Part shown: in pieces, positions 1 through 64,000 of the stretch
How the letters are laid out: every line of letters begins with the position of its first letter
Numbering within the stretch: the stretch's first letter is position 1
Source: a virus
Lineage: Duplodnaviria; Caudoviricetes
DNA length: 64,000 nt
Direction: 5' to 3' (one strand)
IMG/VR virus record: IMGVR_UViG_3300037840_000382
Location: 3,025 to 67,024 of that record
Program-made: the position numbers and the translations under genes
Notes under the pieces: model-generated
Told to the model about the DNA's origin: nothing
The model's database searches: none
What the model saw: the letters and a program-made list of their open reading frames with translations, nothing else

Positions 1-1
1 T

Positions 2-1402
2 GATCGCATAACTGCTGTCAGGTTCTACAATCAAGCGGTGGAAGCGCACAACACCGCGACCGATCCGCGGCATCTCACGACTAGCTACCAGCTTTTTTCT
101 TCCGCCTGCCTCGCCGATCCGACGTGGTACGAGGGACATTTCCAGGCCGGCAACAACAACTCGAACCTCAACCACTATGAGGCCGCGATTGCCAACTGGC
201 GGCTCGCTCTCCAGTGCGAGATGACCAAGGACGAGAAAGTGCGTGCTCTCGTCAACCTTGGTTGGCGGCTGCACTCGCTGGCGCGCACCGACGAAGCTTT
301 GCTCGCGACTGATGCCGCGCTCAAGCTCGACGATACGCATTTTCTTGGCTGGCTCAACATGTCGCTGATCCGGTCGCACCTTTGCGACAGCGTTCACATG
401 CAGGTGGCGGCTGAGAAGTGCTGGGAGCTGTGCCCTAAGGACGCGCCCGAGAACGCCAACTGCGAGATTGCGGTTGCGTTTGCTTGCCTGTTTAACGGCG
501 ATTACGAGCGCGGTTTCAGGCACTTCGAGCGCCGGTTCGAGTGGCGCTTGCCGCAGTTCCTTAAGTTTCCCTACGAGAAGTGGGCGGGTCAGCCGGGCAA
601 GACCGTGTTCGTGGCGGCGGATCAGGGGCTGGGCGACACGCTGTCCTTTGCGCGCTTCGTTCCTGCCGCCGCCAAGCGCGCTCGCTATCTTCACCTTTTT
701 ATTCAGCCGGCGCTCCTGCGGCTCTTTTCGCACGCCTTTGTGCACTTGCCGAACGTCAACCTGATCCCGTCACCGGCGCCGTTTCCGGCGGCCGACTACT
801 GGACGACGTTCGTAAGCCTGCCCTACGCGCTCGGGCTGACGAACAAAGATGTCACCAACCAGAAGCACATAGAAGCGCCCGTCTTTGGGATGCCGCGTAC
901 CTGGAAGGTTCCCGACAGGAAGCTGCATGTCGGCATTGCGTGGTCGGGCTCGCCCGCAAACGACATTGATCGCTTTCGCAACATACCAATCACGCAGTTC
1001 TTCGAGCTGCTGCGCGTGCTGGGCGTGCAGCTTTACTCGCTTCAAAAGGATGAGAAGGGCAAGGAGATGCATGACGCTGGGGCGGCTGGGTTCATCCGTG
1101 ATCTCACGCCCTACATCAGCGACGTGGCGGATACAGTGTCTCTCCTGCGTGACCTTGATCTTGTGATATGCTGCGAGTCAGCCCTCGGGCACATCGCGGC
1201 GCTCGTAGGGAAGGAATGCTGGATACCGTACTCGTGGGGCGGCCGTGACTACCGAGTCGGGCTCGCAGGCGAGAAGCTGCTGTGGACGCCGAAGCATCGT
1301 ATTTTCAGGCAGCTCCAGGGCGAGAGCTGGTCGAGCGTGTTCAAGGGAATAACGTCAGCGTTGGAGGATAAGCTCAATGGGCGATCTCGTAACGCAGCTT
1401 GA
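2..1402 (+). CDS. TPR-repeat + glycosyltransferase family 9-like protein (5' truncated by window edge)
   Basis: Frame is open from base 2. N-terminal TPR-like helices, then ADQGLGDTL, VGIAWSG and DLVICCESALGHIAA motifs typical of TPR/GT9 fusions. Confidence 0.85.
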   Translation, partial: DRITAVRFYNQAVEAHNTATDPRHLTTSYQLFSSACLADPTWYEGHFQAGNNNSNLNHYEAAIANWRLALQCEMTKDEKVRALVNLGWRLHSLARTDEALLATDAALKLDDTHFLGWLNMSLIRSHLCDSVHMQVAAEKCWELCPKDAPENANCEIAVAFACLFNGDYERGFRHFERRFEWRLPQFLKFPYEKWAGQPGKTVFVAADQGLGDTLSFARFVPAAAKRARYLHLFIQPALLRLFSHAFVHLPNVNLIPSPAPFPAADYWTTFVSLPYALGLTNKDVTNQKHIEAPVFGMPRTWKVPDRKLHVGIAWSGSPANDIDRFRNIPITQFFELLRVLGVQLYSLQKDEKGKEMHDAGAAGFIRDLTPYISDVADTVSLLRDLDLVICCESALGHIAALVGKECWIPYSWGGRDYRVGLAGEKLLWTPKHRIFRQLQGESWSSVFKGITSALEDKLNGRSRNAA

Positions 1403-1616
1403 AAGGGTGGCGACTCAGTTCGCTAAACAAAGCGAAGGTTTCGCGAAGACATCTACTTACTATATACAGGCTGATGCCGTGCGCGTTCTTCTGCAAGCGG
1501 CGGCGCGAGAAATAAAAAGACTGAACCGTGAGTGTCAAGACGCTTATGGTCTTTTGCAGGAGGCGACGCGAGAGATGGAGGCGACGCGAGAGCGTGAGGA
1601 GAAGCTCAATGAGTGA
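1377..1616 (+). CDS. hypothetical protein, paralog of 1609..1791
   Basis: Overlaps upstream gene end; shares DLVxxLE and LLQEA motifs with the next ORF. Confidence 0.6.
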   Translation: MGDLVTQLERVATQFAKQSEGFAKTSTYYIQADAVRVLLQAAAREIKRLNRECQDAYGLLQEATREMEATREREEKLNE

Positions 1617-1791
1617 TCTCGTGATGCGGCTTGAGACGGCGGCGGCTAAGTGTGATCAGCGCGTCAGGCAGCATATTGGAATAGGATACCCACAAGAATT
1701 GGCCGACATGCGCGAGCTTTTGCAGGAGGCGGCGACGCGGATCAAGGAGTTGGAGCGTGATTTGTTTAGAGCGCGAGGCGGGTATGACTGA
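1609..1791 (+). CDS. hypothetical protein, paralog of 1377..1616
   Basis: MSDLVMRLE...LLQEAATRIKELE; overlaps both neighbours. Confidence 0.6.
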   Translation: MSDLVMRLETAAAKCDQRVRQHIGIGYPQELADMRELLQEAATRIKELERDLFRARGGYD

Positions 1792-2131
1792 TCAAGACGC
1801 ACAGTTCTTCGCCGATTACCCCGATCGTCGGGCGCGCATTCGCTTGCCCGCGAAGGAGTTCGCGAAGAACCGCCAGCGCGCGGTAGGTGTCGTGGACGAG
1901 ATGGAGGCCGAGTTCAGGACGCTGGGCGACCACAAGCGCGATCGCAGGCGCGTCCTGGTATGGCGCGTGCCGGAGGGCAACCCGTTCTACGATCCCGCGC
2001 GCCGGCCGCTCCTCAAGATTCCCTTCCTCCTCTTTGCCGACGAGACCGTCGAGGACACCGACGAGGTGCTGCTCCCTCTGGTCCATCAGATCATGGTGGA
2101 TGCGGCGAAGGAACACGGGATGGTGCGATGA
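1784..2131 (+). CDS. hypothetical phage protein
   Basis: ORF with host-like codon use; ATGA overlap with the next gene. Confidence 0.7.
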   Translation: MTDQDAQFFADYPDRRARIRLPAKEFAKNRQRAVGVVDEMEAEFRTLGDHKRDRRRVLVWRVPEGNPFYDPARRPLLKIPFLLFADETVEDTDEVLLPLVHQIMVDAAKEHGMVR

Positions 2132-2289
2132 AAATCACCAAGACCGAGGCCAAGTATCAGGATAACCCGAAGGCGCTGCATAAGTGCGAGGGCTGTTCCA
2201 TGTTCAGGAAGCCGGATTTGTGCACCCTCGTCGAGGGCAGGATTTCCTCGCACGGGTGGTGCCGGCATTGGGAGAGGAAGGACAAATGA
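2128..2289 (+). CDS. high-potential iron-sulfur protein (HiPIP)-like, 53 aa
   Basis: YQDNP...CEGC-x8-C-x12-C with GWC motif; ATGA overlaps on both sides. Confidence 0.75.
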   Translation: MKITKTEAKYQDNPKALHKCEGCSMFRKPDLCTLVEGRISSHGWCRHWERKDK

Positions 2290-2609
2290 GCACTTGGAAA
2301 GCTGAAATCGAACGCATCCACGAACAAGCGCTAAAAAAATCTGGCATTCGTGCGTGGAGCTTTGAGGATACTTGTTTTATCGCACTTGCGCTGGCTGGCG
2401 AGGTTGGTGAGCTGGCTAATATTGTAAAAAAGCAGTGGCGCGGCGATGAACGTCCTGCGTTGTCTGTTGATCCTGCAGTACGCGCCGAATTGGCTGATAT
2501 TTGGATATATCTTCATTTGCTATCTGCTAGTCTTAAAATTGATATTGACGAAGCAATTGAAGAAAAATTACCTGCAATTCGTAACAAGTTTTTGCAGGTG
2601 CCGAGATGA
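2286..2609 (+). CDS. MazG-like nucleotide pyrophosphohydrolase
   Basis: LAGEVGELANIVKK...ELADIWIYL motifs. Confidence 0.85.
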   Translation: MSTWKAEIERIHEQALKKSGIRAWSFEDTCFIALALAGEVGELANIVKKQWRGDERPALSVDPAVRAELADIWIYLHLLSASLKIDIDEAIEEKLPAIRNKFLQVPR

Positions 2610-2821
2610 GTTGGACCCAGCCGGTCTATTCCTCCCACGTCGCCGAGGTTGGCTACGACAGTGACTCAAACGAGCTTCTCGTGACGTGGCAGAGTGGTCG
2701 TGTCAGCGCCTACGTGGGCGTGGCCGAGGAGCTTGCTGTGCAGATAGCGAACGCGCCGTCGGTGGGGCAGGCGCTCAATGCGCAGGTCAAGAACGTTTAT
2801 TCGCACCGCTATGTGAGGTAA
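2606..2821 (+). CDS. KTSC domain protein
   Basis: SSHVAEVGYD..LLVTW.SG..Y..V...PSVG pattern. Confidence 0.85.
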   Translation: MSWTQPVYSSHVAEVGYDSDSNELLVTWQSGRVSAYVGVAEELAVQIANAPSVGQALNAQVKNVYSHRYVR

Positions 2822-2929
2822 AAAGCGTTCATGACTTTGCAGCAATTGGTTGAAGCTTTGTACATGTTTTACCACAAGCCTACCGTCATAGGGCTTGAAC
2901 TGCCAACGCGAACCAAGAAAGGAAAGCTG

Positions 2930-3286
2930 ATGCCGAACTACGAGCTGCCGAACGACGAGATCGATACCATCACGATCAAGACTCAGAACACGGCTGGTAC
3001 AACCGAGCCGGTTCCGACCGGGGACGTGTTCTCGGTAACTTCCAGCAAGCCGGCTAGCCTCGGTACTGCGGTTGGGATGGACAAGGGTGGCAATCCCGCC
3101 ATTGTTCTCACACCACTCGTGCAGGTTTCACCGGGGATCACGGTCACCGTGTCTGACACGGCCGGATTGAAGGTGGCGACGCTGGTCGTGGATATCGTGC
3201 AAGACGTGACACCGAGTAACATCGTACTTGATACGGCTGACGCTACGCACGTTTCTCAGCCCGTACCGACTAGCCCCGGTCCCTAG
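2930..3286 (+). CDS. hypothetical beta-rich (Ig-like?) protein
   Basis: AAAGGAAAG RBS before ATG 2930; Thr/Val-rich. Confidence 0.6.
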   Translation: MPNYELPNDEIDTITIKTQNTAGTTEPVPTGDVFSVTSSKPASLGTAVGMDKGGNPAIVLTPLVQVSPGITVTVSDTAGLKVATLVVDIVQDVTPSNIVLDTADATHVSQPVPTSPGP

Positions 3287-3289
3287 TTC

Positions 3290-3559
3290 GTGGCTGACGA
3301 GCAGCCCAAGCCTCCCTCCAACGCGGAGTTTTTTCTCCGCGTTGCCGAGGAGATCGACCGCAACGTGGCTTCCGGCTTTGGCGGCGCGTTCGTCGTGGTG
3401 CCCCCGAAGGATTGCGGCAACCCGATCGCGACCGTCATCCTCGACGCGCGGCAGGACGGGATGACGTTCTGGCTGATGCTCAAGGCCAAGTGCGACGCGG
3501 AGTTGCAGGTGCTTGATGCGCAGCAGCGGCAGAGTCAGGCGGGGTTCTTGAGGCGATGA
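3290..3559 (+). CDS. hypothetical protein upstream of terminase
   Basis: Compact ORF between 2930..3286 and terL. Confidence 0.65.
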   Translation: MADEQPKPPSNAEFFLRVAEEIDRNVASGFGGAFVVVPPKDCGNPIATVILDARQDGMTFWLMLKAKCDAELQVLDAQQRQSQAGFLRR

Positions 3560-3659
3560 AAATTCGTATCGATCCGATGTGGGCGGAAGGATTCTTTTGG
3601 GGCTGGTGGATAGGAGCCACTGTTGTTGCTTTGCTGTGGGTAGTCTATATGATTGCCTG

Positions 3660-5582
3660 ATGCCAGGATGGTCCAAGCGCAAGCGCGGCGTGGTGGAAGC
3701 CGCCTTTTACCAGTTCCTCAACGCTTGCAGCATCGACTCGAAGGACGACGGGCACATCTGCCTCGGCGAGAATCTCTACGACGGGCAGATCAGGCTCATC
3801 ACCGAGATTTTTGACGCGCTGGAACGGGATGTTCATCGCATCTTTGTTCTGAAATCCCGCCAGCTTGGTATTTCCACTATCGTCCGTGCTCTCACGGTCT
3901 TCATGCTGGGCATCCACCGCGGACTCGCCGGTGCGCTGGTGTTCGACACCGCTCCCAACCGCGAGAATGCGCGCCAGGAGCTGGTCGCGATGATCCGCGA
4001 TCTGCCTGAGTCGATCAAGTTTCCTCACGTCAAGGGGGCGGGTGAGGGCAACCGCGAGGGGCTGACGCTGGAGAACAACTCCAAGATTTTGTTTAAGTCG
4101 GCCGGCGTCAAGAAGTCCAAGTCGTCGGGTACGCTGGGCCGGTCGATTGGCCTCGCCTTCGCGACTTTATCGGAGCTGTGTTCCTACGACAACGATGAGG
4201 GTTTGGAGGCGTTCGAGCAGTCGCTGTCGGACGTGAACCCCGATCGACTCTACATTTACGAGTCTACGGCGCGCGGTCCCAACAAGTGGCAGGACATGTG
4301 GGAGGAGGCGCGCAGGGACAAGGCGCATTCTTGCTGTGTGTTCCTCGGGTGGTGGTCCAAGCCGAGCCAGTGCATTGGTCGCGACGATCCCGACTTCTTG
4401 CGTTACGGCGAGCAGCTGCCGACCGAGCGCGAGGTTGCCAAGATCAGGCTGGTGCGCGAGCTGTACGGGCACGAGATTACGCAGGAGCAGCTTGCCTGGA
4501 TCAGGCGCAAGATGGACCCGACGGCTGTTTATGAGACGGATTCCGACACGACGACCGAGTACGAGGGTTCGACGACTCGCATCCAGGAACAGCCGTGGAC
4601 TGAGGACGAGGCGTTTCAGATCACGGGTTCGCAGTTTATTCCAGCCGACAAGCTCACGGCGCAGTATCATTACTCCGCCTCCGACCGCTTCGATCGCTAT
4701 CACTTTACGCCCGGCGACGAGTTTTCACGGATGATGGTGCACCGGACGAACTCCGTGAAGCTGACCGAGATGAAGGTGTGGGAGGAGCCCGATCCCGAGG
4801 GCGTCTATTGTCTCGGCGTCGATACCGCTTTCGGGGAAAACGAGCACAACGATCGCTCCTCGATCGAGGTGGGGCGTTGCTACGCCGACGGCATCGATCA
4901 GGTGGCCGAGTTCGCTTCGCCGCACCCGACGCCGCAGCAGTTTGCGTGGATGCTCGCGGCGATCATGGGCTGGTATGGTGGGTCCGAGAAGGCTGAGGTG
5001 CGCTATGTGCTGGAGCTGAACGGGCCGGGTCAGACGGTGTTCAACGAGATCAAGAGCTTGCGGCACCAGATCGACAATGGCTACCAGTCGCGGGAGATCG
5101 AGGAGAAGGGGCTTAAGAATATATTCCGCAACGTGCGCACGTTCATCTACACACGGCCGGACGGGATGGCGGCGGGCCAGAACTGGCACATGAAGACTAA
5201 CACTAATCTCAAAGTCATGTACATGAACCACTTGCGGGACTACGTGATTTCGGGGTTGTTCCGCGTGCGATCGACCGACCTCATCGAAGAGATGCGCACG
5301 CTCGCGCAGGACGGCGACACGATCGAGGCGCCGAGCGGTAAGAAGGACGACCGGGCTGTTTCTGCGGCCCTGATGGTGTATTATTGGCAGAAGGAGATCA
5401 GGAAGAACCTGATCATGCGCAAGCTCACGCGCGAGGCGGAGGCGGCGCGGCGGGCCTTGACAATGCAGGGGGCTCTGCAATTGTTCAACAAGAACAAGCT
5501 GGAGGCGTTCTTCGCCGAGAAGCAGCGTGCGCGAGTGCGCCAGCAGGCGGAGGCGGCGAGGTTGTCATGGCGTTATAGATGA
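3660..5582 (+). CDS. terL: terminase large subunit
   Basis: Walker A-like KSRQLGIST, Walker B-like ATLSE, coupling ESTA, RNase H-like nuclease GVD...DD; lies before the portal. Confidence 0.9.
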   Translation: MPGWSKRKRGVVEAAFYQFLNACSIDSKDDGHICLGENLYDGQIRLITEIFDALERDVHRIFVLKSRQLGISTIVRALTVFMLGIHRGLAGALVFDTAPNRENARQELVAMIRDLPESIKFPHVKGAGEGNREGLTLENNSKILFKSAGVKKSKSSGTLGRSIGLAFATLSELCSYDNDEGLEAFEQSLSDVNPDRLYIYESTARGPNKWQDMWEEARRDKAHSCCVFLGWWSKPSQCIGRDDPDFLRYGEQLPTEREVAKIRLVRELYGHEITQEQLAWIRRKMDPTAVYETDSDTTTEYEGSTTRIQEQPWTEDEAFQITGSQFIPADKLTAQYHYSASDRFDRYHFTPGDEFSRMMVHRTNSVKLTEMKVWEEPDPEGVYCLGVDTAFGENEHNDRSSIEVGRCYADGIDQVAEFASPHPTPQQFAWMLAAIMGWYGGSEKAEVRYVLELNGPGQTVFNEIKSLRHQIDNGYQSREIEEKGLKNIFRNVRTFIYTRPDGMAAGQNWHMKTNTNLKVMYMNHLRDYVISGLFRVRSTDLIEEMRTLAQDGDTIEAPSGKKDDRAVSAALMVYYWQKEIRKNLIMRKLTREAEAARRALTMQGALQLFNKNKLEAFFAEKQRARVRQQAEAARLSWRYR

Positions 5583-5587
5583 TTGTG

Positions 5588-5667
5588 GCGGCCCGCTGAG
5601 GATTACGGGTCTCTACCTACACGGAGAGATCGAGCCCTGGGTGACCTTGGTTTAGCCGGCGGGCCAC
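5588..5667. other. structured intergenic element (multi-stem)
   Basis: GGCCCGCTG/CGGCGGGCC closing stem with an inner GGTCTCT/AGAGATC stem. Confidence 0.35.
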
Positions 5668-5680
5668 CGGAGTCATTAAA

Positions 5681-6235
5681 ATGGCATTCAGTCTCCGCTG
5701 CCCTGACTGTCGCGGCAAGTTCGCGTGGAATCCCTGTAAGGGGATGCCCAAGAACTGCGTGCTGTGCGGCGCCTATGTGGGGCACGATCGGGATGACGAT
5801 GACATAGTCGTACCGTTCATTCGCCACGCTTCGACGACAGCGAGCGACAAGGTCTATCGTGATATGGAGCGTGGGTCGGAGCGGCGAGCCGAGATGGCGG
5901 CTGAGATGGCGGGCGTCCCTGTTTCCGAGATGTCGGGGCTCAAGATCACCGATCTCGCGCCGACGCGCCACGAGGGCGATGTGGCAGCGCCAGTGGTTCA
6001 TAACGTTATTACGAAGAACATGGATGCGATCCGTGCGCGCAATCCCAATGCGCAGGTGGGTTACTCGGCGGGGTTGGAGTACAGCACTGATGTCTCGGGT
6101 GGTCCGTTCCCCAATGCTGGTGCGCGTACGCAGACTGCGCTGCGTGGTGCGCACGCCGAGCGCATGGGGTGGGATAAGGTGGGCGACTTGCCCGCCAACG
6201 AGGTGTTGCAGCCTGGTTATAGGCGGCGCGTCTGA
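5681..6235 (+). CDS. zinc-ribbon protein
   Basis: CPDC...CVLC at N-terminus; TGATG overlap with the portal. Confidence 0.75.
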   Translation: MAFSLRCPDCRGKFAWNPCKGMPKNCVLCGAYVGHDRDDDDIVVPFIRHASTTASDKVYRDMERGSERRAEMAAEMAGVPVSEMSGLKITDLAPTRHEGDVAAPVVHNVITKNMDAIRARNPNAQVGYSAGLEYSTDVSGGPFPNAGARTQTALRGAHAERMGWDKVGDLPANEVLQPGYRRRV

Positions 6236-7959
6236 TGCTCCGTGTTCCCGCCGAGAAGCGCGCACTGCTCGCTTTCGCCAACGAGACGATCGAGCAGTGC
6301 CGTGTGAGTGCGGCTTCGCGCGAGGCGCAGTGCCGGCTTCTCAACGCAATCACTGAAACTGGGCGTTACGACGGGACCAAGTCGCTCGTTAACATGATGC
6401 ACCAGCATCTGGAGCGGTCGGCGGCGCATCTCTACAGCCCCGTGGAGTTGAAGTTCGATTTGGACTACGAGAACCTTTATCCCAAGCGTGAGATGGAGCG
6501 GGCGAAGGTGGCGGCGCGTGTGCTGACCCGCCAGTGGGATCGCAGCAACACGGACCTCCTGTTCGGTCTTGGCGTGTTCGAGGCGCTCAAGTACGGCGCT
6601 GCCATTCTCAAGCAGTTTGTGCAGGTTGAGGGCGAGAAGGAGACGCCGCGGTATTACCAGAAACTCGTGTTGCCGTGGCGATTCGGCGTCTACAACGAGG
6701 CCGAGAACGACATCAATAAGCAGATTGCGCTGTGCGAGACGACCGTGATGACGCTGGCCGAGGTGTGGCGGCGCATCTGGCACATGCCGGACGCGGACAA
6801 GCTTTACGACCGTATTAAGGCGCACGCGGCAACCGGTTCGTCGATGTCGGATATGACGAGTTACTTTCATCAGGTTCTGTCGGCGTCGCAGCTAAACACC
6901 GGGCTTCAGGGAGCGACTCAGCCGGCACCGGGTGGTATCGTACAGCTTGGCAACGATCCGAATTATGCGGTCATGGGGCCGCAGGTAATGGCGCCGGTCG
7001 TTAAGGTCCACGAGCTGTGGGTGCAGGACGAGAAGGATTACACGACCATCATCGTAGTCGATCCCGACATCGTCATCGCGCCGCGGTTTGCCAGGGCGAA
7101 CTTGCTGATTAAGGATTCTCGGCTTCAGCCTTATCGTATAATCCAGCCTAACGAGGTGACGAATTGGTTTTGGGGGCGCAGCGAGCTGACCGATTTGATT
7201 GAGCCGCAGGGTTTGCTGTCGGAGTGGTACGCTGACGCGCGACGTCTCATGGGTGTGCAGATAGACAAGTTTTTGGGTTTCGTTGGCGAGTCGGGGATGA
7301 CGGACGAGTTGTACTCGCAGGCGCGGATCGCCGGCTATTTGAACCAAGAGCGAGGGTCGGACATCAAGGATTTGACGCCCAAGTTTCCGCCTGAATTGTT
7401 GCCGATGATCCAGCACCTCGAGCAGAAGATCAACGAGTTGGGGTCGTTTCCCGAGATCATGCGCGGGCAGGGCGAGCCTGGCGTGCGGGCCGGCGTGCAC
7501 GCCGACACGCTGGTCAAGACGGCTTCGCCGACGCTGCGCGATCGCTCTCTTTTAGTGGAACGTCAGTGCGCCGATTCGGCCGATCTCACGCTGTCGATTA
7601 TGGAGGCGAAGGATGGGCGGTTTTATTGGACGAATGGCGACACGTTTGAATCGTGTGAAGAGACGCGCTTTCTCTTGTCGGAGCTGCCTGACGATTGGCG
7701 GGTGACGGTGGATAGTCACAGCTCCAGTCCGATCTTCGCGAGCGAGACCGAACAGCTTATTTTTGCTTCGCACAAGTCGGGGATCGTGGACGACGAGTAC
7801 GTGCTCGAGAACATGCACTACCCGAACAAGGAGGCGGCCAAGCTTGCGGCGCGCGAGCGCAAGGCTGAGAAGGCGCAGTTCATGCAGAAGCTTATGCAGG
7901 AGCACCCGGAAGTTGGGGAGAAGGTGTTGTTGCGGCAGGTAGGAGGAGGAAAGCACTAG
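6235..7959 (+). CDS. portal protein
   Basis: 574 aa after terL; IMRGQGEPGVRAG resembles podoviral portal motifs; synteny. Confidence 0.8.
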   Translation: MLRVPAEKRALLAFANETIEQCRVSAASREAQCRLLNAITETGRYDGTKSLVNMMHQHLERSAAHLYSPVELKFDLDYENLYPKREMERAKVAARVLTRQWDRSNTDLLFGLGVFEALKYGAAILKQFVQVEGEKETPRYYQKLVLPWRFGVYNEAENDINKQIALCETTVMTLAEVWRRIWHMPDADKLYDRIKAHAATGSSMSDMTSYFHQVLSASQLNTGLQGATQPAPGGIVQLGNDPNYAVMGPQVMAPVVKVHELWVQDEKDYTTIIVVDPDIVIAPRFARANLLIKDSRLQPYRIIQPNEVTNWFWGRSELTDLIEPQGLLSEWYADARRLMGVQIDKFLGFVGESGMTDELYSQARIAGYLNQERGSDIKDLTPKFPPELLPMIQHLEQKINELGSFPEIMRGQGEPGVRAGVHADTLVKTASPTLRDRSLLVERQCADSADLTLSIMEAKDGRFYWTNGDTFESCEETRFLLSELPDDWRVTVDSHSSSPIFASETEQLIFASHKSGIVDDEYVLENMHYPNKEAAKLAARERKAEKAQFMQKLMQEHPEVGEKVLLRQVGGGKH

Positions 7960-7982
7960 CCCCGATACTTTCGTATCGGGGC
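7959..7982. terminator. hairpin between convergent genes
   Basis: GCCCCGATAC-TTTC-GTATCGGGGC perfect 10-bp stem at the portal stop. Confidence 0.6.
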
Positions 7983-8071
7983 CGCTACTAAATAGGCATG
8001 GCCGGTCGCCACATTGCAAAATGCTAGGAGCATCAAGAGGCATTCGGTCTTCAAAAGGCATCACCTCTCTT

Positions 8072-8422
8072 TCAAGTTGGAAATCTCCCGTTGCCTCCCA
8101 TCATCGGCGAGATGATGTTTGGTCCTCGTGCGGCGTGCATGAGCGCCGGGTCAGTCTGCGCCATCTTCTGCCCCTCGGCCTGCATGCGCGCCTGGTGGAG
8201 TGCGCGCTCGATGTGAGCGAGCTTGCTGAGGCTGAGATCTTCGAGCATGACGCCGTGAAGTTCGGATGTTTTTAGCGCGATTGTCTGACCAAAATCGTCA
8301 GTGAAGTTGCCGTCCACATGCTCGTTGACAAATTGCAGTGCTTGGATCGCTTTTTCTTCCGTTTTGAACATCAGCGCCCACGTCGTAGCCGCCGGTCCGA
8401 AGCAGATGGTGAGGCAGTACAT
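8072..8422 (-). CDS. hypothetical protein
   Basis: ATG coupled (TGATG) to the HTH gene; AAAGGAA RBS. Confidence 0.7.
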   Translation of the reverse strand: MYCLTICFGPAATTWALMFKTEEKAIQALQFVNEHVDGNFTDDFGQTIALKTSELHGVMLEDLSLSKLAHIERALHQARMQAEGQKMAQTDPALMHAARGPNIISPMMGGNGRFPT

Positions 8423-8619
8423 CAGCGTTCCTTTCTGTTTGGTCTTTGCGCCCATCGCATCAGGTCGGAGTAGCGTATCCGGTAGCGGCCTCTTTCGCCT
8501 CCCCAACGCTGGTAGCGCGGTCCTCGCCCTGAGCGCAGTGCAAGATAGACGAATCGCGTGCTCATTTTGAGTATCCTGGCGCAGTCTCTGACATCGAGGA
8601 ATTGGTCTATGGATGGCAT
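8422..8619 (-). CDS. excisionase/MerR-like (HTH_17) DNA-binding protein
   Basis: FLDVRDCARILKMSTRFVY...YRIRYSDL pattern. Confidence 0.75.
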   Translation of the reverse strand: MPSIDQFLDVRDCARILKMSTRFVYLALRSGRGPRYQRWGGERGRYRIRYSDLMRWAQRPNRKER

Positions 8620-8744
8620 GCGCGCAAGGATGTCCTGATAGCTCCTAGAACTTCCATAACAAAGTCTATTGAGATTCACAAGGGCAGCGAGGATTCTTGA
8701 GCGTAACCGTGGGAATAGTTCCACGCGCAACCAGGAGAGTCACT

Positions 8745-8789
8745 ATGCTGACGTACAATCGGCGTGGGCGACGCGGCCGGCGCAAGTAA
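8745..8789 (+). CDS. 14-aa Arg-rich micropeptide MLTYNRRGRRGRRK
   Basis: AGGAGAG RBS just upstream of ATG; first ORF of the head operon. Confidence 0.5.
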   Translation: MLTYNRRGRRGRRK

Positions 8790-8804
8790 ACAGGCTGCCA
8801 CACA

Positions 8805-9188
8805 GTGCCCGTCACCCCGCAAGCTGGAATGCCCGGCGGCGCTCAAGTGCAAGCTCCCCCCATGGGCGTGTCGTCGGCGACGGGCCCGACGCCCAATAAG
8901 GGGTACGAGGCCGCCGGACTCCAGAAACTCGGCATGATCGTCGAACAGCTTCAGCAACTCGTCCCGATGCTCGGCGCCACGTCCGAGGCGGGCGCCGCGG
9001 TGCTCAAGGCGCTTGGCTCGCTTGCCAAGCACGTGCCGCCTGGGTCGGTGACGCCGGCTGGGCAGAAGAGCATGGCCGAGAACACCATGATGCGCGCTAC
9101 CCAGGCGAACCAGCAGATGCAGGCGCTCAAGCAGGGTGGTGCCGGGGGCGCAGGCCAGCAAGCCGGGCCGCAAGGGATGGCTGCATGA
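8805..9188 (+). CDS. Gly/Pro/Gln-rich head-region protein
   Basis: ORF in head operon; ATGA overlap downstream. Confidence 0.7.
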   Translation: MPVTPQAGMPGGAQVQAPPMGVSSATGPTPNKGYEAAGLQKLGMIVEQLQQLVPMLGATSEAGAAVLKALGSLAKHVPPGSVTPAGQKSMAENTMMRATQANQQMQALKQGGAGGAGQQAGPQGMAA

Positions 9189-9358
9189 CCGACATTTTCA
9201 AGTGCAAGGACGAGATGCCGTCCAAGTACGAGAACACGGCGACTGCCATGGTGCGCGAGGACACGCTGCCCGGCACGCCGCTCTTGTCCGGCGAACAGCA
9301 TTTGTCCGGCCGATCGGTTGAACACGTCGCGAGGCCGCGTCGCGGCCACGCCGTTTGA
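9185..9358 (+). CDS. small hypothetical protein (57 aa)
   Basis: Manual translation MTDIFKCKDEMP...; ATGA overlap. Confidence 0.55.
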   Translation: MTDIFKCKDEMPSKYENTATAMVREDTLPGTPLLSGEQHLSGRSVEHVARPRRGHAV

Positions 9359-9370
9359 GGAGTCGAGCGA

Positions 9371-9550
9371 ATGGACCTTTTTCACAATTCCGCCAAGTCG
9401 ATCCCCAAGTCGGACGAGCAGATCGTGCGCGTCGATATGGAGTCGGATGACATTCAGGGACGCAAGTCGCACCTGCCAACGCAGGCGTCGTCGCCCGCCA
9501 TGACCATCTCCCACATCCCGAACGCGGGTAGCAGCATCGGAACCAAGTGA
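9371..9550 (+). CDS. small hypothetical protein (59 aa)
   Basis: GAGGAG RBS; TGATG overlap with the scaffold. Confidence 0.6.
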   Translation: MDLFHNSAKSIPKSDEQIVRVDMESDDIQGRKSHLPTQASSPAMTISHIPNAGSSIGTK

Positions 9551-10143
9551 TGGCGCTTATCGAAGTGGACGAGGAGGAAGTTCGCGCTAACCGCAAGCTG
9601 CGTGAGCAGATCGGTGCGTGGATGAAGAATCCCGTCGCGCGGCGCAAGCTGCTTGAGGCCAACAAGGCGTTCGATCCCAAAGCCGAGATCCCCGAGCTGG
9701 ATCAGCCTGATCCGCTAGAGCAGCGCGTGGCGCCGCTCCAAACCTCCGTTGAGGAACTGAAGAAGCAGCTCGCCGACGAGAAGGCAGCGCGCGAGCAGGA
9801 GAAGAAGCTTTCCGATCTGAGCACCGGCATCGAGCGCGACTTCGAAGATTTGCGTCGGAACCACGGCTTGCTTGCTGAGGGCGAAGCAGCTGTGCGCAAG
9901 ATTATGGAGGAGGAGGGTATCACCAAGCCGAAGATTGCTTGGGCTCACTTCCTTCGCGAGCATCCGCCGCAGACGCCGGTCGCGACCAGCGCCAGTTCGG
10001 GACCGTGGGATTTCCTCGCGCCGCCGGCTGACGACCAGGTGGACCTTAAGAAGCTCATCGAGTCGCAGGGCCAGTCAACGCTTGTGGTGGACAAGCTCGC
10101 GCGCGAGGCGTTGAGCGAGATTCGCGGACAAGCGCGACGCTAA
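9550..10143 (+). CDS. putative capsid scaffolding protein
   Basis: Charged coiled-coil protein directly upstream of the capsid gene. Confidence 0.65.
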   Translation: MALIEVDEEEVRANRKLREQIGAWMKNPVARRKLLEANKAFDPKAEIPELDQPDPLEQRVAPLQTSVEELKKQLADEKAAREQEKKLSDLSTGIERDFEDLRRNHGLLAEGEAAVRKIMEEEGITKPKIAWAHFLREHPPQTPVATSASSGPWDFLAPPADDQVDLKKLIESQGQSTLVVDKLAREALSEIRGQARR

Positions 10144-10157
10144 CGTAGGAGGCTAGT

Positions 10158-11210
10158 TTGCCACTTCCTGGTATTGGCGTCGCGCCAGCGGCGGGCAGCC
10201 TTTATAATGAGCTTTCGGCTGTTATGAGAAGGGCGTTTGTGCCCAGACTTTTCGTTCAAATTTACTTTGGAAGCCCCTTCCTCTTCTACATGACTGGCAA
10301 TGCGCAGCGTGCGGCCGGCGGTCTCAACCAGATTACTGTACCAATGCAAGGACAAAGCATGGTACAGGGTCAATTTACTGGCTACGGCGGCGGCTTCAAC
10401 AGTCCCGTTATCACGCCCGGTGTTCAAAACGGCCAGTGGAATCTCGCTTATTGGGTCGTGCCCGTTCCCCTCCCCTTTGGCGAGACGGTGTTGCAGGCGA
10501 CCGATCGCGAGATCAGCCTTCTCAAGGCGCGCATGAACGACGTATTTGCGGTGACGCGTCAGAACATGGCGCGGCTGTCGTTCACGAACAACTCGTCGAA
10601 TCCGCTGTTTCCGAATTCGATGCAGGATGCGTTCGACGACGGGACCAACTTCCCGACCTACGGGGGCATTTCGCGCACGGCTGCGGGCAATTCGGCTTTC
10701 AAGGGCCAGTACATCAACCTCGGGTCGGGCACGTTCAACCTCGGCACGATCGGCTTCACGCGCTCGACCATGTCCACGCTGCTCGCCTACGTCACGAATA
10801 ACGCGGGTGGCGAAGCGCCGACTTTCGTGGTCATGGCGCCCGGCGATTACGCGACGCTCAATAAGGACTTCATCGGGAACGAGCAGCAGGTCGTCTATCC
10901 CGGCATGTCGGGAGCCGGCAGCAAGGACATCGAGATCAGGTCGTCGTTCCCGAACCTCATTGTGTCGGGCGTGCCGATTTTCGCCGACCACTTCGTGCCG
11001 CAGGGCAACGTGTTCGGGGTCAACGTCAAGTACACGGCGATGTACCTGTCGGAGGACGCCGCGTTCGACTTCTCCGGCTTTTACTCGCTGGTGCCGCTCG
11101 GGCAGATCGGGCAGCAGGGCGTCGTGGTGGTTGGCTACGACTACGTGTCGGCCAAGTCCAGCTCGGGTTTCTGGGGCTATAATCTGTCCCCGCTCAGCGC
11201 TTCGTTCTAA
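10158..11210 (+). CDS. major capsid protein
   Basis: 350 aa, TTG start after AGGAGG; TYGGISR and GVPIFAD motifs; strongly biased codons; synteny. Confidence 0.85.
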   Translation: MPLPGIGVAPAAGSLYNELSAVMRRAFVPRLFVQIYFGSPFLFYMTGNAQRAAGGLNQITVPMQGQSMVQGQFTGYGGGFNSPVITPGVQNGQWNLAYWVVPVPLPFGETVLQATDREISLLKARMNDVFAVTRQNMARLSFTNNSSNPLFPNSMQDAFDDGTNFPTYGGISRTAAGNSAFKGQYINLGSGTFNLGTIGFTRSTMSTLLAYVTNNAGGEAPTFVVMAPGDYATLNKDFIGNEQQVVYPGMSGAGSKDIEIRSSFPNLIVSGVPIFADHFVPQGNVFGVNVKYTAMYLSEDAAFDFSGFYSLVPLGQIGQQGVVVVGYDYVSAKSSSGFWGYNLSPLSASF

Positions 11211-11222
11211 GGAGGTTAGCCA

Positions 11223-12413
11223 GTGTCCGCTCCCCTGTCAGGTCCCGGCCTTGGCTTTCAGTTGCCGCAGAATTTGTATCCCAGCGAGCTGCAAAACGCT
11301 CCGCTGGATGCGCCGAGCAACAAGATCACGCTGAATGCCGGCGATCAGATACCAATTCCCGCGGGTACGTGGGCGATATCGCTTGGCTCGTACCTCACAT
11401 TGGAGTTCCTCGACCCCGTTACCGGCGTGTGGGTGATGGCTGCCGCCGCGGCGTGGAATGACGGGCTCTATTACGTCAAGAGTGACGGCTTCAACCTGCG
11501 CATCTCCAACCGGCTTGGCTGTCCGGTGTGGGGCGTGATCATTGCGCCCGGTTCGGGTTACGTGCAAGCATCGACCACGGTCGCGGTGACCGGCGGCGGC
11601 GGTTCGACGTGGCAGCCGATTGTTGGTGGCCAGTTGTCAATGAACACGGCGACGATCGTGACCGCTAATGCGGGTGCTGGTTATGGCGTGCCGCCGATCG
11701 TGATGATTCCTTCGCCGCCGCCGGCGGGATCGAACCCGAACGGCGTCGGTGGCATCGCGGCGTCGGGTTACGCGACGATCTCCAGCGGGACCGTCAGCGG
11801 TTTCACCTTTACCAATCCGGGTGCCGGCTACACTGGTACGACGTTCAATGCGGTGTGTCTGCCGAATCCGACCGATCCGAACCTCGTGACGGGCATCACG
11901 CTTGGCACCATCACGTTCACGGTTGGCGCGTCGGGCTCGCTTACCGGCCTGCTCTGCACCAACCCCGGCAACCCGATTGCGAACCCGGCAAACATCTCGC
12001 TGGTGGTGTCGGGCGTCGGTACGGCGGGCAGCGTCAATCCGGTCATGCTTCAGACCGTGGTCACGGCGTCGGTGATCGGGGGCTCGACGATTTCGGGAGA
12101 TGCCGGCACGTTGGGGTATGTGACGACCGTCGGCGGCTACCCGCCGCAGGGCACGTTCACCAACAGCGAGGATTTTCTCTTCCTTCGCGCGCGGCCGCGT
12201 GCCGCGCAGATCGCGCTAACGGTTGGCGGTGCCGGCACGATTGCGGCGCAGGTCGGGACGATCTACGATAGCGGACTGTTCTTCTCGGCGCCGTCACCGC
12301 TTTTCATTGCCGATCCGGTCACAGCCACGACCGGCACCATCGTGGGCACCAGCACCATCTCGTTGACGATGGGTTCCAAGCCCGACGTGTGCATCATCCA
12401 GCCGGCGGCGTAA
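11223..12413 (+). CDS. Gly/Thr-rich virion structural (decoration/fibre) protein
   Basis: Repeated (N)xGxGY beta modules; follows the capsid gene; GGAGG RBS. Confidence 0.7.
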   Translation: MSAPLSGPGLGFQLPQNLYPSELQNAPLDAPSNKITLNAGDQIPIPAGTWAISLGSYLTLEFLDPVTGVWVMAAAAAWNDGLYYVKSDGFNLRISNRLGCPVWGVIIAPGSGYVQASTTVAVTGGGGSTWQPIVGGQLSMNTATIVTANAGAGYGVPPIVMIPSPPPAGSNPNGVGGIAASGYATISSGTVSGFTFTNPGAGYTGTTFNAVCLPNPTDPNLVTGITLGTITFTVGASGSLTGLLCTNPGNPIANPANISLVVSGVGTAGSVNPVMLQTVVTASVIGGSTISGDAGTLGYVTTVGGYPPQGTFTNSEDFLFLRARPRAAQIALTVGGAGTIAAQVGTIYDSGLFFSAPSPLFIADPVTATTGTIVGTSTISLTMGSKPDVCIIQPAA

Positions 12414-12414
12414 C

Positions 12415-12639
12415 GTGGCTGAGACCTATAGCCTTGCGGTCACGGGTGCCGGTTCTGGGCAGAAGTTTGCGCAAAAAGTGCATACGCTGCCCGACTCGGG
12501 TGCGACGCCGGGGGCCATGGCGCGGGCGCAGCGGTTGAATTTACCGCTGTTGACGCTTCAACCGGACGGTTCGCAGGTGTATTTTACGTTGGAAGCTGAG
12601 CGCTCGACGCCCGCCAATCCGATCTTGAGGCGCGTGTGA
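12415..12639 (+). CDS. small virion-region protein
   Basis: Tightly packed ORF. Confidence 0.6.
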   Translation: MAETYSLAVTGAGSGQKFAQKVHTLPDSGATPGAMARAQRLNLPLLTLQPDGSQVYFTLEAERSTPANPILRRV

Positions 12640-12657
12640 CCGGCGGGAGGACTGCCG

Positions 12658-13407
12658 GTGCTCAATCAATATCTCCTTCAAACCCAGCAGCTTCTCCAGA
12701 ACCCGGCAGCGCCGTCGCCACTCTACGCTACGTCTGACCTCACGGGTTGGATTAATACGGCGCGCGGGCAGCTCGCCGGCGAGGGTGAATGTATCCGCGC
12801 CATCGGTACGATTCCGACCGTTATCGGGCAGCGCGCCTACAACTTCTCGTCCATCAACGTCGGGGTCGCGGCGACGACGGGCGTGCAGGGCGTGATTCAC
12901 GTCCGGTCGGTGCGCTACGCGGTCGGTGATGGCTTCCAGCGCGTTGAGTCGCGCGCGTGGCCGTGGTTCGAGCTGTTTTCGCTGAACAACCCGGAGCCGC
13001 AGGCGGGTTCGCCGGTCGAGTGGAGTCAATTCGCTCAGGGTTCGAGCGGGCAGAGCACGGGGAGCGGCGCGTCGGGGAGCTTCTACCTCGACCCGCCCCC
13101 CGACCTGGTCTATGTGCTCAGCTGCGATTGCGTTTGCTACCCGCAGAAGCTAGCGGCTGACGGCGACGTGGAGGCAATTCCATTTTTATGGACTGACGCT
13201 GCACCGTTCTTTGCTGCGTATCTTGCGCTCATGTCGGCGCAGACGAATGCGCGGATTGCGGATGCCGAGCGTTTGTTTGGGCAGTATAAGACGTTTATGG
13301 GGCGTGCGCGACAATTTGCGAACCCGTCGGTGCTGCGCTCCCAGTATGAAGGAAGCGTTGATCCGACGCTTACGAGCAAGCTCGGTCTGCAGAAGGCGAC
13401 GGGCTGA
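12658..13407 (+). CDS. putative head-tail adaptor protein (paralog 1)
   Basis: LNQYL..T..LL, INTAR and C.C.PQ.L motifs shared with the next gene; synteny. Confidence 0.65.
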   Translation: MLNQYLLQTQQLLQNPAAPSPLYATSDLTGWINTARGQLAGEGECIRAIGTIPTVIGQRAYNFSSINVGVAATTGVQGVIHVRSVRYAVGDGFQRVESRAWPWFELFSLNNPEPQAGSPVEWSQFAQGSSGQSTGSGASGSFYLDPPPDLVYVLSCDCVCYPQKLAADGDVEAIPFLWTDAAPFFAAYLALMSAQTNARIADAERLFGQYKTFMGRARQFANPSVLRSQYEGSVDPTLTSKLGLQKATG

Positions 13408-14336
13408 TGGCGTCGCTGAATCAATATTTAAAGGACACTACTCGTCTCCTGCGCGACGCGCGTCAAGAGTCGATCAACCCGCTCGACATGATTGCTCACG
13501 TCAACACCGCGCGCCGCGAGGTGGCGATGCGCGCGCAGTGCGTGCGGGTACTCACGCCGATCTCGGGCTCGATCGTGTCGGCGAGCGTGACGGCCGGCGG
13601 GTCGGGTTACACCAGCCCCCCTACGGTCACGATCACGGCGCCGGATTTTCCCTCAGGCATGGGGGCGTTTCCTAACGGCAGCCAGGCGACTGCGCAGGCT
13701 CTGATCAGCGGCGGGAAGGTCTCGACAGTCGATATCAACTACGGCGGTTACGGCTACTTTCAGCCGCAAGTATCGTTTTCGGGCGGCGGGGGAACTGGGG
13801 CGGCGGCGACGCCGGTGCTCTCGGCGACTACGCAGTTTAGTCAGGGATTGGAGGTTTACAATTACGCTGACATCGATCTCAGCGCATTCCCCGGTGTGGG
13901 AGCAATCTATTATGCGCGCACGGTGTCGGTGATTTACGCGAACTATCGCTACACGCTATACGTTGCGGCGTTCTCCGACTATCAGGCGATGATTCGCCAG
14001 TACCCCTATCAATATACTTATGTCCCAGCATTCGCTGCTCAATTCGGACAAGGTACTGCCGGAAGTCTGTTTGTATACCCTCTTCCTTCTCAGGCATATC
14101 AATATGAACTAGACTGTCTTTGCTTACCACAAGACCTAAAAACAGATTTAAGTGTTGAAATTATACCGGACCCTTGGTCAGAAGCGGTAAAATATTTTAC
14201 CGCGCATCTATGTTATTTAGATTTGCAGAATTTCAATGCAGCGAAATTTTACTTAGAATTGTTTGACATGCATCTATTAAGATACAGTAATTACGCTAGA
14301 ATTGGGCGAGCACCTAACCGCTATGGACGGATTTGA
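13407..14336 (+). CDS. putative head-tail adaptor protein (paralog 2) with inserted beta module
   Basis: Same motifs as 12658..13407 plus a TAGGSGY..PTVTI insert. Confidence 0.65.
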   Translation: MASLNQYLKDTTRLLRDARQESINPLDMIAHVNTARREVAMRAQCVRVLTPISGSIVSASVTAGGSGYTSPPTVTITAPDFPSGMGAFPNGSQATAQALISGGKVSTVDINYGGYGYFQPQVSFSGGGGTGAAATPVLSATTQFSQGLEVYNYADIDLSAFPGVGAIYYARTVSVIYANYRYTLYVAAFSDYQAMIRQYPYQYTYVPAFAAQFGQGTAGSLFVYPLPSQAYQYELDCLCLPQDLKTDLSVEIIPDPWSEAVKYFTAHLCYLDLQNFNAAKFYLELFDMHLLRYSNYARIGRAPNRYGRI

Positions 14337-14989
14337 TCTGTGATCCAACTTTTCACGATAGCCGAAGCTATTTCCAGCATATCAGTGTCAGTGCCGACGC
14401 CTTTGATTGCGTTGCATCCCCAGAGAACAAAACGACAATTTGATTGCGTGTATCCGAGACAAGAGTCAATACGATCCAAGCTAGGAGAAAATGGATGTGG
14501 GCCGTTTGTTTCGTTTTTTCGAAATTCAATTCCTGTGATTTCGCATCGGCCTGTCCATCGCGAATTGGCCCATTCGTCTGTTAGATCGAAAGCGAGGTTT
14601 TTGTATTTAGCATGAGAGCGTCGGGACTTGAGCAGGTAGAGCCATGGTTTTTCTTTGGTTTCTTTTATTCGATACGTTTTGTAGTACCGTGGTTCGTGTT
14701 CACGGTACCAATCAGGTTGTGCTTGGCGGCGGTTGCGGCTTTTTTCGTTGTATTTTTCACGATCGAGTTGCCAAGCTCGTGTGTAGCAAAGTCTTGAACA
14801 AAATTGTTGATGCCGTTTGGTTGGCACAAACGAACTGCTGCAAATGGGACACCCTTTACTTTTGGCGAGCTTATCTTTTGTGGATGGACGTTTTCGATAG
14901 TTGGCGCGAAAGCATTTTCGAGAACAAAAAAGTTTGGTTCGTCCTGGTCTCTTTTGGGTTACCGTTTTTCCGCATTCTAAGCATCCCAT
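14321..14989 (-). CDS. free-standing HNH/His-Cys-like homing endonuclease with N-terminal Zn fingers
   Basis: Two CxxC..FCSxxC fingers; CEITG..SPSLDRID..GY..NCRFV..CN..KG; AT-rich; antisense to the operon. Confidence 0.75.
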   Translation of the reverse strand: MGCLECGKTVTQKRPGRTKLFCSRKCFRANYRKRPSTKDKLAKSKGCPICSSSFVPTKRHQQFCSRLCYTRAWQLDREKYNEKSRNRRQAQPDWYREHEPRYYKTYRIKETKEKPWLYLLKSRRSHAKYKNLAFDLTDEWANSRWTGRCEITGIEFRKNETNGPHPFSPSLDRIDSCLGYTQSNCRFVLWGCNAIKGVGTDTDMLEIASAIVKSWITDQIRP

Positions 14990-15058
14990 TGGTACGTACT
15001 CCTACCAAGTATTTGTATGTACCTAGCAGGCACCGTGTTGTCAAGGGGAGAATTTGAT

Positions 15059-15247
15059 ATGGGTTCTTTTGGCGAGCACGCAAAGGGGCAAGACCCTATG
15101 TTTCAGCGGTTTCGCGATTTGAACGCCCGGCTTAATCAAGAGTCTTTGGCTCGCTGGTATTCGTATCCACGTTGGCGGCGAGTAATGTATTTAGTTGGAA
15201 ATTGGATGGTCAGGCGTTCGAAAGTGCATTGGACTTGGACTTACTAA
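15059..15247 (+). CDS. small hypothetical protein
   Basis: GGGGAG RBS; stop abuts the next start. Confidence 0.45.
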   Translation: MGSFGEHAKGQDPMFQRFRDLNARLNQESLARWYSYPRWRRVMYLVGNWMVRRSKVHWTWTY

Positions 15248-17548
15248 ATGTCTCTCGAACAGCCCGAGCAAGCAGCCCAAGAGCAGGCTAACCCGTACCT
15301 CCCTGCGGGACCGCAGCCTCTCATCCATGACCAGTGGATGGGACTTGATACGTCGGGCGGCCGGACCGGCGTGCCGGACGAGAAGTGCTACTGGATAGAC
15401 GGTTTTATCCGGGTCGGGCCGCGGCAACTTCGTACTTTGTGGGACGTGGGTAGTGCGATCTTCACGCGTACCGATTCGTTGACAATCGTGTTTTTCGATT
15501 TTTTTAATATTGGGGCGACGCCTTATTGCGTTGTGTTTATGTCCGACGGTTCGGTGGTCGCGGTCAATACGACGACGCTTGCGGTCACGACAATATTAAC
15601 GGTCGGTTCGATTATCAATCCGTCAGTACTCAACCAGGGGATCACGCAGTGGGGACAGCAGTATCTCATTATCGTTTCCAACCAGACTAACGGCTATTGG
15701 CTGTGGAATGGCACAACGACGTTTCCAGCTGGCGGGATTGGGCCAACAGTTATTATCACTAATGTTGGAAAGGCTTATAAAACTCCTCCGACGGTTATCG
15801 TATCGGGAGGTCACGGTTCGGGCGCTACTTTTGTTTCGACCGTCATGAACGGTCAGGTGACTTCGATTACGATTACCAATCCTGGCACTGGTTATATTGC
15901 TGGCGATGCGCCGGTGATCACGTTGAGCGGTGGTACGGGGGTTGGTTCGGGCGCGTCGTTGACGGCGGTAATATCGAATGTGCCTGGTGGGTCGGGGGCA
16001 GTGCTTACTGCGCACATGACGTTTCAATCTGGGACTTCAAACTCTTTCTATGTAAGTAGCATAACGGTTACTAACGGAGGTAGTGGTTATAGTCAATTTG
16101 CGAGAGTATCTGTTACGGGAGGTAATCCATTTTCATCGGAGGTAGGAGTAAATCTCACTATAAGTGGAGGAATTATAACGGCTGCAACGCCTGTGCCGAA
16201 CTTTTTTACTACCGGCAATGAGTATTCTGGCGCGACTCCGCCGACAATTACTGTTGTGGACGATGGCGGCTTTTACGTCAGTAGCGTCACCGGTACGCCG
16301 ACTGGTACGGGCTACTCGCCCTCGACGACAGTGACGAGTTCAGGCGGCGCTGGGCCGGTCGCGCAAGCAGCTTTTTCGCCGGTCATTAATTCAAGCGGGG
16401 TCATCACTTCTGTGGTGGTAACGAGTGGCGGACTTTATAGCTCGAATTCTCCGTTGCCGACAATCACGATCTCCGACACTGCGGTGACGGCAACCGCGAC
16501 CGTCTCGCTCATGCCCTTCGCGATACAGGGGACGACGGTCGAGACCTACCAGGGGCATGTGTGGATTGCGAATGGGGCGACCTATTACTGGAGCGCTCCC
16601 GGCTCATTCACCGACTTCGCGACCTCGGATGGTGGGGGCAACACCACGTCGGCCGACTCGGTCTTGCGCGTCAATTACTCCAAGTTCATCCAGGCGAACG
16701 CTTACTTGTGGGCGATCGGCGACTCATCGGTCAATTACATCAGCGGTGTGCAGACGACGGGGACGCCGCCGACCACGACCTTCTCGAACCTCAATGCCGA
16801 CACGCAGACCGGCACGCCGTTCCCGGCGTCGGTAGAAAGCTTTGGGCGCGACGTGCTGTTTGCGAACGCCTTTGGCGTGCACGTTATTCGTGGCGGCAAC
16901 GTCGAGAAGATCAGTCACGAGCTGGATGGCGTGTGGAACACGGTCGCGACGCTGGCGAACGGCTACAACTTCGGCATGCAGCCGTCGGCTGCGCAGGCGA
17001 CGATCTTCGGCTCCAAGAAGGCGATTGTGGTGCTGGCGGCGATCGTGGATCCGGTGTCGGGCGCGACCGTCAACAAGCTGTTTCTTTACCACGAGAAGGA
17101 GTGGTTCGCGTCGCAGCAAAGTATGACGCTGACCTACGTGAAGCATCAGGAAATCCAGTCGCAGATCACGACCTACGGGACCGACGGCATCACGATCAAG
17201 CCGCTGTTCGCGGTTCCCTCGGCGGGCTTCCAGAAGACGGTGCAGACCAAATTGTGGGAGGCGCCCGGCGGTTTCTTGTTCAAGAAAGCCGCGACGCGCC
17301 TGTGGGGTCTTGCCAAGTACGATAGCGTTGTTTCCCCTAATTTGACTGCGATCGTGGACCAGCAGGCGCCGGCTAACTCGGTGACCTACACGATTGTCGG
17401 TCCGGCCGCGACTGGCTACTTTGTGGTGCCGCCGCAAGCGGTGGGGCAGGTGGGCGAGCTGACCGGGATGACGTGGAAGACTAACGCGGCGGATGCGTCG
17501 TTGGTGTCGATTATGCTGGGCGAGGACGTGGTGGGGTATCGTGGCTGA
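15248..17548 (+). CDS. tail nozzle / DNA stabilization protein with inserted Gly/Thr-rich repeats
   Basis: 766 aa, beta-propeller-like termini, central TNxGxGY repeats; podovirus synteny. Confidence 0.7.
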   Translation: MSLEQPEQAAQEQANPYLPAGPQPLIHDQWMGLDTSGGRTGVPDEKCYWIDGFIRVGPRQLRTLWDVGSAIFTRTDSLTIVFFDFFNIGATPYCVVFMSDGSVVAVNTTTLAVTTILTVGSIINPSVLNQGITQWGQQYLIIVSNQTNGYWLWNGTTTFPAGGIGPTVIITNVGKAYKTPPTVIVSGGHGSGATFVSTVMNGQVTSITITNPGTGYIAGDAPVITLSGGTGVGSGASLTAVISNVPGGSGAVLTAHMTFQSGTSNSFYVSSITVTNGGSGYSQFARVSVTGGNPFSSEVGVNLTISGGIITAATPVPNFFTTGNEYSGATPPTITVVDDGGFYVSSVTGTPTGTGYSPSTTVTSSGGAGPVAQAAFSPVINSSGVITSVVVTSGGLYSSNSPLPTITISDTAVTATATVSLMPFAIQGTTVETYQGHVWIANGATYYWSAPGSFTDFATSDGGGNTTSADSVLRVNYSKFIQANAYLWAIGDSSVNYISGVQTTGTPPTTTFSNLNADTQTGTPFPASVESFGRDVLFANAFGVHVIRGGNVEKISHELDGVWNTVATLANGYNFGMQPSAAQATIFGSKKAIVVLAAIVDPVSGATVNKLFLYHEKEWFASQQSMTLTYVKHQEIQSQITTYGTDGITIKPLFAVPSAGFQKTVQTKLWEAPGGFLFKKAATRLWGLAKYDSVVSPNLTAIVDQQAPANSVTYTIVGPAATGYFVVPPQAVGQVGELTGMTWKTNAADASLVSIMLGEDVVGYRG

Positions 17549-17883
17549 TGCCTAACATTGACCAGCTCACCGAGGAGGGGTGGACGGAGGACGATTTTAC
17601 TCGCTGGTCCTTTGCGCACGCCGCCGATCATCGCGACATCGACCGGGTGGTCTTGCAGACGCTGGGGATCAGGGTCGTCGAGTACGTGCTCGATCCCTTC
17701 CGCCGCGACGACCCCTCGTGGCTTTATCGTCACCAGGCGATGCACGACCAGATGAACAATGCTCTTGGCATCCAGGGGTATGACCTGCTCTCGATCGATT
17801 GGCGCGACCCGCAGGACGTGATACGCTGGATGAATGACAACGGCGACAACCACGACAGGGCGAGGACGCTTCTTAATCTGTGA
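17548..17883 (+). CDS. His/Asp-rich hypothetical protein
   Basis: TGATG overlap; repeated HxxxH. Confidence 0.7.
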   Translation: MPNIDQLTEEGWTEDDFTRWSFAHAADHRDIDRVVLQTLGIRVVEYVLDPFRRDDPSWLYRHQAMHDQMNNALGIQGYDLLSIDWRDPQDVIRWMNDNGDNHDRARTLLNL

Positions 17884-17892
17884 GGGTTGGAA

Positions 17893-18045
17893 ATGACGGT
17901 AGTGCAACTAGCGTTGATGCTTTGCATCCTGGAAAACAATATCGCGTTGGCAAAACCGGCGGATCAGCAGTCGGTATGTGCGGCACAGCCGGCGCAAGTG
18001 CAGGCTGCGTACATGCGGCAAGCGAAGTTTATATTGGGACAATGA
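17893..18045 (+). CDS. small hypothetical protein (50 aa)
   Basis: Manual translation MTVVQLALMLCIL...; fills the gap. Confidence 0.4.
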   Translation: MTVVQLALMLCILENNIALAKPADQQSVCAAQPAQVQAAYMRQAKFILGQ

Positions 18046-18052
18046 GGCGCGT

Positions 18053-18514
18053 ATGGCCGTAACAGCTGAAATTGCAAAGCGCGAGGTGGTGCGAGAGCAA
18101 ATTGCGATGCGCCGGTTCGAGGTGCCTGATCTCGACCGCCACGGGGGTTGGATCACGGATCGCCTGCTCAAGGCGTATCCGCATCGCACCGCGCGCGATC
18201 TCGCGGGCTGGCTGCGCGGGATCATCTACTCGAACGAGTTTTTGTTCCTCTACCAGGAGCACGGTGTGGCGCTTGCGACGGTCACGCGCGCGCACCCGCT
18301 GGAGATGAAGCCCGTTGTGCAGGAGATGTTCGTGTTCGTTAAGGAGGGACACGATCGCGAGGCCGTCGCTTTCTACGACGAGTTCGTGAGGTGGGGAAAG
18401 AACCAGGGCGTCGATGCTGTGATGGTTGAGGCCATGAGCGATGTGCCGCACGACATGATCAAGGAGCGCATGGGGCGGCTGTTCACGCGGCAGGTCGTGT
18501 TTGCGAGGTTATGA
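18053..18514 (+). CDS. GNAT-like protein
   Basis: Size and position before the ejection genes as in P22-like phages; QEMFVFV...FVRWGK pattern. Confidence 0.55.
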   Translation: MAVTAEIAKREVVREQIAMRRFEVPDLDRHGGWITDRLLKAYPHRTARDLAGWLRGIIYSNEFLFLYQEHGVALATVTRAHPLEMKPVVQEMFVFVKEGHDREAVAFYDEFVRWGKNQGVDAVMVEAMSDVPHDMIKERMGRLFTRQVVFARL

Positions 18515-18526
18515 TAGGAGGCTGCC

Positions 18527-19480
18527 ATCTCTTTTTTTAGCGATTTGTTTGAAGGCAAGACCTCGAATCTCGGCAATGATATCAGCGGCATGTTCCGGCC
18601 AAACGAGCTGGCGCAGACGCTGGAAGGAACCGCAGCGGTCGCGGCGCCTTTTGCGCTTGCTGCCTTGCCTGGGTTGGCCGCTGGGGCGGGTAGTGCGCTT
18701 GGTTTTGGCGGAGCCGAAGCTGCTGGTGGTGCGTTGCCCTTCGCGGCGGAGGGGGGAGCTGCGGCTGGTGATGCCGGTGGCGCGATTACTGATCTGATCG
18801 GGAGTGGTGGGGGTGGAGGCAACGTGCTTTCTTTTGCCGACGCTGCGTCGGGCGATGTGCCGCTGCCAATTCCTCGCCCCGGTACGCCCGGTCTCGATCT
18901 TGGCGCCGCGACGGGTGGGGGCGATAGCTTCATCAGCAAGCTGATCGGTGGTGTCGAGGGGATTCCTGGCGCGGTCGGTAATCAGATTCTCAAGAACCCG
19001 CTGGGCGTCGCTGCCGGTACCGGCGGGCTCATCTATAATATGATGCAAGGGCAGAAGAAACTGCCCGAGCAGAATCAGCTCCAGGGGCAGGCGAACCAGC
19101 TTAGCGCTCAGGGGCAGCAGTTTATGAGTTACCTGCAGACCGGCACCTTGCCGGCGGGGTTGCAGGCGGCGGTCGATCGCGCGACCCAGGCTGCCAAGGC
19201 GCAGATTATCGCCAACGCGGCGCGCAACGGGCTCTCGACCGATCCGACACAGAACAGCGCGCTGGCGCAGGACTTGGCGTCGGCTGACCGCAACGCGCTG
19301 ATCGCGGTGGCGCAGGAGGGCGAGCAGTTGTTCCAGGCTGGTGCGAACGAGGTGCAGTTATCGAGCCAGATACTCGATAAACTAATGCAGATTGACCAGC
19401 AGCAGACTGCGAGCATGGGTAAGGCCATCGCTAACTTCGCGGGCGCGCTGTCGGGGCCGATGACGAGGATGGCGGCGTGA
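18527..19480 (+). CDS. putative DNA ejection / internal virion protein (possible ATC start)
   Basis: Gly/Ala-rich then Gln-rich; AGGAGG lies 5 nt before in-frame ATC, giving (M)SFFSDLF. Confidence 0.7.
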   Translation: MSFFSDLFEGKTSNLGNDISGMFRPNELAQTLEGTAAVAAPFALAALPGLAAGAGSALGFGGAEAAGGALPFAAEGGAAAGDAGGAITDLIGSGGGGGNVLSFADAASGDVPLPIPRPGTPGLDLGAATGGGDSFISKLIGGVEGIPGAVGNQILKNPLGVAAGTGGLIYNMMQGQKKLPEQNQLQGQANQLSAQGQQFMSYLQTGTLPAGLQAAVDRATQAAKAQIIANAARNGLSTDPTQNSALAQDLASADRNALIAVAQEGEQLFQAGANEVQLSSQILDKLMQIDQQQTASMGKAIANFAGALSGPMTRMAA

Positions 19481-19481
19481 A

Positions 19482-22400
19482 ATGACTGATTCTGCCTTTG
19501 TTGGCAACGACCTTTTGGATGGCAAGCAGCCGCAAAACATGACGGGTGCGCGCATCCCGCTTGGTGGTACGGGCGGAGCTTTACCAGTTTCTGACGACGA
19601 CGGTTTGCCGCCGGGATTGAAGGAAGATTACACGCAGGCTCAGCGCGGCACGTTCAAGCACTTGCTCGACGTGGATGCGCAGACCGAGGCGCGCATGGAA
19701 CGTGATCGCGCGCGGATCGAGCATCAGTACGAAGCGGAGGGTGTTGGGCCCGGCGAGTTTCAGAAGTGGGACGCGGGCGCTGAGAGCAAGAAGTACCAGA
19801 CCGATCCGATTCAGGCGTTCGGCTCGCTTGGCAGCGTGTTCGGGATGCTCGCGAGCGCGTTCACGCGCGCCCCGATGGAGAATGCCCTTAACGCCTCGGC
19901 TGCCGCTATGAACGCGGTCAGGGCCGGCGATGAGGAGGCGTACAACCGCGCTCATGACGCGTGGAAGGAGAACACCGACCTCACTTTCAAGCGCCATCAG
20001 CTTGAGCACGAGCGCTTGGGCGATGCGTTGCGTCTGATGGACACGGATATGGCGGCGGGTGCGGCAAAAGCGCGCATGGTGGCAGCTCAGTTCGGGATGA
20101 GCAAGGAGATGGTGCTCATCGAGCACGGCATGTTCCCTGAGCTGTACGAGGCGATGGAGAAGCGCGCCGACGCGATCAACAAGACCGGGCAGGCCGTGCA
20201 GGAGATAACGGGCCGCGGGCTACAAAAACTGGTGTTCGAGCGCGATGCCAAGACGATTGAGGAGCATATCCAAGATCCGACTCAAAAGGGGCAGGCGTTG
20301 CTCGACGCGTTCAATAACGCGTTTTTTCTCCACATGAAGCCGGGCGACCCGCGCGCGCAGGCGCTGGGCCAGTTCGCGGCTGAAACCATCAAGGGCAAGG
20401 GGCGATTGCCGACGGCCGATGAGCTGATCGCCAAGAACAAGGAGATCACCGAGGCGCTGACGCGGCCGTATCTTGGTGGAGCGGGCAGCGGGGGCAATGT
20501 CAACCTCACCGACGAGCGCCAGCGCGCTGACGCGGTACGCAAGATCATGGAGGAGAAACGCCAGAGCGGTGAGCTGGAAGGCAAGAGCCAGGAGGACATC
20601 GCCCGCATTCGTGAAGACGTGTCGCGGCAGCTTAAGACTGAGGGTGCGGCAATATCGGGCAAGACCAAGGACGATCTCGCGGGACAGATCGAGCGACTCC
20701 AGTTGTCGGATCAAACGATTGATAAGGTCGAGGCGCTGCTCAAGAAGCACAACGCGCTTGTGGGCCTCGGCGGGCGGATCACGCGTCCTGCGGAAGTGGT
20801 GGGCAACGTGTTCGGGTCGAACGCGACCGATCGGGCGCAGTTCGCGAGCTACATTTCCGAGTTGCGCGAGTGGGGTCCACGGCTTCTCAACGAATCGAAA
20901 GGACGCCCGCTGGCGGCCGAAGAAGCCGAAATCGCACGGATCATCCCTGGTCTCAGCGCTGGCGACACCACAGCGAACACCGCCAAGCGCCTCCTGCGCC
21001 TTCAGGAACTGTTTAGGACGATGCGCGAGCAATCAACGCGTCGCTATGAGGGCGTGTTCGATCCTCGCGACGCGGGCGCTCCTCGTGCTCCACGTGAAAC
21101 AGTTCCTGCTGGCGGGACTGGCGACGAGAAGATGCCGTGGGACGCGGCACCCATCAAGACGCCGGCGGATAAGAGGTCTTCCAACGAGTCTCCTTTTGGT
21201 AAAATCGCGTCGTTTTTCAATCCAGTAGGGACGGCTCAGGCGGAGGAGCTTCCTCCCGCCCAGTCAGAACGTGCCGGCGAGGCAGGCGGGTTCTTTTCGC
21301 AACCCATTTCCTCGCAGAATGCGGAGGTGCGCGCCTACGAGCCGACGTGGCGTGACCGGCTTGCCAACTTCTTGCTCCCCGACAAGGCGTCCTATCACAC
21401 GCGTCAGATGGCGCGCGAGACGATTGGGTCGTCCGGCATTGGTACGACTGGTGTCGGCGGCAGCGGCATCTCGGCGCTCGATCTCACGCCCGTGGGCGCG
21501 GCTCTGAGCGCCCAGGAATCTATTCAGGCAGACAATCCGTCGGAGGCAGGCGCCCACGCTATGTCGGCGGCCATACCGGTCGGTGGCGCCGCGGTGCGGG
21601 CCGGGATGCCGCTTGCTCGCCCGATGGTGCGGCAGCTCATGACGACGTTGCTCGGCGCTGGTGCGGGGGCGGGCACGACGCTTGCGGCATCGAGGGCCGA
21701 GGCGGGCGACGAAGGGCTGACGGCGGAGCAGAAGGAAATTTTGCGCCGGAGTCCGCGCGCCGATCGGCCGGCTTTGCTCCAGTCGTTCGCCAAGGAAGCG
21801 GGCGAGCGTCGCGCCCAGACCGAGAAGGAAACGCGCGAGCGTCAAGTCGAGCAAGAGAGGGAGGGGCGCGAGAAGGAAGAACGTGCTAAGCACGACGAGG
21901 AGGCCAGGACCAAGCTCGAGGCCGAGGTTTCGAGTCTGCCGGAGGACGAGCGTGCTCTTTACCGTGGTTTTAATGCTGAGCAGCGTACTAAGTTTTGGGC
22001 TGACAAGGCTGAGCGCAAGCACCAGGCCGATGAGAAGGAAGCGGCGGAATACAAGGCGCGCACCGCGGCCTTCCGCGACCGTTATCCCGTTCTCAACTCT
22101 ATGCTCCCGTGGATTGGGACCTCGCTCTCTGCAGCGATCCCCTACGCCGTGAAGCTGCGGCAGGCGTCCGCTGCCAACAAGTACATAAAAAAGTGGGAAG
22201 AGACTGCTGAAAAAGCCGAAAAGGCGCTAGCAGCTGGTGACAAGACCGCGGCGACGCCTCTCGTCAACACGCTCAAGGAGTACAACAAGGAGCACGCTGA
22301 GATTCTCAAGACCCTGGCTGACAAGGGGCATAGCCCGGTGACCATCGCGGCGGCTGCCACGTTGCCATTCGACGCTTCCTTTGTGGTTCCCAATGCTTAT

Positions 22401-22730
22401 GATGCGACGGTGCTGCCGCGCGGCGCCGAGGCTCAGAAGCAGGGTTGGGAGAACCTGACCAACCCGTCGGAATACGGCAGCCGCCTGCCGTCAAGCATCC
22501 TGGAGGGCCTGCCGCCGGCAGTCACCTCGACCAAGATACCAGTGCCGGGGCGCACGGTGCCGCCCACCGCACGTTCCAAGGGGCTTGTCGCGTCCGCTCG
22601 CACGCCCCGCAAGAGAGCCGCTTCGCCGAAGCAAACGCTACCCGAGCTGGTGAGGGATGAGGACGAGGAGCTTCCTCCCGGCTTGAAGCCGAAGCGCAAG
22701 CGCGCCTCGCGGACTGCCAGCGATGAGTGA
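19482..22730 (+). CDS. large internal virion / ejection protein
   Basis: 1082 aa, helical, Ala/Glu/Arg-rich; synteny. Confidence 0.7.
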   Translation: MTDSAFVGNDLLDGKQPQNMTGARIPLGGTGGALPVSDDDGLPPGLKEDYTQAQRGTFKHLLDVDAQTEARMERDRARIEHQYEAEGVGPGEFQKWDAGAESKKYQTDPIQAFGSLGSVFGMLASAFTRAPMENALNASAAAMNAVRAGDEEAYNRAHDAWKENTDLTFKRHQLEHERLGDALRLMDTDMAAGAAKARMVAAQFGMSKEMVLIEHGMFPELYEAMEKRADAINKTGQAVQEITGRGLQKLVFERDAKTIEEHIQDPTQKGQALLDAFNNAFFLHMKPGDPRAQALGQFAAETIKGKGRLPTADELIAKNKEITEALTRPYLGGAGSGGNVNLTDERQRADAVRKIMEEKRQSGELEGKSQEDIARIREDVSRQLKTEGAAISGKTKDDLAGQIERLQLSDQTIDKVEALLKKHNALVGLGGRITRPAEVVGNVFGSNATDRAQFASYISELREWGPRLLNESKGRPLAAEEAEIARIIPGLSAGDTTANTAKRLLRLQELFRTMREQSTRRYEGVFDPRDAGAPRAPRETVPAGGTGDEKMPWDAAPIKTPADKRSSNESPFGKIASFFNPVGTAQAEELPPAQSERAGEAGGFFSQPISSQNAEVRAYEPTWRDRLANFLLPDKASYHTRQMARETIGSSGIGTTGVGGSGISALDLTPVGAALSAQESIQADNPSEAGAHAMSAAIPVGGAAVRAGMPLARPMVRQLMTTLLGAGAGAGTTLAASRAEAGDEGLTAEQKEILRRSPRADRPALLQSFAKEAGERRAQTEKETRERQVEQEREGREKEERAKHDEEARTKLEAEVSSLPEDERALYRGFNAEQRTKFWADKAERKHQADEKEAAEYKARTAAFRDRYPVLNSMLPWIGTSLSAAIPYAVKLRQASAANKYIKKWEETAEKAEKALAAGDKTAATPLVNTLKEYNKEHAEILKTLADKGHSPVTIAAAATLPFDASFVVPNAYDATVLPRGAEAQKQGWENLTNPSEYGSRLPSSILEGLPPAVTSTKIPVPGRTVPPTARSKGLVASARTPRKRAASPKQTLPELVRDEDEELPPGLKPKRKRASRTASDE

Positions 22731-25700
22731 CGCGTATTCCTCGCAGCTCGATGCCGAGCGCTCTCTTCTCAAGGAGCGCGGGCTTGCGGCCGAGCCCCGC
22801 GCACCGATGCGGGACCGGCCCGATATTGCCTACAAGGCGCCGCCTCCGAAAGTAACGTCCCAGCAGGAGTACGACGCTCTTTCTCCTGGTACCGACTTCC
22901 TTGATCCGCAGGGCAATACCCGAACTAAGCCGTGGTCGGTCGCGGATGAAGATTCTTACGAAGCAGTGCCCGAGGGCGCCGACTTCCTTGACCCACGCGG
23001 CAATTTGCGCACCAAGCCGCGCTATGAGAGCGTGGATTTCACGACTCATTCACTGTTCAACATGGCGGTCAACGAGCGGGAACAGCGTCGCGCTTTGGAG
23101 CACGGTTATCCCGGCGCTGAGATCAGGAACGATCCGAAGGGCCTCTATGTCCAGGAGCGAGATGGTACGCGCCGGCGTCCTAGGGGACCGTCGGAGGAGC
23201 ACAAGTCACTCGCTGAGAACTGGAAGGCAGCCGGCGCAGCAGCGGTGGGCGGTGCTTTTCCGACCGTGGGCGCGGTTGCGGGCGAGATCGGCGGCGGTCT
23301 CGTGAGCGGCCTGCCGGGAGCGGTCGGTGGCGCGGCAGTGGGCGGCGCGGTGGGCCAGGGGTTTAACGACGCGATCATGGCGCTCGCGGGGGTCTACGAT
23401 CGTTCCGCGGGCGAGGAGGCAATGGAGCTGGGCACTTCGGGCGTGATGGCGGGCGCCGGGACTGCGGTGGGGCGCGGTGTTGCTTCCGTGTTGCCCCGGA
23501 TGCGTGGCGCCAAGTTGGGACTGCCTGGCGCGGTGGCACAATTTATTGGTGCCGACCCCGAAGGATTGAATATGGCGGTTGGGCTCGCCGATAAGGGCGT
23601 GTTGGTGCCGCCGTCAGGATGGGCCAAAGAGGCGCCGCACATCCAGAACGTGGTTGAGGTGTTCGACCCGGCACTTCACACGCAAAAGCCGCTTTTACAG
23701 TCCGCGGAGGAACATTACGAGCGCTCCAAGCGTGGTATCTTGGGCGAGCTGGGCGTGCCGGAGCACGAGGTAGCGGGCCCGACCGAGGCGGTGTCCACGG
23801 AGCGTGCTGGCACGGCGATTCTCGTTCGCGCGCAGGCGGTTGCTGCCGAGCAGGATGCGCGTCTCGCGGCGGAGCATGCGGCGAGGCGGGAGGGCGAGGT
23901 AGGCGCTGCGCTCGGCAGGGCTGTGGGTCAGGCGGGCGAGCACAGCGCGCGCGTTGAGGGGTTGCGACAAGCCGAGGTCGCGGCACGAAAAGCCGCCGAG
24001 AATCTGATCGACGTCGGGTTTCGGGACATCCAGCAGGATATCGACGGTGCCGTCAAGGTGTCCAAGGCAGGGGGCAACTCCGGTGATTTGTGGCAGATGG
24101 TGGGCGAGAAGCTCAAGGCGGTAAAGCAAGGTATCCAGGCACGTGCGCGCAAGATGTACAACGAGGCTGATGCGCTTGCGGGTGGGCACTTGCCCGACAT
24201 GGCGGGGCTCCCTGAGCGCGCCGCACAGTTCCTGGCCGAGCTGCCGGAAGGGTTCGAGAACCGCTACCCCTCGATCGTCAAGCAGATTCGCGACCTCGCG
24301 GGCGTCCAGAAGCTAGATGAGCATGGCGTGCCGACCGGCGAGTGGGAGAAGGAGCCCGCGACGCCTACGTTTGGGCAGCTGCACAATCTGCGCTCTGTGC
24401 TGCGTGCCAACTACAATCATCTCGATCTCACGCCCGACGTGAAGCAGGGCACCTTCAAGTTCTTTGCCAACCGGGTGGATGAGATTCTCAACGATCCCGG
24501 CGCGGTGCCGGAGTTGCAGGAGGCGGCGCGCGCGCTGCGGGCAGCGGATGATTTCTACCGCGATGCCATCAGGCCGCTGACCGACAAGCATATCCAGGCG
24601 GTGGTAAGCGGGCTTGAGTCAGGCATGCCGGCCGATCCCAAGAACCTGTTCGACACGCTCGTCAGGGAGGGACGCTCGGACCTCACCAGGACGGTTGCGC
24701 GTCTGGTGGGTCCCAACCTGTGGGCGGGCGTCAAGGCGGCCGACGTACAAGCCATGTTGAACGCTAGTAAGACTCTAGTTCCAGACCAGATCGACGGTCG
24801 CGCCTTTGCTCGACAGGTGTTGGAGCGGCATCGTAATGCTTCCGGTGATATGCTGGAGGCGGTACACGGGCGCGAGGCGTCGGCGAAGCTCATCGAGCAG
24901 GCGCGGCGCATCGAGATGCTGGGCGGGCGCCTGGAGATACCGGTGCGGCCGGGTGACACCGTGACCGAGATAATCGCCCGTGCGCGGGCGGCGGGTGACG
25001 CCGCCAAGGCGGTCGCCAAGCAGGACCCTTTGGGGACGCTCAAGCGCGAGATGGGTGGGATCGAGGCGGCAGCGAAGAAGGAGTCGGCCGAGTTGCGCGC
25101 CAAGCGGCTGGCCGGTCCGTTCGGGTTCCTGCTCAAACTCACGACGGGCGCCGCTGAGGCGGTTGATCGCATCCTCGGTTCGGAAGATTTGATCCTCGCC
25201 GCCGCCGCGCGGTTCGGCGAGGACTCACCTGAGTTCGAGATGCTCCGACAGGTGTATGCGCAGCGCATCCTCCAGGGGACGCTTGAACCCGGTGCCCGGC
25301 TCGCTAAGATATCGCCCGAGGTGCAGCGGGTCATGTTCCCCGGCGTGACGCTCGACCAGATGCAGCAGCTCGCCAGGGAGATGGATTTCCTGATGTCAAC
25401 CAGGGGCACGCAGGGCACCGCCAAGTCGATGGCAGCAGTGTCCAAGGTGGAGCATCCGTGGGCATCGATCCTGGGGCGCGGCGGCGCAATTGCGCAGTTG
25501 TTGACAGCGCCCACCAAGGTTGTCCCTGGCGCAGATGCAGTCGGGCGCGCGATGCTCGGCGGCTATTACGGTTTCGTGCGCAAGTTCGCGACATCGCCCG
25601 CTTTCTTGCGCTGGGTGCAGAAAGGACTGGATGGTGATCCCGCGGCACGCGAGATAGTGCGCCAACAAGTGCAAAAGGCGCTCCAGCGCGGCGGCGCTGT

Positions 25701-25764
25701 TGGGGCGGGGGTGGGCGAGGGGCTAGAGCAGGCGCAGGAACCCGCGTTGGAGGGAATCGAGTAA
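22723..25764 (+). CDS. large internal virion / ejection protein
   Basis: 1013 aa; N-terminal tandem YxxxxxGxDFLDPxGNxRTKP repeat; GGAAVGG membrane-type stretch. Confidence 0.7.
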   Translation: MSDAYSSQLDAERSLLKERGLAAEPRAPMRDRPDIAYKAPPPKVTSQQEYDALSPGTDFLDPQGNTRTKPWSVADEDSYEAVPEGADFLDPRGNLRTKPRYESVDFTTHSLFNMAVNEREQRRALEHGYPGAEIRNDPKGLYVQERDGTRRRPRGPSEEHKSLAENWKAAGAAAVGGAFPTVGAVAGEIGGGLVSGLPGAVGGAAVGGAVGQGFNDAIMALAGVYDRSAGEEAMELGTSGVMAGAGTAVGRGVASVLPRMRGAKLGLPGAVAQFIGADPEGLNMAVGLADKGVLVPPSGWAKEAPHIQNVVEVFDPALHTQKPLLQSAEEHYERSKRGILGELGVPEHEVAGPTEAVSTERAGTAILVRAQAVAAEQDARLAAEHAARREGEVGAALGRAVGQAGEHSARVEGLRQAEVAARKAAENLIDVGFRDIQQDIDGAVKVSKAGGNSGDLWQMVGEKLKAVKQGIQARARKMYNEADALAGGHLPDMAGLPERAAQFLAELPEGFENRYPSIVKQIRDLAGVQKLDEHGVPTGEWEKEPATPTFGQLHNLRSVLRANYNHLDLTPDVKQGTFKFFANRVDEILNDPGAVPELQEAARALRAADDFYRDAIRPLTDKHIQAVVSGLESGMPADPKNLFDTLVREGRSDLTRTVARLVGPNLWAGVKAADVQAMLNASKTLVPDQIDGRAFARQVLERHRNASGDMLEAVHGREASAKLIEQARRIEMLGGRLEIPVRPGDTVTEIIARARAAGDAAKAVAKQDPLGTLKREMGGIEAAAKKESAELRAKRLAGPFGFLLKLTTGAAEAVDRILGSEDLILAAAARFGEDSPEFEMLRQVYAQRILQGTLEPGARLAKISPEVQRVMFPGVTLDQMQQLAREMDFLMSTRGTQGTAKSMAAVSKVEHPWASILGRGGAIAQLLTAPTKVVPGADAVGRAMLGGYYGFVRKFATSPAFLRWVQKGLDGDPAAREIVRQQVQKALQRGGAVGAGVGEGLEQAQEPALEGIE

Positions 25765-25765
25765 A

Positions 25766-25912
25766 ATGACCAGAGAACAAGCGATCAAGATAGTGTGTGA
25801 CGGCGTGGCTTCCAAATGGTCGCGCCTTCGTGCAGCAGAATTTGTAGATACACTAGTAAATTTAGGCGTTTTGCGACTTGATGCCGATCAGAAATTGGAG
25901 TCGCCTAAGTGA
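25766..25912 (+). CDS. small hypothetical protein
   Basis: Manual translation; GTGA overlap with the next gene. Confidence 0.45.
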   Translation: MTREQAIKIVCDGVASKWSRLRAAEFVDTLVNLGVLRLDADQKLESPK

Positions 25913-26154
25913 GCATAGACGACGATATCAGCACCCTTGCCGCCCACGTCGCGACCGAGGCGGTCAAGTCGGGCAAGGGCGCCCCTCGCTTTGGCGAGAA
26001 GGTGGATGCGCTCAAGACTTTGGCGGCGTATCTTGCTATAGTGAGCAAGAACCGCAGCAAGACGCCCGAGCGGGACGACACGCCGACCTTCGAGGACTTC
26101 GCGGCGCAGGTGGAGGAAGTGGGTAATGGCCGAGCGAAAGTTCGAGATAGTTGA
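25909..26154 (+). CDS. hypothetical protein
   Basis: Coupled ORF. Confidence 0.6.
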   Translation: MSIDDDISTLAAHVATEAVKSGKGAPRFGEKVDALKTLAAYLAIVSKNRSKTPERDDTPTFEDFAAQVEEVGNGRAKVRDS

Positions 26155-26380
26155 AGAGGGTGACGCCGAGCCGGCGGCCGTCGCCGGCGTGATGCTGGCG
26201 CTGCGCGCCCTCTCTCAGCGCGCTCTCGTGGCTGCTGCCGACCTTTTTTGTTTATTCACTGTGTTCGGCGCGTGGTGGCTGTGGTGGTCGGTGCCCGATC
26301 CGAATGCCTACCAGATCATCTCGCTTTCGATTTACGCGCTGTTCGTGCTTGCGGCCAACTGGATTGTGAGAAAGCGATGA
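26126..26380 (+). CDS. two-TM membrane protein
   Basis: Two hydrophobic helices; GGAGG RBS. Confidence 0.65.
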   Translation: MAERKFEIVEEGDAEPAAVAGVMLALRALSQRALVAAADLFCLFTVFGAWWLWWSVPDPNAYQIISLSIYALFVLAANWIVRKR

Positions 26381-26607
26381 TGTGGCGCGCGTTTATCGCG
26401 ATATTGCTGTTACTGCCCGCGGGAGTCTTGGCGCAAGAGCGCAATGTTACGTGGACCATAACGCTTTCTGAAGCCAACCAGATCATAAAAAAACTCGGCG
26501 AGGCGCCGTGGAACGAGGTCAACCCCTTATTGCAAAAACTGATCTCGCAGGCGAATACCCAACTCATTCCTCCAACAAAGTCGAGCGAGGAAAAAGAGGA
26601 AAAATAG
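26377..26607 (+). CDS. signal-peptide protein resembling small fibre-associated chaperones
   Basis: MMWRAFIAILLLLPAGVLA|QE; LGEAPWNEVNPLLQKL motif; ATGA overlap. Confidence 0.65.
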   Translation: MMWRAFIAILLLLPAGVLAQERNVTWTITLSEANQIIKKLGEAPWNEVNPLLQKLISQANTQLIPPTKSSEEKEEK

Positions 26608-26609
26608 CT

Positions 26610-27962
26610 ATGCTCCGCAAACTCGGGCTTGCCATCGCCCTGCTTTTACTAAGTTATGTCGAGGGGTCGGCGCAAGCTATTGTGCGTCTGTGTGTGACGC
26701 TAGGGGTTAATAACTGCCCCCCTGTCTCGGCGTCTAACCCTTTGCCTGTCACCGCCACGGTTAGCGCCACAGTGGGCGGCTTCGCGCCAGGAGGTGCTTA
26801 CGCAACGCTGACCGCCACCGGATCTTCGGCGACGGCCGCGCTGCCGGCCGGGATTGTTGTTGTCGCCTACAATACCGGGACGACAGCCGTTTCTTGCACG
26901 CTCGGTGTGACGGCGGTTGCCAACGAAGACCAGATAGCGCCAGGAGGGTTTTTTTCCTACACGGTCGGGGCCAACACCAATATCGCTTGTATCGACCAGA
27001 CGGGGACGGTTTCTAACCTCGTGGTTCTTTCGGGCGGAACGGGACTCGCTACGGGTTCCGGCGGTGGTGGCGGAGGCGGCGGAGGATCGTCAGCGATAAC
27101 GACCTGGGCTGGCGGCACCCTCGGCGCGATGGCGAATTACGGCACGTCGCCGGGGGCGGTTCTTGTGCCGGGCGTCAATGCTTTTATAACAAATACGCCT
27201 ACCGTTACCGCAAATGCTGGGACCAATCTTAATACCTCGACGCTCGCGACCTCTGCCAACCAGACGAACGCTTCGCAAAAATCCCAGGTTGTAGACGGCG
27301 CGGGCAACGTGATTGCATCGACATCGAACGCGCTCAATGTCGATGTCACGAATGTGAACGTTAATGGTCAAGCGACGATGGCGAATTCGTCGCCAGTTGT
27401 AGTTGCGAGTAATCAATCTAATATTCCAGTTAATGTTGCAGCTTTTGGTGGTACTGCAACTACGACAGGTCAAGTTGCAGTAAACACTGCTCCGGTTACG
27501 GCAACTAATACGGCGCTTGTGGTCGATCTCCGGCCGGATAGTCCAGGCATTATCACGCTTGGTCCTGCTGCTGCGGCGAACGCCGTTCCATTTGTTGGCC
27601 CTGCTCCGTCATCCTCGACATTGGTCGGTATCACGCCGATCGTGGGCGGTTCAGCGGTATCAAGTCTCGTTTTAAAGGCCAGCGCCGGCAATCTTTATAG
27701 TGTCTATGCTGAATGTTCGGCGGCATGCTGGTTGATGGTTTTCAACTCGACTTCGGCGCCGAGCAATGGATCAACTACGGCAGGCGTTGCGTCCGGCAAT
27801 ATGGTCGAGTGTATTCCGATCTCAGCCGGCGGTTTTGGATCGATTACTTATGCTAGCGCACCTGCTGTTTATTCGGTAGGGATTACTGCGGCGATTTCTT
27901 CCACGACTTGCGCGACGTTGACGCTTGCGACCACGGGCTTCATTCATGGCATGGTGATGTGA
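26610..27962 (+). CDS. Ala/Thr/Ser/Gly-rich fibre-like protein with signal peptide
   Basis: MLRKLGLAIALLLLSYVEGSA|QA; SASNPLPV and NSSPVVVASNQ fibre motifs; paired Cys. Confidence 0.75.
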   Translation: MLRKLGLAIALLLLSYVEGSAQAIVRLCVTLGVNNCPPVSASNPLPVTATVSATVGGFAPGGAYATLTATGSSATAALPAGIVVVAYNTGTTAVSCTLGVTAVANEDQIAPGGFFSYTVGANTNIACIDQTGTVSNLVVLSGGTGLATGSGGGGGGGGGSSAITTWAGGTLGAMANYGTSPGAVLVPGVNAFITNTPTVTANAGTNLNTSTLATSANQTNASQKSQVVDGAGNVIASTSNALNVDVTNVNVNGQATMANSSPVVVASNQSNIPVNVAAFGGTATTTGQVAVNTAPVTATNTALVVDLRPDSPGIITLGPAAAANAVPFVGPAPSSSTLVGITPIVGGSAVSSLVLKASAGNLYSVYAECSAACWLMVFNSTSAPSNGSTTAGVASGNMVECIPISAGGFGSITYASAPAVYSVGITAAISSTTCATLTLATTGFIHGMVM

Positions 27963-29362
27963 TGCGACGGATCGCTGGTGTTCTTTTTGGCCTACTTTTC
28001 GCGTTGTCGCCTGCCTACCCGCAGACTATAACGGCTTCGGCGCAGACAATGATTGTCGTCAATACGACGCCTGTTACGGGCGGGTCAAACGGCCAATGCC
28101 TCACGATCAGTAGCGGTACTGTGGGCTCAGGCGCATGTGGCAGTGGCGGCGGTCTCACTGTCGGAACCAGCACGATCACGAGCGGGACGACGACGCGCAT
28201 TCTCTATGATAATGCGGGAGTGCTTGGAGAATATACGCTGACCGGCAGTGGTACGGTCGCGGTGATGCAGACCTCGCCAGCGCTTGTTACGCCTGCGCTC
28301 GGGGTTGCGACCGCGACATCGGTTGCCATCGGCGGCTGTACGATAAGTACGGATGTGTTGTGTACATCAGGTACAGCAACGCTTAACGGCAAGACCATTG
28401 TCGCAGGTGGCAGTTTCGGTTTGAGTGGAAATATATCGGCGGCGGCATGGACGACAGCTGGCATTCGCTATGCCAATGTTACGGCGACGATGACAGATAC
28501 CACATCAAGCGGTACAGTTGCGAATGCTTATACAGATATTTTCGGCGGCAATACCGTTGCTGCATCGAATGCGACGACGTTCACGAATTATTATGGGGCA
28601 TATATTAAGGTTCCAGTAGCTGGAACCAATGTCACGCTTACTAAAGCTTGGGCGCTTGGCTCTGATTCGATTGCAGTGAATGGGGCTGGTTCCGCTGCGG
28701 CGCCATCGTTTGCGATGAATAATTTTGAAAATAATACTGGATGGTATGTTACCGCTGCTGGCAAGCTTGGTTTAGCTATTACGGGTGTATTGAAATATGA
28801 TTATGCGATAAGTAATTCAGGAACTCACACTTTTGCAGGGAATATTAATGTAAGTGGAAATATACTTGGTGGCAGTTACAATGCAGCAAGTGCTTCCCCG
28901 TTTATTTGGAACTCTAGAGGTATATTATCAAGTCCGGCTGCTGGAGCTATTCAATTCGGTAATGCTGATGCGGCCGCACCTGTCGCTCAAACAACGGAAG
29001 TTCAAAATGTTGTTGCTGGGACCAGCAATACGGCCGGCGCTAATTGGACATTAAAGGCATCGGCAGGAACAGGAACAGGTGCCGGTGGCGATATGTTGTT
29101 TCAGGTTGCCGCTGCCGGCACGACTGGTACATCTCAAAATGCTTTTGCGACTGCTTTCTCGGTTAGAAATACTGGTGTGATCCAGAACAATATCGTGTTT
29201 AGCGCCGCAGGAACGCCGCTTCCGACTTGCAACGGTGCCGCAGAAGGGTCTCGTGGCGCTGTTTCCGACGCTTTGACGCCAACGTTTCTAACCGCCTATG
29301 TTAGTGGCGGAACCACGCACGCCTCGGTCTACTGTGATGGAACCTCATGGAAAACGGACTGA
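27962..29362 (+). CDS. tail fibre-like protein with signal peptide
   Basis: MRRIAGVLFGLLFALSPAYP|Q; TSPALVTPALG and GSAAAPS fibre motifs; C-terminal VYCDGTSW. Confidence 0.75.
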   Translation: MRRIAGVLFGLLFALSPAYPQTITASAQTMIVVNTTPVTGGSNGQCLTISSGTVGSGACGSGGGLTVGTSTITSGTTTRILYDNAGVLGEYTLTGSGTVAVMQTSPALVTPALGVATATSVAIGGCTISTDVLCTSGTATLNGKTIVAGGSFGLSGNISAAAWTTAGIRYANVTATMTDTTSSGTVANAYTDIFGGNTVAASNATTFTNYYGAYIKVPVAGTNVTLTKAWALGSDSIAVNGAGSAAAPSFAMNNFENNTGWYVTAAGKLGLAITGVLKYDYAISNSGTHTFAGNINVSGNILGGSYNAASASPFIWNSRGILSSPAAGAIQFGNADAAAPVAQTTEVQNVVAGTSNTAGANWTLKASAGTGTGAGGDMLFQVAAAGTTGTSQNAFATAFSVRNTGVIQNNIVFSAAGTPLPTCNGAAEGSRGAVSDALTPTFLTAYVSGGTTHASVYCDGTSWKTD

Positions 29363-29366
29363 TCAC

Positions 29367-29711
29367 ATGAAGAAACAACTCTTGCTCGCTTCACTACTCG
29401 CCTGTCTTTCCCTGCCGGCCGTTGCTGATACGATCACGATCACGCTGACAACGCCTGCTGGTCTTTGTATGGCAGGCTGTTCGCGGACTTTCACTGATGC
29501 GGGGACGGCCAAACCTAACACCTTGCAAACCAATATCGTGCAGGTCTTCCAAGCCGGCTGCAATACCAGCATAAACGGAACGTGTACGGCTGCACAGGTT
29601 CTTAATTATTGGGCCGGAACTTTGCGCGATACATTCGTGGGGCAAGTTAATGCGTTTCAATTACAGGCGCTTCAGAATGCTGTGCCTTATGTGCCGATCG
29701 CGCCTAACTAA
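29367..29711 (+). CDS. small secreted-type Cys-paired protein
   Basis: MKKQLLLASLLACLSLPAVA|DT. Confidence 0.7.
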   Translation: MKKQLLLASLLACLSLPAVADTITITLTTPAGLCMAGCSRTFTDAGTAKPNTLQTNIVQVFQAGCNTSINGTCTAAQVLNYWAGTLRDTFVGQVNAFQLQALQNAVPYVPIAPN

Positions 29712-29719
29712 GGTGAAGC

Positions 29720-29980
29720 ATGCGAAGATTTCTAGTCATTCTGGCTTTGTTTGCGCCATCTTGTGCCGGCGCTCAGCAGTCCACGGTCAACATTCCGCTA
29801 ACGCTTGCCGATCAAGCGACGATCATTCCGCTGCTCTGTGAAGCGGCTCTTTACGGCTTTCGCATGAGGTTCCAGGATTTTTGCGATCTTGCGAAGGTCA
29901 AGCTGCCCGAGGCATTGAAGGCCGAGCGCGATGCGGCCGAGAAGACGAAGGAAAACGCCGGGGAGGAAAAGAAGCCATGA
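29720..29980 (+). CDS. small signal-peptide protein (chaperone-like)
   Basis: MRRFLVILALFAPSCAGA|QQ; charged C-terminal tail like 26377..26607. Confidence 0.65.
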   Translation: MRRFLVILALFAPSCAGAQQSTVNIPLTLADQATIIPLLCEAALYGFRMRFQDFCDLAKVKLPEALKAERDAAEKTKENAGEEKKP

Positions 29981-30882
29981 AACGGCTCACCGCCGTCATT
30001 GGTGTCTTCTTTGCACTTGCTGCTGTCGCTGTTCGCGCTGCTGGCTGGCTGCCGCTCGTCTCGGCCTCGACGGGCGGCGGAACTGGCTCATGCTCGCAAT
30101 CTCAAGCATTTTTTGCTCGTGCCAGCGCGACGCATAGTAACGGTGACGCGCTCGATACGCTGATCTGTACTGGGTTGGCCGGAAATTCGGCGACATGCAC
30201 GGGCGGCACCACGCTTTGGGATTGCGCTGATATCATTTATCTTCCAACGCAGCCGAACGTTACAGATGCCAAGCTTAACTTGAAATCTTCAAGTTTCAGT
30301 CTTACCGTCAACGGTTCGCCGACATTCACCGTTAACAAAGGGTATGTCGGCGCAGCCAGCGCAAACCTCGATACGGGTTGGCAGGCTGGTACCAACGGTG
30401 TTCGCTATACCCAAAATTCGATGGGGGCGTTTGCGTGGAAAGAGGGGGCCGCCACTTCTTGCGGCTCCGGGAACGCCTGCGGAGTGGCCTTTGGAGAGAA
30501 TGCGGCAACCGTTGCACTCGATATGTATCCGCATTTCTCCGACAATGGATATTATTCCAATATCCAGAGCACCACCGGTTTCTTCATGGGAACCGGGACG
30601 ATCAATGAGGCGAATTTTTACGGCTTCACGCGCAGCGTCAATGGTACTGGAATTGATTACAAAAATACGACTGCATTGTCTGCAGCGAATGCCGCAACGG
30701 CGCTTTTGACGGTTGATCTCCTTCTTCTTAATGACGGCGTTGCGGCTGGTCGCCAATTCACGACAACGCTCGGTTTTGTCTGGATCGGCGGCTTCCTCGA
30801 TACGACACCGGAAAGCAATCTATGTCACGCCGTCAATGTCTACATGACGGCCGTGGCCGGCGATGCTGGAGGTATTTGCTGA
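29977..30882 (+). CDS. ConA/laminin-G-like protein with signal peptide
   Basis: MKRLTAVIGVFFALAAVAVRA|A; PTFTVNKGY..NLDTG motif; paired Cys. Confidence 0.7.
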   Translation: MKRLTAVIGVFFALAAVAVRAAGWLPLVSASTGGGTGSCSQSQAFFARASATHSNGDALDTLICTGLAGNSATCTGGTTLWDCADIIYLPTQPNVTDAKLNLKSSSFSLTVNGSPTFTVNKGYVGAASANLDTGWQAGTNGVRYTQNSMGAFAWKEGAATSCGSGNACGVAFGENAATVALDMYPHFSDNGYYSNIQSTTGFFMGTGTINEANFYGFTRSVNGTGIDYKNTTALSAANAATALLTVDLLLLNDGVAAGRQFTTTLGFVWIGGFLDTTPESNLCHAVNVYMTAVAGDAGGIC

Positions 30883-32474
30883 TGCGCCGACTTTTTATTT
30901 TGTCAGCAATCGCCGCAATTTTACTGATCGTTAAGTTGGCGATTGCAGGATTTGCTATATTTCAAATTGGAACTAACAGTTCCAGTGGTTGTCCTGATGC
31001 CACTCCGGCTGTAGCTGGAGCTTTTAACCTCAATACCTGTACCTTCTTTGATCCGATGACGTCGCTTGCGACGATCGATGTCAATGCGACCAATGCCGCG
31101 CCGTCCACAGGAATAAACTGGTATACCCAGCAATCGTTAGGCGTGGCATCGTTTACCGCCGTCATCAGCGGCACGGGGTTAACTGCTTCATCGTCGAATA
31201 CGGCATCAAGCATCATCAAGGTGGGGCAGACGATTGGTCAAGGTAACGGAGGTTGCGGCCCTGTCGCCGGCACCACGATTACTGCGCTCGGGACTGGAAC
31301 GGGCGGCGACGGCACTTACACCGTAACTCCATCACAGACACTCGCCAGTTGTCAGGTACAGTCGTCCTTTGCTCAGGCTCCGAACACGATGACTGTCGGT
31401 GCAAACGGGCTGACGCTGTTAAATGTGTCTCAGGGCGATGCGAATTTCGGGCTTTCAACTTATACCGCATTGCAAATTCCGACGGGATCGCTCAATACTG
31501 TCGTCACGCCTTATCGTGGAATCTCGTTCACGAATGGGATGTATGCCAGGGCTTATATCACCTTTGATGAAACCAAGGCTCCGAATGGGATGGCTGGGCC
31601 GCCATGGCGCTGGAATGCATGGTGGATGGACTCTTTTCCTGGCACCAAATACGGCGGTCAATTTATCGAAACCGACAATTGTGACTGCTTTTCGAATAAT
31701 GGGAGCGTCTTGCTCAACAACTTTTTGCACGACATCAATTGCGGGCTGGTAAGTTCGTGTTCTGGGAACTCACTTACGGATATGTGGTTTGGCCAACCGC
31801 CATCGCGCTCGGCGGAATGCAATCCGGTGTTGGATGGCGTAACGTTTCACACCTTCGATCAACTCTGGGTGCCTCCATCGAAGAACAACGGCACGGGTAT
31901 TTATGCATATTTGGTGGACGCCGATACGTGCGCGGGTAATGCAGTATTCACCGGGTTCATAGATTCAAGCGACGGGGTTGGTACCAATCGTACCCTGCAC
32001 GTTACCTCGATGATTTCGACAGGCACAATTGCAGTTAATAGCTATATCGGTAATAGCGGGCCTCTTAATCTTGCGCGACGGGTTCTAGCTTTCGGGACTA
32101 ACGGAACAACGGGTGCGGGGACCACTGGCACCTATGCGCTTGAGTTCGATAGCAGCAGCAGCGTCTCGTCGTCGTTGATGATCGCCACTAATGGGAACAG
32201 TTGCGAATATTTTGCCCAGGGTTCTGGGAATAAGTCGCAGTGCAGTTATGATGGCGTCAACGCAAATACGACTTACGACGGCGCCTTTACGGCTGCCGAT
32301 CCGGGGAATGCCAGCGGCAGCAAGGGATTCACGCTGATCTTCAATGGTGGATGTACAGCATCTTATACGACCTCGGCTTGCAATGCTGGTACCTCGGCTG
32401 GCAACTGGCCATTTCACATTAAAAATGTGCAGGTCTGGCAGGGCTCTACGAGCGATAAGAATGTGCAGAATTGA
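30882..32474 (+). CDS. GH16/ConA-like Cys-rich protein with signal peptide or anchor
   Basis: MRRLFILSAIAAILLIVKLAIA|G; WNAWWM..ETDNCD..FHTF; two GTY-ending beta inserts. Confidence 0.7.
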   Translation: MRRLFILSAIAAILLIVKLAIAGFAIFQIGTNSSSGCPDATPAVAGAFNLNTCTFFDPMTSLATIDVNATNAAPSTGINWYTQQSLGVASFTAVISGTGLTASSSNTASSIIKVGQTIGQGNGGCGPVAGTTITALGTGTGGDGTYTVTPSQTLASCQVQSSFAQAPNTMTVGANGLTLLNVSQGDANFGLSTYTALQIPTGSLNTVVTPYRGISFTNGMYARAYITFDETKAPNGMAGPPWRWNAWWMDSFPGTKYGGQFIETDNCDCFSNNGSVLLNNFLHDINCGLVSSCSGNSLTDMWFGQPPSRSAECNPVLDGVTFHTFDQLWVPPSKNNGTGIYAYLVDADTCAGNAVFTGFIDSSDGVGTNRTLHVTSMISTGTIAVNSYIGNSGPLNLARRVLAFGTNGTTGAGTTGTYALEFDSSSSVSSSLMIATNGNSCEYFAQGSGNKSQCSYDGVNANTTYDGAFTAADPGNASGSKGFTLIFNGGCTASYTTSACNAGTSAGNWPFHIKNVQVWQGSTSDKNVQN

Positions 32475-32480
32475 CGCGAG

Positions 32481-34925
32481 GTGATCGTGAGTGAAGAGTT
32501 CGTCGGTCCTTTTGCCAGCTGGTCTAACCTCAAGCGTGACTACGGTGCGAAGGGCGATGGCATTGCCGACGACACGGCAGCCTTGCAGGCGGCGGTGAGC
32601 GATCTCACAGCGACCGGTAAACCGCGCAACCTGTTTATCCCGTCCGGGACCTACCTCGTCACGCAGACCATCACGCTGCTCGGTGGTCTCGGGGCGGGCA
32701 TCATCGGCGCCGATCCCGCGACCACAACCTTTAAGTGGGGCGGCGCCGCTGGCGGCACGTTGCTTCATCTGGATGGCTGCGGCTACGGGCGACTTGGCCG
32801 GCTGACCCTAGATGGGGGGCGCAATACGACCGTTCTGGTGGATCAGAATGCGCTCGCTAGCGGACCACCGCGCCAGTTCGGTACGGGAAACGAGTACGCG
32901 GACCTTATTTTTCAGAACGCCTCAATCGGGATCAGGGCTGGAGAAGCAGGTATCGGGGAGGCTGAGAGTACAGTCCTACGCTGCAAGTTCCTCGGCCTTA
33001 AGAATGGCGTCCTGCTACTAAATGGCAATTGCTTGGATTGGTGGCATTGGTTCTGCGAATTCATGAATTGCCGAACCGGCATCGCCAATACTCCGCAGGA
33101 CAACATTGCAGCCGGTGGCGCGGGCATGTTCCACGCCTATGGCTGCCAATTCACCGGCTCGACGTTCGCTGATATCCAAATTGGCAACACCGGAAATTTC
33201 AATTTTCGTGATTGCTATTCGAGAGGATCACGGCAGTTTCTCAATGCGGTCTTCTACTACACCAACGCCGCGCAGACTCGTGTGCAGAACTGCGTTGCCG
33301 ACAGTGGCATCTACATGGGCAACGGCGGCCCGCTGCTAATCACGGATAGCATGATCGCCGGCCCCGTCACCGTGACCTCGTCCAACGGCGGCGACATCAT
33401 CTCTGTCGGCAACAAATACACGGTCTCGCCGACAGCTAGCCGGTTGCGCTCTGTCGATGACGCGGTTGTGCCCTCGCTGACGTTGCCACCGACGCTGGTG
33501 TTGCCGCCTGCGCCCCCGCTGACGATCCGTAGGGTCTTCGAAGTGCCGATCACGGACGACGGCACCGCGCTCCAAGCTGCGATCACGCAAGCTGCGACGC
33601 TCAATGGCAGCAAGCCCGTCGTGCATATCTCGGTTGGCACGCTTGCGCTGCGCAAGCCGATCACGGTGCCGGAATGCGACGTACAGATCATTGGTGATGG
33701 GTGGCCGAATACGATCATCGACTGTGGTAACACGCCGGGGATCGGCATCGACATCCAGGGACGATCGCGCGTCACGTTGAGCGACTTGCACATCAAAAAT
33801 GTGATCGATACAGCGATCACGATTGAGGACGCCTTCTTTGGCCGCGTTCTCCTGCAAGAGCCGATCTTCATCGCAGCGAGCGTCGCTGGTCTCTTCGTCG
33901 ATGGTGTAAGCTCTGCAACGGTCGAGCTGCGTGACTTTAACTTTGAGAACTGTGCGGTCGGTGCTCAGATTGAAGGCGGTGTTGCATCGCTGACGGCGCT
34001 TCTCGCCGGTTCTGCCGACCTCAACGTGACTAACGTGCTGGCTGACAGCGCAAACGTCGTCGTGCGTGACATGTGGAACGACACGCCTACAGGTGGGACA
34101 ATCAACCCGGTCTTGGTGTCGGTGATGGGTGCAAGCCAAGTTACGGTCGAGGGCTGCGTCCACAATATGCAGTCGGCCGGGGCCGTTGCTGTCTCTGGTC
34201 CTGCCGAGGTCTTGAACACGACGTTGGGCGGCGCTGTCAACTACGCCATGTTTGTGGGCGGGTGCAGTTTCTTGTCGGCGTTCACGACAGCGCCTTACGC
34301 TGTGGGGGCAGGGACGCTGGAGAATCGCCTTTACGATACGACCAATGGCTCGACGCCCATCGCAGACGCCGTGGTGGCGACTGACGCTCAGATACGCGCC
34401 GCGTTGGCGCAGTCGCACGCTACGCATCCGACGCTGCCGGCCGATCTGCCAGCTGGAGCTACCGATGTCAGGCTATCTCGTGTTACAATCGAGAACTGCA
34501 AGACGGGCATCCGCATCAAGGGAATCAACATGGCAACGATCGATCCGACGACGCTCGCGCAATTGCAAAGCATTCGTGCGGGGATTGCAGCTCAATTGGC
34601 TCTTCTCGACGGAGTCATCGCCAACGCCACAGGTCTTCCTCCGGGAACTACGTCTCCTCCTGGAACCACGATCAGCGGCACGACCGCAGTAGGAGGGGCA
34701 ACCATTACCGATGCTGCGGGACACGTCTGGTCGCTTGGCACCGCGGCTCCCTACGGCTTTGTCATCCTCCGGGACAACGTGCCGTTTGCCAATGGGAGCG
34801 GTGCCTCGCTCACGATCGACAAGGTCGGTATTGTGTGGACCAAGAACAGCCAGGGCAATTGGTACGTCTCGACCTCGTCAGGCTGGAACTCGTCGCCCGG
34901 CAATGCCCCTCCTGTAACCGCGTAG
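32481..34925 (+). CDS. pectate-lyase-3-like beta-helix tailspike / depolymerase
   Basis: YGAKGDGIADDTAALQAAV..FIPSGTY; second DDGTALQAAI repeat. Confidence 0.8.
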   Translation: MIVSEEFVGPFASWSNLKRDYGAKGDGIADDTAALQAAVSDLTATGKPRNLFIPSGTYLVTQTITLLGGLGAGIIGADPATTTFKWGGAAGGTLLHLDGCGYGRLGRLTLDGGRNTTVLVDQNALASGPPRQFGTGNEYADLIFQNASIGIRAGEAGIGEAESTVLRCKFLGLKNGVLLLNGNCLDWWHWFCEFMNCRTGIANTPQDNIAAGGAGMFHAYGCQFTGSTFADIQIGNTGNFNFRDCYSRGSRQFLNAVFYYTNAAQTRVQNCVADSGIYMGNGGPLLITDSMIAGPVTVTSSNGGDIISVGNKYTVSPTASRLRSVDDAVVPSLTLPPTLVLPPAPPLTIRRVFEVPITDDGTALQAAITQAATLNGSKPVVHISVGTLALRKPITVPECDVQIIGDGWPNTIIDCGNTPGIGIDIQGRSRVTLSDLHIKNVIDTAITIEDAFFGRVLLQEPIFIAASVAGLFVDGVSSATVELRDFNFENCAVGAQIEGGVASLTALLAGSADLNVTNVLADSANVVVRDMWNDTPTGGTINPVLVSVMGASQVTVEGCVHNMQSAGAVAVSGPAEVLNTTLGGAVNYAMFVGGCSFLSAFTTAPYAVGAGTLENRLYDTTNGSTPIADAVVATDAQIRAALAQSHATHPTLPADLPAGATDVRLSRVTIENCKTGIRIKGINMATIDPTTLAQLQSIRAGIAAQLALLDGVIANATGLPPGTTSPPGTTISGTTAVGGATITDAAGHVWSLGTAAPYGFVILRDNVPFANGSGASLTIDKVGIVWTKNSQGNWYVSTSSGWNSSPGNAPPVTA

Positions 34926-34938
34926 GAAGGCGCTCACC

Positions 34939-36036
34939 ATGAGCATCCAACCTGCCACGCTTGCAGCTTTGCAGCAGATACGAACAAGCATCGGTGCGTC
35001 AGATGATGCGTTGAAGGCAATACTTGATCCCATGCAGGTCGTGCTTGATGCTACGCCGCCCCCGCAGGCGATCGCTCACGGCCTGACCAAGCTGCTTTTT
35101 CAGTCGGGGCCGTTTGCTGACCTGTCGCGCATTGACATCAGCAATGCCAACACCTCGACCGCCTCAACGGACTGGTGGGTAGCTAACAGCTATATCGGGC
35201 AGCCGGGAGAAAACCCGGCCTACGGGTTGATCCCGGACATCCCCGCGAGCGATCTGTCGGTCAACGGCGGCATTCTCAGGATCGCCCAGGCGCGACCCGG
35301 CGCCTATTTCCAGAACAACCAGCCGTCATTGTCCAGCAACTACTTCCCTGGCAGCTTCGGCCGGTCAGATGGCCCGAACGTCGATGCCATCAATCACGGC
35401 AGGTTCTTCCGACCGCCGTGGTACATCGATATCCAGTTCACATTCGACCAGCGCCTCGCGCGCGGCAGTGCGGGCTTTCCTGCTTTCTGGGCGGTCAACT
35501 GGTGGAACAAAGCTTACCCACACGTTGTTGAATGGGACTTCTTCGAGTTTTTCCCCCAGACGCGGTTCGCGGGCCTTTCAGTCGAGTCCGGCAAGGGCGG
35601 CTCGTTCGGTTTCAACTGCGGCGACTTCTCGAACAACGTCACGACCTATCCGCCGCTTCAGAGCGGCCAGTTTCCACAACCGATGTTCGCTGACCTCGGC
35701 AATCCAACCCTTGATGGGACCGACCTGCACACGGTAGGTCACCTGCTGATCGACACAGCGACCGGGGGCGGGACAGGCTTCTCGGAGCGGTACTTCGACG
35801 ATATCCAGTTCGGACCGAACCGCTTGACGTACTCCCGCACGGCACCGCCGAGCTACCCGCCTGGGGCTCCGGCCGGCACATTCTCATCGTGCGAGAATGT
35901 GGCCAACAATCCCGATTATCTTGGTTATTCGCTATACGTCACTTGCGGCAACCAACCGGGTGGCGGCGACTGGCCGCTTTCTGTAAGGCGCGTGCGAGTG
36001 TATGGCCCTGACGATAGCACCATGGTTGTGGTGTAG
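34939..36036 (+). CDS. GH16-like glycoside hydrolase / lectin
   Basis: FPAFW and intact ExDxxE motif (EWDFFE); C-terminal VRRVRVY. Confidence 0.65.
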   Translation: MSIQPATLAALQQIRTSIGASDDALKAILDPMQVVLDATPPPQAIAHGLTKLLFQSGPFADLSRIDISNANTSTASTDWWVANSYIGQPGENPAYGLIPDIPASDLSVNGGILRIAQARPGAYFQNNQPSLSSNYFPGSFGRSDGPNVDAINHGRFFRPPWYIDIQFTFDQRLARGSAGFPAFWAVNWWNKAYPHVVEWDFFEFFPQTRFAGLSVESGKGGSFGFNCGDFSNNVTTYPPLQSGQFPQPMFADLGNPTLDGTDLHTVGHLLIDTATGGGTGFSERYFDDIQFGPNRLTYSRTAPPSYPPGAPAGTFSSCENVANNPDYLGYSLYVTCGNQPGGGDWPLSVRRVRVYGPDDSTMVVV

Positions 36037-36039
36037 CCG

Positions 36040-36528
36040 ATGGGTCTTGTCCAGCAAAGCGGCAATATTACTCCAGGGCATCTGCCTGTGTGGGTCGCGC
36101 CAGGCGTCATTGGTGACGGCGGCGCAGCGCTCGCAGCTCAGCGCGTTCTCGCCTCGCTACGCGGCGCCAACTTTAACACGACCAGTGACCAGCCGATCGC
36201 GATCCCGCAGCGCGTAACGGCCTTTGCGCTTACCGGGATCATAGTGACGAACGCCTCGCTCAATTTAACGGCAGCCGTGGGCGGGTTCTACCCGCAGGCA
36301 GCGAAGGCGGGCACGCCGATCGTGGCAGCTGCGCAGGCGTACTCGACGCTTACGACCGCCAACGCGCTGCTTAACGCCACGCTCGCGGCGTTCGGGAGCG
36401 GCACGCGGTTCTCGTCGGCGAACCTCGGGACGATCGGCGGGCTGCTCAATATTTGGTTCGCGCTTACGACGGCTCAGCCCGTCGCGGCGACGGCGGATAT
36501 CTACCTCGTGGGTACTGACCTGACTTAA
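36040..36528 (+). CDS. virion-region protein
   Basis: N-terminal QSGNxTPGH..W...GVIGDGG shared with 37112..38503. Confidence 0.7.
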   Translation: MGLVQQSGNITPGHLPVWVAPGVIGDGGAALAAQRVLASLRGANFNTTSDQPIAIPQRVTAFALTGIIVTNASLNLTAAVGGFYPQAAKAGTPIVAAAQAYSTLTTANALLNATLAAFGSGTRFSSANLGTIGGLLNIWFALTTAQPVAATADIYLVGTDLT

Positions 36529-37043
36529 GCTGGTACCGGAGCACCCATCGGGGGCGGGGTCTCATGCTCTTTGCTCTGGGCCCCAAACCACGGTTTTGCC
36601 GGAGCAGGAGCAGTTGAAGGCGCTTCGACTTTTCCGGGTCGCGCCTGGGCGACAGGAGCGATTGGATGCGCTTCCGTTTTTGCCGGCGGTTTATCGATCT
36701 TGCCGCCAAGTGCCCCAATGGCACCTTCCGTTATGCGCACTCGCGCTTCCAGCTCGTCGAGCCGGTCATCGTGAGCAAGCGGTTTGCTCTCTATGGCGTC
36801 CTGGCGCTTCTTGAGATCGGTCCGATCGCGCTCCAGTGCTGCGATAACGGCGCCGTTGTCAACGAGCTTCGTTTCATGCGCCGCCACCTGGACTCCGCTC
36901 TTGATGTGCGCCAGCTCGAGGTTTTCCAGTCGCTGTCGCACATCGCGCATGGCGTCCACGAACACGTCGAAGTGACGGTTCATCTCGACGGAGCTTGGGC
37001 TTTTCTCCAAATTGTCTACGAAATCCTCTAAGGTGGAAGGCAT
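36525..37043 (-). CDS. coiled-coil protein (antisense orphan)
   Basis: AGGAGA RBS; heptad pattern; Pro-rich tail. Confidence 0.65.
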   Translation of the reverse strand: MPSTLEDFVDNLEKSPSSVEMNRHFDVFVDAMRDVRQRLENLELAHIKSGVQVAAHETKLVDNGAVIAALERDRTDLKKRQDAIESKPLAHDDRLDELEARVRITEGAIGALGGKIDKPPAKTEAHPIAPVAQARPGKVEAPSTAPAPAKPWFGAQSKEHETPPPMGAPVPA

Positions 37044-37111
37044 GCGCTTGTTCTCCTGTTTGCTAGCCAGCGAGTTGTAAACGAGTTTTGGGTAGCGTAA
37101 AAGAGGCTTCC

Positions 37112-38503
37112 ATGAAAAAAATCCTTGCGATTCTAGCCGCTCTCCTCGCCTCTCTCCCCGCGAGCGCGCAGCAAGTTCGGCAGAGTGGCAACGTCACGCC
37201 GGGTCACGTCACCAAGTGGATCACAACGGGTGTCATCGGTGACGGCGGGCCCGATCCCGCGGGCGCCAATCCAACGAGCCTCAACGCGACCGCGAGCGGT
37301 TTCGGCATATGCCAGTTCAGCGGGTTCTTTTCGGGTCCCTACAACCGCCTCTGTTTCAACGTCACCGGAACCGGCGGCGGTTTCGCGCTTGATAATTTCG
37401 GCGGCGCGACTGGCGGTTTCACCTGGACTCTCAATGGTGTGACGCAGGGATTGCCTATCACTACCGGCCTCCCTGTCACCATCAACGACTTCGCGTGCTT
37501 CTCAGACACTACCGGGGACCTCAAGGATTGTGGCAACACCAATGGCGTTAACAGCGGTACGATTAACCAGCTTGCATGGTACGCCGCGAGCGGCGCAGTG
37601 GTGTCGGGACTCGCGACTGCCAACAATGGCGCGCTCGTTACGTCGGCCGGAGGCGTGCCGTCGATCTCGTCCACGCTCCCCGCGGCGGTGCAGGGAAACA
37701 TCACGACCGTTGGGACGATCGGGACCGGCGTATGGCAAGGAACCGCCATTGCTGTTGGTTTCGGCGGTACAGGACTCACGGGTGGCACCAGCGGGGGCGT
37801 TCCCTATTTCAACTCCGCTAACACGCTAGCATCGTCGGGCGCGCTTATCGCAAACGCAGTCATGTTGGGCGGAGGCGCTGGTGGCGCCCCAACCGTGAGC
37901 GGTTGCACGATCGACGCGAACAACACGGTCTCGTGCGCCTCAAGCGTGACTGCCACTCCAGCGCACGTCAACCAGAATACGACTTCCGATGCGTCAGCTG
38001 CTTCCTACAATCTCCAAAAGAACAGAAGCGGCGGCGCGGTTCTCAACAGCGATGTGCTCGGCATCGTCAATTTCAGCGGCTTCTCGAACGCCGCTCAGCG
38101 CAATGCGGCACAGATACAGGCGAGCGTCTCCGCGGCGCCGAGCGGGAGCAACGTCCCGACCAAAGTGCAAATTAGCACAAGCAACGCTGCCGGTCTTAAC
38201 AACCAATCGCTCACGTTTGACAATAATGGACATCTCTCTAGCGTCTCCACAAGCGTGCCCGTCGTAAACACCTGCGCGGGATTCGCGCTTGGAACAGGAG
38301 CGACTGATTTTGCTGGACGCGCGACATTTACCAGCAATGCTAGCACTTGCTCGTTCAATTTTGGCACCGCGTTTGCAAACATACCGTTTTGCACTGTTGC
38401 TGCTCCCGTAACGACCAACATGACTGTAACTGCGACTACCTTGACTATAGGGTTCGTGAGCGCGGCAGCGACGACAGCGTCCTGGATTTGCATAGGAGCA
38501 TAA
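37112..38503 (+). CDS. tail fibre-like protein with signal peptide
   Basis: MKKILAILAALLASLPASA|QQ; ITTVGTIGTGVWQGTAIAVGFGGTG fibre repeat; C-terminal WICIG. Confidence 0.8.
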   Translation: MKKILAILAALLASLPASAQQVRQSGNVTPGHVTKWITTGVIGDGGPDPAGANPTSLNATASGFGICQFSGFFSGPYNRLCFNVTGTGGGFALDNFGGATGGFTWTLNGVTQGLPITTGLPVTINDFACFSDTTGDLKDCGNTNGVNSGTINQLAWYAASGAVVSGLATANNGALVTSAGGVPSISSTLPAAVQGNITTVGTIGTGVWQGTAIAVGFGGTGLTGGTSGGVPYFNSANTLASSGALIANAVMLGGGAGGAPTVSGCTIDANNTVSCASSVTATPAHVNQNTTSDASAASYNLQKNRSGGAVLNSDVLGIVNFSGFSNAAQRNAAQIQASVSAAPSGSNVPTKVQISTSNAAGLNNQSLTFDNNGHLSSVSTSVPVVNTCAGFALGTGATDFAGRATFTSNASTCSFNFGTAFANIPFCTVAAPVTTNMTVTATTLTIGFVSAAATTASWICIGA

Positions 38504-38509
38504 AAAGGA

Positions 38510-39688
38510 ATGAGCGACCGGACCCGCACAGCGATCGTTTCATTCCTCGTTATCTTTGGCTATTTGGTTTTCGGCTACCTGCTGCTCACTGGCTGGATCA
38601 AGCCTGACGTTTCCGGCGACGTAGCCCTGACGCTGACCGGGGGCGTGTTCGGCGTTCTGACGGCCGGGTTCTGCTGGGCGCTGGGCTATGAGCTTGGATC
38701 GAGCGCAGGGAGTCGTGCAAAGGACGCACTGATCGCCGGACAGCTCCCGCAAGTTCCTGTCGTGCCTGCGCCGAGTCCGCCGGTGAGCGTTCCGCAGCCG
38801 TTCCCAACACCGAAACCTATCCCTGAACCAGCCACGACGCGCCAGACCGGCATCACGGCCACGGAATTCGGTGGCGCCTCCGACCCCAATACCAGCGCCT
38901 ACGACAACCACATCATCAACGACACCGAGATGGGTGTCGCCCTGCCCTATCGTTTCCCAGGCACGCGGCCCCGGGTGCATGTCTGGGGACCGAAGGGCGA
39001 TACCGTCTGCGATATTGTGGATGTCGGCCCTTGGAACACGCACGATCCCTATTGGCAGACCGGCGGACGGCCCCAAGCCGAGACCGGCACCGACATGGGT
39101 GGTCGTCACACCAACCTGGCCGGCATCGACCTGACACCCGCAGCCGCGCGCGCCGTAGGCATCGACGGCAAGGGAAGTGTCGATTGGGCATTCGAGGGCT
39201 TGAGCGCACCCGCTGCGACGGTCCCTGCCGGCGTGGCAGGCGAACCTTCATGGCTCACCCTCGCGCGCGCAGAGATCGGCTTTCACGAGCTGCCTGACAA
39301 CCACGGCATTCAGAAATACGTGGACCTCGCCGGCTACGGCGCCGATGGCGAGCCGTGGTGCGCGATCTTTGCCGGAGCGATGTTGCGCAAGGCCGGCATC
39401 ACGCTCACAGGCATTAACGCAATGGCGCGCAGCTTTATGACCTCTCCAGCCTTTACCAAGATCGACACGCCGCGGCTGGGCTGTCTCGCCGTGTTTTGGC
39501 GCGGGTCTCCGTCCGGTACTGAAGGCCACGTCGGTTTCTATGTCGGCGATGCTGCGACTGGGCGCATCAATGTCCTGGGGGGCAATGAAAATGATCAAGT
39601 GATGATCGAATCCATCCCGATATCCGGCTCCACCATGGGACTGCTCGGCTACTGGTGGCCAGCTTCCACTGAGCCCAAGGTGATCTAG
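38510..39688 (+). CDS. membrane-anchored two-domain endolysin: holin-like TMs + RlpA-like DPBB + TIGR02594/CHAP-like peptidase
   Basis: Two TMs ending GSSAGSRAKD; IVDVGPWN..GIDLTPA; PWCAIF..GHVGF..LGGN. Confidence 0.8.
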   Translation: MSDRTRTAIVSFLVIFGYLVFGYLLLTGWIKPDVSGDVALTLTGGVFGVLTAGFCWALGYELGSSAGSRAKDALIAGQLPQVPVVPAPSPPVSVPQPFPTPKPIPEPATTRQTGITATEFGGASDPNTSAYDNHIINDTEMGVALPYRFPGTRPRVHVWGPKGDTVCDIVDVGPWNTHDPYWQTGGRPQAETGTDMGGRHTNLAGIDLTPAAARAVGIDGKGSVDWAFEGLSAPAATVPAGVAGEPSWLTLARAEIGFHELPDNHGIQKYVDLAGYGADGEPWCAIFAGAMLRKAGITLTGINAMARSFMTSPAFTKIDTPRLGCLAVFWRGSPSGTEGHVGFYVGDAATGRINVLGGNENDQVMIESIPISGSTMGLLGYWWPASTEPKVI

Positions 39689-39708
39689 CTTTAATCAGGA
39701 GGACAAAA

Positions 39709-39876
39709 ATGAGCTGTGAAATCCTACGCGACATAGAGGCTTGCAAGGCTTTCGAGAAGTCGATCAGGGAAATGGCCGAACAAACAATTGCGCAATTTGG
39801 GTCTGGCGAGGTCACTGTGATCAAGCGTTGTCCAAGCAGTGATCGACGTACAGACTACGGCACCGCTGGAAGATAG
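39709..39876 (+). CDS. small hypothetical protein
   Basis: AGGAGG RBS; manual translation, 55 aa. Confidence 0.45.
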   Translation: MSCEILRDIEACKAFEKSIREMAEQTIAQFGSGEVTVIKRCPSSDRRTDYGTAGR

Positions 39877-39934
39877 GGACGACTACAAATAGATAAACCG
39901 CGCGCGGCGGGACCGCGCATGAAAGGACCTAAAA

Positions 39935-40162
39935 ATGAACCCGTTTACGATGTTCCAGATCATCATGCAGGCTTCGGCGTCGATCCCGAAGGTTGTCGAA
40001 GCCATCCAGCAAATCATGGCATCCGATGCCGCGCATACGGTCGAAAGCGCCTTTCAAGCTTGGTTTGATCACAACACTGCCGGAGGTACGGCCGCTCCAG
40101 CATTGTCAGAAACCGCTAAGCCATTGTCGATCCCGGTGCCGATGCCAGTACAACCCTCTTAA
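39935..40162 (+). CDS. hypothetical protein
   Basis: AAGGA RBS. Confidence 0.6.
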   Translation: MNPFTMFQIIMQASASIPKVVEAIQQIMASDAAHTVESAFQAWFDHNTAGGTAAPALSETAKPLSIPVPMPVQPS

Positions 40163-40165
40163 AAA

Positions 40166-40489
40166 ATGGCCAGCGTTGGCGCTTTCTTCGATGTCCTGTT
40201 CTCGAACCGCGGCGAGATCGAGGACATCGTCGAGCGGCTTGGCGGTCTCGACGCCGCCATGAGCTTCGCAGCCGGCGCCGGGCCTGACCTCATGGCCATC
40301 ATGGCGACGATCGCGGCGCACCAGGACCCCGTCGCCGCGGTCGCCCAGGTGCAGACGATGCTGGCCTACTCGCAGGCGACAGAGGACCGCGTGCGGGCGT
40401 TCCAAACGGCGCACGGGCTAGAGGTTGATGGCATCGTGGGCGACGAGACTTGGACCAAGGTCGAGGCACTGATCAAATCGCTTGGCTAG
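40166..40489 (+). CDS. peptidoglycan-binding domain protein
   Basis: VRAFQTAHGLEVDGIVGDETW (PG_binding_1 signature). Confidence 0.85.
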   Translation: MASVGAFFDVLFSNRGEIEDIVERLGGLDAAMSFAAGAGPDLMAIMATIAAHQDPVAAVAQVQTMLAYSQATEDRVRAFQTAHGLEVDGIVGDETWTKVEALIKSLG

Positions 40490-40501
40490 GACCTATTTCC
40501 T

Positions 40502-40714
40502 GTGGCATGGCTGTGGATCGTTTGGTTGGCAGTCGCGGTCGGCTTGTTTGCCGTTTTCGAACGGTACGCAATTAATCATCAGGATCGCCAGTGGACGCTA
40601 TCCGAGACGATGGCCCACGTCGGGAGCAAGTGGCCACTAAGTATTGGATTGTTTGGCCTGTTCCTCGGCATCTTGCTGGGTCATTTCTACTGGCCCGTTA
40701 CCGTTGTACATTGA
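40502..40714 (+). CDS. two-TM membrane protein
   Basis: Two hydrophobic helices in the lysis region. Confidence 0.65.
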   Translation: MAWLWIVWLAVAVGLFAVFERYAINHQDRQWTLSETMAHVGSKWPLSIGLFGLFLGILLGHFYWPVTVVH

Positions 40715-40722
40715 GTTAGACT

Positions 40723-40914
40723 ATGCCGCGGCGGACGTTCGAGGATTTGCTTCGGGCTCTGGATGAGATCAGGCCGGATAATGTGTCTGAGCACTGGCCG
40801 CTGATTCGCGACGGCATCCGAGACTTGGGACGACGGTTCATCCTGTTGGAAGCGATAGCCGGCGGCAACCACCGTCCGCCGAGACGGAACGCAACCAAGG
40901 ACCAAAGATTATGA
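40723..40914 (+). CDS. small hypothetical protein
   Basis: ATGA overlap with the next ORF. Confidence 0.45.
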   Translation: MPRRTFEDLLRALDEIRPDNVSEHWPLIRDGIRDLGRRFILLEAIAGGNHRPPRRNATKDQRL

Positions 40915-41003
40915 GAGGCGAGTGGGTGACCCTCACAATAATCGCCCTAGTGGTAATCCTGGGCGCTTTCGTGCTAGCGTTCGCGATCTGGGCTCTCTCA
41001 TGA
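40911..41003 (+). CDS. 30-aa single-TM peptide
   Basis: MRGEWVTLTIIALVVILGAFVLAFAIWALS (manual translation). Confidence 0.45.
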   Translation: MRGEWVTLTIIALVVILGAFVLAFAIWALS

Positions 41004-41016
41004 AAGGGAAAACGTC

Positions 41017-41202
41017 ATGCCCATCGGTCTATTATTCTGGATTTTGATGATTCTGTGGATTTGCTCGTGGGTAGCAACTCGGTGGGGACCCTATACCACC
41101 TATGTGTACGCCAGCGAGTTTTTGTTCTTCGTGCTGCTGTTTCTTTTAGGGTGGCACGACTTCGGCTTCATCTTGCAAGGCGGCGGAGTCGGAGGTCGAT
41201 AA
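41017..41202 (+). CDS. two-TM small membrane protein
   Basis: MPIGLLFWILMILW...LLFLLGW. Confidence 0.7.
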   Translation: MPIGLLFWILMILWICSWVATRWGPYTTYVYASEFLFFVLLFLLGWHDFGFILQGGGVGGR

Positions 41203-41203
41203 A

Positions 41204-41359
41204 ATGGGCCTCGTTCTCCTAGTCATCCTCCTCGTCCTGATCTTTGGCGGAGGTTCCCTCTACACAGGGGGCTTCGGCTACGGGACCGTAGGGCACGGTG
41301 GCATGCTCGGGCTCGTGCTTATAATCGTCCTGGTGCTGGTGTTGCTCGGTAGGTTCTGA
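41204..41359 (+). CDS. DUF3309-like small membrane protein
   Basis: MGLVLLVILLVLIFGG..GYG..GGMLGLVLIIVLVLVLLGRF; GGAGG RBS. Confidence 0.7.
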   Translation: MGLVLLVILLVLIFGGGSLYTGGFGYGTVGHGGMLGLVLIIVLVLVLLGRF

Positions 41360-41466
41360 TCCTTAAGGCTTGATCCAAAAGTATCTTTGCTAGATGGTAG
41401 CTAAATGGTACCGTCAAAGAGCAAGGACGTGCGACTTGCGTAGATCAAGCGCAAGGATCTTACATT

Positions 41467-42216
41467 ATGGCCAAGACAGCTAGAATAAGTAGCCGACGCG
41501 TCCACAACAGTGAAAACAATACTGAGCTTGAGGAGAGGGTCGGTCACGGCATTGACCTTCGCGGCGGCAAGGTCATTGATCCGACTAAAAATGTCCTCGA
41601 TCTCGTTAGGGCTGAGAGCAAGTATCAAGATGCTATGCGGGATGCCTTAGAGAAGCTCCTCGATGTGAAGGTAACCGGCGTCAGCGACAGGCTCGAAATT
41701 ACCGCCAGCGCGATGGTTTCCTATCAGAACGCCCAGCGCGACGCTGAGACCAAGCGCATCGACCAGCTCGCCCAGACCCGTCAGGAGTTCCAGAACACCA
41801 TCCGCGACATGCTGGCGGAGTCGGTGCGCACAACATCGAACTTGGTCAGCACGCAGCTCGTTCAGATTCAGGCGACCTTCGACACGCGTGTCACTAAGTT
41901 GGAGGCCGGAGCGTTCACCCAGGCTGGCAAGAGTTCCGTTCAAGATCCCCAGACGGCCGACGCGCTGTCTCGGATGGCCGCGGGAATAGCTTCGCTTTCA
42001 ACCACGACTACCGATGCCATGAACAAGACATCTGCTATGACTGCCGAAGCCATCGCAAAGTTAACCGTTACCTTGGCAAACATGCGAGAGTCAGACAGCA
42101 GCATATCTGGACGACATATCGGTCAAGGCCAAGTCTTTGCCTGGATTGCTACGGCAATTGCCATGGCCGCTGGCGTCGGCACCATCATTGCAGTGTTGTT
42201 GATGAAGGCGGGATAG
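41467..42216 (+). CDS. coiled-coil protein with C-terminal TM
   Basis: Helical body and terminal hydrophobic helix. Confidence 0.7.
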   Translation: MAKTARISSRRVHNSENNTELEERVGHGIDLRGGKVIDPTKNVLDLVRAESKYQDAMRDALEKLLDVKVTGVSDRLEITASAMVSYQNAQRDAETKRIDQLAQTRQEFQNTIRDMLAESVRTTSNLVSTQLVQIQATFDTRVTKLEAGAFTQAGKSSVQDPQTADALSRMAAGIASLSTTTTDAMNKTSAMTAEAIAKLTVTLANMRESDSSISGRHIGQGQVFAWIATAIAMAAGVGTIIAVLLMKAG

Positions 42217-42264
42217 AGCGGCCAGCCCCCGGCCAAGATCAACCGAGGGCTCTCCGATCGATGA

Positions 42265-42705
42265 TCAGCTATTTCGCTTGCAGAAAAGATCGCCGATCAG
42301 AAGATGCCAGCAAGTGTCTGGAGTTGTCTTGTCGGTCGCGACTATCGGATTTCTCGTCTTTTGTACCGGCTTGTGAACTTGAGCGATCAGCACTGGATGA
42401 GGTCGAACGATTGCCGCTTCTCTGATCGTAGGACGAGAGAGCGCGACGGCAACAGGACGAGATGGCGCAGTAACAACTCTGTGGACTCTTGAGCTAGGAT
42501 CGGGCGCAAAATAGTACGGCCACCCTCGATAGTTCATTGGGCCGTTCATGTGGTAGAGGTCCAATATCCTGGTGGAACCGGTCGGTGGTATGTCCCAAGC
42601 CGCGAGCTCACCAGGCGCCTCCGCAAAACCTGGTAAATTCCTGAATCCAACCACACCGGCCACAGTGGCAGCCAATGCCATATAAACGAAAAAGACTGGT
42701 CTCAT
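42265..42705 (-). CDS. hypothetical protein with N-terminal TM
   Basis: GAGGTG RBS; ATGA overlap. Confidence 0.5.
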   Translation of the reverse strand: MRPVFFVYMALAATVAGVVGFRNLPGFAEAPGELAAWDIPPTGSTRILDLYHMNGPMNYRGWPYYFAPDPSSRVHRVVTAPSRPVAVALSRPTIREAAIVRPHPVLIAQVHKPVQKTRNPIVATDKTTPDTCWHLLIGDLFCKRNS

Positions 42706-43121
42706 TTTTTCACCTCTTGTTGGATATTAACGCACCACTTCCACAAAAAAGAAGCTAATAGGGACGGATCGTCAGTCGCCTTGTAGTCCTGGACCTTGAC
42801 GAGTCCCTCGGCGAACTCGACCAGTTCGCCGTATGTCAGCCGTGACATTCGTTCGGCGATGTCGTCGAGGGGCACCTTGTCCTCCCAGGTCTTTGCCGCC
42901 CTGACGTTGCTGGCCGCCACGTTGCCGATTGCTTCTTGCAAACTGCACAAATTGACCGCGTCAGCGCTGCGCTGTCTAGCGTTTCGGCGTCCGCCAAAGT
43001 CATCTGGCCCGAGCTGCGGCTCGATCCTTGGCTCGTCGAGGTCCACGGCGTAATCCGGTTTGCCGAGGTCGGTCGCGGCGTTACGGCGCAGGAACTCGGG
43101 CGCTCCATTTGCTCTGGTCAT
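42702..43121 (-). CDS. hypothetical protein
   Basis: GGAGG RBS. Confidence 0.65.
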   Translation of the reverse strand: MTRANGAPEFLRRNAATDLGKPDYAVDLDEPRIEPQLGPDDFGGRRNARQRSADAVNLCSLQEAIGNVAASNVRAAKTWEDKVPLDDIAERMSRLTYGELVEFAEGLVKVQDYKATDDPSLLASFLWKWCVNIQQEVKK

Positions 43122-43400
43122 TTATCTTCCTCCAATGACGGATGTGACACGGTCGTACCAAATCAGATCGAAAGGTCGTGGGCGAGGAATCGGGATAGCG
43201 AGCACGGGCGGATTCGAACCGCCAACCTCTGCCGATTGAGCTACGTGCTCAGCTTGCGCGAATGCGTCGGCGGGAATCGCGCGATGATGCGAAATCGTGT
43301 GGTGAACGTGGTGCCGGTGCTGCGCCGCCGCCGCCGCCGCCGCCGCCGCGCACGTCGAAAGCGCGAGGACTATGAGAGCCGACAGCGTTCGCGCAATCAT
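43122..43400 (-). CDS. small signal-peptide ORF with poly-Ala; contains a tRNA-like element
   Basis: MIARTLSALIVLALSTC(A)9QHRHH; ATGA overlap upstream. Confidence 0.5.
   Translation of the reverse strand: MIARTLSALIVLALSTCAAAAAAAAAQHRHHVHHTISHHRAIPADAFAQAEHVAQSAEVGGSNPPVLAIPIPRPRPFDLIWYDRVTSVIGGR
43199..43250 (-). ncRNA. tRNA-like element lacking the anticodon arm
   Basis: GAGCACG-TA-GCTC-AATCGGCA-GAG-GTT-GGCGG-TTCGAAT-CCGCC-CGTGCTC-G: perfect 7-bp acceptor stem, D arm and canonical T arm. Confidence 0.8.
43324..43347. repeat. (GCC)8 trinucleotide repeat
   Basis: Read directly; encodes poly-Ala on the minus strand. Confidence 0.9.
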
Positions 43401-43549
43401 AAAAGCATCTTCCGGCGATATCCCCAGCGACTGCCCCATGTCTTCCAGCGAATCATACCTCCGATCCAAAGGACACAACCAGCTTCTGGCCACCACCAGT
43501 CTAAAGCAATGACGCCCAAGCGCTTGGTCCGAATTCGAACGAGCCTCAT
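43397..43549 (-). CDS. small Trp/Arg-rich protein
   Basis: AAGGT RBS; coupled to the next ORF. Confidence 0.45.
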   Translation of the reverse strand: MRLVRIRTKRLGVIALDWWWPEAGCVLWIGGMIRWKTWGSRWGYRRKMLL

Positions 43550-43565
43550 GTTACCTTTGCTCCTC

Positions 43566-44696
43566 CTAGCGGCCGAAGATGGACTCGATGTTTGCTTGCA
43601 GCTCGGCGTTCGGGGGTGGCGCCTCCTGCATGCCGAACGCCGGACCGGAGTTGGCAGCTGGGCGGAACGGCGCCAGCACCGGACCGGGGCCCGGCGCGGG
43701 AGGCGCCGCTGCCGGGGTCGCGGCGGGTTGCTGTTGCGCATTGGCTTCTTGCATCTCCTGCTTCGTTCGGCGCCGGCGGCGCGCGGGCGGGTCAGAGGGG
43801 GATGCAATAGGCGCAACAGCCGGTCCGGGCATTGTAGGGGTGGCCTGCGGGGTAGGGGCGCCCCAATGCTGCGCGGGGGGCGCGGCGGAGGGGATCGCCG
43901 CCGGCGGCGCCGCAGTGGCCGCAGGGAAAGGATGCACAGGAAGCGGCGCGTATTGATCCCCCATTTGAATGCCAACAGGAGGCGCAATCGCAGCCTGCCG
44001 CGGCCGGTCGAGGCGGCCCACGATGATGTCGGATGCCTTGGTCTTGATGGCCTGGTCGCGTACCGCGAGGGTCGCGGCATCGAGCCATGCCTGCGGCGAC
44101 GGGGCAAATGCGAGGGTGCCACGCTCGCCGCCGCCCTCGAACGACAACCTGGTCACGACGTCGCTCATGTCGAAACCGGCGTTGAGGAACTTGGCGACAT
44201 AGGCCCGCCAGTTTTTCAGAGAGTTGGGCGGGATGGTCAGCCGGAACATGCTGTTGGGCATGCCGGGAATGACGATCGCGGTCTTTTGTTCGTCGCGGCA
44301 CGCCTTCACCTTCGATCCCATCTCGCTGATCTTGCTGCCCCACACATTTTGAGGACACGACGCGCAAGTTGGCGACTGCGGCGAGCCTGCCGCGATCGAG
44401 GGCGCAATCCCATTGTCCGAGAAGCAAGCCGGCGGCGTCGGATTTTTTGGGTCGTACTTGGTCTCGTAGTACATCTTTGACATGTGGTCGTTCACGTCTA
44501 CGATCACGACATCGATGTAAAGCGTCTGAATGGGCTGCTCGTTGCCCGCAATGTCCACGAGGGTGAACCGGTCGCCCAAGATAGACAGGTAGGGCCCGGC
44601 GCCTGCGCCGACGTTCCCGATTGCTTTGTAAGCGAGCGAGGGGGCACTGCCCTGCTTGTTGCGGATGTAGTCCGGCAGTTGATTGTGATCGACCAT
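43566..44696 (-). CDS. putative ssDNA-binding / annealing protein
   Basis: PACFSDNG..CASCPQNVWGS..KAC Zn site; Pro/Ala tail; located in the replication module. Confidence 0.65.
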   Translation of the reverse strand: MVDHNQLPDYIRNKQGSAPSLAYKAIGNVGAGAGPYLSILGDRFTLVDIAGNEQPIQTLYIDVVIVDVNDHMSKMYYETKYDPKNPTPPACFSDNGIAPSIAAGSPQSPTCASCPQNVWGSKISEMGSKVKACRDEQKTAIVIPGMPNSMFRLTIPPNSLKNWRAYVAKFLNAGFDMSDVVTRLSFEGGGERGTLAFAPSPQAWLDAATLAVRDQAIKTKASDIIVGRLDRPRQAAIAPPVGIQMGDQYAPLPVHPFPAATAAPPAAIPSAAPPAQHWGAPTPQATPTMPGPAVAPIASPSDPPARRRRRTKQEMQEANAQQQPAATPAAAPPAPGPGPVLAPFRPAANSGPAFGMQEAPPPNAELQANIESIFGR

Positions 44697-44725
44697 GTTG
44701 CTTATTTCTCCTGTTTAAACTCCGG

Positions 44726-44896
44726 TTAGTGACAGTTCGGACACTCGTGCATCCACACCGTTCCAATTTTCTTAGCGCGCCAGCCATCGCGCTTGGCCAT
44801 GTTCCAAGCCGAGTTGAAATCCGCTTGCTTGGTTTCCAGCGTAGCGGCGCACTTATCGCACTCAAAGGTGATGTCGCCGTGGGAACGGTCTATCAT
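44726..44896 (-). CDS. small zinc-finger protein
   Basis: FECDKC..GW..HECPNC (manual translation). Confidence 0.65.
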   Translation of the reverse strand: MIDRSHGDITFECDKCAATLETKQADFNSAWNMAKRDGWRAKKIGTVWMHECPNCH

Positions 44897-45111
44897 TGGC
44901 TATTACGAATCTCGCTGCGCGCGTCTGCGAGCACCTCCAGTGCGTCGGCGCAGCGGTTCACGTCAAAAAGGAACTGGCGCAGCAGCTCCAACCCGACAAC
45001 TGCCAGTGATTGCGCGTTCAGGCGTTCACTAGCAGGCAAGTCGGCGCCAACAAGGTTGACATTATTTTTGAGCGAATCCACCAGTGCATTTATGTTCATA
45101 GCGCTCATCAC
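44893..45111 (-). CDS. hypothetical protein
   Basis: Overlaps both neighbours. Confidence 0.6.
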   Translation of the reverse strand: MMSAMNINALVDSLKNNVNLVGADLPASERLNAQSLAVVGLELLRQFLFDVNRCADALEVLADARSEIRNSQ

Positions 45112-45569
45112 GATTTCCTTATGTTGACCTTCTCGAAGAATGACACCGACGTGCCGGGAGGCGTGACACTCAAGTCGTTGGGTAACGCTCCCCTTTGTTT
45201 CATTTCCTCAAGCTGTTTTTCGCGCATCTCCATGTACTTTTTGAATGCGTCGATCTGCGGGGTACCTAGTTGCAACATCTCGTTGCCGCCCTCGTCCCAC
45301 GAGTCAAGGCAAAAGTCGAGGTAGGCGTTGCGGTCCTCGATTTTGGGCATCGTGCTGACCGACTTGTAGGCCGTCCCGTGCTCGGTGCGCGCGCTTTGCT
45401 GGTTGGTTTCATTGAGAAACTTGTGAATTGCATTCTCGATCGCGTCTTGGCGCTCACGATAGGGCTTGCAGAACTCGGCAAACGCTTTGGACTGCTCGGC
45501 GAGATGCTGTTTCAGCTGATTCCACTCTTGGACAAGAGCGGAAACGTCGAGAAGGGACTGGGTGCTCAT
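45108..45569 (-). CDS. conserved phage replication-region protein
   Basis: Coiled N-terminus, SARTEHGTAY..PPG..VNIRK; GGAGG RBS. Confidence 0.7.
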   Translation of the reverse strand: MSTQSLLDVSALVQEWNQLKQHLAEQSKAFAEFCKPYRERQDAIENAIHKFLNETNQQSARTEHGTAYKSVSTMPKIEDRNAYLDFCLDSWDEGGNEMLQLGTPQIDAFKKYMEMREKQLEEMKQRGALPNDLSVTPPGTSVSFFEKVNIRKS

Positions 45570-45703
45570 TAAATTACCTCCAATGCGGCTAATATTCCCG
45601 CGACTATCGCGGCTAGTAATGCCCATGGAAAAATAGGGCCATTTTTGCTGCCGGCAATAATGCCAAAAAATAGACTGATCGCAAAAATTGCCAGCCAGTT
45701 CAT
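45569..45703 (-). CDS. 44-aa two-TM protein
   Basis: MNWLAIFAISLFFGIIAG..WALLAAIVAGILAALEVI; TAATG overlap. Confidence 0.6.
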   Translation of the reverse strand: MNWLAIFAISLFFGIIAGSKNGPIFPWALLAAIVAGILAALEVI

Positions 45704-46003
45704 ATCTCTCCCCTCCTGATCCAGCTTAACAGCGCGAAAACATCGATTGGGGGAGAGGTTGAGCGCTCACAGAACATTCTCCAGCAATTGAGCGACAAAA
45801 ACTAAGACACAGAACTGCAAAAAGCGCCCCCCATTGTCCAGTAGCTCGACTCGAAATTCGTCGATGACTATGTATTCTCTCAAAAAGAATAGCAGCAATC
45901 TTCCGTGAGATTTTGGAGACAACGCCACGACTGCTGCTCCAATAAGTATAAACTCCGATGGATATTTCATATCTCTCCCCTCCTAATCCAGCTTAATAGC
46001 GCG
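45699..46003. repeat. 38-bp direct repeat (2 mismatches) duplicating the helicase 3' end
   Basis: ttcatatctctcccctcctRatccagcttaaYagcgcg at 45699-45736 and 45966-46003. Confidence 0.9.
45767..45970 (-). CDS. small AT-rich inserted ORF
   Basis: ATGA-coupled to the helicase; flanked by the direct repeat. Confidence 0.45.
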   Translation of the reverse strand: MKYPSEFILIGAAVVALSPKSHGRLLLFFLREYIVIDEFRVELLDNGGRFLQFCVLVFVAQLLENVL

Positions 46004-47583
46004 CCCTGCATGCTCGTGTTGGTGTCCAATCGCCGGTACATCTCCTTCTCCAGCGGCGTCGCCGTAATTCGATGCACCGTCACGTCGTTCTTCTGTCCCG
46101 GCCGGTAAACCCTTCTATTGCCCTGGATATAGAGCCGCGTTTTGTCGATCGGGACCATCCATACCACCGTGTCCGCGACCGTGAACTGATTAATGCCGTG
46201 GCTGACGCTCTGCGCATCCACCACCATGACTTTGAAGTCCGCCTCGTCGCGGTAAGCTCTGATTACCGCCATTCTCTCGCTTGGCGCCACATGGCCATTG
46301 ATAATCCCGCACCGCCACCGCTTCTGTAGTCTATAATGCAGCAGGTTGACTACGCTTGTCAAGGGACAAAAGATGAGAACTTTGTGTTTTGCGTTCGCAA
46401 CTATCTCCTCAATCATCTGGTAACGCGGCTCGGCGTCGATTTTATGTACTTTGTGCAGGTCATCGTATACGGCGCCGAGCACAATCTGCAAGAGCTTCGC
46501 TCTCGCGACAGCTTCGTTAGCGACCGTCAGTTTCTTGCCGCCTTGCAGTTGGATTAAAAGCGTGCGTTTGAGGTCGCTCGCCGCTTTTTTCTGCTCCTCG
46601 GTTAGCGCCACCTCATGCAAAACTGTACTTAGTGCAGGCCGGTCCTGCCATATCTCCTCGAGCGTGAAGCGCATGGCGGGGGTTAAAATCTGAAATGCCT
46701 TTTCGTAACCGTCCTTCCTCGGGACCCACTTGAACTGATCGATCTTGGTCATGGTCTCGTCACGAAAACCGGTGTACGACTTGCCAAAGGCGTTGTTAAC
46801 CAGCTTCGCTATTCCGTACGCCTCGTCGGGGCGCTGCGACGTGGGCGTACCCGTCATCATCCATAGATAGGGACGCGAGCCGAAGATTTCGCGCGCGATG
46901 TGATGACGCTTGGTGCGCGAATCGACGTAGCCGTCGGCCTCGTCCACAATTATTATTTTTATGCTCTTGTCCTCGGCTAGTGCCTTCGAAAAGCCGTCGA
47001 GCCGCACCGAGGTGCGCATTTTGCGGTCGCTGCGGTAGGTGTGCGCCCCCACCCCCACGCCGTCGATGTTCACGATCGCGAAGTCTGGTTTCTTCGCCAA
47101 GAGGCGCAAGCGCTTCTGCTCGTCGCCGTAGAGCACTTCGAACGTGCGCCGTCCGAGCAGGTTTGACCATATCTCGTCTACCCACACTGTTTCGATCACA
47201 TTGAGCGGGCCCACGATGAGGCAGCGGCACTCGCCTGGCGGGAACTGGTTCATAAGCCAGTCGGCGGCCCACAGGGCGGGAAGCGTCTTCTGCGTACCGG
47301 GATCCGAGAGATTGAAGCACTTGGGATGAATGAGCTGGAAATTGGCCATGAGCTTCTGATGCGCTCCCGGCACCTTGCCGGGTCCGATCGGCCAATCGTA
47401 ATTGGTCATAATCGGTGCCACAGGATAATTAAGCCAACGCAATACCTGGCTGTTGCGCAGCGTCTGTGGCACCGCGACGTACTGACCGTTGACCTGCACG
47501 GCTTCAGGCACATGCTGGCGCACGAGCGGGGAAGGGCGCTCGTAGATCAGAAGCTTGCGCGCGGGATCGTGAAAAAAATTCAT
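45967..47583 (-). CDS. SNF2-family (SF2) DNA helicase
   Basis: DPGTQKT, IIVDEAD, MTGTP, SHGIN and QGNRRVYRPGQ motifs. Confidence 0.9.
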   Translation of the reverse strand: MNFFHDPARKLLIYERPSPLVRQHVPEAVQVNGQYVAVPQTLRNSQVLRWLNYPVAPIMTNYDWPIGPGKVPGAHQKLMANFQLIHPKCFNLSDPGTQKTLPALWAADWLMNQFPPGECRCLIVGPLNVIETVWVDEIWSNLLGRRTFEVLYGDEQKRLRLLAKKPDFAIVNIDGVGVGAHTYRSDRKMRTSVRLDGFSKALAEDKSIKIIIVDEADGYVDSRTKRHHIAREIFGSRPYLWMMTGTPTSQRPDEAYGIAKLVNNAFGKSYTGFRDETMTKIDQFKWVPRKDGYEKAFQILTPAMRFTLEEIWQDRPALSTVLHEVALTEEQKKAASDLKRTLLIQLQGGKKLTVANEAVARAKLLQIVLGAVYDDLHKVHKIDAEPRYQMIEEIVANAKHKVLIFCPLTSVVNLLHYRLQKRWRCGIINGHVAPSERMAVIRAYRDEADFKVMVVDAQSVSHGINQFTVADTVVWMVPIDKTRLYIQGNRRVYRPGQKNDVTVHRITATPLEKEMYRRLDTNTSMQGALLSWIRRGEI

Positions 47584-48056
47584 CGCGGTTCCAGAATAAA
47601 AGCGGCAATATGCCGTCCAGTACCCTTTCCAGATGTTCCGTCTTCAGTCGAAAGCCAGCGCACGTCGCCAAGATTGCGAACCTGTGAACCAGTTACTGCG
47701 AGCAACATTAAAACCCACTTGTCGATCGGGTAGACAAGTACGACGCGCTTGCCTTTGGCGCACTCCATAACGGCTTTGCGCGCCCACGCCGTGGGACCCT
47801 TTTTCTTGCCTTGGTGCATGATTGATCCGAATGGAGGATTGACATAGTTTGATTTACCCCATTCACAAGTCAAGCCATCAAAGCCTTGCGGCAAAGGGTG
47901 TGGGCACGGATCAAAGTCGAATTGAAATTCGGCATCGAGCGCTGCGTAAAGGGCTGGCGGCGTTATCCAATAGTGCTTGCCATCGTTACCGTTGCCAAGA
48001 TGGAATTTGTTGGCGCGAGGCGGCAGTTGGCTTTGATGATTCAGAGTTTTCTCCAC
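47580..48056 (-). CDS. phage DNA N6-adenine methyltransferase (Dam-like)
   Basis: WITP..FDFDPC..DGL..YVNPPF. Confidence 0.8.
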   Translation of the reverse strand: MEKTLNHQSQLPPRANKFHLGNGNDGKHYWITPPALYAALDAEFQFDFDPCPHPLPQGFDGLTCEWGKSNYVNPPFGSIMHQGKKKGPTAWARKAVMECAKGKRVVLVYPIDKWVLMLLAVTGSQVRNLGDVRWLSTEDGTSGKGTGRHIAAFILEPR

Positions 48057-48448
48057 GCCTCAATCTCCCCTATCACTTTCTTGGCCGTTCCCCACGCCGT
48101 CATGCCGCCGGCCTCCTTCACCTCGTCCATGCGCGCCTCTTGAATCTTGGTTGGCCCAAAGCCCTCACGCTTGACCTCGATCCCCCAGAACGCGCCGACG
48201 CTGCGCTGACCCGCGGCGTAACCGCAGTTGAAAGCGCTGTTTAACGCGTCGATGCCCATAAGGTTATTTCTATCTAGCCACGCTATGAAGGCGCTACTCG
48301 GCCTCTCACTGCTTCTCGCAATGCACGCCACGATGTCGGGCAGGCCCGACTTGCCGAAGCCGGGAGCGAAGGTGAGGAAGTAGAACGCGCCGATCCCGGC
48401 GAGATAATTCTTCAGCTCGTCCTTCTCCACTGCTTCCGGCGTCTTCAT
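48041..48448 (-). CDS. VRR-NUC nuclease with ~40-aa insertion
   Basis: TPE..GLPDIVACI..FWGIEVK..PTKIQ..AGG. Confidence 0.8.
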   Translation of the reverse strand: MKTPEAVEKDELKNYLAGIGAFYFLTFAPGFGKSGLPDIVACIARSSERPSSAFIAWLDRNNLMGIDALNSAFNCGYAAGQRSVGAFWGIEVKREGFGPTKIQEARMDEVKEAGGMTAWGTAKKVIGEIEAWRKL

Positions 48449-48521
48449 CCTCGGTCCTCGCGGGTAGCGGTTGCGCTTATAGGGCGGTATTTTCTTTATG
48501 GTCCACTCAGGCACAATAAGT

Positions 48522-49223
48522 TCACTTTCGTTCTCTCCAATGTTCGCAATCGGAAACGCTACACCATGAACATAAGCCACTCTTAGTCTTATCCCACACC
48601 CCACTTTTTTTCTTCTCCTCGATCTCGCCCATCAGCCGCTTCATCTCAGCCCACGTCTTGGTTACGTCGGACAGGTCGTGTAGCTCGCCGACGCGATTCT
48701 CCTTGAGCCAAATATAGCTCCCGCAGATGCGCGTCAATCCAGGATGCTTCGCCTTGAGCAACACGGCGTTGGTTGCTAGCTCGAACGGATCTTCGTACTT
48801 GGAGCCGCCAGTTTTCCAGTCCGCGATGTAAGCGGACATCTCGCCTGTTCTGTGGTTCACGAGCGTCACGTCAATCTTGCCGCGGAACCAAACTTCCTTG
48901 TCCCAGAAATCGCAGGGGCGCATGTTCCATGTGACGCCCAGCTTCTGCTCGACTTGCGCCTCGTGATTGTCGAACGGCGTGCAAAACTGCTCCCACTGCT
49001 GCATGTCAACGGGCAGCGGCTTCTTCGCGCCCACCCGCAGCTCCATCGCGGAATGCACTTTGTCACCCCACGCCATCTCAGGCGTCTCAACGAACGGCTG
49101 ATCCTTGATGACATAGCGTCGCGCCATTTGGTGGGCGCAATTCTTGTACGTGTTGATAATCGAGTACGTGCCAACGAGGCGCGTGCGATCGAGGAAGGGG
49201 GGAACGCCGTCTAGCGTGTTCAT
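48522..49223 (-). CDS. PD-(D/E)XK (RecB/Cas4-like) exonuclease
   Basis: YS..C..G..H; GKID..IADWKTG; C-terminal CSWC..C. Confidence 0.85.
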   Translation of the reverse strand: MNTLDGVPPFLDRTRLVGTYSIINTYKNCAHQMARRYVIKDQPFVETPEMAWGDKVHSAMELRVGAKKPLPVDMQQWEQFCTPFDNHEAQVEQKLGVTWNMRPCDFWDKEVWFRGKIDVTLVNHRTGEMSAYIADWKTGGSKYEDPFELATNAVLLKAKHPGLTRICGSYIWLKENRVGELHDLSDVTKTWAEMKRLMGEIEEKKKSGVWDKTKSGLCSWCSVSDCEHWRERK

Positions 49224-49708
49224 GTTGGATTTTCCTGGCCTTCACGAGCGCCTCCGGGTGGTCGAAGGGAAGGTTGCGGGTAAGTCTTGACGGCCTTTGA
49301 AACAAAAGCTTGATAACTGGCTGCCTTACACATGGCCGTCCAAACCGCCCGAACTATCTCCGGGTGATCAGAATCAAAAATATGATAATACTCAAAAAGA
49401 AAAGGCTTGAAAGCTTCGACGCCCGCGCGGATCATCGCGGGCGTGATCTCAATTTCGTCGTTGCACAGCGATCGCACGCTTTCTATAAGCGCGTTGTATT
49501 CTTGCGTTGTCTCCCTCACGCGGGCTTCGGCGGCCTCCCACTGACGCTGTGACACTTCCCATCTCGCCCATGCCTGCAACCGATTGAGTTCCTTCCGCTC
49601 GATCTCCTGCGCCTGCGCGGCAACCGTGTTGGTAAGGCGCTCAACGCGATCTATCTGGTAGCCGCACGTCGGGCACGGCCGCGCGATCAGCTCTGCGGTG
49701 TCAGTCAT
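49220..49708 (-). CDS. modular hypothetical protein (MTxTAELIAR family)
   Basis: Shares blocks with 59921 and 60172; EITPAMIRAG motif. Confidence 0.65.
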   Translation of the reverse strand: MTDTAELIARPCPTCGYQIDRVERLTNTVAAQAQEIERKELNRLQAWARWEVSQRQWEAAEARVRETTQEYNALIESVRSLCNDEIEITPAMIRAGVEAFKPFLFEYYHIFDSDHPEIVRAVWTAMCKAASYQAFVSKAVKTYPQPSLRPPGGAREGQENPT

Positions 49709-49720
49709 TTTGTCCTCTAC

Positions 49721-49980
49721 TTAGAATACCTTTCTCCCAGCGTACCCACGAGGGGGCGTCAGTAGCCTTTTCCGTAGTCATATATGCTCAGCAGTTCATC
49801 GTTAGAGAGCGGCGGATCAAAAGCATGATCAGTGTCTACCACTTCGTGCTTGCGCGGATCAATGAGACACTGATTGCTCGGATGCATAGAGTCTGACCAG
49901 ATTTCATAGTTCTGACCACGCAACTCGAAATCGGAACAAAGACACCGATCACTCATTTCGAATACTTTTCTCCCAGCGTC
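49721..49980. repeat. imperfect direct repeat duplicating the polymerase 3' end
   Basis: Minus strand acgctgggagaaaagtattcgaaatga (TLGEKYSK*) versus acgctgggagaaaggtattctaagtag (TLGERYSK*). Confidence 0.8.
49759..49956 (-). CDS. small inserted ORF
   Basis: ATGA-coupled to the polymerase; lies between the repeat copies. Confidence 0.5.
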   Translation of the reverse strand: MSDRCLCSDFELRGQNYEIWSDSMHPSNQCLIDPRKHEVVDTDHAFDPPLSNDELLSIYDYGKGY

Positions 49981-51858
49981 ACCTCCGCATCGAGCGGCAA
50001 TCCCGGCAGCCACGGCACGTCGCGGCACAACTCCAGCCGGCAGCGTTCGGCGTGCTCCTCGGCGTTTTCCTTCGGCACCAGGCACAGCAGCTCGTCGTAG
50101 GGATGGTTAAGCACACGGTAACCCATCCCCGTGATCCGGTTCATCGCTTGCGTGACGATGACGCGTGAGACGGCCTCGCAGATATGCTGGACCAATTTCG
50201 AATTCCACATTTTTTTCCAGCCGCGCTTCGTGCGCACGCGCCACCAGCCGTCGCGTTCGAAGTCGCGGCACGGCTCCACGCCGTCCCACTTGTGCCATTC
50301 CAAGGTGTCGTACACAAGCGGACAGCCGTTGGGCAGATAGATTCGCTTGTCACGTATCTCAAGCGGTCCCCACTGCATGGGAGAGCCGCCGGCAAGACGC
50401 GCGATGACGCGCGACGCCTGAGCCCAATAGCCGGTATTCTTAGCGCAGATCGCGGAGTAGGTTTCGCGGTAAAGCGCAACGTGGCGCTCGGCCTCTTCCA
50501 GTGACATGTCGATCGGCGGTCCATAGAGCCCGATTTGCGCCGTCCTTTGGTACTTGGGCGCGGCAGCTCCGTACTGGCACATAAGAATCGCCTGTTTTCC
50601 AGCTCCTCTGCGCATCTCCAATTCCCGCGCACGCGGATCGTCCTTCTTCGGCTTGTAAATTTTCTCGCCGTAGAAGATCGACGCAAGGTCGGCGTAGGGA
50701 TCTTCTTTGTTGCGAAACTTGTCGAGCAGCTTTTCCTCTCCCGCGAGCCAGGCGCATGCGCGAACCTCGATCTGACTAGCGTCTACGGGCGCCAGCATGT
50801 ATCCCTCCGGCGCCAAAATTGCGCGTCTGATATCGGAACCACGTTTGAAGTTGAGCCAGTTGGCCCCGTCCCCACCGGATGGTCGCAAAGTACCAGCTCC
50901 CGCGTAGCGCAGATAAACGCACAGAGGTCCCCGACTTGCCATCCAGCCCAGCGTCTCGGCGCGCGTTTGCATGAGAGTGGACTTTTGGCCGATGCGAGCC
51001 TCGGCGAGGGCGCGAACTCGCGGGTTCTCGTGCTCAAGCAATTCCTCCATGAAATAGTCGGTCTTGGCGAACGCGTAGATTATTCCTCGCGAGCCGTCCT
51101 TGCGTTCCGGTCCTTCTTTGGTCTCAGGTTCAATGCCCTCAGCTCGCAACAGATCAGCAAAGCGATCGCTGGACTGAAGGTCGGCAGCAGAAACATCCAA
51201 CGCAAGCAGTCGAGCAGATTTCTCACGTTCCTCACGCTCCCAAATGGCAGCAAGCAGCTCGGTGTCGGCGCGCAGCACGGGCTGCGTAAACATTTTTATC
51301 GTGGTGTCCACGACAGAATATTCTTCGCTCGGAAACTGTTTCGAGAGTATCCCGAATAGCGTCCAGATCGATTCGGCCTCATCGCAAGCGCCGTCAGCGA
51401 CCTGCTGCCTTATCTCATCGCTCAGCTCGCGCCAGCGCTTTCCCTTGAAAAGGTGATACGGGGTACGCTTAACGGGCAAACCGAATTGCTGCCGGACAGA
51501 ATCGAGGGAGACAGAGATATGATTGCCAAGCAGGAGCCGAGCCATGGACAGCGTGCAACCGGACATTCGAGGCGCCACGGAGTAGTGGTGAGATAGTATG
51601 AGGTGGTCAAAATTCGCGTGGTGGGAAAGGAGAAACACATCCGACCAGTCCTCGCTCTTCAATACCTCCCGCAACTGCCTCTCGTCGTACCATCGTGCGG
51701 GCGTGTTCTTGGACCACTTGATGGCGGCGCCGTGGGCCTCGAACCACTCGTGACGCACGTAGCTCTCGGTCGAGTGATGCGTGAGGCTATAAGGAATGCC
51801 TCGCGCATCCTTGGCGTCGGTGAAAAAACTTTCAAAAGTCTATGACCACTATGCGCAT
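49953..51858 (-). CDS. DNA polymerase family A with 3'-5' exonuclease; frame break after codon 8
   Basis: Motif A DASQIEVR, B RRGAGKQAILMCQYG, C HPYDE; ExoII NFD. ExoI IDF/ES is split by one extra T at 51834-51837. AGGAGG RBS before ATG 51858. Confidence 0.9.
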
Positions 51859-51871
51859 GGTCCACCTCCTA

Positions 51872-52051
51872 CTATCGTATTGCGGCGCTTATCTTCGCTG
51901 CAAGACTATCGGGCAGCGCATCGTGCAGCGCATCCCAATCTCTAACACTAGTAAGTGCCGCGAGTAGTACATCTCGCTGGGTCAATAGTAACGTGCATTG
52001 CGGACATGGTTCTGCGCCATCTGGCGCCATGCAGCCAGGATGATCGTTCAT
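51872..52051 (-). CDS. small hypothetical protein
   Basis: Manual translation MNDHPGCMAPDGAEPC..; ATGA overlap. Confidence 0.45.
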   Translation of the reverse strand: MNDHPGCMAPDGAEPCPQCTLLLTQRDVLLAALTSVRDWDALHDALPDSLAAKISAAIR

Positions 52052-52383
52052 GCGTGCATTGCTTTCGTCTTCACTAACCTATACCCCGGCGCATGCTTCG
52101 TGCCGCCCCTGATCCTCCAGCCCGTGTCCTCGATCAGCTTGTTGATGCCCCAGACGTGCGCATGCACCGTGTAGAGCGAGCTCAGCTCGAACGAGCCCTG
52201 TATCTCTTGCTGCGTCATGCCGTGATCGCCCGTAAGCTTTATCAGATCGAAGATTGCCGCCTTGAGGGGCGGGAAGCGTACGCCCAGACGCATCTCGGGC
52301 ATCGGTTGCCGGCAGAGGGGACACATGACGCGCGTGTGCCAGAACTGCCTGGTGCGGACGTAGCCGTTGGGAGAGTTTTTCAT
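52048..52383 (-). CDS. Zn-finger + winged-helix protein
   Basis: CPLC; TVHAHVWGINK..GYRL. Confidence 0.6.
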   Translation of the reverse strand: MKNSPNGYVRTRQFWHTRVMCPLCRQPMPEMRLGVRFPPLKAAIFDLIKLTGDHGMTQQEIQGSFELSSLYTVHAHVWGINKLIEDTGWRIRGGTKHAPGYRLVKTKAMHA

Positions 52384-52465
52384 CCGAACCAATGCCAAAC
52401 GAGAGCGACGAGGATGACAGCTTCCGCTTCGATGAGAAGAGCGATAACGACTCCGCGCGCGAAGT

Positions 52466-52618
52466 TCATTGCCTATCTCTCTCGTCTTTGAGAACGAGGT
52501 TTTTAATGCGATACCAGCGCGCCACGCACTGCCCCTTGCTATCATTGATCCAAACCTTGGTGCCGCTCGCGTCGATCACGATTTCCAGGGTGTCGCTAGG
52601 CATGTCGATGAAGCTCAT
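52466..52618 (-). CDS. small hypothetical protein
   Basis: GGAGGAG RBS. Confidence 0.55.
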   Translation of the reverse strand: MSFIDMPSDTLEIVIDASGTKVWINDSKGQCVARWYRIKNLVLKDERDRQ

Positions 52619-52706
52619 GGCCTCTCCTCCGGCGCAAGTGAGACGATGACGTGGGCGAGCAGTCCCGCGGCGAGGGCGGCAAGCAAGTGAGAGAGGAGCC
52701 AATGGG

Positions 52707-52886
52707 TCATGGCTGCTCCTCTGCCCGCGCTAAAATATTTTGTGCTCTTTCGTATAACTCGACAGCTTGTTTTATGAGCGCCAATTCTTCGTCGGTGACC
52801 TCGATTTCCGCGCCACTAGTATCTGTATCTGACCCAATCATGTAGTCAGGATAGCGCTCATCCCAACAAACCCTTATTTTTACCAT
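52707..52886 (-). CDS. small hypothetical protein
   Basis: GGAGG RBS; DERYPDY motif. Confidence 0.55.
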   Translation of the reverse strand: MVKIRVCWDERYPDYMIGSDTDTSGAEIEVTDEELALIKQAVELYERAQNILARAEEQP

Positions 52887-53137
52887 TGAAAATCCTCCCC
52901 TCTCAACCTCGCCTCCACCCCCGCGCAGCAAGTCTTATATCTGTGCCACACGTAAGGGTCGATTACCCGCTGTTTCACCTTGGCGGCCGTCCGTGACCGC
53001 CACGTTCGCGGCGGCGTGAGCCCTTTCTCGAAGTGGTGGATCGACTCGTAGGAGTAGCCGGTCAGCTCGGCGAGGCGGGCCTTGGAGAGCCCGCGGCGCT
53101 CGCGCCACTGCTTTGCCTGCTCGTGCTCGGTCATCAC
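52880..53137 (-). CDS. XRE/Cro-family HTH regulator
   Basis: WRERRGLSKARLAELTGYSYESIHHFEKG. Confidence 0.85.
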   Translation of the reverse strand: MMTEHEQAKQWRERRGLSKARLAELTGYSYESIHHFEKGLTPPRTWRSRTAAKVKQRVIDPYVWHRYKTCCAGVEARLRGEDFQW

Positions 53138-53310
53138 GCGAGACTGGTCTCGAGCGAAGCGAGCAGCGACTCAACGCGATGCGAGTAGCCGCCTTCGTTC
53201 TGCCGTTTCTGCTTATGGTGACAGGACCAGCAAAGAAGCAATTCCCTGTCCTTGCCGCCACCGCAGCACACGCAGGTGAACTGGGCGCGGACGTGTGGAT
53301 ACTGGTTCAT
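53134..53310 (-). CDS. small CxxC protein, first gene of the leftward operon
   Basis: Manual translation MNQYPHVR..CVCC..LCWSC; GTGA overlap. Confidence 0.55.
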   Translation of the reverse strand: MNQYPHVRAQFTCVCCGGGKDRELLLCWSCHHKQKRQNEGGYSHRVESLLASLETSLA

Positions 53311-53337
53311 GCGAACCTTCCCATCGAGTACATTTAG

Positions 53338-53367
53338 CTAGTACACTAACGCGCTTTAGCAAGTCAA
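53338..53367 (-). promoter_or_regulatory. leftward sigma70-type promoter
   Basis: TTGACT-N18-TACTAG, overlapped by the ATTTAGnnAGTACA box at 53332-53345. Confidence 0.55.
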
Positions 53368-53452
53368 GCCTTCGCGCGCTAAAAATGCATTAAAAAGCGC
53401 AATCGCTACCGCGTCGCTCTTAAAAAGCAATAAAATTGCGCGGCGTCGCGTG

Positions 53453-53481
53453 TTGACGGCATTGCGGCGAGGGTGCACCAT
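53453..53481 (+). promoter_or_regulatory. rightward promoter for the primase
   Basis: TTGACG-N17-CACCAT. Confidence 0.45.
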
Positions 53482-53492
53482 CGGGAGTAAAG

Positions 53493-53531
53493 AAAAAGCC
53501 CCACCGGCGCGGCTATGCGGTGGGGCTTTTT
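53493..53531. terminator. bidirectional terminator-like hairpin in the primase leader
   Basis: AAAAAGCCCCACCG...CGGTGGGGCTTTTT. Confidence 0.65.
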
Positions 53532-53604
53532 AGGCAAGGTGGTACGTCCTGGGAGGATTGCACCGGAACCTTGCGTAGCAGAAGCCGCAAAGGCGCGCAA
53601 GGGG

Positions 53605-55926
53605 ATGCCAGGCCAGCCACGATTTATTGAAATCGCCCTGCCATGTCTCGCTCGCGGGTGGTGGGTTTTTCCATTGCAGCCGCGCTCCAAGCTGCCGTTC
53701 AAAGGGAGCCGCGGGTTCAAGGATGCGACGCTCGACCGCGCGCAGGTGGAGGCGTGGGGGTGGAAAGCGCCCGACGCCAATGTGGGGATCGCCACCGGGC
53801 CCTCGGGCCTAGTGGTGCTCGACCTCGACGGGCCTGAGGGGCAGGCGCAGCTCAAAGCGATCGCGCGGGGCGACCTGCCGCGCACCTTGGTCGTCAAGAC
53901 GGGTCGGCCGGGCGGGTTCCACCTCTACTACGCGGGCAGCAGCATACCATCAAGCCAAGTCAAGGGCGAGCACCTGGACGTTCGCGGCAGTACCGGCTAC
54001 GTTCTGGCGCCGGGGTGCGTCCACGAAAACGGTACTATCTACACAATCGTAGTGAATTCGCCCGTTGCGCCGGTGCCGGCGTGGGTCGGGCCGTGGGTGC
54101 GATCGAGAGGAAATGCGGGTTCAGCCAATTGGCTGAACCTCCGAAGGGAGGTGATTCGCGATGAGCAGGACGCGACTCAAAGCGTCCTGGTACCAAGCAC
54201 GCAGACCGTCAGGCCCCTCCCCAGCATCCCCGCGGGAGGGGCCGCCACGACCGCCCAGCGGGCAATGAGAGCGCTTCAGGAGGCGGAGGCGCAATCGTGG
54301 TCACCCGAGGCGGAGACGCGCCTGCGCCTCGCTCTGAGCGCCATACCGGCCGACATCGACGGGCAGACCTGGGCGTCCTTCGGCATGGCGCTATGCGATC
54401 TCCGTTGGGACCAGAACGGGCAAGATGTCGGTTTCGAGCTTTGGGATGCTTGGTCCAAGACCAGTCAAGGAAGGGGCGCCGGCAACGGGGAGTACCGGGG
54501 GCGAGCGGATCTGGCGAAGCGGTGGCGAGGGTTCCAAGAGAAGAACTATCAAGGGGTTAGGGCGACCATCGCGAGTATTTTTGCAAAAGCCAGGGAGTTC
54601 ACCTCGCACGCACCAATTGGTCCTTCGACAAGGGCTCAGGATAATACGGGACCGTATGTTAGCGATGTAAAATCTCATCAAATAAATGGTGTGGCAACCT
54701 TACCCGCACCCATTTTCTCAAGCACACCAAGCATCGTGTTTCCCGACGTGACTAAGCAGGGGAGGCCGCTCGCCACGTGTCGCAACGCGCGCCTCGCGAT
54801 TCGGGGGCTCGGGATCGAGTGCCGCCACGACGCGTTCCGGGATCGCTGCACCATCGGGGGGCACCCGCTTGAGGATTGGGCCGGCGAGCTGACGGATAAC
54901 ACGGTGCATATCCTGCGCGTTGCGATTGAACAGACGTACCGTTTCGACCCTGGCACGATTTCTACGCATGACGCGGCCGTACAGGAGTGCTTGGCCGCGA
55001 GCCGTGACCCAGTGCTCGACTATCTCGATTCGCTCGCCTGGGACCGCCGGGCGAGGCTGGCGGGGTGGTTGAGCGTCTACTTGGGGGCGGCTGGCACGGC
55101 GTTCAACCAGGTGGTCGGGACGCTTGTGCTGGTTGCCGCGGTCCGGCGGGCCCGCGAGCCCGGCTGCAAGTTCGACCAGATTATGGTTCTGGAGGGACCG
55201 GAGGGCACACTCAAAAGCTCGGCGGTGCGCCTACTCGCCGGCGAGTGGTTTTCGGACCAGACGCTGCTCGGGCTTGGCGACCAGCGGGAACAGGAGGCGG
55301 TAAGCGGGGTGTGGCTCTACGAAATCGCGGACCTGGCGGGCCATAAGCGGTGGGAAGTCGAGCGCATGAAAGCGTTCGCCAGCCGCACGCATGACAGGGC
55401 GCGGCCGGCCTACGGGCGGCGCCGCGTTGACCAGCCAAGGCGCTGCATATTTTTCGGGACCACGAACAACGAAACTTATTTGCAGTCGCAAACGGGCAAC
55501 AGGCGATTCTGGCCGATACGATGCGGGCGAATCGATTTGGAGGCGCTACGGCGCGATCGCGACCAGCTGTGGGCCGAGGCGAGCGCTATCGAGGAGCAAG
55601 GGATAGCGTTGGAATTGCCACGGGCATTGTGGGCGGAAGCAAAAGCGCTCCAAGGGGAACGCCTTGACCGCGACCCATGGGACGATGCGCTAGCGGAACT
55701 TGAAAAACACTACTCAGTAAAACTTGAACAAGCGGGCGATGGAGGGGGCGAGTGGAGAGTGCCAACCAAGGATATCTTAAGCGAGTATTTGAAACTAGGC
55801 GCACGAGAGCAGACAGACACGATAGCAAAGCGTTTGGCGTACAGTCTACGGCGTTTAGGGTGGGATGGACCAAAACTTATCAGATTTGCCGGCGGAACGT
55901 CTAGGGGGTACACTAAAAAGGCGTAA
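53605..55926 (+). CDS. Prim-Pol + PriCT-2 + VirE/VapE-type primase-helicase
   Basis: VFPL..NVGIATG..VLDLD..HLYY..DVRG; WDAWS; GPEGTLKS, GTTN and TGNRRFWP. Confidence 0.9.
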   Translation: MPGQPRFIEIALPCLARGWWVFPLQPRSKLPFKGSRGFKDATLDRAQVEAWGWKAPDANVGIATGPSGLVVLDLDGPEGQAQLKAIARGDLPRTLVVKTGRPGGFHLYYAGSSIPSSQVKGEHLDVRGSTGYVLAPGCVHENGTIYTIVVNSPVAPVPAWVGPWVRSRGNAGSANWLNLRREVIRDEQDATQSVLVPSTQTVRPLPSIPAGGAATTAQRAMRALQEAEAQSWSPEAETRLRLALSAIPADIDGQTWASFGMALCDLRWDQNGQDVGFELWDAWSKTSQGRGAGNGEYRGRADLAKRWRGFQEKNYQGVRATIASIFAKAREFTSHAPIGPSTRAQDNTGPYVSDVKSHQINGVATLPAPIFSSTPSIVFPDVTKQGRPLATCRNARLAIRGLGIECRHDAFRDRCTIGGHPLEDWAGELTDNTVHILRVAIEQTYRFDPGTISTHDAAVQECLAASRDPVLDYLDSLAWDRRARLAGWLSVYLGAAGTAFNQVVGTLVLVAAVRRAREPGCKFDQIMVLEGPEGTLKSSAVRLLAGEWFSDQTLLGLGDQREQEAVSGVWLYEIADLAGHKRWEVERMKAFASRTHDRARPAYGRRRVDQPRRCIFFGTTNNETYLQSQTGNRRFWPIRCGRIDLEALRRDRDQLWAEASAIEEQGIALELPRALWAEAKALQGERLDRDPWDDALAELEKHYSVKLEQAGDGGGEWRVPTKDILSEYLKLGAREQTDTIAKRLAYSLRRLGWDGPKLIRFAGGTSRGYTKKA

Positions 55927-56200
55927 GTGTAACAGGTGTTACGGGTACCACGGGGGAGGTGTAACAGAAATTCGGTAATGATTTCAACGCTGTAACACCT
56001 GTAACACCTGTTACTCCTTTTCTATGGTAGTGTAATGGAATATAGAGATGTATATTTATATAGTACATAATTATATACTACATATTATATAAGATTCTAT
56101 AACGCCTCTATAGGAGAACGTGTTACAGGTGTTACAGCGTTGAAATCGTTAAAGAACAGGTGTTACATGGGGGCGAAACAAACCCGTAACAGGTGTTACA
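55927..56200. other. putative replication origin: GTAACA/TGTTAC iterons and a 28-bp inverted repeat around an AT-rich core
   Basis: Perfect IR at 55980-56007 / 56120-56147, directly after the primase stop. Confidence 0.75.
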
Positions 56201-56217
56201 AAAAGTGGAGAGAGTAA

Positions 56218-56391
56218 ATGCGCTACGTAGTCGTGATTAGAATCTGGAGTGGAAGAACGCGTTATCATCTAAAGACGGTCCGGATTAATACGCGTCAAGC
56301 GGCGGATAAAATCGTTAATTGGATCAAGACGTTAGATGAAAGAGACTCAATACGGGCTGAAATTTTTGAGGACGGAGTTGACGCCCAATAA
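56218..56391 (+). CDS. small hypothetical protein
   Basis: GGAGAG RBS; manual translation, 57 aa. Confidence 0.5.
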   Translation: MRYVVVIRIWSGRTRYHLKTVRINTRQAADKIVNWIKTLDERDSIRAEIFEDGVDAQ

Positions 56392-56406
56392 TTTAGGGAG
56401 TACATA
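56378..56406 (+). promoter_or_regulatory. early promoter 1
   Basis: TTGACG-N17-TACATA with the ATTTAGGGAG box. Confidence 0.75.
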
Positions 56407-56469
56407 AACAGTCGCGGCGGATAGCGTCGCGAGCAAGAGCGCACTGCGAGTGCGGCATAGGAGGGTGGC

Positions 56470-56832
56470 ATGGTCCGCATATGCGATTTTCATGGCAAAA
56501 CGGTCGCCACGTCGCAAAATCTGCGAGGTGTGTTGACGTTCGCTCGCAAGCACCCGGTTGACGTGGTGAAAATCACCGCATTGCGCGGGCACTCATTCCG
56601 TGTTGTGTTCTATTTCAGCAAAAATTCGGCGGGAGGGCATTACAGCGCCGAAACTACATGGGCTGACTGGCGTGTTGTGTGCGACTGGCTTGCGTCGCGC
56701 AAGTCGTGGTCGGTCGAGCGTATCAACATCGATCCGCGGCTATTTGCTGACATGCATCCGCGACTGCGACGTATCCCAAGCCTGAAAGGCACAGTGTTAG
56801 AGTGCAACGAAAAGGGCCACGCTGTCGCTTGA
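56470..56832 (+). CDS. early hypothetical protein
   Basis: AGGAGG RBS after promoter 1. Confidence 0.7.
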   Translation: MVRICDFHGKTVATSQNLRGVLTFARKHPVDVVKITALRGHSFRVVFYFSKNSAGGHYSAETTWADWRVVCDWLASRKSWSVERINIDPRLFADMHPRLRRIPSLKGTVLECNEKGHAVA

Positions 56833-56857
56833 CAGCGTAATATTTAGGGAGTACATA
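56829..56857 (+). promoter_or_regulatory. early promoter 2
   Basis: TTGACA-N17-TACATA with the same box. Confidence 0.8.
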
Positions 56858-56901
56858 ACAAGCCGGTCGCGACGTGCGGCCGGCTTTTTTGGGAGGGTTA
56901 C

Positions 56902-57243
56902 ATGCGAGGCGAGCAAGTTTGGAAGTTTGAGACGGCGCGGTTCACGGTGGCGCTGGAGATAGAGCCGGAAGATATGGACCCGGCCGATTGCTTCCAGTTT
57001 CAGGAAGATATCGACGCGGTGCGTAATGGCGAGGTGGAATGGTTTCAGGCCCGCGTCGCAGTTTATCTTGACGGCGTGCTTGTCGGATGGGACTCGCTGG
57101 GCGGGTGCGCTTATAGGTCAGTGGCAGAATTTTACGATGGGCATATTGGCCAGAAAGGCAGCTATTTTACTGACATGGTGCGCCAAGCGATAGCTGACGC
57201 ACGCAAGATGTTGTGCGACCGGCCGCAGCTGCGGCGTGTTTAG
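56902..57243 (+). CDS. acidic early hypothetical protein
   Basis: GGGAGG RBS; DSLGGCAY motif. Confidence 0.75.
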   Translation: MRGEQVWKFETARFTVALEIEPEDMDPADCFQFQEDIDAVRNGEVEWFQARVAVYLDGVLVGWDSLGGCAYRSVAEFYDGHIGQKGSYFTDMVRQAIADARKMLCDRPQLRRV

Positions 57244-57254
57244 GAGGATTGAAC

Positions 57255-57443
57255 ATGCACAAGCTTCGAATCATGCGTGACGGCTTTGAAATTGCGCGCT
57301 TGCCTTGTTCGCGAGACGTTTGCATCTGGAACTTGGCGGTGACGCTAGAGAAGGTGGGAAGGATGCTGGCGAGCTTCGGACGCGTCGCCATCTGGATCGA
57401 GAACGGGAACGTCTCGCATTTTATTGGCGTGTGGGAGGGCTAG
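57255..57443 (+). CDS. small early protein
   Basis: GGAGGATTGAACATG start. Confidence 0.65.
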   Translation: MHKLRIMRDGFEIARLPCSRDVCIWNLAVTLEKVGRMLASFGRVAIWIENGNVSHFIGVWEG

Positions 57444-57470
57444 CGTAGCAGCCTCGTCTAGCGACTTTTT

Positions 57471-57500
57471 AAGCCGGCCCCTTATCGGGGCCGGCTTTTT
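57471..57500 (+). terminator. intrinsic terminator (cassette 2)
   Basis: AAGCCGGCCCC-TTATC-GGGGCCGGCTTTTT. Confidence 0.85.
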
Positions 57501-57535
57501 AGTACGTATGACTACTTATAAGTAGCATTACGTAC

Positions 57536-57564
57536 ATGACAAGCGTCTATTTAGTGAGTACATA
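57536..57564 (+). promoter_or_regulatory. early promoter 3
   Basis: ATGACA-N17-TACATA with the ATTTAGTGAG box. Confidence 0.7.
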
Positions 57565-57605
57565 AAAGATAGCGGCGTGGTGCCGCTCTTTGGGAGGTTA
57601 AGGAC

Positions 57606-57938
57606 ATGGCGAAATATTTTACGCTCATGCACGGTTTGCGAGGGTGCTACATGCCCGACAGCGATCCGCGAGTCGTTATGGTCAAGACGCGACGCGAGTT
57701 GAAAGAATTGATCGCCGGCGAGGCCGACATGCTGGCGACCGAGGCGACGCTAGGACTAAGCAAGCGCGCGATCGCGTCGTTTGCCGCGACGTGCTGGCAC
57801 GAGGCGCAGAAAGCAAAGCCGGCTTATTTGCCCTATTGTTTGCCTTGCAAGGAGCGCGGGCAATCAAGCTACAGCTACGGGATATTCTGCAGCGTCGCGA
57901 GTCGTAGCGAGTACCTGGAAGCGAATCGGGAGGATTGA
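57606..57938 (+). CDS. early hypothetical protein
   Basis: GGGAGG RBS; GLRGCYMPD motif. Confidence 0.7.
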   Translation: MAKYFTLMHGLRGCYMPDSDPRVVMVKTRRELKELIAGEADMLATEATLGLSKRAIASFAATCWHEAQKAKPAYLPYCLPCKERGQSSYSYGIFCSVASRSEYLEANRED

Positions 57939-57940
57939 AC

Positions 57941-58153
57941 ATGAAAAAGTACAAAGTGACGTTTTTTGCGCGTTTGCCTGAGAACGCTAAGCGCGCGATC
58001 GACGGCGGTTGCCAGTGTGCTTTTTGCAAGGCGCATCCTGATAAGACGCCCGCATGGGACACGCTTGCGGTTGATCCCGACAGCTGCACGGCGTGGACGG
58101 TGCATTATCCCGAGATGCTAGAGCCTGTTATTGTGCGCCCGCACGCTGCGTAG
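57941..58153 (+). CDS. small early Cys-containing protein
   Basis: GGAGGATTGAACATG start; GCQCAFC..WDTL..VHYPE. Confidence 0.65.
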   Translation: MKKYKVTFFARLPENAKRAIDGGCQCAFCKAHPDKTPAWDTLAVDPDSCTAWTVHYPEMLEPVIVRPHAA

Positions 58154-58162
58154 TAGCCTCGC

Positions 58163-58420
58163 CTAGCGCTCTTTCAAGCCGGCCCTAGTCTGGGCCGGCT
58201 TTTTTGATTCGCGCAATAGGCGGGCAGCCTCTGAGGCTTGGCGGATCATGCTGTCGAGCTCGGCGGTTAGCACGTCCACAGCCCATTCGGGCGGATTGCG
58301 GCGCCCGGTGCGCCATTTTTTGATCGTGTCATAGGGCGCTTCTCGCAGGATCTGGCGCAAGCTTGCCGTGCGGCCGGGATAGCGCGGCAGATCGTGGCGC
58401 GGCGAATTAGACCACGGCAT
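58163..58420 (-). CDS. putative HTH DNA-binding protein (start uncertain)
   Basis: YDTIKKWRTGRRNPP resembles an XRE recognition helix. Confidence 0.5.
   Translation of the reverse strand: MPWSNSPRHDLPRYPGRTASLRQILREAPYDTIKKWRTGRRNPPEWAVDVLTAELDSMIRQASEAARLLRESKKPAQTRAGLKER
58176..58205 (+). terminator. intrinsic terminator (cassette 3)
   Basis: AAGCCGGCCC-TAGTCT-GGGCCGGCTTTTTT. Confidence 0.85.
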
Positions 58421-59022
58421 GAGGGTGCATACTGCGAGCTCGAATGGAACAGGGACGCGGCACACGGGAGCGGTGCCAGCGTGGCTTTTAGAACCATGCG
58501 CCTCGCATTCGTTTTGCGCTTCCGTGATCAAATTTCGTCGCATCGTGTTCGCAGTCGCGCGTTGCCGGTTTCGGCGCAACCGAAATCGACCAATCTGCGA
58601 CATAATGCCGCGTCAATTCTTTACGGCCTTACAAGACTGTGCGAAGGCACCGCAAAGCTAAGCGCCTTGTAACTACTTGATTTTGTTGAGGAAGCTTTTG
58701 CGATTATCACGAACTATCACGAGATATCAAACGGCCGCGAGCGCTCGACGCGCTGAAATCGCTAATTGCGGGTAACATGATGCTTTCTACTTGTTAGTGT
58801 AGAAGCGGTTGCAACAACCACGCGAGACAACACTTTTCTACAACCGCGCGGCACGATGGGTCGGCGCTAAGTAGGATTTTGGTCACACCACTCAACTCCC
58901 CCCACGGGGAAAAAAATTTTCAAAAATTAGCCCTTGTAGTTGCCCTGACTACATCCTTCGTGCTACTCTCTACGTCATGTCTTCTTGGATAAAAAAGGTG
59001 TTCTTTTCTTTTGGAGCGTTGG

Positions 59023-59259
59023 ATGAGCGATATCGAAGATATTGACGGTGACCTCGCTGAGATTGAAGGCATCGCGGAGTGCCGGCAGATCGAAGAGATC
59101 AAAAGGCGTCGTTACGAGTGCTTTATCGAGGATCACGAATCAAAGCCGTGGACGCCTGGACAGTGCGCCGGATTTGCGGGCCGCAGCGTACACTTAATGC
59201 GGTGCAAGCGGAAAGACGGCTACGGTCTCGGAGGATTGTTTTGTAGGCAGCACGCATGA
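59023..59259 (+). CDS. small Cys/His Zn-binding protein
   Basis: QC..RCKRK.GYG..GLFCRQH; ATGA overlap. Confidence 0.6.
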   Translation: MSDIEDIDGDLAEIEGIAECRQIEEIKRRRYECFIEDHESKPWTPGQCAGFAGRSVHLMRCKRKDGYGLGGLFCRQHA

Positions 59260-59921
59260 CCTTCGACCCCTACAAAATCCTTGGCGTGGACAAGACGGCC
59301 TCAACCGCCAGCGTGCGAGCAGCCTACCGCTCTCGCGCCAAACGTCTCCACCCCGATGCCGGCGGCAGCGCCGAGGCGTTCGCTAAGCTTTCTCGCGCCC
59401 ACTTAGTCCTCGCCGATCCCGCGAAACGTGCAAAATTCGACCAAGATGGTACGATCGACGAGTCCTCCGTGGACAACTCTCTTTCCAAGGCGGTATCGAT
59501 CTGCGTTGGTTTCTTTGCTTCTGTGGTGGAGCAGCACGTGCGCTCCGGCGCCACCGATCCGCTCACCATGAACCTCGTCGTTCTCGCGCGCGAAGCCTTC
59601 GCCAAGGAAATTTCTCAGTTCGAAGCAGCCAAGCGCCCGATTGAGCGCGCCAGGAAGAAGCTCGAACAGGTGGAGTCGCGGCTCAAGGCCAAGCGCTCCG
59701 CCAACCCGCTGCTGCGCCAAGCTTTAAAAATGCAGGCCGCTTCCACCGCGCAGCCGCTCGCCGCCATTGATGCGCAGATTACTGCTTATCGCGATGCGAT
59801 CGCGCTGCTCGACGGCTACGAGTTCGCTCCCGACAGAGACCTCGACTTCGAGCGCATGGCGGCGGTTATGGAGGGCATCAACTCGGCGCAGGCGCGCTTT
59901 TATCGCGGAGGAACGAGCTGA
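59256..59921 (+). CDS. DnaJ (J-domain) protein
   Basis: DPYKILGV..AYR..LHPDAGG..L.DPAKRAKFD. Confidence 0.9.
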   Translation: MTFDPYKILGVDKTASTASVRAAYRSRAKRLHPDAGGSAEAFAKLSRAHLVLADPAKRAKFDQDGTIDESSVDNSLSKAVSICVGFFASVVEQHVRSGATDPLTMNLVVLAREAFAKEISQFEAAKRPIERARKKLEQVESRLKAKRSANPLLRQALKMQAASTAQPLAAIDAQITAYRDAIALLDGYEFAPDRDLDFERMAAVMEGINSAQARFYRGGTS

Positions 59922-60175
59922 TGACCGGCACCGCAGAACTGATCGCGCGGCTTAAGTACATAGCGATGCCTGATCAAAATGGGCACCGCGCTCCGTGGTC
60001 CTCATTGGCTGAGGAAGCCGTTGCTGCTCTCGCCGCGCAGGCGCAGGAGATCGAACGGCTTAAAACTGCATTGACGGCGGCCCGCAATCGCATTGAGGAT
60101 GACGCGCAAACGATAGACCGGCACGTCGCCAAAATCGGCAAGCTTCAAAACGCTCTCATCGGGAGAGACGGATGA
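59921..60175 (+). CDS. modular hypothetical protein (MTGTAELIAR family)
   Basis: Shared blocks with 60172 and 49708. Confidence 0.7.
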   Translation: MTGTAELIARLKYIAMPDQNGHRAPWSSLAEEAVAALAAQAQEIERLKTALTAARNRIEDDAQTIDRHVAKIGKLQNALIGRDG

Positions 60176-60585
60176 CCGGCACCGCAGAACTGATCGCGCG
60201 GGTAAAGCAAGCGGCGGCTGATTTGCATCTAGTAGCAAAGCTAAGCAATAAGCCGCCGTTGTCAGCAGCTTTCATTCTCAATGATGTCGCTGTCGCCCTC
60301 GCCGCACAGGCGCAGGAGATCGAGAGGCTAAACGAGGTATGGCATCCCAGCGAACAAGCGGCTCGTAATGCAGAAGCCCGCGCTGAGGCTGCCGAAGCAA
60401 AAGTGGCAGAGCAGGCGCGGGAGATCGAACGACTGACGGCAGAAGCAAAAGATTGGCATGATGCCGCTTCTGCACTGAATGGTGACGTTACAGAACTAGG
60501 TCAGCGCGCCGAGGCCGCCGAAGCCCGCGCTGATATCGCAGAGACGCCATCGAAGCCGCGACGATCGAGCGGTGCGCTGCAATAG
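60172..60585 (+). CDS. modular coiled-coil protein (MTGTAELIAR family); possible frameshift extending to 60656
   Basis: AEAAEA repeats; alternative frame reads RDAIEAATIERCA..AARIRALA. Confidence 0.65.
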   Translation: MTGTAELIARVKQAAADLHLVAKLSNKPPLSAAFILNDVAVALAAQAQEIERLNEVWHPSEQAARNAEARAEAAEAKVAEQAREIERLTAEAKDWHDAASALNGDVTELGQRAEAAEARADIAETPSKPRRSSGALQ

Positions 60586-60669
60586 TTGGCGATCACAGAG
60601 TGGCCGCCCGCATCCGCGCCCTCGCCAAGGAGTCCTTGACGCCTCCCCCTCTGTAGTGCTATTGACTAC

Positions 60670-60748
60670 ATCGCTCGTCCCCAAAAGCGAGCGGGCCGGG
60701 CGGCCATACATCCTCCCCGTATGTGACGCCAACCGCCCGGCCTTTTTT
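60670..60748 (+). ncRNA. candidate small RNA or attenuator with C-rich loops
   Basis: TTGACG promoter at 60636; stems CGCTCG/CGAGCG and GGCCGGGCGG/CCGCCCGGCC + T6; inner loop ATCCTCCCC. Confidence 0.45.
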
Positions 60749-60760
60749 AGGAGTTGCGCG

Positions 60761-60961
60761 CTGTCTCGCTTGGAAAAACCCACCTCCGTCCGCCTTCCTC
60801 CCGATCTTCTCCAAAGCGTGAGGCGCGCGGCCAATGAGCAGGGCTGCGCCGTCTCGTTCAAGATCGCGCAGATTCTGCGCGAGTGGGAGGCGAGGGAGAA
60901 GCGGCGGAAGAAGCGTGGCGTTTCCTCTGTGGAGAGTTCTCAAGAGGAGCGTTTTGGATGA
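60761..60961 (+). CDS. ribbon-helix-helix (Arc/CopG-like) regulator, start uncertain (CTG/TTG)
   Basis: TSVRLPPDLLQSVRRAA..SFKIAQILREW. Confidence 0.65.
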   Translation: MSRLEKPTSVRLPPDLLQSVRRAANEQGCAVSFKIAQILREWEAREKRRKKRGVSSVESSQEERFG

Positions 60962-61509
60962 AAAAAATACCGACGTTGTTTGAGCGTGACTGGGAGGGCG
61001 ATCGTTCGCGCGTACTCCTTCTGGTGCACTCTGGCTGCGAGTGGGTCTTGGCCGGGGAAGGCACGGCGACGCGCAAGCTTGATGGCACGTGCTGCATGGT
61101 GCGTGGAAACAGGCTCTACAAGCGGCGCGAGTTGCGCAAGGGCGAGCGCGCCCCTCCCGATTTCGAGATCGTCGATGCTGACGAGGAGACTGGCAAGATT
61201 GTCGGCTGGGTGCCTGTCGGCGATGGTCCCGAGGACAAGTATCACCGTGAGGCACTAGAACGCGATGGTGGATTTGACGGTACTTTCGAATTGGTGGGAC
61301 CGAAAGTGCAAGGCAATCCCGAGCAGTACGATCGTCATTCGCTGGTTTGGCACGATGATTTAGTACTAGTTATGGATGGCGTGCCGCGCACTTTCGACGG
61401 GCTGCGCGAGTGGCTGGCGGACAAGGATATCGAGGGGATCGTTTTCCATCACTCCGATGGACGAATGGCTAAGATCAAGAAGCGCGATTTTGGACTTAGG
61501 CGGCGATGA
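60958..61509 (+). CDS. RNA-ligase-like nucleotidyltransferase (DUF5565-like)
   Basis: KxDG (RKLDGT), EGIVF and KIK motifs. Confidence 0.75.
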   Translation: MKKIPTLFERDWEGDRSRVLLLVHSGCEWVLAGEGTATRKLDGTCCMVRGNRLYKRRELRKGERAPPDFEIVDADEETGKIVGWVPVGDGPEDKYHREALERDGGFDGTFELVGPKVQGNPEQYDRHSLVWHDDLVLVMDGVPRTFDGLREWLADKDIEGIVFHHSDGRMAKIKKRDFGLRRR

Positions 61510-62591
61510 AGACGGCTCTCATCCTTACGACGATAAACGTCCCGACTGTCCTCGCGCTCTACCGGCGCTTCGACCCGAGCGTCCGCTTCTTCGTCGCGAT
61601 GGACGAAAAGACCCCCAAGGCCACTTACGACTTTTGCGCATCCATCCCCGACTGCGAAGCGTATTCGCCCGGCAGGCAGAAGGAGTTGGGCTGGGAGTGC
61701 TCCCCCCTCATCGGCTGGAATACGATCGCGCGGCGCAACATCGCGCTCCTCGAGGCGCTCAAGTGGGGCGCCGAGCTGATCGTCAGTGTGGACGACGACA
61801 ACATCCCGATGGGTGCTGCATATTTTATAAATTATTTTAAGATGTTCGATGACAAAGTTTATTTTGACGATCCAAGCACGCCGCCTATCACGTGGAATCG
61901 CGCGTGGAGCGGGTTAAAGGTCAGCGGTCGCGGCTGGTTCGATCCCGGCCATCTTCAATTTCCTGCTGATGGTATAGACCCTGTTTGTCAGCGCGGCTTT
62001 CCCCAGCAGTCTCTCGGTCTCCAATCCTTCGAGCCCGTTGTCGATGCGCGGATAGGCGTGGCGCAAGGCGCGGTCTTGGGAAATCCAGATACAAGTGCTA
62101 TTGACAGGATTTCGCGGCATCCGGTCGTGCACCAGGTATCGGAGGTGCTGCGCGCCGGTGTCGTCTCCGACCCGCGCACTACGTGGGCGCCACTCAATGC
62201 CCAGAACATCGCTTTCCTGCGCGAGCTTGCCCCCTGCTTCCTCATGGTGCCGCAGTGGCAAAGATATGATGACATATGGGCGGGGCTGATCGCGCAGAGA
62301 GTTATGCGCGAGCAAGGATTGGTTGTTCACTACGGTCGTCCTTTTGTGCTCCAACAGAGAAACGAACATAATCTTGTTAGTGATTTGAAGTCTGAACTAT
62401 TCGGAATGCAATACACGCTTGAGTTTGCGAATTGGCTGGACAAGTTTCCGAGTGCATGCTCGCTAGCCGATCACGTCCTCGATTTCGTTGCAGCTATTTA
62501 CGAGAGGCTGCCGGTCATGGGCTTCATGCCGCAGGAGATTAATTTGTTGGGCGCGGCTTGGGTGGCGGATTGTAAGAGGGCGATGGCATGA
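61506..62591 (+). CDS. STELLO/RGP-like GT-A glycosyltransferase
   Basis: ILTTIN.P; RRNIA; VSVDDDN; RGFP; NAQN; RYDDIW. Confidence 0.75.
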   Translation: MKTALILTTINVPTVLALYRRFDPSVRFFVAMDEKTPKATYDFCASIPDCEAYSPGRQKELGWECSPLIGWNTIARRNIALLEALKWGAELIVSVDDDNIPMGAAYFINYFKMFDDKVYFDDPSTPPITWNRAWSGLKVSGRGWFDPGHLQFPADGIDPVCQRGFPQQSLGLQSFEPVVDARIGVAQGAVLGNPDTSAIDRISRHPVVHQVSEVLRAGVVSDPRTTWAPLNAQNIAFLRELAPCFLMVPQWQRYDDIWAGLIAQRVMREQGLVVHYGRPFVLQQRNEHNLVSDLKSELFGMQYTLEFANWLDKFPSACSLADHVLDFVAAIYERLPVMGFMPQEINLLGAAWVADCKRAMA

Positions 62592-63874
62592 AAGTTTGTT
62601 TGGCATTTTTAACGAGAGATCGTTGTGAGCTGTCCCGCCGCACGATCGAGCCGCTTCTCGGCTGTGGCGCCAGCATCCTGTGGTGCGATGGTTCGGCGAC
62701 GGAGGAGGGCAAGCGTTTTCCTCATGAGGTCCAGATGCGCGCTGGCGAGCGGCATGGCATCATCGTGCACGGCAATGTGCGCGGTGGGCCCGATGCGGCG
62801 GTCGCCTACGCGCTGACCCAGATGCTCAAGGGAGGAGACTGGACGCATGTCGGTCTTGTTGAGAACGATGTATTCTTGCAACCCGACTGGTTTGGACCAA
62901 CCATGGCTCTCTTCGAGCGCGGAGCCGCGGATGGCTTGGCGGTGGGAGCCGTGTCGGCGCGAGCTTACGAGGATCGCATTCTCTTTCAGCGAGACGGTTA
63001 CGCCGTCATGCACAATCTCGGCTGGGGAACCCAGATACTGACGCGTGAGGCAGCGATCTTGTCCCTCGCGCATATGCGCACCTCGCTCACTTCCGAGAAC
63101 CGTCGCCTCTTCGCCCGCCTCTCGAACCTTGATATCGGACGTTGGTGGGCGTTCCGCAGTCACGACAGCTTGCTCTGCGCAGACTGGGGAAACGACCGCG
63201 TGCTTGCCTCTCACGGCCTTGCTTCGCTCGCCCTCGTTCCCTCGCCGGTCGAGATGATTGGGCAGGAACCCCCTCTAGCCGAGCAGGGGTTGAAGATTGC
63301 CGGCCAGCCGGTCGAACAGCTAGCTAACGACGAGGCGTTCGCGGCCTACGCGGCGCGCACGGCCGCGATCAGGCGGGGCGAGCAGGATGCCGGCGGGCTC
63401 GGGCCAGCGCTGCATGACCCCGCCTCCGGCACCTTCACGTACTTTGCCCACCAGCTGGAGGGCATTGGCGCGTGCTACGAGGGCGACTGGCGCTTGGAGT
63501 TCAGCCAGGGCTTTGGGCCGTTTGCGTGGCGCGCGGGTAATATTGAACACGAGCTGAATGGTCAGCGGCTGACGCTGTTTGATGGTTCGCCGACGGTGAC
63601 GATTCCTCTCTCCGGTCCTGTCGAGCTGCTTGCGAGTGGAGGAAAACAGGGCGGCTCTCTGCGCGTCGAGGACGCGCATAGCGGCTACGTCGCGAGTCCG
63701 GCCTTGCCGCCGCGCGATCTCGTCTCGCTTCCCATTCCGGCGCAGGTGTCGTATCGCGATGTGAGGCTGACGGCTCTTTCCCCTGGCGTGGTTTTCTACG
63801 GTGTTCGCTCGCGCGAGCCGCAGCCGTTCTCGCCGCAGTGGTGGTTCGACTGGCACAAACTGCCGCCGGTGTAG
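62588..63874 (+). CDS. glycosyltransferase family 2-like protein
   Basis: LTRDR..CDGS..VENDV GT-A pattern; extra C-terminal beta domain. Confidence 0.7.
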   Translation: MKVCLAFLTRDRCELSRRTIEPLLGCGASILWCDGSATEEGKRFPHEVQMRAGERHGIIVHGNVRGGPDAAVAYALTQMLKGGDWTHVGLVENDVFLQPDWFGPTMALFERGAADGLAVGAVSARAYEDRILFQRDGYAVMHNLGWGTQILTREAAILSLAHMRTSLTSENRRLFARLSNLDIGRWWAFRSHDSLLCADWGNDRVLASHGLASLALVPSPVEMIGQEPPLAEQGLKIAGQPVEQLANDEAFAAYAARTAAIRRGEQDAGGLGPALHDPASGTFTYFAHQLEGIGACYEGDWRLEFSQGFGPFAWRAGNIEHELNGQRLTLFDGSPTVTIPLSGPVELLASGGKQGGSLRVEDAHSGYVASPALPPRDLVSLPIPAQVSYRDVRLTALSPGVVFYGVRSREPQPFSPQWWFDWHKLPPV

Positions 63875-63876
63875 TC

Positions 63877-64000
63877 ATGGATTGGAACTTGTTCGATTGC
63901 CCTGATCGCTATCTGGACGAGTTGTTGCGGTCGAGGGGAGAGGGCGAGGCTGTCGATCGCAAGGTCGAGAGGGTACTGTTCCAGGAGAGAGTCGTCTCTC
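63877..64000 (+). CDS. partial ORF (3' truncated)
   Basis: ATG 2 nt after the previous stop; open to the window end. Confidence 0.4.
   Translation, partial: MDWNLFDCPDRYLDELLRSRGEGEAVDRKVERVLFQERVVS

Follow-up and report, generated by a model that had tools for sequence, protein, structure and literature searches.

Predicted export leaders and paired cysteines on tail-fibre-type proteins of a tailed phage

Eight open reading frames (ORFs) in the fibre region of a tailed, 67-kb and apparently virulent phage begin with predicted export leaders, and even numbers of cysteines were found in all seven of the mature products that contain any. Judged from sequence comparison, it is very likely that these products use the Sec pathway for export and form disulfides in the periplasm. 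For the exported proteins to join particles once lysis merges the compartments we see about an even chance, and the whole model, in which exported and oxidised fibres dock late onto particles built in the cytoplasm, is likewise finely balanced. The window analysed here is the whole stretch of 64,000 nucleotides (positions 3,025 to 67,024 of IMG/VR record IMGVR_UViG_3300037840_000382). The phage has DNA polymerase, primase and helicase genes of its own, and its major head protein match is phrog_9953. The region comprises the following features:

26126..26380, + strand: two-TM ORF, 84 aa, two hydrophobic helices
26377..26607, + strand: A, 76 aa, leader end VLA/QE, no Cys, acidic/lysine tail
26610..27962, + strand: B, 450 aa, leader end AQA/IV, 8 mature Cys
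27962..29362, + strand: C, 466 aa, leader end SPA/YP, 6 mature Cys
29367..29711, + strand: D, 114 aa, leader end AVA/DT, 4 mature Cys
29720..29980, + strand: E, 86 aa, leader end AGA/QQ, 2 mature Cys
29977..30882, + strand: F, 301 aa, leader end VRA/AG, 8 mature Cys
30882..32474, + strand: G, 530 aa, long hydrophobic leader, 14 Cys
32481..34925, + strand: H, 814 aa, leaderless, 14 Cys, pectate-lyase-like beta-helix (tailspike type)
34939..36036, + strand: I, 365 aa, leaderless, 3 Cys, domain in common with G
36040..36528, + strand: J, 162 aa, leaderless, no Cys
36525..37043, - strand: K, 172-aa ORF between J and L
37112..38503, + strand: L, 463 aa, leader end ASA/QQ, 10 mature Cys
38510: two-TM lysin, membrane-anchored, passes the leader heuristic

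The leader genes and structural genes are packed together on one strand, with stop codons overlapping the next start, and the former sit within the late structural block, not among early genes. The ORF starts given in the original prediction are borne out, four of them being fixed by overlaps with the upstream stop (ATGA at 26377 and 29977, TGATG at 27962 and 30882), while gaps of 2, 4 and 8 nt precede 26610, 29367 and 29720; ribosome sites of GGAGG or AAGGTG type were seen by eye ahead of 29720, 29977, 30882 and 37112. The ATGA at the start of A is shared with the 84-aa two-TM ORF, homologs of which directly precede the first leader gene in the related but diverged loci L083, L085, L086 and L087, and which is a candidate holin-like protein or membrane partner. 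B is the first large gene past the two-TM protein in the window, as it is in these four loci and in the likewise diverged L111. In L110 and L111, as in the window, a C-type fibre gene is followed by a D-like gene. A search for a lipobox ORF (spanin) in 38.4-42.4 kb found none. The leader cassette is mosaic, its GC3 is low (0.45-0.56 vs about 0.7-0.8), and it is also present in L094, an unlike low-GC contig.

Leaders were called with a strict heuristic of our own, as were cleavage sites and, with a crude caller, genes. By this heuristic all eight N-termini have the basic n-region, hydrophobic core and mostly AxA-type site that had been claimed for them: one or two K/R and no acidic residue stand ahead of the core, the best 10-residue Kyte-Doolittle mean is 2.67-3.14, and in seven leaders, 18-23 residues long, a short core is followed by small residues at -3/-1. 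The core of G is unusually long and resembles a TM helix, and may be a signal anchor instead of a cleaved leader. Among 74 genes called in the window six passed (B, C, F, G, L and the lysin at 38510); A, D and E, which lie below the caller's size or GC3 limits, were checked separately. Outside the fibre block the heuristic found no leader start in the window except that of the lysin, and as background it passed 14/424 ORFs of at least 250 aa and 14/559 ORFs of 80-249 aa in 77 unrelated viral loci.

Leaders recur in homologs, with the N-termini of metagenomic members resting on third-party gene calls. They were found in all nine members of the G family, at 38-64% identity, and in 108 among the best 120 matches of B, and they persist in homologs down to 38% identity. 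In relatives of E only 12-14 of 18 leader residues are identical although the mature part is 97-100% identical; in relatives of F the leader is near identical and the body merely 31-32% identical. No conserved lipobox is present in the leader proteins, and a lipoprotein nature of E, which is a paralog of A (E 8e-4), was ruled out by a homolog in L084 with Tyr in place of the leader Cys. Among 50,697 GenBank phage records there was no match to B, G, J or L. The profile of B matched one of 301 bacterial genomes (one order), on a 12-kb contig, and the B family is, by these profile matches, phage-specific.

Even cysteine counts follow the leaders. Mature counts in A, B, C, D, E, F, G and L are 0, 8, 6, 4, 2, 8, 14 and 10, amounting to 52 in 2326 mature residues vs 16 in 5037 aa of the block 9547-25764, and parity is random in the other Cys-containing window genes (even in 24/48). 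The closely spaced pairs quoted originally are present (CVTLGVNNC, C28/C36 of B; CMAGC, C34/C38 of D; CGSGNAC, C162/C168 of F), and the 766-aa putative nozzle, whose PHROG matches span only residues ~100-290, is indeed nearly Cys-free (2 Cys). Even mature counts were obtained in 9/9 homologs of G, 105/108 of B, where an N-terminal Cys loop is common, and 60/70 SP-bearing homologs of F. In alignment A1, Cys125/157 are gained or lost together, as are the four Cys 267/269/287/293, and inserts carry Cys in pairs. Against the model stands H, with 14 Cys and no leader. Paired Cys alone need not imply the periplasm, since virion disulfides can also arise by oxidation after release, according to one report (PMC13576161).

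A natural contrast is offered by the C fibre family, compared after removal of 11 close relatives. All 38 SP-bearing homologs have at least two mature Cys and 37 an even number, whereas 21/71 SP-less homologs are Cys-free and only 20 of the 50 with Cys have an even number, i.e. random parity (Mann-Whitney p 7e-13, Fisher p 4e-9). Leaders and Cys pairing are, by this comparative evidence, under selection, with the predicted leader function kept while its sequence drifts. The proposal of export and oxidative folding is thereby strongly supported, as Cys are gained and lost in pairs and pairing tracks the leader within this family. Peptidase_S74 is an intramolecular fibre chaperone domain, and its 10 carriers in the C family all have a leader.

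Homology places C, G and L with tail fibres, as had been suggested from their motifs, and B more weakly. C belongs to a tail-fibre shaft family and ends in a conserved module of ~130 aa containing a Cys pair. Residues 85-165 of G match phrog_38233, a tail fiber (E 5e-12), and its central domain is paralogous to I, the N-terminus of which is similar to the C-terminal part of H; the structure model of G had low confidence (pLDDT 55.5) and no significant fold match, its GH16/PL14-like leads being weak and not significant. The central ~120 residues of L are a motif of long viral fibre ORFs, found in 369 viral stretches, in ORFs of 424-1766 aa at the 13 matched loci inspected, and the ~215-aa C-terminal domain of F also terminates proteins of 1000-1580 aa. 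B has a disulfide loop near its N-terminus and, at about aa 55-150 and 340-450, two jellyroll domains separated by a Gly-rich low-complexity middle, and nearly all of its 51 BFVD jellyroll matches at E<=1e-3 are from tailed phages. Leader proteins of L083 include one with Peptidase_S74 and another with an SGNH esterase.

The junction between leader and fibre is informative as well. A profile built from the N-termini of 15 SP-less fibres matches the homolog P0199 at residues 22-68 (E 2e-12), directly past the predicted cleavage at residue 21, and the homolog P0211 at residues 23-59; in both, a predicted leader is fused exactly ahead of a canonical fibre N-terminal module. In the window, the motif of the first ~28 residues of J recurs at the mature N-terminus of L. 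Genes for J-like proteins lie directly upstream of an L-like leader-bearing fibre in relatives; in the window the two are split by K on the opposite strand. In L083, L086, L087 and L111 all fibre-module ORFs past the large Cys-free proteins are leader-bearing (the L086 ORF at 13845 only by eye), except the J-like protein of ~160-200 aa; the fifth locus, L085, stops inside the module after two leader-bearing ORFs.

In the model favoured here, the eight products would be exported via the Sec pathway, signal peptidase I would cleave at least seven of them, and folding would take place in the periplasm, where the seven Cys-containing ones would acquire structural disulfides. B, C, F, G and L would be tail-fibre or receptor-binding-type proteins and A, D and E small exported partners, A and E having originally been put forward as chaperone-like. 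Heads and tails would meanwhile be assembled in the cytoplasm from near-Cys-free proteins, and the oxidised fibres held in the periplasm until the compartments merge, docking via their mature N-terminal modules after holin lesions or lysis. Whereas export and oxidative folding, as first proposed, are well founded, attachment at or after lysis is the most conjectural step; it is strengthened by the J-like protein being the only leaderless ORF in four of five relatives and by the leaders ahead of fibre N-termini. We know of no precedent for post-lysis joining in tailed phages, and it would need high efficiency.

The main rival to virion attachment, possible but distinctly less probable than the favoured model, has the proteins exported and disulfide-bonded but never in the virion, acting at a late stage on the envelope of the infected cell itself. 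Working from the periplasmic side, they might bind, mask or cut surface polysaccharide or receptor, leaving progeny untrapped by debris and superinfection blocked, or they might be set free as depolymerases or decoys when the cell lyses. Export and disulfide evidence fits this equally, and the window phage retains H, I and J as leaderless receptor-binding candidates, so that infection would be possible without the exported set; in the four relatives, however, only the small J-like protein would remain for receptor binding. The SGNH esterase and the G leads would suit glycan-modifying enzymes, and accessory genes often resemble this mosaic, low-GC3 cassette shared with L094, but the leaders precede modules that in leaderless fibres stand at the very N-terminus and have no obvious use outside a virion, the Peptidase_S74 homologs are leader-bearing throughout, and the genes lie in the late structural block. 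Lysogenic-conversion genes are argued against by the near absence of the B profile from bacterial genomes.

An extracellular structure past the outer membrane, a fibre/pilus-like appendage or secreted complex that is built or decorated, is improbable; this alternative, offered in the original prediction, drew its only support from the weak jellyroll fold likeness of B. The top PDB matches are Bacillus Ena subunits (8pdz_A, E 4e-3; 9i0y; 7a02), which form disulfide-linked pili, and an N-terminal Cys loop is shared by B homologs, but no PDB match reaches E<=1e-3, TM is 0.34-0.40 on target, and cupins, PirA and other generic jellyrolls stand alongside them. Moreover, the block showed no gene resembling an usher, secretin or sortase, and C, G and L are homologous to fibres. 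Least probable of all are buried tail anchors or inner-membrane assembly tethers on proteins folded in the cytoplasm, as the long core of G might suggest: cleavage is predicted by our own heuristic, but seven leaders have the short core, small -3/-1 residues and length of a cleaved leader, their sequence drifts with its character maintained, and even, pairwise gained or lost Cys that track the leader across families are unexplained by cytoplasmic folding.

Among known systems, tail fibres and tailspikes (T7 gp17-type fibres, P22-type tailspikes, endosialidase-type fibres with Peptidase_S74) resemble the present proteins in their location past large internal-type proteins, in modular, mosaic evolution that conserves N-terminal parts while bodies are exchanged, and in common shaft motifs and domains, with the pectate-lyase-like spike H adjoining here. 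In P22, spike addition is the last, separable assembly step. Filamentous phages likewise have virion proteins with leaders, Ff pIII and pVIII being cleaved and matured on the periplasmic side and pIII containing disulfides, but they are extruded across the envelope and lack a capsid in the cytoplasm, unlike this tailed phage with a head protein and replication genes. T5 Llp and Cor are superinfection-exclusion envelope proteins, as is P22 SieA (PMC10461980). Such proteins are also targeted to the infected-cell envelope and often encoded beside the receptor-binding gene, but they are small, either lipoproteins or inner-membrane proteins, and are made early or by the prophage, whereas those described here are large, fibre-homologous, late and devoid of a conserved lipobox. 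Late use of host Sec and the periplasmic oxidising machinery is shared with phage lysis proteins, namely endolysins of the secreted or SAR type and spanins that have periplasmic disulfides (PMC7143992, PMC13412088); these lysis enzymes and membrane fusogens measure about 100-200 aa, in contrast to fibre homologs of 300-530 aa. Ena appendages share jellyroll subunits and stabilising disulfides with B, but the resemblance is generic and weak, sequence comparison found no relation, the organism and the assembly are different, and in B a long low-complexity stretch links two jellyrolls.

Phage particles are normally built in the cytoplasm. To our knowledge, known tail fibres are without signal peptide and fold there, and no description of tail-fibre-type proteins bearing export signals was found in the literature; the fibre-type proteins described here differ in having Sec-type leaders and paired Cys, which most leaderless homologs of the C family lack. 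The occurrence of leaders and paired Cys on nearly all fibre-type proteins of this phage and of several uncultured relatives suggests that they fold in the periplasm instead of the cytoplasm.

The eight ORFs and their starts were confirmed in the window. As originally proposed, overlaps set four of the starts (ATGA at 26377 and 29977, TGATG at 27962 and 30882), and three others follow gaps of 2-8 nt. The ORFs are listed here with their predicted SPase I sites, which lie at positions 18-23 (a slash marks the cut), and with the number of cysteines in the mature protein, i.e., after predicted cleavage:

A, start 26377: leader-bearing ORF, site VLA/Q, mature Cys 0
B, start 26610: leader-bearing ORF, site AQA/I, mature Cys 8
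C, start 27962: leader-bearing ORF, site SPA/Y, mature Cys 6
D, start 29367: leader-bearing ORF, site AVA/D, mature Cys 4
E, start 29720: leader-bearing ORF, site AGA/Q, mature Cys 2
F, start 29977: leader-bearing ORF, site VRA/A, mature Cys 8
G, start 30882: leader-bearing ORF, site AIA/G, mature Cys 14
L, start 37112: leader-bearing ORF, site ASA/Q, mature Cys 10

Signal peptides had been predicted for all of them, and all eight N-termini indeed combine a basic n-region, a hydrophobic core and small residues at -3/-1 by a strict rule of our own, which was used throughout for leader calls and cleavage sites in place of SignalP. The n-regions hold one or two K/R and no D/E ahead of the core (8/8), the best 10-residue KD mean of the h-regions lies between 2.67 and 3.14 in all eight, and the cores are short in seven; that of G extends over about 22 residues, and its leader may be a signal anchor. 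Out of 74 genes called crudely in the window, six passed the rule, namely B, C, F, G, L and a two-helix lysin at 38510, the leaders of A, D and E having been checked apart from this crude call. Its background pass rate was 14 of 424 ORFs of at least 250 aa in 77 unrelated viral loci. A conserved lipobox ([LVI][ASTVI][GAS]C) at the leader end was absent from the eight leaders. E and D were considered as lipoproteins and rejected: the leader Cys of E is replaced by Tyr in the homolog at contig locus L084, and that of D is not conserved in loci L110 and L111.

Homologs devoid of leaders had been named as evidence against export, and by our rule all G homologs and most of the B homologs examined carry leaders as well. 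In the G family, eight full-length homologs of 38-64% identity were found, and all nine sequences bear a leader, the leaders being barely alignable. The B family comprises at least 636 proteins (E<=1e-3); 108 of the best 120 passed the rule, and among the other 12, nine are leader- or anchor-like by eye and three are cut N-terminally. Leaders were further called in 47 of the best 120 of 1070 C-type proteins and in 70 of the best 149 of 877 F-type cluster representatives (both E<=1e-3). E and its close relatives are 97-100% identical in the mature part, yet in only 12-14 of 18 leader residues. F displays the reverse pattern, with 19-20 of 21 leader residues identical to those of its relatives and a body identity of 31-32%, and its leader resembles a conserved junction for the exchange of fibre bodies. 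As judged from these comparisons, the leaders are under selection. Three of the nine G-family members (P0003, P0004, P0007) share an extra C-terminal tail of about 23 residues, which is missing from the other six.

The cysteines of the leader-bearing proteins behave like those of disulfides as far as their numbers and their gain or loss in pairs can tell. The pairs originally quoted were found again in B, D and F, and the 766-aa protein described as nearly Cys-free holds two. The mature Cys count is even in all seven Cys-containing proteins of the eight, as compared with 24 of the 48 other Cys-containing genes of the window, and 52 Cys occur in the 2326 mature residues of the eight versus 16 in the 5037 residues of the block 9547-25764. 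Even counts also prevail in the G family (9/9) and the B family (105/108, binomial p 1e-27), and among the F homologs in 60 of 70 leader-bearing versus 53 of 79 leaderless proteins, the latter including zero-Cys proteins. Along the G alignment, each sequence has either both or neither of Cys125 and Cys157, the set of Cys 267, 269, 287 and 293 is likewise present or absent as a whole, and insertions add Cys two at a time.

The strongest test of the association between leader and cysteines was the comparison within the C family, for which 11 close relatives of C were removed from the best 120 of the 1070 matches (E<=1e-3), leaving 109. All 38 leader-bearing members possess at least two mature Cys, with an even number in 37; among the 71 leaderless members, 21 have none, and only 20 of the 50 Cys-containing ones have an even number (Mann-Whitney p 7e-13; Fisher p 4e-9). 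Leader and paired Cys thus go together within one homologous fibre family. Virion disulfides can arise after release, too, according to PMC13576161.

The tail-fibre character of the bodies, part of the original prediction, was upheld by a PHROG match of G, carriers of Peptidase_S74 in the C family and a widespread motif in L. Residues 85-165 of G match phrog_38233 (tail fiber, E 4.7e-12). Peptidase_S74 acts in endosialidase-type fibres as a self-cleaving chaperone domain, and all ten of its carriers among the C-family members have a leader. At locus L083 it is found in a 571-aa leader-bearing protein, the leader-bearing neighbour of which combines an SGNH esterase with an FN3 domain. The central part of L (about 120 residues) recurs in 369 viral stretches; 13 were looked at among 77 loci that are not near-identical, 12 of them leaderless and one (L011) leader-bearing. 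None of B, C, F, G and L was assigned to a Pfam or NCBIfam family in its own right, and the only family matches of the eight were the fibre PHROG of G, a PHROG of unknown function for F and weak NCBIfam matches confined to the leader of D. Atlas look-ups of C and E returned sub-threshold viral clusters only, some with Mtd_N. For A, D and E no family match supported an identity as fibre chaperones.

Structure searches added little for G, I or L, for which the PDB sequence search revealed no relative. G yielded an AlphaFold model of low quality (pLDDT 55.5), and none of its Foldseek matches was significant; PL14 and GH16 enzymes rank high among these and serve as a lead only. The model of B displays two well-modelled jellyroll domains (pLDDT about 95-97) and a disordered middle; its 51 matches in BFVD (E<=1e-3) are nearly all uncharacterised tailed-phage proteins, and those in the PDB are weak and generic with Ena pilus subunits on top. 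B as a disulfide-linked pilus subunit of the Ena type received no significant support (best E 4e-3, none <=1e-3, target TM 0.34-0.40). In a sample of 301 bacterial genomes from a single order, the B profile matched one, on a 12-kb contig; being nearly absent there, the family belongs to phages and not to the normal bacterial secretome.

The leader genes are packed within the late structural block, and a scan for promoters and terminators at 22-41.5 kb detected no clear separate unit. They directly follow genes for two large Cys-free proteins, which by size and position only are taken as internal virion proteins, and precede the pectate-lyase-like spike and the lysin, in the same order as in relatives. 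A D-like gene follows a C-type fibre gene in the window, L110 and L111, and the similar A and E precede B and F, respectively. On the minus strand at 36525-37043, a 172-aa coiled-coil-like, proline-rich ORF splits the pair formed by L and the leaderless J, which is contiguous in relatives. At 32472-32483, a single TGA and two codons separate H from G in a common reading frame; in L082 and L084 the two genes overlap in different frames, so that chance is more probable here than readthrough.

The GC3 of the leader genes at 26508-32474 is 0.45-0.56 versus about 0.7-0.8 in most other genes of the phage, which fits recent module exchange. The same C-D-E-F-G cassette was found at 4423-8982 of L094 (IMG/VR, 26.8 kb), where its GC3 is 0.36-0.63 and that of the other genes 0.13-0.27; its C, D and E are 83-100% identical to those of the window. 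This would reflect either transfer of the cassette among very dissimilar phages or a chimeric assembly.

Leader-bearing ORFs also occur in or near fibre regions of unrelated viral contigs, with 748, 502 and 297 aa together at L011 4525-12062, 1685 aa at L078 5936-10993 and 707 aa at L080 2000-4123, and the habit may reach well beyond the lineage of the window phage. On a 222-kb contig of an uncultured alphaproteobacterium (L089 8047-16848), phage-tail-like genes are joined by those of two leader-bearing proteins, one of 825 aa and one of 1208 aa with 36 mature Cys, and by that of a 288-aa protein with a twin-arginine-like start; this looks like a chromosomal, prophage-like instance. Another leader-bearing protein of about 240-270 aa is conserved downstream of the lysis genes (L086 18951-19757, L087 21082-21834, L111 16321-17046, L110 16324-17049), its mature part starting with ADMPVKAP- in the first three and with ADLRLKAP- in L110. 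It matches no Pfam family, and its reading as an outer-membrane barrel (ADMPVKAPP- start), and hence as a host clue, received no support from Pfam and was dropped.

The window covers bases 3025-67024 of a single virus record 67,024 bp long. Its source is a tailed, apparently virulent phage, as indicated by the match of its major head protein (phrog_9953), its genes for a family A DNA polymerase, a primase/VapE protein, a helicase, an exonuclease and an RNA ligase, and the lack of tRNA genes in the window. Most of its structural proteins are without family matches. IMG/VR includes near-identical contigs of about 67 kb and relatives in which the 1013-aa protein encoded ahead of the fibre block is about 50% identical. 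Among GenBank phages, tblastn found nothing for B (or its homolog P0154), G, J and L, and two short matches for C; one of the two lies in Bradyrhizobium phage ppBjS10J-1, where the large proteins next to it bear no leader. The host leads point to alphaproteobacteria only, candidates being those of acidic soil or peat, as suggested by a contig of a Roseiarcus MAG and by the match in the Bradyrhizobium phage. The host is presumed to be diderm, although a lipobox scan of 38.4-42.4 kb detected no spanin-like ORF. The gene directly after L (38510-39688) encodes 392 aa, with a pair of hydrophobic helices at the N-terminus, then a linker rich in proline and a CHAP/tail-lysozyme-like C-terminal part (phrog_1259, E 2e-25; CHAP, E 1e-4, which misses the Pfam cut-off); the product may act as an endolysin or as an ejected lysin. 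A 222-aa ORF with many CxxC pairs at 14321-14989 (minus strand), placed between structural genes of the opposite strand in a low-GC stretch (14001-16000, GC 0.48), looks by eye like an HNH-type homing endonuclease.

As to whether the exported proteins become part of the virion, a profile covering N-terminal residues 1-48 from 15 C-family fibres that lack a leader matches residues 22-68 of the leader-bearing homolog P0199 (E 2e-12), beginning exactly past the predicted cleavage at residue 21, and also residues 23-59 of P0211; processed proteins would accordingly start where ordinary fibres start. Likewise, a motif of about 25 residues is common to the mature N-terminus of L and the N-terminus of the leaderless 162-aa J. 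A J-like gene lies immediately upstream of an L-like leader-bearing fibre gene in the relatives L083, L086, L087 and L111, and in L086 the J body reappears, by eye, as C-terminal domain of two leader-bearing fibres. The main alternative, unlikely yet deserving of attention, is that the exported proteins act on the envelope of the infected cell or go free as enzymes and never enter the virion. The leaderless H (the pectate-lyase-like spike, 32481-34925), I (34939-36036) and J (36040-36528) leave room for such a role in the window phage. In L083, L086, L087 and L111, however, every ORF of the fibre module past the large Cys-free and two-helix proteins has a leader except the J-like one (the leader at 13845 of L086 passing by eye only, and L085 ending after two leader-bearing ORFs), and with the exported proteins off the virion these phages would keep a protein of about 160-200 aa as their sole candidate fibre. 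A surface appendage, suggested originally as the other option, fits the data poorly and is improbable; that the N-termini are anchors with no part in export fits poorly as well and is more improbable still.

In the favoured reading of virion fibres, fibre-type proteins would be exported by Sec and their leaders cleaved, followed by DsbA-type oxidation and folding of trimers in the periplasm, a sequence of events predicted with high confidence; for export and cleavage, the even Cys counts speak indirectly. Heads and tails would be assembled in the reducing cytoplasm. Docking of the periplasmic fibres onto these particles, when the two compartments become one through holin lesions or lysis, is a step we infer and consider evenly balanced. 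In lysis of the lambda type, large holin holes open earlier than the outer membrane fails, which would allow a short phase of confined mixing. Taken as a whole, it is a tentative proposal, to which we give slightly less than an even chance, that widespread tailed phages (at least one diverged lineage and several unlike uncultured phages) build their virions across two compartments, with fibres Sec-exported, oxidised and trimerised in the periplasm and docking only at holin-mediated merging, and that fibre families switch repeatedly between a cytoplasmic few-Cys and an exported paired-Cys style by gain or loss of a leader before the docking module.

Virion proteins of tailed phages are held to fold and assemble in the cytoplasm, and a literature search of full-text articles retrieved no account of Sec-exported tail fibres in these phages; the new element would be tail fibres taking a route of export and oxidation. 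For annotation this matters since leader-bearing fibre-like genes may now pass as host-like secreted or 'auxiliary' genes, and for the production of such receptor-binding proteins the rule would be periplasmic or oxidising expression. Even if the exported proteins stay off the virion, so many exported, phage-specific homologs of fibres represent uncharted biology. If the proposal is true, tailed phages would possess an unrecognised final assembly step, the infectivity of progeny would depend on the Sec and Dsb systems of the host, and fibres hardened by disulfides for harsh soils or bogs would be explained.

Follow-up and report, generated by a model that had tools for sequence, protein, structure and literature searches.

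A tRNA-derived sequence lacking its anticodon arm is read in frame within a small phage gene and was probably captured as a coding linker

We report that a 52-nt sequence derived from a tRNA, from which the anticodon arm is missing, lies in frame within a gene for a 92-residue phage protein. The window, that is the whole 64,000-nt stretch of DNA that was analysed, corresponds to bases 3025-67024 of a 67,024-bp IMG/VR virus record. In the reading that we favor, to which we assign a probability of about 0.65, this gene took up, in frame, a tRNA sequence most similar to tRNA-Lys, which evolves there as a coding spacer and is being shortened by in-frame deletions. The element and its surroundings are as follows.

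43199-43250, minus strand: tRNA-derived element without an anticodon arm, based on sequence, RF00005, the fold in isolation and independent contigs.
43122-43400, minus strand: gene for a small His-rich protein of 92 aa with a predicted N-terminal signal peptide; contains the element.
43323-43400, minus strand: signal-peptide region, MIARTLSALIVLALSTC then an Ala run, from DNA and protein alignments.
43251-43280, minus strand: conserved motif AIPADAFAQA, left border of the hypervariable linker (alignments A4, A1 and A3).
43170-43198, minus strand: codons 3' of the element, namely the last two bases of the Ala codon starting at 43199, then IPIPRPRPF (A1 and A3).
43397-43549, minus strand: upstream ORF of 50 aa; its stop and the start of the 92-aa gene overlap (ATGA).
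42702-43121, minus strand: downstream 139-aa gene, apparently translationally coupled, with no family match.
43566-44696, minus strand: upstream 376-aa gene, phrog_27714 (also phrog_23155), of unknown function, which served as the query for finding related phages.

Read from 43250 to 43199, the element consists of an acceptor stem, a D arm, a T arm and a discriminator G. All seven acceptor pairs are perfect, and positions 8-9 are TA. The D arm starts with the stem strand GCTC, followed by an 8-nt loop with GG and by GAG, which passes directly into GTT and the T arm, with the anticodon arm missing. Only three D-stem pairs remain (CUC/GAG), the partner of G10 having been removed by the deletion. 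The T arm has a GC-rich 5-bp stem and the loop TTCGAAT, and G18-G19 are present. Base -1 is U, and CTA stands 3' of the discriminator in place of CCA. In frame, the element translates as EHVAQSAEVGGSNPPVL(A).

The Rfam tRNA model RF00005 aligns with 43199-43250 on the minus strand from end to end (model positions 1-71) at 32.1 bits, the gathering score being 29 bits, and the anticodon arm is the only large deletion in this alignment. The E value is 9.5e-5 for the 701 nt searched and 0.0087 for the whole window against all 4227 Rfam families; no other match above threshold occurs in the 64-kb window. ARAGORN called no tRNA and no tmRNA over the window, and its silence on the element is expected because the anticodon arm is missing. 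Since the model positions of this arm are deleted and ARAGORN makes no call, the element is not a decoding tRNA, but it is truly tRNA-derived. The sequence-only reading had described the same 52-nt structure, read in frame within an ORF as we find it, and had proposed the RF00005 comparison as a check; the description holds on each of these points. In isolation, the predicted structure of the 61-nt stretch contains the acceptor helix, the residual D helix and the T helix, at -24.3 kcal/mol (z = -2.12); among 200 shuffled sequences, 8 were equally stable. In a 251-nt context, the predicted minimum-energy fold pairs the 5' strand of the acceptor elsewhere and is no stabler than shuffles (z = +1.93), which is weak evidence.

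The short form of the element is genuine. Logan contigs from three other sequencing runs (X2, X3 and X4), which represent three studies besides the probable source, cover it. Those of X2 and X3 show no difference from the window over 42900/42953-43309, and the X4 contig (7,299 nt) has a single substitution within the element, C>T at 43227 (plus strand). The same substitution is found in an IMG/VR contig, L004, whose element scores 31.8 bits against RF00005. In the ORF it changes GAG to GAA, which is synonymous, and it disrupts a pair of the residual D stem. The two DNA copies thus differ at 1 of 52 positions, which equals the background rate (33 of 1959; 98.26% identity over 1959 nt). Contigs demonstrate the presence of an allele, not its absence; within this scope, none of the runs has inserted or missing letters inside the element, and the contigs of the four runs show no 21-nt insertion. 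An assembly artefact that shortened a full tRNA gene is hardly credible, as the 52-nt form recurs in X2, X3, X4 and L004 with no inserted letters.

The ORF that carries the element starts with an ATG at 43400 that is common to all alleles and overlaps the TGA of the 50-aa upstream ORF. Likewise, its TAA stop, preceded by GGAGGA, overlaps the ATG of the next gene. Five DNA alleles (the window, L002, L003, L004 and L048) are all open, at 279, 258, 240, 264 and 240 nt, respectively; L048 is one contig added by a metagenome scan with a flank pattern. The alleles differ by a 15-nt GCG-repeat change, by several indels in the His-rich stretch and by a replaced linker. On codon usage the frame of the ORF scores best of the six, marginally (0.071, against -0.004 for the next frame). 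Neither a Pfam nor a PHROG family matched the 92-aa protein. Homologues were found in 14 clusters among 5.8 billion proteins, with E values of 1.8e-44 to 8.5e-10 against the profile, and these clusters together with 2 further cluster members, the window and L048 make up 18 distinct sequences. Identity across the 18 reaches down to 42%.

The members of this family have a common layout. The hydrophobic N-terminus closes with STC and an Ala run; a His-rich stretch, the motif IP[AV]DAFAQA, the variable linker and, at the C-terminus, IP[LI]PR[PQA]RPF..W.DRVT.VIGGR come after it (alignment A4; P0016, P0017). The hydrophobic N-terminus is conserved although its DNA varies. The homologues come from a protein database and are therefore ORFs by construction, so that frame conservation is tested without bias by the five DNA alleles only. 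Because these alleles remain open despite their indels, the start and stop overlap the neighbouring genes, the N-terminus is conserved and the family has 18 members, we conclude from the alignments that the 92-aa ORF is a real gene.

Bacterial lipoproteins follow the lipobox rule [LVI][ASTVI][GAS]C. The N-terminus of the 92-aa protein reads L-S-T-C and departs from this rule, with T at -1; P0006 has Y for C, and P0017 is without Cys at this place. The T at -1 and the Y-for-C variant favour an ordinary signal peptide over a lipoprotein, and predicted cleavage by signal peptidase I after the Ala run appears more likely. The run following the signal-peptide Cys comprises nine GCG (Ala) codons at 43323-43349 (minus strand) and is 15 nt longer than in L002, L003, L004 and L048, so this is a triplet-repeat length polymorphism within the gene.

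The 50-aa upstream ORF is rich in Trp and Arg; it is present in the window, L002 and L048 and cleanly absent from L003 and L004, where the homologue of the 92-aa gene has its own ribosome-binding site, AGGAGA. In the 376-aa protein, the N-terminal 200 residues are conserved and common to phages of Pseudomonas, Acinetobacter, Rhizobium and Xanthomonas, and the C-terminal half is long, of low complexity and rich in Pro and Ala.

Within the 92-aa gene, the tRNA-derived letters run from directly after AFAQA to shortly before IP[LI]P. Between AFAQA and IP[LI]PR[PQA]RPF, the linker is hypervariable, ranging from 2 to 31 aa, with sequences unrelated among homologues. Seven of the 18 sequences have a tRNA-derived linker. 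In the window and in P0002 (the same as L004) it reads EHVAQSAEVGGSNPPVLA; in P0003, GHVAQSAERRALVPEVGGSNPPVLA; in P0006, GHVAQSAERRALIPEVGGSSPPVSA followed by KTDIEV; and in P0005, P0014 and P0015, GHVARLAEHGGPPVLA. Six others, L002, L003 and L048 among them, have a linker of the type KPGAVPIL[IV]KPEVES. The remaining five are short or unrelated: WLEA, GLEA, PE, SPPQAPK and one Pro/Ala-rich linker of 22 residues. Every change in linker length is a multiple of 3.

The tRNA-derived linkers form a series of alleles at the protein level. P0003 and P0006 hold seven extra residues, RRAL[V/I]PE (21 nt), precisely between two Glu (GAG) codons, and these 21 nt restore the 73-nt length of a tRNA. Thus the proposal of the sequence-only reading that the anticodon arm was lost by a deletion between two GAG triplets is borne out by the place of the extra residues. 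Back-translation of these residues gives C25, G26, a satisfiable 5-bp stem, C32, an anticodon C-U-N and a purine at 37, and codon positions 1 and 2 fix only one pair of the anticodon stem, 29-41 (G-C). Read in this way, the seven residues would fit an anticodon arm. As the cause of the deletion, prompted by a match to tRNA-Val, we considered a direct repeat of 7 nt (GGCAGAG) shared by the D arm and the anticodon-stem/variable region. This idea was rejected because the Pro codon of the longer alleles fixes C40 and C41, so that only GAG triplets flank the deletion. Further along the series, P0005, P0014 and P0015 are without two T-loop codons and carry R in place of Q where the codon contains the invariant A14. 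In this lineage, to judge by its protein sequences, the tRNA shape is destroyed and the reading frame is kept.

Differences among the alleles were also placed on the tRNA structure, by back-translation for those other than the window. In the window, acceptor pair 2-71 is A-U; P0003 and P0005 would have G.U at this pair, and P0006 would probably have G-C, together with a G.U at pair 3-70. The residues that differ between P0003 and P0006 map to positions 37, 59 and 70/71, which are tolerant in tRNAs. Such states of pair 2-71 and changes at tolerant positions could also arise if the patch was copied again from related tRNAs. P0003 and P0006 are encoded on metagenome contigs of 2,095 bp and 12,581 bp, respectively. 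A degenerate pattern for the DNA of the longer alleles had no match in IMG/VR, and a related-locus search with P0006 returned only three contigs that were already known.

We compared the element with tRNA genes in search of its parent. Aligned with tRNA-Lys genes, it shows one 21-column gap over the anticodon arm, and a tRNA-Lys(UUU) in L006 has exactly the same acceptor stem. A generic tRNA pattern had matches in 49 of 151 Pseudomonadota genomes. All seven matches whose acceptor starts with G-A-G have the anticodon TTT, and ARAGORN confirmed six of these as tRNA-Lys(UUU). Furthermore, the acceptor GGGCACG, which the G-H-V alleles imply, occurs in a tRNA-Lys(CUU). The discriminator G, the anticodon stem and the T stem mismatch the tRNA-Lys examples seen. 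For an exact parent, a gapped pattern found only one unrelated, AT-rich tRNA-Lys in 185,579 species genomes and nothing in IMG/VR, where the short form itself lay outside what the pattern could match. When the element was compared by BLAST with 401 Pseudomonadota genomes, tRNAs for Val, Arg, Thr and Lys were the ones that came up, each matching only in part. From these alignments, the closest natural class appears to be proteobacterial tRNA-Lys, and given the inferred C-U-N anticodon our best guess for the parent is tRNA-Lys(CUU).

Closely related phages show that the linker can be exchanged. Where the window has the 54-nt tRNA-derived stretch, L002, L003 and L048, which are 91-98% identical to it around the locus, have 45 nt of unrelated sequence, and the 9-nt difference keeps the frame. 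The element is thus dispensable in near-identical phages. The nine codons 3' of the element have also diverged (IPIPRPRPF against IPLPRQRPF), and 100% identity resumes downstream of them; the presence or absence of the 50-aa upstream ORF is independent of the element. Therefore the element-bearing patch moves between phages by recombination, and it derives from a more diverged lineage. Elsewhere, identity to L002 is 98.98% over 41377-42259 and 91-96% in the adjacent blocks, and for several blocks a counterpart is missing altogether, which makes the region strongly mosaic across this group of phages.

The phage itself has its structural genes on the plus strand up to about 41 kb, with major head, tail and tail-lysozyme families. 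The replication module comes next; its minus-strand genes encode an SNF2-type helicase, a DNA polymerase and an exonuclease, and a primase-helicase is encoded on the plus strand. Three close relatives were found in IMG/VR, one of them with direct terminal repeats, and the four phage records contain no further tRNA, no tyrosine integrase (PF00589; the control was positive in 14 of 14 genomes) and no reverse transcriptase. No GenBank phage matched in a megablast search with 6 kb of sequence. At the protein level, distant relatives are phages of Pseudomonas, Acinetobacter, Rhizobium and Xanthomonas (26-38% identity); in phage Rollin, the syntenic place is taken by an unrelated gene of 104 aa. The runs in which this stretch is well represented are all soil metagenomes. 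The RNA runs contained only 0.05-0.10 of the sampled words and thus say nothing about expression. A cluster of small predicted membrane proteins lies at the junction of the structural and replication genes (41017-41359 and 41467-42216, plus strand; 42265-42705, minus strand). Two of its proteins (61 aa and 51 aa) are very hydrophobic, and two others have a hydrophobic segment, at the C-terminus in the one of 249 aa and at the N-terminus in the one of 146 aa. Together with the element-bearing gene, this cluster may be a lysis or membrane-protein cassette.

In the reading that we favor, a tRNA sequence, as a gene or as cDNA, would have been inserted into a tolerant, probably disordered linker, where by chance it left the frame open. 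With no reverse transcriptase and no tyrosine integrase in the phage, the candidate mechanisms are host enzymes or illegitimate recombination. The ancestor would have had the full 73-nt tRNA length, the lineage of the window would have lost exactly the 21-nt anticodon arm between GAG triplets, another lineage would have lost the T loop too, and others would have replaced the linker. Since capture, the reading frame would have been the sole constraint. The present role would be that of some 18 residues of spacer between two conserved motifs of a small, predicted secreted protein, and if tRNA-processing enzymes recognised the mRNA at all, this would be a by-product that is not under selection. 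We infer the direction of these events, the tRNA-Lys parent and the lack of an RNA function; the derivation from a tRNA, the coding context, the series of protein alleles and the dispensability in near-identical phages are established by the data. Several points stand against a purely coding reading, namely the intact acceptor and T arms of the window, the pairable states at 2-71 and the marginal codon score.

The pairable states at 2-71 and the changes at tolerant positions are also what one would expect if the element were kept for a role at the RNA level, as a tRNA-like module of acceptor, T arm and elbow within the mRNA whose coding reading is secondary. RNase P, RNase Z, CCA-adding or modification enzymes, or a defence that targets tRNA-Lys would then be the recogniser, and the module would either mark a site between cistrons for processing or act as a decoy. 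The 7-bp acceptor stem, T arm, G18-G19 and TTCGAAT are indeed intact with a score above the Rfam threshold, base -1 is U, the three inferred states of pair 2-71 are all pairable, and P0003 and P0006 differ at tolerant positions. In addition, the parent class, tRNA-Lys, is a known target of anticodon nucleases such as PrrC. A tRNA-like RNA of M. smegmatis, YrlA, with a 7-bp acceptor stem, is described in PMC4201824 as cleaved by RNase P and given CCA. Against such a role, near-identical phages do without the element, P0005, P0014 and P0015 lost the T loop and probably A14 yet kept the frame, the sole DNA substitution is synonymous and breaks a pair, and all deletions are in frame; the loss of the acceptor helix in the 251-nt fold points weakly the same way. 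On balance we consider a primary RNA-level role unlikely. We regard as quite unlikely the mixed case, in which the tRNA-Lys-derived module is still under selection as RNA while it is translated, acting both as a coding linker and as an mRNA-embedded tRNA mimic. Such a dual-use element could uncouple the cistrons by giving RNase P or RNase Z a point of entry, or it could draw off defences that bind or cut tRNA-Lys as a decoy. By their back-translated residues, P0003 and P0006 may even contain, within the protein gene and in frame with it, a complete gene like that of tRNA-Lys(CUU).

If instead the ORF were untranslated, the element would be a decaying tRNA pseudogene in a spacer and the open frame a by-product of high G+C. 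The weak codon score, the lack of a Pfam or PHROG family and the G+C content of 58.6%, with many long spurious ORFs nearby, would suit this explanation. We find it improbable, as five DNA alleles with independent indels and a replaced segment are open from the same start to the same stop, the hydrophobic N-terminus, AFAQA and the C-terminal motif are conserved in 18 sequences down to 42% identity, and both start and stop overlap neighbouring genes. Still more improbable is an attP-type scar, left by site-specific integration or excision at the tRNA gene of a host, or by a satellite that targets tRNA genes. tRNA genes commonly serve as integration targets, and the element does lie in a mosaic, indel-rich region. 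However, the four records are all without a match to PF00589, direct terminal repeats are present in one relative, and the phage encodes its own DNA polymerase, primase-helicase and helicase, as is typical of a virulent phage. Moreover, attP sites carry the 3' part of a tRNA, whereas here both halves are present with the middle missing. The sequence-only reading had offered four functions, namely an mRNA-processing signal, a tRNA mimic or decoy, an att remnant and raw material for a new gene. The third does not agree with the missing integrase, the terminal repeats and the presence of both halves, and the fourth fits best, in the form of a linker inside a real, frame-conserved gene.

If captured coding sequence is the right explanation, this locus is a clean natural example of foreign non-coding DNA taken in frame into a phage gene, in which the alleles show the shortening from full length to the arm-less form and then to the form without the T loop. 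It would illustrate how disordered linkers of fast-evolving surface or secreted phage proteins accept arbitrary sequence. For annotation, the case is a caution that an above-threshold Rfam tRNA match can be coding sequence and that peptides of the 'GGSNPP' type can be tRNA-derived. It answers no long-standing question and is a curiosity that bears on the uptake of foreign DNA by phage genes. If, on the other hand, tRNA enzymes or defence nucleases still recognise the RNA, the element would have a dual use of a new kind. Keyword searches of the open-access literature found no report of a tRNA sequence serving as a coding linker in a phage.

The element is closest to tRNA-Lys genes (for example in L006 and L066, of a Rhodospirillaceae MAG); in the tRNA-Lys(UUU) of L006, D stem and T loop are identical to its own, like the acceptor stem. 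The acceptor of the tRNA-Lys(CUU) in L066 matches the GGN-CAC-G start of the longer alleles, and their C-U-N is compatible with CUU. In contrast to these genes, the element has no anticodon arm, has a discriminator G rather than A and CTA for CCA, and is read as protein; its T stem and the inferred anticodon stem differ too. With minimal substrates of RNase P and the CCA enzyme it has in common a 12-bp stack of acceptor and T arm, an intact T loop and the D/T elbow residues. This likeness is one of shape only; the element is embedded in a coding region without free ends, is absent from sister phages and matches no other Rfam family and no tmRNA.

YrlA-type Y RNAs have tRNA-like D and T arms and an acceptor-like stem, and the YrlA of M. 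smegmatis, with its 7-bp stem, is cut by RNase P and receives CCA (PMC4201824). YrlA has a permuted order (T arm, closed acceptor-like stem-loop, D arm) and lies next to a Ro60 gene. Unlike YrlA, the element is in normal tRNA order with an open acceptor stem, and the Rfam search gave no YrlA match. The bacterial tRNA mimics of a 2026 preprint are free-standing ncRNAs unrelated to the element. Run X6 covers the locus in fragments only, and one of its contigs, 'record 11' (256 nt, depth 3.1), has 43 of 44 aligned letters in common with the element (43205-43244) in a permuted order: variable region and T arm, 13 letters, then D arm, with flanks unlike those of the window. The 13 letters and their neighbours can close an acceptor-like 6-bp stem with a UUCG-type loop. 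This order is that of a YrlA-type Y RNA as described in PMC4201824, or of two abutting tRNA-like units. Judged by its order and flanks, the contig is probably a tRNA-like RNA of another soil organism and not the locus of the 92-aa gene.

Phage attP tRNA fragments are 3' portions that match the host target; they lie beside an integrase and sometimes overlap ORFs. Like them, the element is tRNA-gene sequence in a phage genome; unlike them, it has both halves and no tyrosine integrase. In eukaryotes, exonised SINEs are tRNA-derived sequences that became protein-coding through retroposition and splicing. The phage case involves a single locus with no reverse transcriptase and no repeat family, but for the outcome, a tRNA-derived sequence read as protein, exonised SINEs are the nearest analogy.
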